This document shows, piece after piece, positions 1 through 64,000 of a stretch of 64,000 bases of DNA. A program made the position numbers and the translations under genes. The notes beneath the pieces are model-generated. The model was not told the DNA's origin and made no database searches. It saw nothing but the letters and a program-made list of their open reading frames with translations. The DNA is from Macrostomum lignano (lineage: Eukaryota). Each line of letters opens with the position of its first letter. Position 1 is the stretch's first letter. Where the stretch lies: assembly GCA_002269645.1 (NCBI GenBank), contig NIVC01001561.1, positions 1 through 64,000 of the forward strand, in the 5' to 3' direction.

Positions 1-109
1 CCAAAAGCCACAGCAGTGGGGGGAGCAAAAACTGTAAAAACGGGAGAACCGAACTACAGCGGCAGGCAGACTGAGCAGATCTCACAACACCGGAGCAGCA
101 GCAGTCACC

Positions 110-1957
110 ATGGCGCATTCTCTGCCTGCCGATCAGCAGCAGCCGCCAGACCCGGACAACAGCGGCGCTATGCTCGACAGCGCCATTGAGCAGCCCTTGA
201 CATTCTCGTTTCCCGGCCTGCTCAAACTGGAGCTCAACCGTCGGCGATGGCGCCGACGGCATCTTCGTCGGTACACCCGTCCTGCTCGACTGCCGACGCC
301 TGCTGTGGAAGCCGCAGCCGCCAGGAGGCGGCCTCTGCGCCGCCTTGCCCTTGCCGCCGCCGCCTCCCCAGTCGCTTCCAGCACCTCAGCCAGCACAGAG
401 CAGCGAGCTGGCTTACCGTCAGTGGCTGACTCGGCGCTACCGCAGGCAGTTCCAGCCCTACTCGGAGGCTGGCGGCATGCCAAACCGGCTGTTCCTCGAC
501 CTGTTCAATCGGGTCGGCGCCGCCGGCGGCCGACGCCGCAAGCTGATTCGGCTGCTTCGGCGGGCGGACACGGACAGGAGCGGCCGGACCAGCTGGCCGG
601 ATTTCTACGCCGGCATGACCTACCGGATGCGGTCGGAGGTGGCGCCGGCCAAGCGGCTGGTGAACCGGCTGGTCCGCGCGGCCGATCCCGGGGTCGCCGC
701 GGCGGAACGGCGCCTCCGACAACGTCGAGTAGTTCGACGACGTCGACGACAACGACAGCAACAGCGGGGAAACGGCGGTGGCGGCGGCGGCGGGTCAGTT
801 CTGGTTGCTGACGAGCGAGACTTCGATGACGACGATGAACCCGGCGAGGTGCCCGAAGAGGCGTACATCGAGCTGTACAGATGCCACCCGCCGCCCGTGT
901 TCATCCCGCTGGCTCTGCTGGCTGTTTGGATCGGCTTCTGCGTCAGCGCGGTGCAGCTCAACGCCGGGCCCGCCTGGAACCGGGTCGGCTGGGCGTCCGG
1001 CCTGCCCTACAGCAGCCCGCTGGCCTTCTGCCCAGCCCGGCGGCACGAGGTGAGGAGCTGCTGACGATTACGGAGGTTAAAGACCCTCTGAGGGTGGCGG
1101 CATTTACTGAAGGGTATTCAGAGGGGTAGCGGAATTCACTGAAGGGTATTCAGAGGGGGTAGCGGCTACAAATGCATTCGATCAACACCCAGGTGTGGCG
1201 GTTCGCAACCTACTCTCTACTGCACGACGGCTGGCACCATCTGGTGTTCAACTCGCTGATGCTGCTGCTGCTGGGCCTGCCTCTGCAGCTGGCCCACGGC
1301 GGCCTTCGCGTAGGCGCCGTCATGTTAGGCGGCGTCCTGCTCGGCTCTCTGCTCTCCTCCGTCGCCGAGCCAAGCGCCGTTCTGATTGGCGCCGCCGGCG
1401 CCACCTACGCGCTAGTTGGGGCGCACATCGGCCTGGCGCTGGCCAACTGGGGCCAGTTAAGCGCCGAGTGGCACCAAATCACGGCGCCAACAACAGAATC
1501 AGGAGGCGGCAACTTGAAAACTGGCGGAGGAAAACTTCGCCAATTGTTGGCCTCCTCAATGCTGCGCCTGGCTCTGCTGGTCGGCTTCACTTACGCCGAT
1601 TTTGCCGTTGCGATTTACCAGCGGCACTGGCGCCGGTTTGCCATACTGGCTGGGGACAAGCATTGGCTGAGTCTGAGCTCCTACTGTGCTCAGCCTGCCG
1701 GCCTGGCCTGGGGCTGTCTGGTCGGCACCCAGCTGCTCAGCTTCGACCTGGATGACGACGGCGAAGGTGACGAGGACAGCGCTGAAAATGGCGGCAGACA
1801 GCGGAGACGCTGGTGCCAGCGCTGCCTGCTGAGAGTCAGTCTAGCAGGTTTTGCCGGCTTGGCCGCATTTGCGATTCTGTGGAATGTCTTCAACACCGGA
1901 TGGTATTCGGCTGCTGGCGGACTGGCCTGCGGAGGGGGGACTCGGCATGCTGGCTAG
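110..1957 (+). CDS. Rhomboid-family intramembrane protein with N-terminal EF-hand-like loop (RHBDL3/rho-4 type); predicted catalytically inactive
   Basis: Exons 110-1049 and 1193-1957 (GAG|gtgagg ... cccag|GTG). Rhomboid motifs RRHE|VWRF-TY-LLH-GW-HL-FN and GAAG (normally GASG); EF-hand-like DTDRSGRTSWPD. Exon 1 needs removal of one base near 235-240 to join the ATG at 110 to the frame of ORF 345. About 567 aa if corrected. Confidence 0.85.
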
Positions 1958-1960
1958 CTG

Positions 1961-2266
1961 AGGACTACTATTGTTGCTGGGGGCTGGCTACTGTTGCTAG
2001 GGCCTGGCTACTGTTGCTAGGGACTGGCTACTGTTGCTAGGGACTGGCTACTGTTGCTAGGGACAGGCTATTGTTGCGAGGAACTGGCTATTGGTTGCTA
2101 GGGACTGGCTATTGTTGCTAGGGCCTGGCTGTTGTTGCTAGGGACTGGCTATTGGTTGCTAGGGTCTGGCTAATGGTTGCTAGGGTCTGGCTACTGCTGC
2201 TAGGGCCTGACTACTGTTGCTAGGGTCTGGCTATTGGTTGTTAGGGGCTCGCTATTGTTGCTGGGG
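1961..2266. repeat. ~20-21 bp minisatellite (GGCTACTGTTGCTAGGGACT)
   Basis: About 14 units immediately after the rhomboid stop codon. Confidence 0.9.
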
Positions 2267-2708
2267 GTGATAAGAGCGCATGAACAACACTATACTGTGA
2301 CCAGTAAACATCGCCACCATATCCACGAAACATTAATGTGTTTTTCTTCGTTATATTTCCAATTGCTAAAACTACTTGATACTACTGCTTTACTACTTCA
2401 GTAGTAGTATGATAAGAATTTGTACTAATTTGATAAAATTCCATTGATTGTCAACGACGCTTTGCAGTGTAAATTAATACTTCATTATTTTCCATTTCTG
2501 TTGTCAATGAACGAATTTTGTTTTGTTGTATTATTCAATTAGTTTAAATTTCATGCCCTAAGTGACTGCTTAATCATTGCCTAAATTCTACTCGCTGGTT
2601 AATTTTCATATTTTTTGTTAGCTTCTGGTTGCTCTAGCTACTATAGTTTCTTTCAGTGAAGTTGATAACGAAGCTGCTCAAGCGGAGAGTCCCCATTCGC
2701 TGAAGCAA

Positions 2709-2953
2709 CCACTGCCACAGAGCTGCACTCGGCCATAGACAATACAGCCAATCAAAGCCACTGCCACAGAGCTGCACTCGGCCATAGACAATACAGCCAA
2801 TCAAAGCCACTGCCACAGAGCTGCACTCGGCCATAGACAATACAGCCAATCAAAGCCACTGCCACAGAGCTGCACTCGGCCATAGACAATACAGCCAATC
2901 AAAGCCACTGCCACAGAGCTGCACTCGGCCATAGGCAATACAGCCAATCAATC
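2709..2953. repeat. 49-bp tandem repeat, 5 copies, each containing AGCCAATCA
   Basis: Units start at 2711, 2760, 2809 and so on. Confidence 0.95.
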
Positions 2954-3124
2954 CGAAAACTCGCAAATACAAGAAGCTGCAGTCTTTCACAGACCGGCTC
3001 TGCTCTCTTTCTCTCTGGTTAAAAGACAATCAAGTATTCTGGCTACAGAACTTCATTGGCGCAGCGAATGGGGACTTTCCAATTGATCGGTTTTACCTGA
3101 TCAAGCTGATTAACTTTCAATGAA

Positions 3125-3465
3125 GGGGACCGTAGTCCAGAGGTCTAGCGCGGCGCTCTGTTGTGCTGGCGGCCCAGGCTCGATTCCAAGTGCAGTCGCA
3201 TTAATTTGGGGCTTAATTGGAATCTCGGCTTGGCTCTGCTCGTGCAATTAACGGCCTTGATGGCCAACCCCAAAGGCACAGTAAAGTGTACATGCCTAAC
3301 GATAAATAAAGTGAGGGCCGCTGTACACTCCTGTGTGAGTGTGTGCCTGTGCGTGTGACTGCTCAGGGGAGTCGGCGGAATGGGGCAGTAATGCCTCTCG
3401 CCGGTTGTGTGACAACGTCGCTTAAAGTGCGTCAGGGTGCACACAACCCCCTTGCCTCTAAAAAA
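3125..3465 (+). mobile_element. tRNA-derived SINE, family A, full-length copy
   Basis: tRNA-like head GGGGACCGTAGTCCAGAGG...GGCTCGATTCC (A- and B-box-like), unique body and short A tail; nearly collinear with the minus-strand copy at 16860-17224. Confidence 0.75.
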
Positions 3466-4070
3466 TCAGCTTCACTGACAAAAGTTTCCCTGCTTAAAGC
3501 TGATCTCTGCTTTTGTAATTGTGCATTGTATTTGTTTTTCTATGCATTCTGAAAGCTGTCAAAGCATCTCCTCTTTCCTGTTTCAGTGAATCATATTTTT
3601 TAACATTATTTATTAATTCCCACGAAAAAATGGTTCGCAATTTACTTTCAGTGTTTGTCAGTTGATGTCATAAAAAAGAAATGTTGTCTCGCGGCCTTTA
3701 CTAGAGAACAGGCTTGCTTAAAACAATAACCACAGCAATATTGGTTGGCCAATAAACACTATAAGAACCCTGCAGAGTCTTTGAAGTGTCTTCTTCTTCT
3801 AGTAGACGTACTGTTTCAAGCAATTTTTGCTATCTGCATTGCCTACGTGAGCCGAGTTAATTGCGTCTCTTTTGAGACGGACAGACAGACTGACAGAAGA
3901 GCCGGGCGCAGTGATGAAAGTTGATTAATTTCGGAATGTTTATAAATACTACGGGCCTCCAACGCTGGCCTTAGATGAAACTTTTACAGACACTGGTAAT
4001 CTAGCCAGTCACTATTTGGTCACAAAGCAAGTGTGCTTTGAAAAGATTTTCTATCGCAAGATGTTTAATG

Positions 4071-4235
4071 CTGGGATTGGTAAACTCCGGTCTACGAAGC
4101 TTCTCTATCCGGTTTTTAAGTCCTTAGAAACTTCACAATAGCAATACGGCCCCCTCAAGGTTTGTCTCTTCTCAGCTCTCTCTTTTCTTATCTCTCATCT
4201 CATCCTTCCTCTTCTCATTCCTCTGTTCCCTTTCC
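4071..4235 (+). mobile_element. Partial copy of the Charlie-like MITE family
   Basis: CTGGGATTGGTAAACTCCGG (TIR-like), CTCTATCCGG, GAAACTTCACAATAGCAAT, CAAGGTTTGTCTCTTCTCAGCTC. Confidence 0.55.
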
Positions 4236-4238
4236 GTT

Positions 4239-5466
4239 GCTTCACAATCCTTAAGCTTCACAATCCTTAAGCTTCACAATCCTTAAGCTTCAAAATCCTT
4301 AAGCTTCACAATCCTTAAGCTTCACGATCCTTAAGCTTCACAATCCCCAAGCTTCACAATCCCCAACCCCAAGCTTCACAATCCCCAAGCTTCACAATAC
4401 CCCAAGCTTCACAATCACCAAGCTTCACAATTCCCAAGCTTCACAATCTCCCAGCTTCACAATCCCCAACCCTAAGCTTCACAATCCCCAAGCTTCACAA
4501 TACCCCAAGCTTCACAATCCCCAAGCTTCACAATCTCCCAGCTTCACAATCTCCAAGCTTCACAATCCTTAAGCTTCACAATCCCCAAGCTTCACAATCC
4601 TTAAGCTTCACAATCCTCAAGCTTCACAATCCCCAAGCTTCACAATCTTTAAGCTTCACAATCTTTAAGCTTCACAATCCTTAAGCTTCACAATCCTTAA
4701 GCTTCACAATCCCCAAGCTTCACAATCCTAAAGCTTCACAATCCTTAAGCTTCACAATCCTTAAGCTTCACAATCTCCCAGCTTCACAATCTTCCAGCTT
4801 CACAATCTTTAAGCTTCACAATCCTTAAGCTTCACAATCCTTAAGCTTCACAATCCCCAAGCTTCACAATCCTAAAGCTTCACAATCCTTAAGCTTCACA
4901 ATCCTTAAGCTTCACAATCTCCCAGCTTCACAATCTTCCAGCTTCACAATCTCCCAGCTTCACAATCCCCAAGCTTCACAATCCCCAAGCTTCACAATCC
5001 CCAAGCTTCACAATCCCCATGCTTCACAATCCTTAAGCTTCACAATCCCCAAGCTTCACAATCCCCAAGCTTCACAATCCCCAAGCTTCACAATCCCTAA
5101 CTTTCACAATCCCCAAGCCTTACAATCCCCAACCCCAAGCTTCACAATCCCCAAGCTTCACAATCTCCAACCCCAAGCTTCACAATCCACAAGCTTCACA
5201 ATCCCCAAGCTTCACAATCCCTAACTTTCACAATCCCCAAGCTTTACAATCCCCAACCCCAAGCTTCACAATCCCCAAGCTTCACAATCTCCAACCCCAA
5301 GCTTCACAATCCACAAGCTTCACAATCCCCAAGCTTCACAATCCCTAACTTTCACAATCCCCAAGCTTCACAATCCCTAACTTTCACAATCCTTAAGCTT
5401 CACAATCCTCAAGCTTCACAATCCCCAACCCCAAGCTTTACAATCCCCAGGCTTCACAATCCCCAA
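4239..5466. repeat. 16-bp minisatellite (AAGCTTCACAATCCCC)
   Basis: About 75 units with CCCC/CCTT/CTCC variants. Confidence 0.95.
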
Positions 5467-5759
5467 TCTAGACTTTTTTCTAGATTTTCGGATATTGAAA
5501 TTTTTACGTATCTGTGAAAAGATTGCATAAAAGATATCAATTTTCGAATCCGTATTTGAGGCAGGTAACAACCTGCATCTGACTGAAAGTGGACAAGATC
5601 GAGGAGTAGAGAGCGAACGAATCCACCAGGTCCTCATGGACCTGTCAATCTCGGATTTCGCTTCACCTCCGCCATGAGAATGAGGCGCCCGAGAGTAGGA
5701 GGGCCCAAAGAGAGCCGATGTTTTTTTACAAGAAAAATGATTGAGTGCTTCAGGGCTGC

Positions 5760-5982
5760 AGAGCTCTGTCAGGCTTTCATGCCTGCATTGGATGCCTGAA
5801 GTGCCTGACAGACAGAGAGAGACGTTGGCGCGGCAGAGGGCAGCCAGTTCTCACCCTCACAGCAAATATTTAAGGCCAGCTCTTGTATTTCTTGGTTCAA
5901 CTTTCATTTCTTATTGTCTCTGGTTAGCTGCTTGTGGCCTCTTGGCCCCCTTTGTTCACAATAATCGGTTGAACGCAGCACA
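5760..5982 (+). other. Possible non-coding 5' exon of the SLC6 gene
   Basis: Strong donor CAG|gtgagt at ~5982 in unique sequence; candidate acceptor cgccag at ~8244 just before the ATG at 8251. No transcript evidence. Confidence 0.3.
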
Positions 5983-6216
5983 GGTGAGTCCCTTCATTGG
6001 CTTTTATCTGCACCCTCTACCGATTGCATAGTCAAACACCAGCTGGCTCTCTGTGTGCTGCAGTGTGTGTCTTCTGCTTCTTGGAAAGAAGCCAGCTGCA
6101 GAACATGTTAGTGCACTAAGACAATTTGACAAAGTGCGAATGGTTTGGGCTCATAGCTACCAGTTTTGGTGAGTTAAAACCCATGAGACATAACCTTTGA
6201 TATATTAGGGTGCTTT

Positions 6217-7492
6217 TTACAATTCCCCAGCTTCACAATCCCCAAGCTTCACAATCCCCAAGCTTCACAATCACCAAGATTCACAATCCCCAAGCTTCAC
6301 AATCACCAAGATTCACAATCCCCAAGCTTCACAATCCCCAAGATTCAGAATCCCCAAGCTTCAGAATCCTCAAGCTTCACAATCCCCAAGATTCACAATC
6401 CCCGAGATTCACAATCACCAAGATTCACAATCACCAAGATTCACAATCACCAAGATTTACAATCTCTAAGATTCACAATCCTCAAGCTTCACAATCCTCA
6501 AGCTTCACAATCCTCAAGCTTCACAATCCGCAAGCTTCACAATCCTCAAGATTCACAATCACCAAGATTTACAATCTCTAAGATTCACAATCCTCAAGAT
6601 TCACAATCCGCAAGATTCACAATCCGCAAGATTCACAATCACCAAGATTCACAATCACCAAGATTCACAATCACCAAGATTTACAATCTCTAAGATTCAC
6701 AATCTCTAAGATTCACAATCACCAAGATTCACAATCCCCAAGCTTCAGAATCCTCAAGCTTCACAATCCCCAAGATTCACAATCCCCGAGATTCACAATC
6801 ACCAAGATTCACAATCACCAAGATTCACAATCTCTAAGATTCACAATCTCTAAGATTCACAATCCTCAAGCTTCACAATCCTCAAGCTTCACAATCCTCA
6901 AGCTTCACAATCCGCAAGCTTCACAATCCTCAAGATTCACAATCACCAAGATTTACAATCTCTAAGATTCACAATCCTCAAGATTCACAATCCGCAAGAT
7001 TCACAATCCGCAAGATTCACAATCACCAAGATTCACAATCACCAAGATTCACAATCACCAAGATTTACAATCTCTAAGATTCACAATCTCTAAGATTCAC
7101 AATCACCAAGATTCACAATCCCCAAGCTTCAGAATCCTCAAGCTTCACAATCCCCAAGATTCACAATCCCCGAGATTCACAATCCCCAAGCTTCACAATC
7201 ACCAAGATTCACAATCCCCAAGCTTCACAATCCCCAAGATTCAGAATCCCCAAGCTTCAGAATCCTCAAGCTTCACAATCCCCAAGATTCACAATCCCCG
7301 AGATTCACAATCACCAAGATTCACAATCACCAAGATTCACAATCACCAAGATTTACAATCTCTAAGATTCACAATCTCTAAGATTCACAATCACCAAGAT
7401 TCACAATCACCAAGATTCACAATCCCCGAGATTCACAATCCTCAAGCTTCACAATCCTCAAGCTTCACAATCCTCAAGCTTCACAATCCCAC
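6217..7492. repeat. 16-bp minisatellite of the same family (AAGATTCACAATCACC)
   Basis: About 80 units in the same orientation as 4239-5466. Confidence 0.95.
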
Positions 7493-7909
7493 AACTTCAG
7501 ATCCAAAATTTTCCCCAATGCAGAATTCATTAAATTAAAAATGCAATCGGCTCAAAATTGCTCAGCTGTCAATTAGAATTGCAACTTTTAAGTCTAATAA
7601 TTCAATCAATCATTCAGACAACTGACAAAAGAGCAGCACCTTAGCGTTAAAGCCACTTGACCTGAGAACAGTGCTAGATTTTTCGTCAGTTATATATATA
7701 GTGTACTGGTTGTCTGCTACTGCCATTGTGCAACACTTAATCAGATCGACAAAAAATGTATTGGAACTTCTCAAGCATTCTGTAAGTGCAGTATTTTTAA
7801 ATCACTGTGTTCTGGCCTACTAAGATGATGTGACTCGTGTTTATCAGCTTGGGTAATGTCAAGTTGAAGCACCAGGTCTTATCTGCGACATCCGAAAAAA
7901 TCAATAATT

Positions 7910-8230
7910 TCTATATAAAAAGGAATATTTCCCATAAAATGGCACATTTCCCTTTGAAGTGGCACATTTCCTATAAAAATGGCGCATTTCGTCTAGAAGT
8001 GGCGCATTTCCCCTAAAAAGTGTCGCATTTCCCATAAATATGGCATATTTCCCATTAAAATTGCACAGTTCCCATAAAAATTGCAAATTTCCCATAAAAT
8101 GGTACATTTCCTATTAAAAATGGCGCATTTCCCATAAAAATGGCACATTTCCAATAAAAAATGGCACATTTCCTATAAAAAATGGCGCATTTCCCATAAA
8201 AATGGCACATTTCCAATAAAAATGGCACAC
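7910..8230. repeat. ~20-bp minisatellite (AAATGGCRCATTTCCCATAA)
   Basis: About 15 units ending ~20 bp before the SLC6 ATG. Confidence 0.9.
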
Positions 8231-8250
8231 TCAACGCCCGCCAGGCACAG

Positions 8251-11200
8251 ATGAGCGATCAAAGTTCGCCAGAGGCCGCATCGGCGGACTCCCCGGCCGC
8301 CGAGGAGAGATCCCCCCTGGCCCCTTTGTCGAGTGGCGGCGTTGGCGGCAATTCCACTGCGTCGAACGTCGCCCAAGACGACCCCGAATTCGAAGTCGAA
8401 GTCGCCGTTGACGAGCGAGAAAGCTGGGGCACGAAGATCGACTTTCTCCTGTCAATCATTGGCTTTGCCGTGGATTTGGCAAACGTGTGGCGCTTCCCCT
8501 ACCTGTGCTATAAATACGGCGGCGGGGCCTTCCTGCTGCCCTACTTCCTCATGAACATCTTTCAGGTGGCAACCGCTCGACTTTGAATCTTGCACTGATC
8601 TGTTCACTCCCTTCCCTCTCTTCACTCCCTTCCCTCCCTTCACTCCCTTCCCTCCCTTCACTCCCTTCACTGCATTCACTCCTTCCTCTCCCTTCACTCC
8701 CTACACTCACTTCACTCCCTTCACTCCCTTCACTCCTTCACTCCCTTCAGTCCCTTCACTCCCTTCAGTCCCTTCACTCCTTCCACTCCATTCACTCCAT
8801 TCACTCCCTTCACTCCCTCCACTCCCTTCACTTCCTTCACTACCCTCAATCCCTTCACTCCTTCCACTCCCTTCACTCCCTTCAATCCCTTCACAATCCC
8901 TTCCCTCACTACCCTCACTCCCTTCATTCCCTTCACTCCTTTCACTCCCCTCACTTCCTTCACTACCCTCACTCCCTTCACTTCTTTCACTCCCTTCACT
9001 ACCCTCGCTCCCTTCACTACCCTCACTCCCTTCACTTCTTTCACTCCCTTCACTACCCTCGCTCCCTTCACTACCCTCACTCATGGACCACTTGAAGCTA
9101 CCGTTGTATCAACAACTCGCCTCACTCCCTCCATTCACAGGCGGTGCCCCTGTTCTACATGGAGCTGGTGCTGGGCCAGGTGAACCAGCACGGCCCCATC
9201 CGAGTGTGGGACATCTGCCCTCTGGCCAGGGGCATCGGTCTGGCCCAGAACCTCATGACCTATCTGGTTGCATTCTACTACAACGTCATCATAGCTTGGT
9301 GCTTCTTGTTCTTATTCAACTCATTCTCAACGACCACTCTGCCCTGGATGAAGTGCGACAACGCATTTAATACGGAGTGGTGCGTCACGGTTGAGCAGTA
9401 CAAGAACCTTACTATGCAGAATCGGAGCGCCAAGTACGTTCTCGCATCTGAGGAATTCTTTGAGTGAGTTGTCAGTCTTGCTGTTGAACAGACTCTGTCA
9501 CCTGATCCTCTAGTGGGTCACCTGATCCTCTAGTGGGTCACCTGATTATCCAGTGGGTCACCTGATCCTCCAGTGGGTCACCTGATCCTCTAGTGGGTCA
9601 CCTGATCATCCAGTGGGTCACCTGATCCTCCAGTGGGTCACCTGATCCTCTAGTGGGTCATCTGATCATCCAGTGGGTCACCTCCTGATCCTCCAGTGGG
9701 TCACCTGATCCTCCAGTGGGTCACCTGATCCTCTAGTGGGTCATCTGATCATCCAATGGGTCACCTCCTGATCCTCCAGTGGGTCACCTGATCCTCTAGT
9801 GGGTCATCTGATCATCCAGTGTGTCACCTCCTGATAATCCAGTGTGTCACCTCCTGATCATCCAGTGTGTCACCTCCTGATCATCCAGTGTGTCACCTCC
9901 TAATCCTCCAGTGGGTCACCTCCTGATCATCCAGTGGGTCACCTCCTGATCATTCAGTGGGTCACCTCTTGATTTTCATATTAAACAGGTCAAACTTATT
10001 AGTGCAAGTGACCTGCAGCAATGTACATTCATAACCAACATTATATTGTCAACCAGCTCTCAACCTCCCGGAATTCGCATCTCGATTTCTCAGGCGCGGG
10101 GTCCTCGCCATCCACGAGAGCGTCGGACTGAGCAACCTGGGCCAGCCGCGCCTGCTGCTGGTGATCTGCTGCATGATCGTGTTCACCTGCTTGTACTTCT
10201 CCCTGTGGAAGGGAGTGAAGACCTCCGGCAAAGTGGTGTACATCACCGCCACAATGCCTTACATCCTGTTGTCCATCCTGCTCGTCAATGGGGCCAGACT
10301 GCCCGGTGCCAGCAAGGGCATAAAGTACTTTATTAACCCGGACCTGTCCAAGTTGAACTCTATCGATGTGAGTTCATTGGGGGACTTACTAAAGAATTGA
10401 TGCTGCTTGAGGACTTGAAACTTTAAATTTGAATCCTCCACCAACCCTCAAATGCTTCTCAAGCCTCATAGATTCACAAAGTTTAAAAATATTCCCGAAC
10501 CCGAAGATATTCATCAACTTCTTAAATGGTTCAAGAAAACTAAAAAGATTCACCGAACCAACAAAGGTTCACCGACCCTAAGAAGATTCACCAAACCCTA
10601 AGAAGATTCACAAAACCCTAGAAAGATTCACAAAACCCTAGAAAGATTCACCAAACCCTAAGAAGATTCACCAACCCCTAAAAATATTCACCAAACCCTA
10701 GAAAGATTCACCAAACCCTAAGAAGATTCACCAAACCCTATTAATATTCACCAAACCCTAGAAAGATGCATCAATTATAATAATTTTTTATTATCTTCTC
10801 CCCTCTCTTCTCACCTTTCTTTTCTGCCCTCTCTCATCCCTACCCTTTTCACATATTCTCTTTTCTCAAACTGTACATTGATCTCCATCTGGTCACTAAG
10901 ATGTCACTAAAAACAAAATGAAGCAGTGAGAAATTCCTCACACAGCCTTGGATCGAGGCGGCAATCCAGGTGTTCTACTCAACAGGCGCCGGCTTTGGCG
11001 TCCACCTGTCCTACGCCAGCTACAGCCGGCCGAAGAACAACTGCTACCGAGACTGCCTCATCACTGCGGCCGCCAATGCGGCTGCCAGCTTCCTAGCCGG
11101 TTTTGTTGTGTTCTCCTACCTGGGATACATGTCCGAGATCACTGGGAAACCGGTGGATCAGGTCACTGCTGAGGGTAATTAACTTGCTAAAATTATGTTA

Positions 11201-14200
11201 CGTGTATCTAATCTGGGGCATACCGTACTTGAGAATTGCTATTTTAGGAATAAAGCCAAGGCAGAATTGATTTGAACCAATCAGTGAACCAGTGACCTTG
11301 AGATCAAGATAAATATGTATATGATAAGAAAGGTTACAGCCAATCAACGACGTTTGACCTTGAAATAAGACACAGTACTTCGGGTCTTAAAATTGAATGC
11401 TGCAGGCTACCTGACGTCCCACAGCCAGCTCTGACGGCAATGCTGCCCGTTCCGCTGGCTCCTGAGCACACACAAGTGCCCCAATGCTGTACGCAGGCAC
11501 GCACTCATACACTCGCTCACACAGGGTGTACAGCGGCCCTTTGACTTTCCTATCGTCAGGCATGTACACTCTCTGTGTCTTTGGGGCTGAGTGTGAGTCG
11601 CACGATAACGCAGAACGAGAAGTCAATTATTAAAAAAAATTGTTTTGTACTTTTTTCCACAGGACCCGGTCTGGTCTTCCAGGTCTATCCGATAGCGATT
11701 GGCACCCTGCCAGTGGCGCCTCTATGGTCAATCCTGTTCTTCTCCCTGCTCATCACGCTGGGGCTGGATAGTGCGGTAAGGATCCGCGCGCTCAAGAATC
11801 TCTGGCAGACAGATGAACTTCATCAGCCTATTGTAGTCTGTTAAAGTGGAGGATATAAGGAGAGGTCGCAGAAGCACTATTGCCAATGTCAGGTGGAAGA
11901 TTTCAAGCTTCTAGGCCAATATCACACTCGCTTGCAAACCTTTTAACATTCAACACTAGGATGAAATGCTTTTAGCAAATATTTCTTTCAATTTAAAGAG
12001 AAGGCGAGGACCTTAAAAATGCCTTAAATTGAGAATTGCATTGACATTTAGAAAGTCACTGTAAGGCTTGTGTATTGGCCTGTTGAAGAGATAAACAATG
12101 CATACGCATATTTAAACAATTTGAATTCATTTTTGTCATATTGAATATACTGAAAGCCCAAGTAATCAAGATTAATTTCATAATTCTCCCCAGATGGGCG
12201 GCATGGAGTGCCTACTGACTGGCGTCGGCGATCTCATTGAGAAGCCTCTGCGTCGCTACAAAAATGTTCGCGAGATTTTCACCGTCTGTGTGATCGTGTT
12301 CGCCTTCTTCATGTCAATCTTTTTGTGCACCCAGGTAAGTTGCTATTCCGGCTGCGGTTAATTTTTTTCGCGATGACTGGAGTATATTCAATATTTTATA
12401 ACGTCAATTGAATCAATCAACGACAAGTGACCCTGAGAAACAGGAGACAAATGACCTTAAGTAATCCACGGTTTGTTGGACCCCTGCATGGAACCTGTTA
12501 TTTGGATTATTCCATCCAATCGGCGACAAGTGACCTTGAGGAATACACGGTTTGTTGGTCCCCTGCATAGAAATATGCTATTTGGAATATTCTAGCCAAT
12601 CGGCGACAAGTGACCTTGAGGAATACACGGTTTGTTGGTCCCCTGCATAGAAATATGCTATTTGGAATATTCTAGCCAATCGGCGACAAGTGACCTTGAG
12701 GAATGCACGGTTTGTTGGTCTCCTGCATAGGAATCTGCTATTTAGCATAATCTAGCCAATCAGCGACAAGTGACCTTGAGGAATACACAGCTTGTTGCCC
12801 CCGCCCCTCCTGAGAATAGATGTACAACCTGGATGAGTCTAGTAAAAAAAGTGACCTTGAGAAATGGCCTTGAATCATGTAGGCACCTATTTGCGTTATA
12901 AGTCACGCGATCATTCCGCAGGGAGGCATGTACATCTGGAATTTATTGAACAATTTCTCGGCTGGTTTGTCCATTATTGTTGTGGCTTTTTCTCAGGCAA
13001 TTGCAGTCTCTTGGTTCTACGGTAAGTGTGCTTTAATCATTTTTATGCTATTAGCAATTCTACTAAGCATTATTGATTTTACGAAGCTAATTTATTCTAT
13101 TTTTCCTAACCTTGCCGAAGGCTTGGATCAGTTCTGCAAAGATATTAAGGATAATCTGGGATTTTCGCCCGGAATATTTTGGCGCCTGTGTTGGAAGTTT
13201 ATCTCGCCTGTTTTTATTCTGGTGAGTCACTGAGAAAGTGAGGGTGTGAAGGAGAGTAAAGGAGAGTTAGTAAGGGTGAGGGAGAGTGGAGAAGAGTGAC
13301 AGAGTGGATGAGAGTGCAGGAGAGTGGGGGAGATTGACAGAGAGTAAGAGAATGGAAGAGAGTGAGGGACAATGAGGGAGAGTGAGGGACAATGAAGGAG
13401 AGTGAGGGACAATGAGGGAGAGTGAGGGACAATGAGGGAGAGTGAGGGACAATGAGGGAGAGTGAGGGACAATGAGGGAGAGTGAGGGACAATGAGGGAG
13501 AGTGAGGGACAATGAGGGAGAGTGAGGGACAATAAGGGAGAGTGAGGGACAATAAGGGAGAGTGAGGGACAATAAGGGAGAGTGAGGGACAATGAGGGAG
13601 AGTGAGAGACAATGAGGGAGAGTGAGGGACAATGAGGGAGAGTGAGGGACAATGAGGGAGAGTGAGAGACAATGAGGGAGAGTGAGGGACAATGAGGGAG
13701 AGTGAGAGACAATGAGGGAGAGTGAGGGACAATGAGGGAGAGTGAGGGACAATGAGGGAGAGTGAGAGACAATGAGGGAGAGTGAGGGACAATGAGGGAG
13801 AGTGAGGGACAATGAGGGAGAGTGAGGGACAATGAGGGAGAGTGAGAGACAATGAGGGAGAGTGAGGGACAATGAGGGAGAGTGAGAGACAATGAGGGAG
13901 AGTGAGGGACAATGAGGGAGAGTGAGGGACAATGAGGGAGAGTGAGAGACAATGAGGGAGAGTGAGGGACAATGAGGGAGAGTGAGAGACAATGAGGGAG
14001 AGTGAGGGACAATGAGGGAGAGTGAGGGACAACACAATAGGTCTTAACTAAATATCAAAAGTACTAATTCAGGGTCCTACGAGCGTATTTACTGTATGTT
14101 TACGCAAAACTATCATTAAGACGAAAAGAAAAGTACAAAATTCAGAAGCACTATGCAAACAAAAGCAGAAAACATGTTGTTATTTGAAAAAGCATTATTT

Positions 14201-15809
14201 AAATTCCAGGTGATCATTGTGTTCAACATTGTCATACTGATGGATTCGTCGAGTTTTCTGTACTTTTACAAGTACACCGAGTACCATCCCGAGCTGTTCG
14301 CTAATCGCACCGAGGGTAATAATTATTTCTATTTTTATCCCACCGGAGGCAAACTGATCGGCTGGGGCATCTGCGCGATCCAGCTGGGCATGATTCCGGC
14401 CTTGGCTGTGTACGCTATCGTGTCCTACAAAGTAAGCCTCTCCTGCAGATAATAGCCAACCCCCACACTTGGTACCTCTGACGCACAGTTTAATGCGTCT
14501 GACACCAACTTTTATGCCCCTGATAGTCAGTTTTGGTGTCCTGACATCCCAGTTTTGGTGTCCTGACATTCCAGTTTTGGTGTCCTGACATTCCAGTTTT
14601 GGTGTCCTGAAATCCCATTTTTGGTGACGTGAAATCCCATTTTTGGTGACGTGAAATCCCAGTTTTGGTGTCCTGAAATCCCATTTTTGGTGACGTGAAA
14701 TCCCATTTTTGGTGACGTGAAATCCCATTTTTGGTGACGTGAAATCCCAGTTTTGGTGTCCTGTCATTCCAGTTTTGGTGTCCTGTCATTCCAGTTTTGG
14801 TGTCCTGACATTTCCAGTTTTGGTGTCCTGTCATTCCAGTTTTGGTGTCCTGTTATTCCAGTTTTGGTGTCCTGTCATTCTAGTTTTGGTGTCCTGACAT
14901 TCCAGTTTTGGTGTCCTGTCATTCTAGTTTTGGTGTCCTGTCATTCCAGTTTTGGTGTCCTGACATTTCCAGTTTTGGTGTCCTGACATTCCAGTTTTGG
15001 TGTCCTGACATTTCCAGTTTTGGTGTCCTGTCATTCCAGTTTTGGTGTCCTGTCATTCCAGTTTTGGTGTCCTGTCATTCCAGTTTTGGTGTCCTGTCAT
15101 TCCAGTTTTGGTGTCCTGACATTTCCAGTTTTGGTGTCCTGTCATTCCAGTTTTGGTGTCCTGTCATTCCAGTTTTGGTGTCCTGTCATTCCAGTTTTGG
15201 TGTCCTGTCATTCCAGTTTTGGTGTCCTGACATTTCCAGTTTTGGTGTCCTGAAATTTCCAGTTTTGGTGTCCTGTCATTCTAGTTTTGTTGAAATGACA
15301 CCCCAGTTTTGGTGACCTGTTACTCCAGTTTTGCTGACCTGACACCCCAGTTTTGCTGACCTGACACCCCAGTTTTGGTGTCATGACATCCGGCCAGTCA
15401 AATGCTTCTGTCACAAGTTGTTTCGGTGATTCTGACACCCTGTTTGGCGCCACAGACACCTAGTTACATGAAGGTGCAACAGGCTATTAGATTGAATTCC
15501 CTGACACACCTCTGACTCAACAATTGTAAAAAACTTCAACCAGAGTCTGGCGAAGGCCATCACTCCGATCCGCGATCACCGGTTGGTGGATTCGGTCACG
15601 TGACTCGCTACACCATCCGCCATTGGCTGTCCCTGGGACCAATGGACACTTTCCCATTGGACCTGATCCACCGGGCTTGGTCTAAGCGTCGCCATGGCAA
15701 CAAGAGCAACGCCAACGCGTCCGAAGCCGAGGATGGAGACGGCAACCACAAAGCATCGGAGAGCTACCCGATGACTGGAAGCTCGAAAGTAGTTGATGAA
15801 GATGGCTGA
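8251..15809 (+). CDS. SLC6 sodium:neurotransmitter symporter, catecholamine (dopamine/noradrenaline) transporter-like
   Basis: Exons 8251-8565, 9141-9463, 10094-10367, 10946-11174, 11663-11775, 12194-12334, 12922-13021, 13121-13221, 14210-14431, 15544-15809; all GT-AG with consistent phases. Motifs [29 protein letters not shown] (TM1 Asp of monoamine transporters), [19 protein letters not shown] (DAT/NET type) and C-terminal RHWL. One-base discrepancy in the last exon near 15593. Confidence 0.93.
8602..9135. repeat. 9-bp pyrimidine-rich minisatellite (CACTCCCTT)
   Basis: Fills SLC6 intron 1. Confidence 0.9.
9498..9968. repeat. 19-22 bp minisatellite (CACCTGATCCTCCAGTGGGT)
   Basis: About 23 units in SLC6 intron 2. 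Confidence 0.9.
10540..10765. repeat. 20-bp minisatellite (AAGATTCACCAAACCCTARG)
   Basis: About 10 units in SLC6 intron 3. Confidence 0.85.
11400..11590 (-). mobile_element. Diverged SINE family A core fragment
   Basis: Shares CACAGAGAGTGTACATGCC...GGGCCGCTGTACAC-CTGTGTGAG...GTGCCTGCGTAC...GCTCAGGA with the full copies. Confidence 0.6.
12410..12800. repeat. 80-bp tandem repeat, ~4-5 copies
   Basis: CRGCGACAAGTGACCTTGAGG recurs at 12521, 12601, 12681, 12761. Confidence 0.9.
13228..14032. repeat. 20-bp purine-rich minisatellite (GAGGGACAATGAGGGAGAGT)
   Basis: About 38 units starting at the exon 8 donor. Confidence 0.95.
14528..15382. repeat. 22-23 bp minisatellite (CCAGTTTTGGTGTCCTGTCATT)
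   Basis: About 38 units in the last SLC6 intron. Confidence 0.95.
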
Positions 15810-16859
15810 GTCTGAGCATCGACCTGTGACGTTTCTAGAGTATAAGTGGACGCTCTGGGTTTTAAAATCATCTCGAACAGTTAGTAGATTTAAGGAATTT
15901 ATTTTTCTCGAGATTTCGAATAGTTTAACTCTATTAGCAATACTCTGAAACAGCCTTCGTAGGCTGGAAGCGAGCCATGGTAATTGATGATAAATTAACG
16001 ACTTTTTCTGTAGCGTATCATATTTTAGCATATATATATATACATTGGGATAGTTACTAATTATTAAGTTATATTGAAATCACATGTCAGCTAATAGTCA
16101 CAGAAAGGTAGTTCATGGGTCTGTCTAGGCGCCTAAGCCTTGATAAAATGCGACCATTTATCGTCATGCGTTTTTTATCTACTTCTATTAGTGTATTTTA
16201 ATCATATCTATCTATCTATTTGGGGGGTTGTTTGATTGAGCTAGATTTTTTCACCTCTATTACATTTCACTTTCATTAGCAATGTTATCCGCCATATTTA
16301 TTATTTACGATTCTATAGAGTTACAAGTTACTTATCGCCGTTAGACATTTACTGACATTGTTAGACGCGTTCTTTGCGCGTTGAAATGCACTTTGAATAT
16401 TTTACGTACTGCTCTAACAGTGTTTAAGTTACGACGTACCCTCCCAACGGTTAGCACTCTGGTGTATTTCTAGTACACAATAAAAGCAAAGTCCGCTGCA
16501 ATTGCAGCCACTAGAATGTCTTGCACTACTATCGATGACTCTTAGCGTCACGTCTTTCTCCTGTGTGCTCCTAGCTTCCAGGGGACACAATGCTACACTT
16601 TACTTTTTAGCAAATGGCTAGCATTAAAGCTGAAAAAGCTGCTGCGTCTTTCTTATCGAAAAAATCTTTCAGCCAGGCGTTGACAAAGCGATCGATGGCT
16701 ACTGATGGTCCCTGGCAGTTCTCAGGCGCCATCAGCCGAAGCATCAGTTCCGTGCAAAGCCGAGTAAAAGTCATCTGAACCCATAAAACTTGGCCTCCAC
16801 CTGATGGTGTGGACAAGCACAAAACTGCTCAATTCGCAAGAAAAGTACGGTAGATAGAT

Positions 16860-17224
16860 TTTTTTATTAGAGGCAGGGGGGTTGTGTGCACCCTGGCGCA
16901 CTTTAAGCAACATAGGCACACAACCGGCGAGAGGCATTACTGCCCATTCCGCCGACTCCCCTGAGCAGGCGTACAAGCGCGCGGATACGTACGCAGGCAC
17001 ACACTCACACAGGAGTGTACAGCGGCCCTAACTTTATATTATCGTTAGGCATGTACACTTCACTGCGCCTTGGGGGGGGGGTTGGCTCTCAAGGCCGTTA
17101 ATTGCACGAGCAGAGCCAAGCCGAGATTCCAATTCAGCCCCAAATTAATGCGACTGCACATGGAATCGAGCCTGGGTCGCTGGCACACCAGAGCAGCTGC
17201 GCTACCGCTGGGCTACGGCTCCCC
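16860..17224 (-). mobile_element. tRNA-derived SINE, family A, full-length copy
   Basis: Reverse complement reads GGGGAGCCGTAGCCCAGCGGTAGCG...GGCTCGATTCC...GGGCCGCTGTACACTCCTGTGTGAG...GGGTGCACACAACCCC-GCCTCTAATAAAAAA, matching 3125-3465. Confidence 0.75.
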
Positions 17225-17838
17225 TCTCGGTAGATTAGATCAGATCTTTAATGTACTTCAAATGGGCTGTCCCGGTTTTTACCAATCTAAGACTTTGTTA
17301 TACTCCGCTTAGCCACAGGACGCATAAGGTCGTACAATAAAGTTTCTGATGCACTCTGATTAAAAAAATCAATCTTGAAGGTCAAACACGAAAGTTCTCT
17401 GTGCAAATTTTGTTAAAAGGCTTAGGAATAATCCGTAAGAATCTGTTTGCTCCGGTACAAGTCAACGAATATGGTGGATGACGACGTTTTTTTAAACTGT
17501 AAAAAAACCTAAGCGAGTCGACTCCATTACAGCTTACAGGAAGGTGAGGTCGGATGGAGAAGACAAACCGGAAGCTGAGGGGGAAACTAGGAGAGTTTAT
17601 GCAGGGCAGGGGAAGAGAATTTGATGAATGACAAGAACTAACAACGGCCAGCCAATGGACTGCTTAGTTTCTCTGTATCCAGGATGCATAAAAATCCGCA
17701 CCAGTTCAATCTAGTCAGAAGCAGCCCCAAGCAAACTCCCTACTTTCTCCTCGACTGCAATTGACTGCAATTGACTTTTACCAGTGTTGCCTATCGGAGT
17801 CGGACATTCGTAAACAAGCAAGCAACTCTTCTGCTGCT

Positions 17839-19214
17839 ATGGTGAGTTTCAAACCTCTCAATTTTTGGAGCAGAGAAAAAAATCAGCAGGCTGTCGTGAG
17901 ACCAATCCCCCATGGCACAGAGAGTGCACATACCTTACGCAAGGACCACTAGAATTTACCGGTAACCTCCCGGTAGCAACCTCCCGGTAGCAACCTCCCG
18001 GTAGCAACCTCCCGGTAGCAACCTCCCGGTAGCAACCTCCAGGTAGCAACCTCTCTATAGGAACCTCCCGGTAGCAACCTTTCTATAGGAACCTCCCGGT
18101 AGCAACCTCTCTATAGCAACCCCCGGTAGCAACCTCCCAATAGGAAACCTCCTATAGCAACCTCCCGATAGGAAACCTCCCGGTAGGAAATCCTTGTGTT
18201 AGAAACTTCAAAATCGGAATCGGGAGCCTTCTAAACATTTGCGTCCGGATTATAGCTTGGTAAGCATCCGTAAATAAACCACAGGCCTCGAACCGACTGA
18301 TTCTACTGCTGATTCTCCAATCAGTGCTCTTCTATCTGCTCTGCGAAGGCTCTTGCAGCACGGGACCTGGCCAGACTGTCTGCAGCATTCCGTGCGCCTC
18401 ACTTGCTACTGGTTGCCAGTTTGCAGAGGCCTACAAGCTGTGCAAACAGTGCCTCAGCCACGAGTCAACTGAAGCTACAGCTGCAACAACATCTGGTACT
18501 CCAACAGCGACATCGCAAACAAGCACGTCGAGCCCTACAGCCGCTCTAATCTCCAACTTGGTGGCATTCTATGACCTTCGTCAGAGCTACACTAACCAAG
18601 CTGGCACGGGCCCTAGCAAGTACAACTTGACTCCATCATCGGCTGTAACTCGGAGCTCTTCTGGCGCCGCATTTGACGGCACGACAAGCTCCTACATTGA
18701 CCTTGACACGCAGTCGCAGGCGCTACTAACTCCAATGTCTCGCAGCGATCTGAGCAGTTTCAGCTTCTACGTTAGAGCTCAACGCCGCACCTTCTACATG
18801 TCTACCTATCACTACCTGTTCGACTGCGCCACTCCCACTAGCAGCTATTATTCGGGTCTGTTTGGCGAGAAAAGTGGAGCTCTGCTACTGGAGCACAGCA
18901 TGACCAGCCCCGATAATAAACTGAAGCTGACCTCCACCCAGTCGTTCGGAGCCGTTGACGGCAGCTTGGTGAACGTCTCTCTGGGGATCGCCATGCGAGA
19001 TGGCGCTTTCGACAGCCTGTTTGGGCAGGGCAGCGTATATACCTCGGCTACGATTAGTGCGCAAGCTTACACATACGCACCCTCCTGCCTCAGGCTGGGC
19101 TATCACGCCTCGGTCGGTTACGGACTCAGCGGTAATCTGGTCTGCTACGCCATCGCTAATTGGACTCTGAGCGCTGCGGAGTTCGCCCTGCTGCACGCCC
19201 GCTGCGGGCCGTGA
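17839..19214 (+). CDS. Secreted protein (~310 aa): signal peptide, Cys-rich module, Thr/Ser linker, LamG/concanavalin-A-like domain
   Basis: ATG|gtgagt at 17839-17841 spliced to acag|GCC at 18285, in frame with ORF 18324-19214, gives MASNRLILLLILQSVLFYLLCEG. LVAFYDL...FDGTTSSYIDL...SFSFYV...L-G-L---AI-N-TLS--E pattern resembles LamG_3. The domain call is by eye. Confidence 0.72.
17962..18190. repeat. 15-bp minisatellite (GTAGCAACCTCCCGG-like)
   Basis: In the single intron of the LamG-like gene. Confidence 0.85.
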
Positions 19215-19601
19215 ATCGATGAATGATTTGTTAGCGATTGAGTGAACTTACTTGTGAATTTATGAGTAGTTTATCAGTACGTCTATTAGTGAATTTATGA
19301 GTGAAAATGGCTGCTACAGTTAAAAAATAAATGAAGTTTATGAGATAAATAAATCTCAAGTTCTGTCTCAAACTGCAAGCCAACCTGTTCCTGCTTAACA
19401 TATAGTCTTTGTTCCTGATGCTCAAATGTGAAATTTATGCTTTCTGAGACTCAGCGGCTGATTGCGGGCTCTTGTCTATGGTTGAAACCCAAACTTCAAG
19501 CTTTTAGCGATCTTGTTATATTATGCATCCGTGGACGCTTTCACACCTTATTAACCAAATGCAATCGCCGAATTTTGGTGTCAATCTCGCAACCGATTGT
19601 C

Positions 19602-41363
<21,762 letters not shown>

Positions 41364-41672
41364 TGCAGGAATGATACGGCTGCTATACCATCAAAGTGTT
41401 GATATCGACATCTACTAATTAATCAATAGACAATAATCTATTAATTACCATTGACCGAAAAAATAAAATAATAGCTCGTAATTTAACTTTGATTCTCGGA
41501 ACTCTGATCAGCATGACAGAAATGCAGCTTCAAGCATGATTGAACTAGCCTCAATTTTAATCATTTCTAATTCCGGAGGACTGTTTTTATTTTTTCACTT
41601 AATATTACAAAGTTTCAATAACCCTCTATTTTGGTATCATTACAAATAAAAATTATTTAAAGATATTATGCC

Positions 41673-41955
41673 CAGTGGCGTAGCCAGGGGGGGGCGGGGG
41701 CCGCGCCCCCCCCCCCAATCGCCTGGGGGTGGGGTTGGGCGCGGCAGGTACCAAAAACCATGAGGCAATTGAGTGCCTCCGGCGCTAAAATGAGTGCCTG
41801 CGACGCCAAAATGAGTGCCTGCGACGCTAAAATGAGTGCCTGCGGCGCCAAAATGAGTGCCTACGGCGATAAAAGTGGCAATGGCATAAGGGCATAAGGA
41901 TGGCCAGCCAAGCCAACCCGCCCCCCTTCAATTGAAATTCCTGGCTACGCCACTG
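41673..41955. mobile_element. hAT-type MITE, 283 bp
   Basis: Perfect 16-bp TIR CAGTGGCGTAGCCAGG / CCTGGCTACGCCACTG; perfect 8-bp TSD ATTATGCC (41665-41672, 41956-41963); internal 21-bp tandem repeat AAAATGAGTGCCTGCGACGCY. Confidence 0.92.
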
Positions 41956-43269
41956 ATTATGCCTAACCAAATGCGGCATTTCCAATTTTCCTAATAAAAA
42001 TTACTAAACTGTAATACACGATTGTTACGATTTCATTCAGGTGCGCAGCTTTTGGTTTTACATCATCTTTCTCTCTTTCTCTCTAAAAAACATTGTACAT
42101 ATACATGTATAATACATATAGATATTGATAAACAAATATACATATACGTGGCTTTTGGATTAAACGTGTAGAAAAAAAAAAATTGCTTTTTTCAACGGCT
42201 TTATACACTAAAACTAAATTTAAAAAAAGCGTAAAACAAATATATTAAAAACATTGTGCTCCAGAGCTTAAAAATCTGAAGACAGGCCTATGATGTAAAA
42301 AAATATACATATTCATTAACTCCCATTAAAATTTAATCAGTCTTTGTATATGTAGGCAGGACAACCGAGAAAGATAGGATGGATTCAATTTGCAAAGAAA
42401 TTGTGATCTGAATTCAGTCACTCTGAAACACTTAGTTAAAGTGCTACCTTCAATATTTAATTTAAGCGAGTTATTTCTTAGTTTTTATTAAATTTTTATA
42501 ATTTCTTTAGTTGTCTGTTTGTGAGCATCAACTTTACTGCGGTAGATTTTTCTGATTTAGAGATATTATTAAATTTTGTGATCATAATTTTAAAAAATTA
42601 GCAACGCTTATCGTATATTTCTAGTTGGATATGGGAGTTTTAAGTAATTATTTTCTAGCTTGGTTTTAAGAAAGCCTTCTGATTGCTATAATGATCTAGA
42701 TAGGAATATAGTTCTTTATATTTTTTATGGTATAATGATATACTTGTAACTTGGAATAATATTTCATTTTCTTATATTTTAAGTCAGCATGTTCAGTGTA
42801 TTGGTTAGTGAAGCCATTTTTTATTTAAGTGCAAGATTTATTTATTTGTATTGTATTGAGTACTGACATTAGTTTCGAGATTCCACCTCATGAATAAAAT
42901 TCAGGTAATTTTTTTTTGTTTGGAGCTGAAAAATTAAAGACTTCTAAAACTTATTTCTTATATGTATCTTTCTTACTTTATATTCTAGAATTTATTTAAC
43001 TAAAAAAGGTTTTATTTGCTACTCTTATCAGTCTTGCTTTTTAGATAATAAAAATATAATAAATTCGTGACTCTCATAAAAGACCCTCATGCTTCTCTCA
43101 TAAAAGATAGTATACAAAGACTACATTCAAATCATTTTTACTTAGCTGATGGTCTAAGTAGCTAAGTTTTTGCTTTAATGGCAATTTTTTCGCCGACTAT
43201 GTTTCTATCTACATGTGCAAACTTTTTCACTATGAAATTTGCAGCAATAGATTAAAATCGGTGCCAGTC

Positions 43270-46200
43270 ATGGGTCTAACACTGACCAAAGCCGCTGATT
43301 GGTTGGACAATAGTAAGCTAGACTTCAGCCCATCCAACCAGATCATCCTGACTGACATTCTCAAGGCGGTCGATGGCTACTCGAAAAACAATCCAATCGG
43401 TGGCAAGATGAAGTTTAGCGAGCCTCTTGTCTGGGACTCCACGTTGAAGTTCGAGGACTTTAAAAAGACCGAAAGATTCCCCGAGACGTGAGTTGAAGAA
43501 TACCGTGTACTTTCTGAAATAGCTATCGAACCTAGAACCCAGGTTTAAGCGCACTTGAACCTAGAAGTGATCACCTCAGCAGTTGCTGAGCATAAACAGT
43601 TCGCTTTTCCAAGGAGTTTTTTGCCTTCACAGGGAATCCGAGAACACCCTTCAACTGGACGAGCTGCTCACGGTGACTAAGCAGGAGTCGGAGGTAGCGC
43701 ACGTTGAGTGCCACAGCTTCGACATGCTGCAGCTGGTTTTGGACGCCTGCCGGAGCAAGAAGACGGCCGAAGTTCGCGCCTGCTTGGAAGGTAGGCTTGA
43801 GAGTGTGCTTAGAATGCTGAGAGCTTCTATTTGAAATAGCTGCAGTTACCAAACATATAAACTGATTGATATTGAGGATGTGCAGCACTTGCTTACTGAA
43901 AACGCATTGCATTGCCATTTCTAGGCAACTCGGACCCGGTGTCGAAGATCCTTGGCAATCGCTACGCATGCAACACTGAAGACGACGTTGAGTTCTACAA
44001 GCAAGCGGAGGAGGACCTGCAAGGCGAGGACATCACCTACGAGGAGTTTGAGACTAAGAAGGTTGTACTGAAGATGGCGATGGAATTTCACAACTTGGAC
44101 GTTCGAATGCTGCGCAGCGTGCAGGGACTGATGTCGAAGTAAGATTTTAAACGGATTCGCTACTCAAAGTGCTGCAGGAGGTTAGTAGTACACCCGAATA
44201 TTGTTAACAATATCCACACCGTCCGCTTGCAGGGATTCCCGCCTGTCGCCGCGACTCGTTGAAGCCGAATTCGACTGCCTGAAGGAGCTGTCGGGCTCCG
44301 AGGATGAACAGCCGCTGCGCGATATTGAGCCGGTGCCCTGTGAGTTACAGCTTGAGAGCACTGTGAAATTAGCTGATCTGTGGAATTGAATAGTAGTAAA
44401 GTGCGCATATTGTGTTCTAAATGATGCGATCCGATTTGACGATGTAGCTCCATGGCCTCAAACGAACGATACAGGATGTAGACAATCGAATGGACGAATG
44501 AATCCAGTATGGATTCAAGACCAATTAGAATATTGGTCTTGAAATAGATGGCAAATCATGGCAAAGTTTAAGTACCAGAGAACGATCTACTATAGTGACC
44601 TTAGCTTAATACCACCAGGAAGCAAAGGTCCATAGACAGAGGAAGTACTCACACCAAGCGCTCTACGCATCGTCCGCTTTGCAGGCTACGTTCATGTGTT
44701 CAGCAACGGCTACCGGGCCCCGAATTTTCGCCAGCTGCAAGGCGACATCGCCTACTTTCTGGTGTACTTGAAGGACACCGACGTTATTTGCGTGACCGCC
44801 GGCACCAAGGGCTGGTTCGTCAACAAGGTAGGTTTCTGCTTTGCGTCGATAAATACATAAAAACGAAATATTAATACTAAACGTGTGACCCCATACGCTC
44901 CCGATCGTAACTGTCTGATTGTGATTACCGACCTCGGAACATTCTCACTGCAGGGCTATAGCAAGGACACGAACGACGTTGATTTCGAGCGCCGCTCCGA
45001 CCTCTACGGCAGCCTGTTTGCCCTGCTGCGCGAGCGGAGCCGCTACTTCCGCGAGCGGACCAGCAGAAAAAGCGGCGACGGCGAGACGGCTGCCGACGAG
45101 GCTGCCGATGGAGCCGAAAAGCCGGATCAGGAGGGCGACGCGGATCAGCAGGCGGCCAGGGAGGAGGCGGAGGAGCGCAAAAAGGACCCGACCCTGCGCT
45201 GGGTCAGCCTCGGCACCAGCGAGCAGCAGAGCCAGGAGCGTCGGAGCGCCCGTCAGCCCCAGTCTGCGGCCGCAGCTGCTCAACAGTCGGACGAGAGCGA
45301 CTCCGAGTCCGGCACCGATGAGGAAGAAGACGCAGTGGAACGGCGACACGAGAGCAACGCGGACCTGCCGAGCGAGTACTGGCAAATCGGCAAGTTTGTC
45401 CGCTACCTGAAGGGCGGCAACCAGACAAGCACAATTATTTCGCTGTGCGCCCTGCGCGACTTCCAGCTCAACACTGAGGTCTGCCAGCTGGCCATCCGCG
45501 ATGTTGGCGGCCTTGAGGTGCTGCTCAACTTGCTGGAAACGGAGGAAAACCGCTGCAAGATCGGCTCGCTGAAGATCCTGAAGGAAATCTCGCAGAATCC
45601 GCAGATCCGCCGGGCAATAGCCGACCTTGGCGGCCTGCAGACGCTGGTGAATATCCTGAAAGAACCCAGCAAGGATCTGAAATGCCTGGCAGCCGAGACC
45701 ATTGCCAACGTGGCCAAGTTCCGTCGGGCCAGACGGATCGTACGTCAGCACGGCGGCATCCGCAAGCTCGTGTCGCTGCTTGATTGTCCGGCCCTGAACG
45801 GGCCAACCTCGCCGGAGATTGAGCGCGACATTGAGGTAGCCCGCTGCGGCGCCCTGGCCCTCTGGTCTCTGAGCAACTCTACCAAGAACAAGCGCGCAAT
45901 GAAACGGGCTGGAGTGATCCCTCTGCTCGGCAAGCTGCTGAAGTCGCGCCACGAGGACATGCTGATCCCGGTTGTTGGCACCCTGCAGGAGTGCGCCTCC
46001 GAGCCCGACTACCGCGTGGCCATCCGCACCGAGGGCATGGTTGAGGATCTGGTGAAGAACCTCAAGAGCGATAATGCCGAACTGCAAATGCACTGCGCGT
46101 CCACCATTTTCAAGGTGAATTTTTGTTTATTCCCTAATTCCGGGATCGACTATTTGGTACTACAAGTCCCCTCGAAAAAACATTTCAGTGCGCTGAAGAA

Positions 46201-49200
46201 GAGGAAACCCGAGATCTCGTCCGCTCCTACGACGGCCTGGAGCCGATGGTCGGCCTGCTCAACAAAACGGACAACAAAGAGCTGCTGTCGGCGGCTACCG
46301 GAGCCATTTGGAAGTGCTCAATGTCGTCTAAAAATATTCGGAAGTTCCAGGAGCTCAACGTTATTGAGAAGCTGGTCCGGCTGCTCAGCGACCAGCCAGA
46401 GGAGGTGAGTAGCAGTCAAATGCGTGTGTGAGCAAGGACTACCAACTAGAAAGTCTCCTTAGTGGGGCTATTCTCAGAAAAATAAATGACTAAAAGTATT
46501 ACATGCATTTCTATAAGCCGAATGCAGCACGAATCGAGGATGCATCTAAAAAGAACAACCCCATTTTACTATCATAATCGATAACAGAAACCCCCTGCTT
46601 TGTGTTGCTTTGCTTTCATCCTGACATTTATTAAGCTATAGCGTATATAGCCATATGAGTCTAAGCCTGCTTTTATAACTCTGTTTTCTGTTGATAATGC
46701 TTTGCAGTGCTTTTATTCCATATTAGTTCAAACCAAGACTCTGCAAGTGTGCATCCTCCCGCTCTATGAAATATGACTCAAAACATTATTCTAAACATTG
46801 CAGCAATGGGAACCAGTTGGATCCTATCACAGGCCTCCATATGTAACCAATGTCAACAGCATGTTTGCTTGCTTGTCCTGCATTTCCTATCGCCAAATCA
46901 TTAACATGCTTAAAGTACACCAAACGGAGGTGTACTGTATGCGGAGAATTCACACAGTTTAGGAATCGCATGCTACTGTTTTACCCCACTCACTGCATTC
47001 GCCATTTCTCCTTGTTGCATGAAAACTTTTGCATTTCATTATTGCATTATTATATGGTAAACCATTTATTCTAACCATACTACTGACCTGCTAGATAATC
47101 AAGTTGTTTGAGTTGTTGGGAGAGAAAGAAATTACGGGGAAATGCTTGCACAATGGTTATAAAATTTTTCAGAACAGATGGTGGAGCATGGACCCGGATT
47201 TGTTGCTGACCTCTCTGGGTTACAATGTGTGTCATTCAGGAGATCACCAAATTTACCCATATTTTGCACCAAAATTTCAAAATCACCTCGATCACCTTTA
47301 CCCCGAATATTTCTTTGAAATTCAAATTTTAACTCAGCTCTGCTCTGTACACTTCCACTGCATGCCCAGTTGATAGCCATTATCACTGTGGCTCTGCAAA
47401 ACCGAGGAAGTTAAGAATATAAAACAAAGAACCTGCTTTACTAACTGGAGTTTTACTTTCACGAGGTGGTCACCTACCTGCTAATCAATACCAATCTATC
47501 AGCCTAAACACAGCTTAAGAACCGCGGTAACAGACTGTTTCACTAAGCCTCTCGCCTCCCCCCGAAGTTATGAGAGCGACGACTTTTGATATTTCACTTA
47601 AATTAATCACGACAACCTTTGCATGCTGTAGACAGTGCATGTTAGAATGATTCATCCAGCTATTTGAGAAGTCATGAGAGACGGACGGTAGTAGACGAGA
47701 AGGATAAGAAAGACAGTAGTCCATGAATAAGACAGTAGTCCATAAGAAAGACAGTAGTCCATAAGAAAGACAGTAGTCCATAAGAAGACAGTAGTCCATG
47801 AGAAGACAGTAGTTCATGATAAGACAGTAGTCCATGAGAAGACAGTAGTCCATGAGAAGACAGTAGTCCATGAGAAGACAGTAGTCCATGAGAAGACAGT
47901 AGTCCATGAGAAGACAGTAGTCCATGAGAAGACAGTAGTCCATAAGAAGGACACGAAGACCATAAAAAACAGTAGTCAACGAGAAAGACAGTACCGAATA
48001 ATGACGCACCGGAGACACGGCATGAAGAGAAAGACAAAGCACTCCGCCTCCTTCCCTTCCCCCTCCTCCTCAGGTCCTCGTCAACGTAGTCGGCGCCCTC
48101 GGCGAGATGGCGGCAGAGAAGGAGAATCGGCACGCTATTCGCAAGGCCGGTGGCATTGGTCCCCTGGTGCAGCTGCTGACGGGCACCAACCAGGCTCTGT
48201 TGGTGAACACTACCAGAGCCGTTGGCCGCTGCGCCCAAGAGAAAGAGAACATGGCCATCATCGACAGAATGGATGGCGTCCGGCTGCTGTGGTCGCTGCT
48301 GAAGAACCCGAACCCGGAGGTGCAGGCCAGCGCCGCCTACGCAATCTGTCCGTGCATCGACAACGTCAACGACGCTGGCGAGATGGTCAGATCCTACGTT
48401 GGTGGCCTCGAGCTCATCGTGCACCTGCTCAGATCGGACAACATCAAGGTAAGCCTGGGGGGTCGCAAACTCCCAGACCTGCTACCCAATCGTAAAAGAA
48501 TGGACTGGAGCTCAGCTTAATTTTGCCACTCGCTTTAACGTTAGTTGCCTTGAAACGGTGACGCAAAGGCGTCTGACTCTCGCGCAGCGAGCCCTGCTTT
48601 GATTCCGTGCACAGACGAAGTTCATTTGAGGCTTGTGCATGAAAAATTGGCCGGAATGTATCATGGGATATCAAGGGAAGTCTTCCACTCTACGCAGGTG
48701 CTCGCCGCAATCTGTGCGGCTGTCGCCAGCATCGCCAAAGACGAAGAGAACCTCGCCGTTCTGACCGACCACGGCGTCATTCCCCTGCTTGCCGGCCTGA
48801 CGCGCACCCAAGACGAGGAGTTGAAGCGGCACCTGTCTGAGGCCATCGCTTGCTGCTGCGCCTGGGGCAACAACAGGATTGTGTTCGGCAAGGAGGGCGC
48901 CGTGGCGCCGCTCGTGTCTTACCTGCGCGTAAAGGTGAGCGCTGAGTTGGCTTATTCTACAGTACCTAATAGATGAGATTGCTTTAGCCTCATGGGAGGT
49001 TAAATTAAGTTACGTATATTTCACTAGTGGTCGTTCCATGAGTATCTTTATGACGTCATTCTGTTCCCGAAAGAGGTCATTCTGCCCTCGTTGATATTAC
49101 ACTATTTTTTATGGATAGTGCGGTCACTCTATCCGCTTTGAAGAGGCCACTCTATATACTCTAGGGAGACGTCAGAATATCCCTCAGTTTCCTGACCTGA

Positions 49201-49543
49201 GTAGACCCTGAGTACTCACCCTCCAGAATCGCTGCCTCAGTCACAAATTCACAGAATCATCCGCCAACCATGCCAGGATCCCAAAGTGCACCGCAGCACG
49301 GCCCGCGCTCTGCACGAACTCAGCCGACACCCCGACAACTGCATCACCATGCACGAGTGCGGCGTGGTGCGCCACCTCCTGGGCCTGGTCGGCTCCGACG
49401 ATGAGGCGCTCCAGCTGGCCGCTTCCGGCTGTATCGCCAACATCCGGCGGCTGGCCATGGCCAACGAGAAGTCGCGTCAGAGCTCCAAAGCTCGGGGCGG
49501 TGGCAACGGGGGCGCCAACGGGAAAGCTGTGGCCGCAAAGTAG
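43270..49543 (+). CDS. ODAD2: Armadillo-repeat outer dynein arm docking complex subunit 2 (ARMC4), ~1,031 aa
   Basis: Exons 43270-43487, 43633-43790, 43925-44138, 44233-44339, 44685-44827, 44954-46114, 46189-46404, 48074-48448, 48698-48934, 49277-49543 (3,096 nt, phases consistent). Recognisable ARMC4 segments: [55 protein letters not shown]-like [45 protein letters not shown]. Confidence 0.95.
47715..47950. repeat. 18-bp minisatellite (AAGACAGTAGTCCATGAG)
   Basis: About 13 units in an ARMC4 intron. Confidence 0.9.
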
Positions 49544-50764
49544 ATCCATTGCTGCTAGACAGCCACTATTTATTTTGAGACTGAATTTTACTAACTCTCC
49601 GCCCCTCGAGAACCGAACGCCTGCTGCGAATTTTCAGCTTCCTCACGCCCGTGTTTAATTAATAATAGGTAAAATATTTCTCCTTTCACTTTGATCAATG
49701 CCGCTGCTCGTCTACTTACAGTAGTAAAGCATGGATGGTAACGAGTGAAACAGACTGCGATATCCAAATACAATTTTCAATCTTATAAGCAAATTTGATG
49801 CTTATTGATTTTCTGTTTTTCGGCCATGTCGTTTATTTAAGAGTTTCTGTTTGAACTATAAAAAATAAAATACTGACTGTTTAAAGTGTATTTTAATTAA
49901 AAACCTGCGTTTTTCCTCTAATTCATGGACGAAGCGTATCTGGTTTGTACACTTATTTTGCTTTTACTTACCATTGTTGTGGATGAAGTGGAGGGGTGCT
50001 GAGAAATGAACGAGTCGTTGTGAAAGACAGTCATGTAAGTCCATTTAATTCATGCACTGAAAGGTGTTGCAGTCCTAAAGTATCATTATCAGAATTTATA
50101 TATAGATAACTTTTTGGCAAGTATTTCATGGTTTAAAAAACAAGATTTTTTACAAAATTGGACAACTTTTTGGCACTTCCGTTGTTTCAGCGGCCAGACA
50201 TGTAGGGCGTCACAGAGTTATAAATATTATCTGACTTTGTGATCTCATTTCAAGTGCAGGAGGCCGAGAATGGTGCCAGTTCGACACGCAATAACCAGGA
50301 AAACAAATTTCTGACAGCAGCTGTATAAAATTGGCCCCAGCAGCCTGATATCAGTAAACTTATGAGCTAGATTTTAGGATATAATTAATTATAGAAAGGC
50401 GAGAAACGACACATTGTACTTGTGCTTGTCTCTCATGTCACTATATGGCCTGGAATTATAGAGAAATTCATTCATCATGTTGACTATTTCGAACATGTGA
50501 TTAAGGAGTACAGACAGTCTCTGCTCTAATGTTTGTTGACAAAAATACGAAACATTTCAAACTACAACCGAAACTGGTAACCGAAACTCTGGGAATACAT
50601 TGATAACTACAATTGAAGCACAAAACATGTACTTTAATTTAATTTATTAAAACAATTTTGCCCTCTCAGTGCAAATAAATGCATCGGAGGGTCATCTCCG
50701 AGACGCTTGTGCGAGAGTGACAGATACGGGGAGGCGGAGTGAGGTTGCTGGCCTTGGGCTGGCC

Positions 50765-50925
50765 AGTTTGGGGCTATAAAGTGTACATTTGAGGTGTGTG
50801 TGTACATTGTGTGTACATACTTTATGGGGGTAAGGGAGTAAGGGGAGTTGCCCAAAGTGGGGCAGAAATAACGCCGTCTTAGGTCATCGCTTAAGGAATG
50901 TACACCCAGCCAAGAGGCTAAAAAA
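50765..50925 (+). mobile_element. Highly diverged SINE family A fragment
   Basis: AAAGTGTACAT, AGGGGAGTT...TGGGGCAG, TCGCTTAA and an A-rich end occur in the same order as in copy 3125-3465. Confidence 0.4.
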
Positions 50926-51308
50926 CCACGCCCTGCTGTAGTTTTCTCTCTAGAATCGATTGAAGAACAAAGAGTAAAAATCGATTAATGAGAAAACTGT
51001 TTCATTTTAAACTTATAGACTTAAGTTTAAAAGCTTACGCCAAACCTAGCTCGTAAATACAGTGAGCTACTGACTGAACTTAATATATACACGGAGTCCA
51101 ACCACAGATAGGCTGTCCACACCATTCTAGAGCCTTAAGTCCACACGAGATCCCCATTTTATCCCTTTTTGTCACTGAATGTCTGCCTGTGGGAGGAACT
51201 CTGATAGGGATAGATCACAAGGTAGGTCTGATAGGTCACTAACTTTAAGGGCATGTCACTATTCCTTTAGAGTAGGTCACTCTTTGAACTGAAGCAATCT
51301 ACTAGCTA

Positions 51309-54300
51309 CTAATCACCGCTAAATTTCACACTGAAAACGGTTGTTGGAGTTGTCCCGGTCGCTGACGCCGCGACACCAGATTTGACTGCGTCAGCTTCCT
51401 GACGCTGGCGTTGCAGTCGGCGCTGACGCCTCCGACGTCGCTTCCGTCGCGCCTCTTTCCGTCGCGCCGCTGCTGTCGATGAGGCAGACGATTTTGCTTT
51501 AGCTGCGGCAGCTGCCGCCGCTACAGCCGGGTCCACAGCCACTATGCCCAGTCTTCGACCAAGTCGACGCACCTTCTGGACAACCTCCTCTTGCATGAGC
51601 TTGAAGCACATGGCGAATACTGACAGACCGATTGCTACGTACAGAGTTGTCGCTATCAGCTTCTCCTTGGGGTTCTGCGTGTTCACTTCGGTGCCTGTCC
51701 GAGAAATCAAGAGTAGGAGAAAACTTCAGTAGTTGGCTGTTATCTAGGCTCATTTAGATGTCAAATCGGGTGGTAGGTTTACTTGAGGCTTCTTGGCCGT
51801 AACTTAAGGTGATAGTGTACAAGCTACCAAGTTTGAACTAAAAATATTTATAGGTACCTCGTGTTTCATGAACTGAGTTAAACAACCGTAACTGATCAAG
51901 GTCCATTCTGGTCACGATAGAATACTCTTTTTAAAGTATTGTATTATTCAAACGTCACATTAATGAGAGATCGAGTTCAGCTTTGTCACTTCACGTCACA
52001 AAAAATCGACGTGTTTCAATCTATTATTTCCATGCTCGTAAAAGGTATTGATGTGTCGAATTTCTGAATTTCTCAGGGTCACGTAGTGATAACTAAGTAC
52101 CATGGAACACGATGTATTAGAAATGTAGACAGAAACTCGCGGATGTTACAAACGAGGTTGTAAAGACTCCTCGATGAAGTAAACAATTTGCCACTCGGAT
52201 AAAGTTGTGAAAGGAAGAGGGCTGACGGATGGGCATTATTGTTAATAACTGCGCAGCACGTGCAAACGCTGCTTCTTCATGATTTGGTATTTCTAACTCC
52301 CTTGCATTGCCGGCCACCGTGGGTTCTACGTATCTCTTAGCTTATAATTTACTAGAAATTTGTTATTGTAAAGTCAATGCTAACCCCAACGAACGAACGA
52401 ACCAACCAACCAACGAACGAACGAACGAACGAACGAACGAACGAACCAACCAACCAACCAACCAACCAACCAACCAACCAACCAACCAACCAACCAACCA
52501 ACCAACCAACCAACCAACCAACCAACCAACGAACGAACGAACGAACGAACGAACCAACCAACCAACCAACCAACCAACGAACGAACGAACGAACGAACCA
52601 ACCAACCAACCAACCAACCAACCAACCAACCAACCAACCAACCAACCAACCAACCAACCAACCAACCAACCAACCAACCAACCAACCAAACCAACCAACC
52701 AACCAACCAAACCAACCAACCAACCAACCAACCAACCAACCAACCAACCAACCAACCAACCAACCAACCAACCAACCAACCAACCAACCAACCAACCAAC
52801 CAACCAACCAACCAACCAACCAACCAACCAACCAACCAACCAACCAACCAACCAACCAACCAACCAACCAACCAACCAACCAACCAACCAACCAACCAAC
52901 CAACCAACCAACCAACCAACCAACCAACCAACCAACCAACCAACCAACCAACCAACCAACCAACCAACCAACCAACCAACCAACCAACCAACCAACCAAC
53001 CAACCAACCAACCAACCAACCAACCAACCAACCAACCAACCAACCAACCAACCAACCAACCAACCAACCAACCAACCAACCAACCAACCAACCAACCAAC
53101 CAACCAACCAACCAACCAACCAACCAACCAACCAACCAACCAACCAACCAACCAACCAACCAACCAACCAACCAACCAACCAACCAACAACCAACCAACC
53201 AACCAACCAACCAACCAACCAACCAACCAACCAACCAACCAACCAACCAACCAACCAACCAACCAACCAACCAACCAACCAACCAACCAACCAACCAACC
53301 AACCAACCAACCAACCAACCAACCAACCAACCAACCAACCAACCAACCAACCAACCAAACCAACCAACCAACCAACCAACCAACCAACCAACCAACCAAC
53401 CAACCAACCAACCAACCAACCAACCAACCAACCAACCAACCAACCAACCAACCAACCAACCCACCAACCCACCAACCAACCAACCAACCAATCAACCAAT
53501 CAACTAACCAACCAACCAACCAACCAACCAACCAACCAACCAACCAAACCAACCAACCAACCAACCAACCAACCAACCAACCAACCAACCCACCAACCCA
53601 ACAACCAACCAACCAACCAATCAACCAATCAACTAACCAATATGCCTATCTAACTATCTACCTGCCCACCTACATCAGCTAAATGCGTTCATAAAAACAT
53701 GCATATGATCGCATATAACTATGTCTCAGTGAAATAGTTTACGTCGACCCGTTGAGTAATCTTCAATCTTCTTCTTCCCAATCAAAACAAGCCTGCCGCT
53801 GCTGATTCTCGGATCCTATTTAGCTATTGAGATAATCCCTGTAAGAAGTTGGACACATATACCGACGTAGACACAAGCAGACAGGCACAAGCAACAGCTG
53901 TTTTTGCCCCCCGCCCCCAACCACTGCAAAAATAACAATAGAGACCTCAATTACACGCACTGCGTAGTCGCCTCGTTCATTTTCAGTTTTGTTTTACCTT
54001 TACAATCAAAAGCGTCTCTCCAACGAAGTCTCAAACCAGGCAAGATGATGCAAAAGTGCCTGCTTTGCCAGGCCGTGTTCATTTCGCTATTCCCCGGTCG
54101 TTCACGCAAATTGGGATACAAGTGAGGCAGAAGTTTTCCTAAAAATTCCGGTAAACTCCGAAGGTTGGTGTTCAAATTGTGCACCAGCACGCGACCCGTT
54201 CATGGAAGCTCGCTCGCATTAATCAGCTAAGAGCTGACAATTTTGTTAGTTTGTATAGCTTCTAAATATACGCTTGCGTCCGATGGGTCATTTAAAGTTT

Positions 54301-57300
54301 TTTACTGTCCCGATGGGAATCCCCAGTCAGTAGAATAAATAAAATTATTCTGGAGAGGACCTGTTTAAGCCATATTCCGATGTGATTAATTCGAATCGAA
54401 GGCTTATGTAGAATACATTCGTAGGAACTTATTAATGGGTCCAAGGACATCAAGTCAGTAGAATGGTGTCGGGAATTTATTTGCTCTTTCTCAGTGAAAG
54501 ACAACAGAACTACTAAGGACACTACCAGTGTCTCCTACAAATTATTTTATTAGTACGAGATGTGTTAGCGAACGTTCAAAGGGCTTCGATACTCGCAATA
54601 AAATCGAACTGGAATTGGCAAAGCACAAGTTGGTCTTACCTGTGAATGCTTGCATTTGGCAACCCAGCTCGTAGACGGATTATATTAACTCTTTACGTAT
54701 AAGTTAGAACGTACTTGAATGAGTCAGGCACGACAGAAAGATTTCTTTATTCTCTTTCTCAACTAGAAAATGTAGACTTTCTGCTTACGGATCATTAAGC
54801 GCTTTGCCTTGATACAGGTATTTCTCAATTAAAGTAACTGGACTTCGTGCTCTATTGGGTCAGAGATATAGCATCGAGAAATAGGCCATGAGAAAGTGAC
54901 TAATTTTGGCCGACTAAATACATACTGAAAAAGCATCAATTCATTGCTGGGTATGGTTTATATCTATCTCCATTTCTGTCTTCTGTGTCTAAAAAATGAT
55001 AAAAAAACGTATTTAAGAATCATTCTCACCTGGCACAATGTCGCCAAAGCCAATAGTGCTGAGCGTAATGAAGCAGAAGTAGGACCACTTGACGTAATCG
55101 GCCGTCTCCCAGAACGTGAACATGAAAGCCCCGAGCACAACGTATCCGATCATCACTCCGATTGACAGGCTCAGTGGCACTGTCACGTGACGCAGACGTC
55201 GACGGAGCTTGTCCGACGAAGCTCGACGAGACTGGCCTCCGGCGTCGTAAATGTCGCCATTGGCGGGTTTCGGCTTGTCGTTGTTGTCGTCGTCCTCGCA
55301 GCTGGAGCTGCTCGAAGTTGCGCCGCTGCTGTCGTCGCTACTCGAATCGCCGACGTCCAAGCTGATGTAGCTGATGCGCCTCGGCTGAAGGTATTTCTCG
55401 CTGTCGGCTGCCGCAGGGGCCGGTTGGCCGGTCGCTGATGTCGGCGTGGTGGCGGCAGAAGCACCACTACTGTTTCTCTCTGCAGCTGGGACGCCCAAAT
55501 AGCGCCAATCAACGATCGGCGCTTCGTTGGCTTCGTCCCCCTCCTCGGAGACCGAGGCGGAAGCTGCGCGCAGCCGTGGCTGCGGTGTCGATGCGCTACG
55601 TTGCAGGAGTTGGCGGTGCTGCTCTGGCGGCGGCGGCGACTGCGGCTTCAGCTGCTTAGCTGGGAGCAGCCGCGAGGTGACGAACGCTCGGCGAGCCCGA
55701 GGATCGTCCGGGTCCGGCTTCGGCGAGTCGAAGCTGCTCAGCCGGAGCCCAGGCGGCAGAGTCGCCGATTTGGTGACCCCACCGCTGAGGCCTCGGCTTT
55801 CGTCGAAGCCTCCAAGGCTGTTGCGATGGACGCCCAATCCGGCGGCGGCCGATGGCAGCAGAGGCTGGGCAAATCGCTTTTTGACGCGGATGATGTCGAA
55901 GGCAAACTTCGCAGCCGCGGCCTGGCCCGCCGGGTCGCCTCCGGCAGCGCCGCCGCCGCCGCCGCCGCCGCCGCCCGCTGCCGCTCCCTGAGAGTTAGGC
56001 TGGTTGCGACTGCCGCACAGGCGGAACCTTTTGAAATAGGGCCGGCACAGGTTGGTGTAGAGCAGGCGGAACCCGTCAGCCAGGTAGTCGCCGATGTTGT
56101 TCAGGTAGAGGAACATCAGCGGGATGCCGAAGAATGCGCACACGATGGTGCAGATCATGCCGAGCTTGGACTTCGGGGCTGCGTGCCCGTAGCCTGGCAG
56201 TGCGGGCGGTTGTTGGGTAATTTGATTGGCTTCTAGAAGAATTTCTAGCTCTGATTTTTTCTCGACTGGCCTTGCCCATGGTGAAGCCCCATTCAGCGCT
56301 ATGCAAAGAAATCTTTGCAAAATTCGTTTCGAAAAAAAAGCAACTGTATGTTGAGAGTTTTCACTGTCTTATAACACTTGTTTGAAACTAAGTTCTGCAT
56401 TTTAGGAGCCAGTTGCCCAAGACAATCGCTTGCCAAGATCCCAACTTGCTCCTTCCGCGCGGCTCCTTACAGCTCAGTCACCTCTTGGGGCAATTTTGTG
56501 TTCCCGTGGGGAGCCGAGTTTTAGTCCCGGCTCGAATTGAAGGGGATTTCGGCTAAATCTTAGTCAAGGCTGTCGGGATTGGTAGTCTTATTAACTTCCC
56601 ATTTCTAATTTCTCCCTACACGCGGTCGAGTTTGCACTTTTGGCGTTCGTTAACAGATGGCATTGGCCTGTGAAAATAGACTGGGGTGCGAAACGGGTTG
56701 ACAGAAATGGGCAATCGGAGGGGGACAGTTCAAGGGTGATTGACAGACAGACGGACACAGACACCATGCTGCTAATAGACAGACAGACACAGACAGCATG
56801 CTGCTAATAGACAGACAGACACAGACACCATGCTGCTAATAGACAGACAGACACAGACACTATGCTGCTAATAGACAGGCAGACACAGACACTATGCTGC
56901 TAATAGACAGGCAGACACAGACACTATGCTGCTAATAGACAGACAGACACAGACACTATGCTGCTAATAGACAGGCAGACACAGACACCATGCTGCTAAT
57001 AGACAGGCAGACACAGACACTATGCTGCTAGTGGACAGGCAGATAGACGGACAGGCTGACGTGACCCCGTAAAAGACTGACGGACAAGTGGACAGTATGT
57101 GACAATGAATAACCAAACTGATAAAGACAGACAGTAGTGAAAATGACATCACAATTATGACAACCAGACACAAAAGGACAGCACTAGAAAGCAGACAGGC
57201 GCCCAAGGCTTGACTTAGTCACTCAAAACTGCGCAACTGTATTAACGCTTTCCTAAGCAAATTCGATCGCGCATATAGCGTTACTAACATAGCTGATACC

Positions 57301-58770
57301 AAACAGAACTGCGATCGCGGCCTCCGCGGCTCTCCTTCATCTGTCTGCGGGCTATTTTCTGAGCATGATTAAGGACGATAAGCCAGTACTGGCTCCGCAC
57401 ACGAGTATATCGAAGAGCTATAGAGTTGGATCAAGCCAGTCCCAGAATGTCGTGGGTGGGATTAACGGGATGGGGTGATTTCTGTAATCTTGTCTCGGGC
57501 TTTGCATCTCAGGAATTTCAAGTACAAGCTAGTCAACATGTTCTCTTGTGTTGGTTCTAAAATTTCAATCGTGTTTAGGCCGCGGTGAATATGATGTGAG
57601 ATGATTTTACAACTTTCCATACATAAGTACGGCCTCACATTATCCAAAAGCACTAATTTTATAACCAAGATCACATGCTGGGGTTTGGCCCTCATAACTG
57701 TGAATCGCACGACCAATTTTCGGGCACAAGTCCCACAATAATGTGTTACTCGTACTCAGAAGCTCAGCCAGAGAATGAGCAGGGAGACGGGACGCATTGC
57801 TCAGTCAAATAATCAGTGCTCATACTCGAATATCGCATTCTGCCGAGTTCCGGTACACTATTTCGAACACGCTCCAGGCTGGCTTTAGATGAAATTCGAA
57901 GTTAATTTCATTCGAATAAAAATAATCTTTTTTTCAATTAGCTAATTGATTTGTAAATTATGCTATCATCATTGACTTCCCAATGTTGCCAGGTTGTTTT
58001 ACTGCGTAGTACGAGTTTAAGCTGCATTTGTGCACTTTTTGTGACTTTTGCTTGCACAAATATTAAAGTAATGTATTAATATGGTAGATTATTGCTGGCA
58101 AATACAAGCAGAAAGCAGACTGCTGCTACTCACCTATTGTGGTGATCACGGTCACAACAAACAGCAGGGCTCCAGCAAAATTCCACGTAAACTCTTCCTC
58201 ATCGAAGCTGCCGTTCCAGCCTCTCTCCTTCACCAACCAGGTGACATTGGAGATGATGCCCGACACGGTCTGGTTGGCTAACTCTCTGAGTCGGCGGTTG
58301 AGACTCTCCGAGCAGGCTGAGCCGATCGCTGAGCTCGAGTTCGACTCGGCAGGGCAGAGCTCAGACAGCTGCTGCTCGACCAGCAGTTCGGTAGTCCTCC
58401 TCCGGAAGCTGGCAGCCTCATCTTTGACCAGCCGCTCCTCGGGCATCTCGATCGCCCGGAAGATCAGCCCGCCAACAAAGGTGTAGGCCACTATGAAGCC
58501 CGATAGGCCCAGGTGGCTAAATATGAAGGCGATGAACTTCTTGCAGAAACTTTTCGCCTCGCGAAGCTGCCGCCTTCGCCGTTCGAGTTTCTTCTGACGG
58601 CGCCGCTCCTGACGGGTGAGCCGCTGCCTCACAGGCCGCTGCGGTCGCTGCTGTTGTTCAGTGGACTCCTCGTCAGCAACAGCATCGTTGCTGACTTCAT
58701 TAGCAGCGTCAGAAGCGGCTTTGTCGTCCACTTCGACCCGAGCTTCAACGTCCGTCGATTTCTTGTTCAT
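51309..58770 (-). CDS. Two-pore-domain potassium channel (K2P/TWiK family), ~728 aa
   Basis: Minus-strand exons 58770-58134, 56193-55030, 51694-51309 (2,187 nt, phases consistent). P1 [17 protein letters not shown]|YGH-AP; P2 [20 protein letters not shown]; M4 [20 protein letters not shown]. Confidence 0.93.
52385..53640. repeat. (AACC)n microsatellite with AACG interruptions, ~1.25 kb
   Basis: Directly visible, in K2P intron 2. Confidence 0.97.
56745..57045. repeat. 32-bp minisatellite (GACAGACAGACACAGACACYATGCTGCTAATA)
   Basis: About 9 units in K2P intron 1. Confidence 0.9.
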
Positions 58771-59564
58771 GCCGAGCAGCTGGGTGAGTTTTATTCTGAT
58801 CAAACTTGAGCAACTCCGCGTTCAGTAGACAGTTGATATTTAAGCCTTAAGCCTTAGGCTTCTTCGCACAGGATTTTATAGCCTGTTTTAGTGGGGAACA
58901 AGGCCGGACCAATAGGAGATCAGCTTAGGGCCCTTAGAGCCGCCAGTCTGGGAAAATCCTCACGCGCTCCCGTGGAACCCAAAACCGCTGGCCTCAGAGG
59001 CGTCTTCTTTTTCGCCTCATCAAAATTTTCCCCACCTCTCCAATGCGTCTCCATAGAAGACAAATACAATGGAAGAGAAACGGCAAGGTGAGATGCCCCC
59101 AGCTGCTCAAAACACTCACATGAGTTATCCCGCCAGCAGAATTGAAAGATGCAGTCGGGTCGGATTTCCAAAGCCTCTGCCACCAGCCACCTCTGGCAGT
59201 CTTTTTTTCTAAATCGATTATTCCGGTGCTTGGAAAATCGAACCCGCACTGCCTCTGTTTAGCCAAGCGGGGTAGCATGTTGGCCTCAGTCAGAACTCGA
59301 AAAACAACCAATTTATGTTCAATATTATTCCATCCACAATTGGGGTCGTTAAGGAGTCTGTATTACCTCGCGAGAGAAATTCTTTCCCACGCAAAGGCAA
59401 TTTGAATCTTTTGTGCATGGGAGCTCTTTCATTTATCGATTGTACATTTGGTACTGCATGCGCGAACTGGGCCTGTCGCCTCTCTCAAACACCAGACTTT
59501 GGTATGCCTGCACTTTCTGTGTTCTCCTAACCGTCCGACTGCGCTCTGCTTCAAGTTTCTCTCA

Positions 59565-60590
59565 GGGGCGATTCTCTCAAGGGCGATTCTCTTAAGGGCG
59601 ATTCTCTCAAGGGCGATTCTCTTAAGGGCGATTCTCTTAAGGGCGATTCTCTCAAGGGCGATTCTCTCAAGGGCGATTCTCTCAGGGGCGATTCTATCAG
59701 GGGCGATTCTCTCAGGGGCGATTCTATCAGGGGCGATTCTATCAGGGGCGATTCTATCACGGACGATTCTCTCAGGGGCGATTCTATCAGGGGCGATTCT
59801 CTCAGGGGCGATTCTATCAGGGGCGATTCTATCAGGGGCGATTCTCTCAGGGGCGATTCTATCAGGGGTGATTCTCTCAGAGCGATTTTTCAGCGGCAAT
59901 TCTATCAGGAGAGATTCTATAAATGGGCGATTTTCTCGGGGTAATTTTCTCAAGGGTGATTCTCTTGTGAGTGATTCTCTCATGGGTAATTCTCTCAGGG
60001 GTGATTCGCTCATGGGTAATTCTCTCAGGGGTGATTCTCTCATGGGTAATTCTCTCAGGGGTGATTCTCTCATGGGTAAATCTCTCAGGGGTGATTCTCT
60101 CATGGGTAAATCTCTCAGAGGTGATTCTCTCATGGGTAAATCTCTCAGGGGTGATTCTCTCATGGGTAAATCTCTCAGAGGTGATTCTCTCATGGGTAAA
60201 TCTCTCAGGGGTGATTCTCTCATGGGTTAGTTCTCTCAGGGGTGATTCTCTCATGGGTAAATCTCTCAGGGGTGATTCTCTCATGGGTAAATCTCTCAGG
60301 GGAGATTCTCTCATGGGTTAGTTCTCTCAGGGGTGATTCTCTCATGGGTAAATCTCTCAGGGGTGATTCTCTCATGGGTAAATCTCTCAGAGGTGATTCT
60401 CTCATGGGTAAATCTCTCAGAGGTGATTCTCTCATGGGTAATTCTCTCAGGGGTGATTTTATCAAGAGCGATTCTCTTAAGGGGCGATTTTCTCGGGGCG
60501 ATTTAATCAGGGGGCGATTCTCTCAGGGCGTGTCTCTCGGGGGCGATTCTATATCTAAGGCGATTTTTATCCCAGAGATGATTCTCTTAT
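59565..60590. repeat. 15-bp minisatellite (GGGCGATTCTCTCAG) with 30-bp dimer blocks
   Basis: Upstream of the K2P gene; 30-bp higher-order unit GGGGTGATTCTCTCATGGGTAAATCTCTCA at 59970-60450. Confidence 0.95.
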
Positions 60591-61384
60591 GCAGTGCGGT
60601 TCATCGAGGAATTTTCTTTTTAGTGCAGCTTCTTTCGGGATGATATTGTTAGTCACTGATCCCAATCGACGGAGGTTCGATCAGCGGCAAATTCTGTTTA
60701 GAAGAAATATCTAGCGAGCTACTAGAAGGCATGATTAAAATCAGGGAGTTCCCTCTTATCTCTCGGAACCACAAGCAAACCGCTCCCTCCCTGGTTCCCC
60801 CTCTCCCCGCACATTTAATATTAAAGTTTCTTGAGCGTTCTGATTTGCTCGGCATTGGGGGACTTAATTAACCGACTCTGAGGTCGCCGCCTGCTCCTCC
60901 ATTCGCCTGTGGATGCCAGCTTGGGACAATGATGAAGGCAGAAAAGAGCCTGGGAACCAAGTGGATGAGGATCGTAATTCTCTCAGATTCTATCTATCTG
61001 TTTATGTCTGAAATGAGGGCCCAGAATTTTCCATAATTTTATCTTATTATTAAAAGCGATACGTGATGTATTAATTTTTCTGTGAATTCAAAAATTAAAC
61101 GATGAGTGAATGAATCTGTTTAAGTGCATACGGTTTTGCCAACTTGTCTTTTTCCTGAACTATTAGCTGTCGATTCATGGACAGCTAAAGTACAAGGACG
61201 CTGCGGAAATTTTCTTTGGAAGCAGATTTTTATCACAAGATAGCAGATTTTAAATTAAATTGGATGCAGAAAATCCGACTTTCTGCTCCAAGTTTCTCCT
61301 ATCGCAAGATTTATCGCCAGATTTCCAAATTGCTGCGACACGGTCCTTTTCTGATGCGAAGGAAGGGTCTGGTCAGATAGACAG

Positions 61385-63135
61385 ACTCTCTCAGGGGCGA
61401 TTCTCTCAGGGGTGATTCTCTCAGGGGCGATTCTCTCAGGGGCGATTCTCTCAGGGGCGATTCTATCAGGGGTGATTCTCTCATGGTCGATTCTATCAGG
61501 GACGATTCTCTCAGGGGCGATTCTCACAGGGGCGATTCTCTCATGGTCGATTCTATCAGGGACGATTCTCTCAGGGGCGATTTTATCAGGGACGATTCTT
61601 TCAGGGGCGATTCTATCAGGGGTGATTCTCTCAGGGGTGATTCTCTCAGGGGCGATTCTCTCAGGGGCGATTCTCTCAGGGGCGATTCTCTCAGGGGTGA
61701 TTCTCTCAGGGGCGATTCTCTCAGGGGCGATTCTCTCAGGGGCGATTCTATCAGGGGCGATTCTATCAGGGGCGATTCTATCAGGGGCGATTCTATCAGG
61801 GGTGATTCTATCAGTGGCAATATTATCAGGGGTGATTATCTTAGAGGCGAGTCTGTCAGGGGTGATTATCTCAGAGGCGAGTCTCTCAGGGGCGATTCTA
61901 TCGGTGGCGATTCTATCAGGGGTGATTCTCTCAGGGGCGATTCCATCAGGGGTGATTCTTTCAGGGGCGATCCTTTTAGGGGTGATTCTCTCAGGAGCGA
62001 TTCTCTCAGGGGCGATTCTCTAAGGGGCGATTCTCTCAGGGGTGATTCTCACATGGGTGATTCTTTCCGGGGTGATTCTCTAGGGGCGATTCTCTCATGG
62101 GTGATTCTATCAGGGGTGATTCTCTCAGGGGTGATTCTCTCAGTGGTGATTCTCTAGGGGCGATTCTCTCAGGAGCGATTCTCTCAGGGGCGATTCTCTC
62201 AGGGTAATTCTATCAGGAGCGATTCTCTCAGGGGCGATTCTATCAGGGGTGATTCTCTCAGGGGCGATTCTATCAGGGGCGATTCTATCAAGGGCGATTC
62301 TATCAGGGGTGATTCTATCAGTGGCAATATTATCAGGGGTGATTATCTTAGAGGCGAGGCTGTCAGGGTTGATTATCTCAGAGGCGAGTCTCTCAGGGGT
62401 GATTCTCACATGGGTGATTCTTTCAGGGGTGATTCTCTAGGGGCGATTCTCTCATGGGTGATTCTATCAGGGGTGATTCTCTCAGGAGCGATTCTCTCAG
62501 GAGCGATTCTCTTAGGGACGATTCTCTCAGGGGTGATTCTCTCAGTGGTGATTCTCTAGGGGCGATTCTCTCAGGGGCGATCCTTTCAGGGGTGATTCTC
62601 TCAGGAGCGATTCTCTCAGGGGCGATTCTCTAAGGGGCGATTCTATCAGGGGTGATTCTTTCAGGGGCGATTCTATCAGGGGCGATTCTATCAGGGGTGA
62701 TTATCTTAGAGGCGAGTCTGTCAGGGGTGATTATCTCATGGGTTATTCTCTCAGGGGTGATTCTCTAGGGGCGATTCTCTCACGGGCGATTCTCTCAGGA
62801 GCGATTATCTCAGGGGGCGATTTTATCAGGGGTGATTCTCTCAGGGGCGATTCTCTTAGGGACGATTCTCTCAGGGGTGATTCTCTCATGGGTAATTCTC
62901 TCAGGGGCGATTCTCTCAGGAGCGATTCCCTCCGGGCGATTCTCTCAGGGGCGATTCTCTCAGGAGCGATTCTCTCCGGGGCAATTCTCTCATGGGTGAT
63001 TCTCTCAGTGGTGATTCTCTAGGGGCGATTTTATCAGGGGTGATTATCTCAGAGGCGATTCTCTTAGGGACGATTCTCTCAGGGGCGATTCTTTTAGTGG
63101 TGATTCTATCAGGGGCGATTCTATCAGGGGCGTTT
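61385..63135. repeat. 15-bp minisatellite of the same family (GGGCGATTCTCTCAG)
   Basis: About 115 units in the same orientation as 59565-60590. Confidence 0.95.
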
Positions 63136-64000
63136 CTATTCTTTGTTTTATTTTGTATTCACGTTTATTTGAAAATTATCGAACAGATAAGTTTAAATCA
63201 ACATTGAACTACTTAAAGTAGTTTAACTAGCTTACTTTCGATTGTTAAACTAGAAAATATAGCGGCTGAACAAGCAGGTTTCGGCAGTACAAGTAAGATA
63301 AAGTAAGCCAGCTATGCTGAAGTCCCGAGATTCAACCCTTTTTTAAATTGTCTCCACTTTCCAAGGCTGGGAAACAATAGTTTACAAAACAATAGGGTTT
63401 GGAGACTTGGAAGCACCTATCTAATTTTGGTTAGCCTATCCTGAGTGTCTGATCCTGGTTCTTAAGCATTCCCTATGGGGATACTGCTAGCCGCTGGTCT
63501 GACCGCCCGTGCGGAGCGCAGATTCCTGCGTTGCTCATGGCAACGCTTCATCTTGCGTCTGCATTATTTAGTTCTCTGTGCAACCTGGCTGGGAGTGGAG
63601 ATGCCCCTGATATTACTTCCGCGTTGTCACTGGTCCCCAGCCTCTCCCTTTCTCTCAAAGCTTCATCGTGTTGAGCAGCTATTCGGGACTCAACCAACTT
63701 TAACAAGCAATCCAACTGAGCTCGGTGAGTGACGTACGCGCCAGTTTATAAAATAATTTCTTCTAAAAGAGCTGTTCTCTGTAGCCAAATATTGCCACAA
63801 GCAGTCAAAGTCCGCTTAGATATGATGCTTGATTGACATGTGACATGTGACAGTCTAAGGTCAGGTGTTGCTGAGCCCTGGATCTTTTTTGAGCACTAAA
63901 TTGGCTGCTTTTTAGACAACCAAACTCTAGCACGATCTGGTTAGTTCGTTGTCAAAACACGGTATTAAACAAAGGTTGAATAATGACAGGAAAACCGCCT

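What the first reader, a model, noticed from the sequence alone, without database searches (positions are those of the whole stretch)
1385..1700. Secretase-type rhomboid missing both catalytic residues: a non-iRhom pseudoprotease
Seen: TM4 reads LIG-A-A-GATYAL (GCC Ala at 1394-1396 replaces the nucleophilic Ser of GASG), and TM6 reads SYCA-Q-PAGLAWG (CAG Gln at 1691-1693 replaces the catalytic His). The L1-loop WR motif, the H--H---N motif and an EF-hand-like N-terminus remain. Known: the Ser-His dyad is essential, and iRhoms carry GPx plus a large Cys-rich iRhom homology domain, neither of which is present. Inference: an independently evolved, possibly Ca2+-regulated rhomboid pseudoprotease that could bind or chaperone membrane clients.
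Basis: partly seen in the sequence, partly recalled or inferred. Interest (0 to 1): 0.7.

Follow-up and report, generated by a model that had tools for sequence, protein, structure and literature searches.

The report
Catalytically dead flatworm rhomboid gene
A two-exon gene of the flatworm Macrostomum lignano (or a very close relative) encodes a rhomboid membrane protease of the RHBDL type that has lost both catalytic residues but otherwise looks intact; it adds one lineage-specific case to the known class of "dead" rhomboids, and whether it still has a job is unproven.

Summary
Codon 1394-1396 (GCC, Ala) sits at the nucleophilic Ser of GxSG. Codon 1691-1693 (CAG, Gln) sits at the TM6 His. 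Both columns are invariant in 42 active homologs.

The gene has two exons (about 372-1049 and 1193-1957) split by a canonical GTGAGG...CAG intron. It encodes a 6+1 TM rhomboid whose nearest relatives are RHBDL1/2/3-type secretases. It has no iRhom Pro and no iRhom homology domain.

The window matches a frame-scrambled UniRef model from Macrostomum lignano. That species also has at least two RHBDL paralogs with intact dyads.

Apart from the active site, the protein keeps 37 of 43 family-conserved positions, the same count as two active homologs on equally long branches. Its codon-position GC pattern looks coding, and it models as a rhomboid fold.

The "EF-hand" loop is degenerate and gets no Pfam hit, so Ca2+ regulation is unsupported. 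The 5' start is unresolved, and I found no transcript or close ortholog. A live pseudoprotease (about 0.55) therefore cannot be separated from a young relic (about 0.3).

Side result: cyclophyllidean tapeworms lost the same dyad independently, and their gene is under purifying selection (dN/dS 0.13).

Lineage-specific dead rhomboids are already known (C. elegans ROM-3/4/5), so this is a new member of a known kind.

The parts
372..1049 (+). Exon 1 coding part (frame 3): cytoplasmic N-terminal region, TM1 and most of the L1 loop. The frame is open from about 198, and homology to relatives starts at about 393-402.
   Evidence: tblastn of flatworm RHBDLs hits 393/402-1049 in frame 3. The exon ends ...CAC GAG | GTGAGG.
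110..112 (+). Candidate ATG in a different frame (frame 2) from the rest of exon 1. The true start is unresolved.
   Evidence: Frame 3 has no ATG between the stop near 195 and 477, yet homology begins upstream of 477. Options: a short intron (e.g. 305-371, 67 nt), an SL-donated ATG at acceptor CCCCAG|372 (the SL ends in ATG; PMC8629364), an exon upstream of the window, or a real frameshift.
567..602 (+). Degenerate EF-hand-like loop DTDRSGRTSWPD.
   Evidence: It aligns with DANRDGRITYEQ/DLNQDGRISYQE of relatives. No Pfam EF-hand hit at E <= 10, unlike P0158, P0160, P0013 and P0162.
708..794 (+). Low-complexity Arg/Gln/Gly linker (RRLRQRRVVRRRRRQRQQQRGNGGGGGGG), lineage-specific.
900..959 (+). 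TM1.
   Evidence: Hydropathy; AlphaFold helix 15-35 of the core model.
1050..1192 (+). Intron, 143 nt, phase 0, GTGAGG...CCCAG. It contains a 32-bp tandem repeat (1092-1165).
   Evidence: The splice motifs match the M. lignano consensus GT[G/A]AG / CAG (PMC8629364). Joining the exons gives ...ARRHE|VWRF..., continuous with homologs.
1193..1957 (+). Exon 2: end of L1 (WR), TM2-TM7, stop TAG at 1955-1957.
1196..1201 (+). L1 WR motif, retained.
   Evidence: Invariant columns W and R.
1223..1252 (+). TM2 HxxxxHxxxN (HDGWHHLVFN), retained.
1388..1420 (+). TM4 motif GAAGATYALVG. Ala (GCC, 1394-1396) replaces the nucleophilic Ser, and the following GG becomes GA.
   Evidence: columns 697 and 699.
1679..1726 (+). 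TM6 SYCAQPAGLAWGCLVG. Gln (CAG, 1691-1693) replaces the catalytic His, and GxxxGxxxG is retained.
   Evidence: column 849.
1835..1891 (+). TM7, the extra C-terminal helix of the 6+1 secretase topology.
   Evidence: Hydropathy; AlphaFold helix 261-297.
1968..2266 (.). 20-bp minisatellite starting 11 nt after the stop codon. By eye, the last ~15 codons of the CDS look like degenerate copies of its unit; this was not tested.

Best explanation
The locus encodes a 6+1 TM rhomboid-fold membrane protein. It derives from an RHBDL1/2/3-type (secretase B, EF-hand-bearing) intramembrane serine protease.

Shown: the nucleophilic Ser is Ala and the general-base His is Gln. Established rhomboid enzymology says it therefore cannot perform serine-protease catalysis.

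Shown: the scaffold that positions and gates a transmembrane substrate is kept. This covers the L1 WR motif, TM2 H/N, the TM4 glycines, Tyr after the Ser position, TM6 GxxxGxxxG and TM7.

Inferred: the protein is still made and acts as a natural substrate trap. It would bind transmembrane clients of the active M. lignano RHBDL paralogs, such as EGF-like ligands, without cutting them. It would thereby sequester, traffic or compete for them, much as iRhoms and laboratory Ser-to-Ala rhomboid mutants do.

Its EF-hand is probably no longer a Ca2+ sensor. The loss arose within the Macrostomum lineage, independently of iRhoms and probably independently of the tapeworm loss (see the Against line).
For: - Codons and alignment are confirmed.
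- Family placement: Pfam Rhomboid 71 bits. The best relatives are all RHBDL-type, e.g. Lingula and Haliotis 'rhomboid-related protein 2'.
- Fold: AlphaFold model pLDDT 74, pTM 0.78 with 7 TM helices. The top 34 PDB fold matches are all rhomboid-family (iRhom1/2, GlpG).
- Constraint pattern: 37 of 43 columns that are >= 85% conserved in 42 active homologs are retained. Two active homologs on similarly long branches score the same 37 of 43 (P0010 of M. lignano, and P0039). The six changes include both dyad residues and the Gly after the Ser. The chance that both dyad residues fall among six random hits in 43 columns is 0.017.
- Overall divergence is only slightly above the family median (42.7% against 47.1% mean identity in TM1-4).
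- Coding signature: GC by codon position is 70/53/75%, and exon GC (63-70%) matches other coding stretches of the window (60-67%) against 45% in the 3' flank.
- The ORF is open over 480 codons across a canonical phase-0 intron. My estimate of about 2.5% stop codons per random codon at this base composition gives P of about 4e-6 for that by chance.
- Active paralogs that could supply clients exist (P0009, P0010).
- Precedent in the same phylum: tapeworm RHBDLs that lost the His (and, in Taenia, the Ser) evolve at dN/dS 0.13.
Against: - There is no evidence of expression. No protein close to this one exists among about 15 billion database proteins, which include Logan run assemblies, except one frame-scrambled genome-derived model.
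- The 5' end is broken or unresolved: the only upstream ATG is in another frame.
- No close ortholog could be found, so neither the age of the losses nor dN/dS for this gene is known.
- Each catalytic change is a single-nucleotide step from a Ser (TCC) or His (CAY) codon, so both could be recent.
- The gene carries low-complexity insertions, a degenerate EF-hand and a 3' end abutting a minisatellite.
- It sits on the second-longest terminal branch of the tree (0.625), although the active M. lignano paralog P0010 is also long (0.515).
- Its closest full-length matches are in fact the tapeworm RHBDLs, Mesocestoides (212 bits) and Spirometra (201 bits) in BLASTP without composition adjustment. 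With the weak tree support, an orthologous relation to that clade is not excluded.
Confidence: 0.55

Rival explanations
1. Young non-functional relic. A duplicated RHBDL gene became redundant alongside at least two active paralogs in a duplicate-rich, hidden-polyploid genome. It lost catalysis recently and is drifting towards pseudogenisation; the ORF is still open only because little time has passed.
For: - The start codon and reading frame are discontinuous at the 5' end.
- No matching transcript-derived protein exists in the large collections.
- The EF-hand is degenerate.
- Low-complexity expansions and an adjoining minisatellite are present.
- The terminal branch is long.
- Both catalytic changes are one-step mutations.
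- Active paralogs are present.
- M. lignano is described as a hidden polyploid (abstract of PMC10468722).
Against: - The gene is only 30-40% identical to every other rhomboid, including the two known paralogs of the same species. It is therefore an old lineage that was long maintained, not a recent WGD copy.
- It shows normal retention of non-catalytic conserved residues (37 of 43, the same count as two active homologs on similarly long branches), no stop in 480 codons, intact splice sites and coding-type GC periodicity.
- Several hits at the active site (Ser, the neighbouring Gly, His) while the rest stayed conserved suggests continued selection on the scaffold after the first loss.
Confidence: 0.3
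2. Sequencing or assembly artefact: the real gene has Ser and His, and the frame problem at the 5' end is an indel error.
For: - GC-rich, repeat-flanked sequence is error-prone.
- The 5' frame discontinuity could be a 1-nt indel.
- The older M. lignano model of this locus is full of frame errors.
- The analogous Taenia solium case was once attributed to 'inaccurate sequencing' (PMC4070553).
Against: - Two separate base substitutions (not indels) would be needed at exactly the two catalytic codons.
- The older assembly's model carries the same SYCAQ and the same DNA reading across GAAG.
- The neighbouring G>A and the invariant Glu>Gln changes fit real divergence.
- The Taenia case turned out to be real in five species.
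Confidence: 0.04
3. Still an active hydrolase that uses non-canonical residues, e.g. Thr in GAAGAT or the His in the L5 insertion (KHW).
For: The oxyanion-hole-type residues (TM2 His/Asn) and the Tyr after the Ser position are retained.
Against: No rhomboid is known to work without the TM4 Ser / TM6 His dyad (the PLoS Biology 2004 paper PMC519001, cites Urban et al. 2001 for this). The candidate substitutes lie outside the aligned catalytic positions.
Confidence: 0.02

Closest known systems
RHBDL1/2/3-type secretase rhomboids (Drosophila Rhomboid-4 and vertebrate RHBDL types with N-terminal EF-hands)
   Same: - They are the closest sequence relatives (40-46% identity over TM1-TM4).
- Same 6+1 TM topology.
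- Same WR, HxxxxHxxxN, Tyr after the Ser position and TM6 GxxxGxxxG.
- A homologous N-terminal EF-hand-pair region.
   Different: - Ser>Ala and His>Gln at the dyad.
- GG>GA after the Ser position.
- The invariant TM2 Glu is Gln.
- The EF-hand loop is degenerate.
- Extra loop insertions between TM4/5, TM5/6 and TM6/7.
iRhoms (RHBDF1/2, Drosophila Rhomboid-5)
   Same: Catalytically dead derivatives of secretase-type rhomboids with 7 TM helices. They are the best structural matches to the model. The proposed mode of action, client TMD binding without cleavage, would be analogous.
   Different: - No Pro before the Ser position (GAAG, not GPxx).
- No Cys-rich iRhom homology domain; L1 is about 30 residues.
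- The TM6 His, which iRhoms keep (PMC7065720), is lost here.
- Sequence affinity is to RHBDL, not to iRhom (9o58 iRhom2 E = 0.92).
Lineage-specific 'other inactive rhomboid homologues', e.g. C. elegans ROM-3/-4/-5
   Same: Seven-TM rhomboid-like proteins outside the iRhom and Derlin families that lack the catalytic triad (PMC519001; category described in PMC7065720).
   Different: Different phylum and an independent origin. None of them is a sequence neighbour of the window protein in my searches.
Cyclophyllidean tapeworm 'Rhomboid-related protein 2' (Taenia solium KAL5965265, Echinococcus granulosus, Hymenolepis, Hydatigena)
   Same: - Flatworm RHBDL-type protein with an N-terminal EF-hand region and a long linker.
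- TM6 His lost (Leu/Ile/Thr), and in Taenia and Hydatigena the Ser is lost too (Gly).
- A Pro follows the former His position, as in the window protein.
   Different: - Probably a separate loss event: Spirometra and Mesocestoides in the same clade keep Ser and His.
- The window protein does not group with this clade in the tree or in reciprocal BLAST, though the evidence is weak.
- The tapeworm gene has measured purifying selection (dN/dS 0.13), whereas the window gene has none measured.

Membership tests
Rhomboid-like superfamily (Pfam PF01694 fold) | Significant match to the Rhomboid domain profile | tested here: met
   PF01694 E = 1.2e-19, 71.4 bits against a cut-off of 22.6. Only profile positions 2-99 of 143 (TM2-TM4) align.
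Rhomboid-like superfamily (Pfam PF01694 fold) | Six-helix core with L1 WR, TM2 HxxxN and TM6 GxxxG | tested here: met
   All are present at invariant alignment columns. The AlphaFold model (pTM 0.78) matches iRhom1/2 and GlpG and nothing else significantly.
Active rhomboid protease (MEROPS S54), secretase B / RHBDL type | Nucleophilic Ser in TM4 GxSG | tested here: not met
   Ala (GCC, 1394-1396) at a column that is Ser in 42 of 42 active homologs and aligns with the GlpG nucleophile.
Active rhomboid protease (MEROPS S54), secretase B / RHBDL type | General-base His in TM6 | tested here: not met
   Gln (CAG, 1691-1693) at a column that is His in 42 of 42 active homologs.
Active rhomboid protease (MEROPS S54), secretase B / RHBDL type | 6+1 TM topology and closest similarity to RHBDL1/2/3 | tested here: met
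   TM7 at 1835-1891. The best hits are named rhomboid-related protein 1/2/3.
Active rhomboid protease (MEROPS S54), secretase B / RHBDL type | Cleaves transmembrane substrates | not testable with these tools
   Needs a cell-based or reconstituted cleavage assay.
iRhom | Pro immediately before the former Ser position (GPxx) | tested here: not met
   The motif is GAAG.
iRhom | Large Cys-rich iRhom homology domain between TM1 and TM2 | tested here: not met
   L1 is about 30 residues (AGPAWNRVGWASGLPYSSPLAFCPARRHE) with one Cys.
iRhom | Sequence affinity to RHBDF1/2 | tested here: not met
   iRhom2 chain 9o58_B scores only E = 0.92 by sequence. No iRhom appears among the hits whose names I looked up.
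Functional EF-hand Ca2+ sensor domain | Canonical 12-residue loop recognised by EF-hand profiles | tested here: not met
   No Pfam EF-hand family hit at E <= 10 for residues covering 372-722. Relatives P0158, P0160, P0013 and P0162 hit EF-hand_1/5/7 at 2e-5 to 4.5e-4, still below Pfam's own cut-offs. The loop is DTDRSGRTSWPD (Thr at position 8, Asp at position 12).
Rhomboid pseudoprotease (functional dead enzyme) | Catalytic residues absent while the gene is expressed and under purifying selection | tested here: inconclusive
   Absence of the dyad is shown. Indirect signs of constraint exist (37 of 43 conserved positions, open ORF, coding GC pattern). No expression data, orthologs or dN/dS could be obtained.

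The most novel reading that the evidence does not exclude
RHBDL-type secretase rhomboids have been converted into retained pseudoproteases at least twice within flatworms: once in Macrostomum (this gene) and once in cyclophyllidean tapeworms (dN/dS 0.13 after loss of the His). On this reading, the Macrostomum protein is a live, iRhom-like regulator that arose independently from an EF-hand-bearing secretase. It would act as a natural substrate trap that tunes EGF-type ligand release in a regeneration model organism.
Probability: 0.3. Interest if true: 0.55.

Novelty: new member of a known kind. Interest (0 to 1): 0.35.

Why it matters
If the gene is live, it would be a second, independent route from secretase rhomboid to pseudoprotease, alongside iRhoms. 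It sits in M. lignano, a laboratory flatworm with published genome and transcriptome resources and, to my knowledge, working RNAi and transgenesis. What a dead rhomboid scaffold does on its own (client trapping, trafficking, competition with active paralogs) could therefore be tested there.

The parallel tapeworm case shows that such proteins can be kept for long periods. It also settles an old doubt: the "missing active site" in the single Taenia solium S54 member is real, not a sequencing error.

If the gene is only a decaying duplicate, the finding is ordinary.

Tried and rejected
- Homology searches. The full-length query was swamped by low-complexity words and returned only the frame-scrambled M. 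lignano model. A third search with exon 2 alone returned nothing. No Macrostomum orthologs were obtained.
- Exact look-ups. The exon-2 ORF and P0001 are not on record with DNA, so no second DNA copy was available for dN/dS.
- Orthology to the tapeworm dead-rhomboid clade. I first suspected it from shared loop insertions, the EYRQW N-terminus and the Pro after the His position. I rejected it as unsupported: the NJ tree gives only a weak (52%) pairing with an unrelated active Logan transcript (P0039), and in reciprocal BLAST the tapeworm proteins prefer the active M. lignano paralog P0009.
- Localised relaxation of TM5-TM7 relative to TM1-TM4. There is no signal (ratio 0.61 against a median of 0.66).
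- A second rhomboid copy or alternative TM4/TM6 exons in the window. None found.
- Resolving the 5' end. 36 stop-free GT..AG candidate introns exist and none is compelling. The apparent resemblance of frame-2 'EQPLTFSFPG' to tapeworm N-termini did not appear among tblastn hits at E <= 1.
- Unusual GC content as a sign of something special. Other coding stretches in the window are equally GC-rich.
- Pfam hits such as Collagen, Extensin and Toxin_trans on other window ORFs are minisatellite artefacts.
- Lemberg & Freeman 2007 could not be read and is cited only through PMC7065720.
Full report
**What is at the coordinates**

Window 1385-1420 reads ATT GGC GCC GCC GGC GCC ACC TAC GCG CTA GTT GGG, which translates to IGAAGATYALVG. 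Window 1679-1714 translates to SYCAQPAGLAWG. Codon 1394-1396 is GCC and codon 1691-1693 is CAG.

The surrounding sequence is a eukaryotic two-exon gene. A frame-3 ORF runs to 1049 and ends CAC GAG | GTGAGG. A 143-nt intron ends CCCAG at 1192. Exon 2 (1193-1957) continues in phase to a TAG stop. The splice motifs match those reported for Macrostomum lignano, GT[G/A]AG and CAG (PMC8629364).

The joined protein is a rhomboid. Pfam PF01694 scores E = 1.2e-19, 71 bits against a cut-off of 22.6, although only TM2-TM4 of the profile align.

**Organism**

The only near-identical database entry is UniRef A0A1I8JQ84 from M. lignano (P0001). It is a frame-scrambled gene model that begins MAHSLPA like the window. 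It contains SYCAQ and the +1-frame reading of the GAAG stretch. Its C-terminal SLC6-transporter part maps to window 8244-9233. The window is therefore M. lignano or a very close relative, and both catalytic-site readings recur in another assembly.

**Are the two residues really the catalytic positions?**

- Ser position: phmmer aligns the window's GAAG with GlpG's GLSG, placing the second Ala on the nucleophile.
- His position: in an alignment with 42 active RHBDL-type homologs, the Ala column is Ser in all 42 and the Gln column is His in all 42. The Gln column is fixed by three invariant TM6 glycines that the window keeps.
- Among the 150 best hits from a HMMER scan of 1.8 billion representatives, almost all show GASGG and AHxxG.

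**Family placement**

The closest named relatives are 'rhomboid-related protein 1/2/3' proteins of lophotrochozoans and vertebrates, at 40-46% identity over TM1-TM4.

The protein has seven TM helices. A core AlphaFold model (pLDDT 74, pTM 0.78) matches only rhomboid-family structures: iRhom1/2 first, then GlpG.

It is not an iRhom. The motif is GAAG rather than GPxx, L1 is about 30 residues with no Cys-rich domain, and the TM6 His that iRhoms keep is gone (PMC7065720).

M. lignano also has at least two RHBDL paralogs with intact dyads: P0009 (A0A1I8H955) and P0010 (A0A1I8GEZ3). No second copy or alternative exon lies in the window.

**The EF-hand**

The N-terminal region is homologous to the EF-hand pair of relatives, but the loop is DTDRSGRTSWPD. 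No Pfam EF-hand family hits it even at E <= 10. Four flatworm relatives give EF-hand hits at 2e-5 to 4.5e-4. Ca2+ regulation is therefore not supported.

**Live gene or relic? Signs of constraint**

- The protein keeps 37 of 43 columns that are at least 85% conserved in active homologs. That is the same count as P0010 (the active M. lignano paralog) and P0039 (an active Logan transcript).
- The six changes are Q>L, the invariant TM2 E>Q, Y>M, the catalytic S>A, the G>A right after it, and the catalytic H>Q. The chance that both dyad residues are among six random hits in 43 columns is 0.017.
- Mean identity to the family is only slightly below the median.
- GC by codon position is 70/53/75%. 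Exon GC equals that of other coding stretches in the window.
- The frame is open for 480 codons.

**Live gene or relic? Signs against**

- No ATG lies in frame 3 upstream of 477, although homology starts at about 393-402. The only upstream ATG (110) is in frame 2.
- Possible fixes are a short intron such as 305-371, an SL-donated ATG at the in-frame acceptor CCCCAG|372 (the M. lignano spliced leader ends in ATG), an exon outside the window, or a true frameshift.
- No transcript-derived protein resembling this one turned up in the large collections.
- The gene carries Arg/Gln/Gly and acidic low-complexity insertions, and it abuts a 20-bp minisatellite 11 nt after the stop.
- It has the second-longest terminal branch in an NJ tree, 0.625. 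The active paralog P0010 is also long at 0.515.
- Each catalytic change is one nucleotide step away from a Ser (TCC) or His (CAY) codon.

I could obtain no ortholog or second DNA copy, so I have no dN/dS for this gene.

**A parallel case found on the way**

A profile search recovered a tapeworm RHBDL clade.

| Species | TM4 Ser position | TM6 His position |
|---|---|---|
| Spirometra, Mesocestoides, one Logan transcript | GSSGG (Ser kept) | His kept |
| Hymenolepis | Ser kept | Thr |
| Echinococcus | Ser kept | Ile |
| Taenia solium, T. asiatica, Hydatigena | Gly | Leu |

The genomic codons confirm them: AGC and ATA in Echinococcus, GGC and CTA in T. solium. T. solium against E. granulosus gives dN/dS 0.13 overall and 0.17 in the rhomboid core. 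This is a pseudoprotease under purifying selection.

A 2014 survey had noted that the active site of the single T. solium S54 member could not be located and suspected sequencing error (PMC4070553). The five-species comparison shows that the loss is real.

The window protein is not demonstrably orthologous to this clade. The tree pairs it weakly (52%) with P0039, and in reciprocal BLAST the tapeworm proteins prefer P0009. Because basal tapeworms keep the dyad, the Macrostomum loss is most likely a separate event.

**Mechanism**

Shown: the protein cannot carry out Ser/His catalysis, and it retains the substrate-positioning scaffold.

Inferred: if it is expressed, it binds transmembrane clients without cutting them. 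That would make it a natural equivalent of the Ser-to-Ala substrate-trap mutants and functionally analogous to iRhoms. It could sequester or traffic ligands, or compete with the active paralogs.

I put this at about 0.55, a young non-functional relic at about 0.3, an assembly artefact at about 0.04 and residual activity at about 0.02.

**Novelty**

Rhomboid-like proteins outside the iRhom and Derlin families that lack catalytic residues are an established category. Lemberg & Freeman 2007 describe it (as cited in PMC7065720), and C. elegans ROM-3/4/5 are examples (PMC519001). A full-text search found no paper on rhomboids in Macrostomum.

The finding is therefore a new member of a known kind. 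Its added interest is that the same conversion happened elsewhere in flatworms, in tapeworms.

Noticed in passing
Related loci L002 (Taenia solium MIEF01007774.1) and L003 (Echinococcus granulosus CM038620.1); proteins P0013, P0151, P0156-P0160: Cyclophyllidean tapeworm RHBDL orthologs lost the catalytic His (Hymenolepis Thr, Echinococcus Ile, Taenia/Hydatigena Leu). Taenia and Hydatigena also lost the Ser (Gly). Spirometra and Mesocestoides keep both. T. solium against E. granulosus gives dN/dS = 0.13, so this is a conserved pseudoprotease. A 2014 paper (PMC4070553) put the missing active site down to possible sequencing error.
   Followed up: partly
window 110-477: The 5' end of the rhomboid CDS is unresolved. 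ATG 110 is in frame 2 and the homologous coding frame is frame 3, with no ATG before 477. The acceptor CCCCAG|372 would be in frame with an ATG donated by the M. lignano spliced leader. TTCCAG|382 fits the trans-splice motif better but is out of frame.
   Followed up: partly
window 1968-2266, 2709-2951, 4239-5466, 6219-7490, 8603-9082, 13358-14032, 14528-15389, 21847-22838, 25603-26494, 32155-36445, 52386-53640, 59557-63137: The window is packed with minisatellites, mostly of 14-22-bp units. Examples are a 14-mer x310 at 32155-36445 and (CCAA)n x313 at 52386-53640. One array starts 11 nt after the rhomboid stop codon. Many long 'ORFs' and the Pfam hits to Collagen, Extensin, GETHR and Toxin_trans are artefacts of these repeats.
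   Followed up: partly
window 8244-8484 and 9135-9233 (+): Exon-like fragments of an SLC6 / sodium:neurotransmitter symporter gene lie about 6 kb downstream. The old UniRef model A0A1I8JQ84 fuses them to the rhomboid and carries the misleading name 'Protein kinase domain-containing protein'. A 9-bp array (8603-9082) lies between the fragments.
   Followed up: no
window 44885-46408 (+) and 55013-56320 (-): Two further probable genes. One is an Armadillo-repeat protein ORF (Pfam Arm, E = 3e-21). The other is a two-pore-domain K+ channel-like ORF (Ion_trans_2, E = 6e-18).
   Followed up: no
L001 (Logan DRR639055 contig, 2789 nt), gene 449-1348: This is an active rhomboid (P0039, 299 aa, GASGG / AAHVGG) of unknown organism. 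It shares the unusual TM2 string TYS.LHDG.HHL with the window protein and pairs with it weakly in the tree. It could be the nearest active relative or a long-branch artefact.
   Followed up: partly
L002 around 2310-2340 (Taenia solium): The annotated T. solium protein has a 16-residue insertion (QAAQKMTTTLSTTTIG) exactly where the Echinococcus gene has an intron (FLVHQ|GIWH). This is probably a mis-called splice donor in the T. solium annotation.
   Followed up: no
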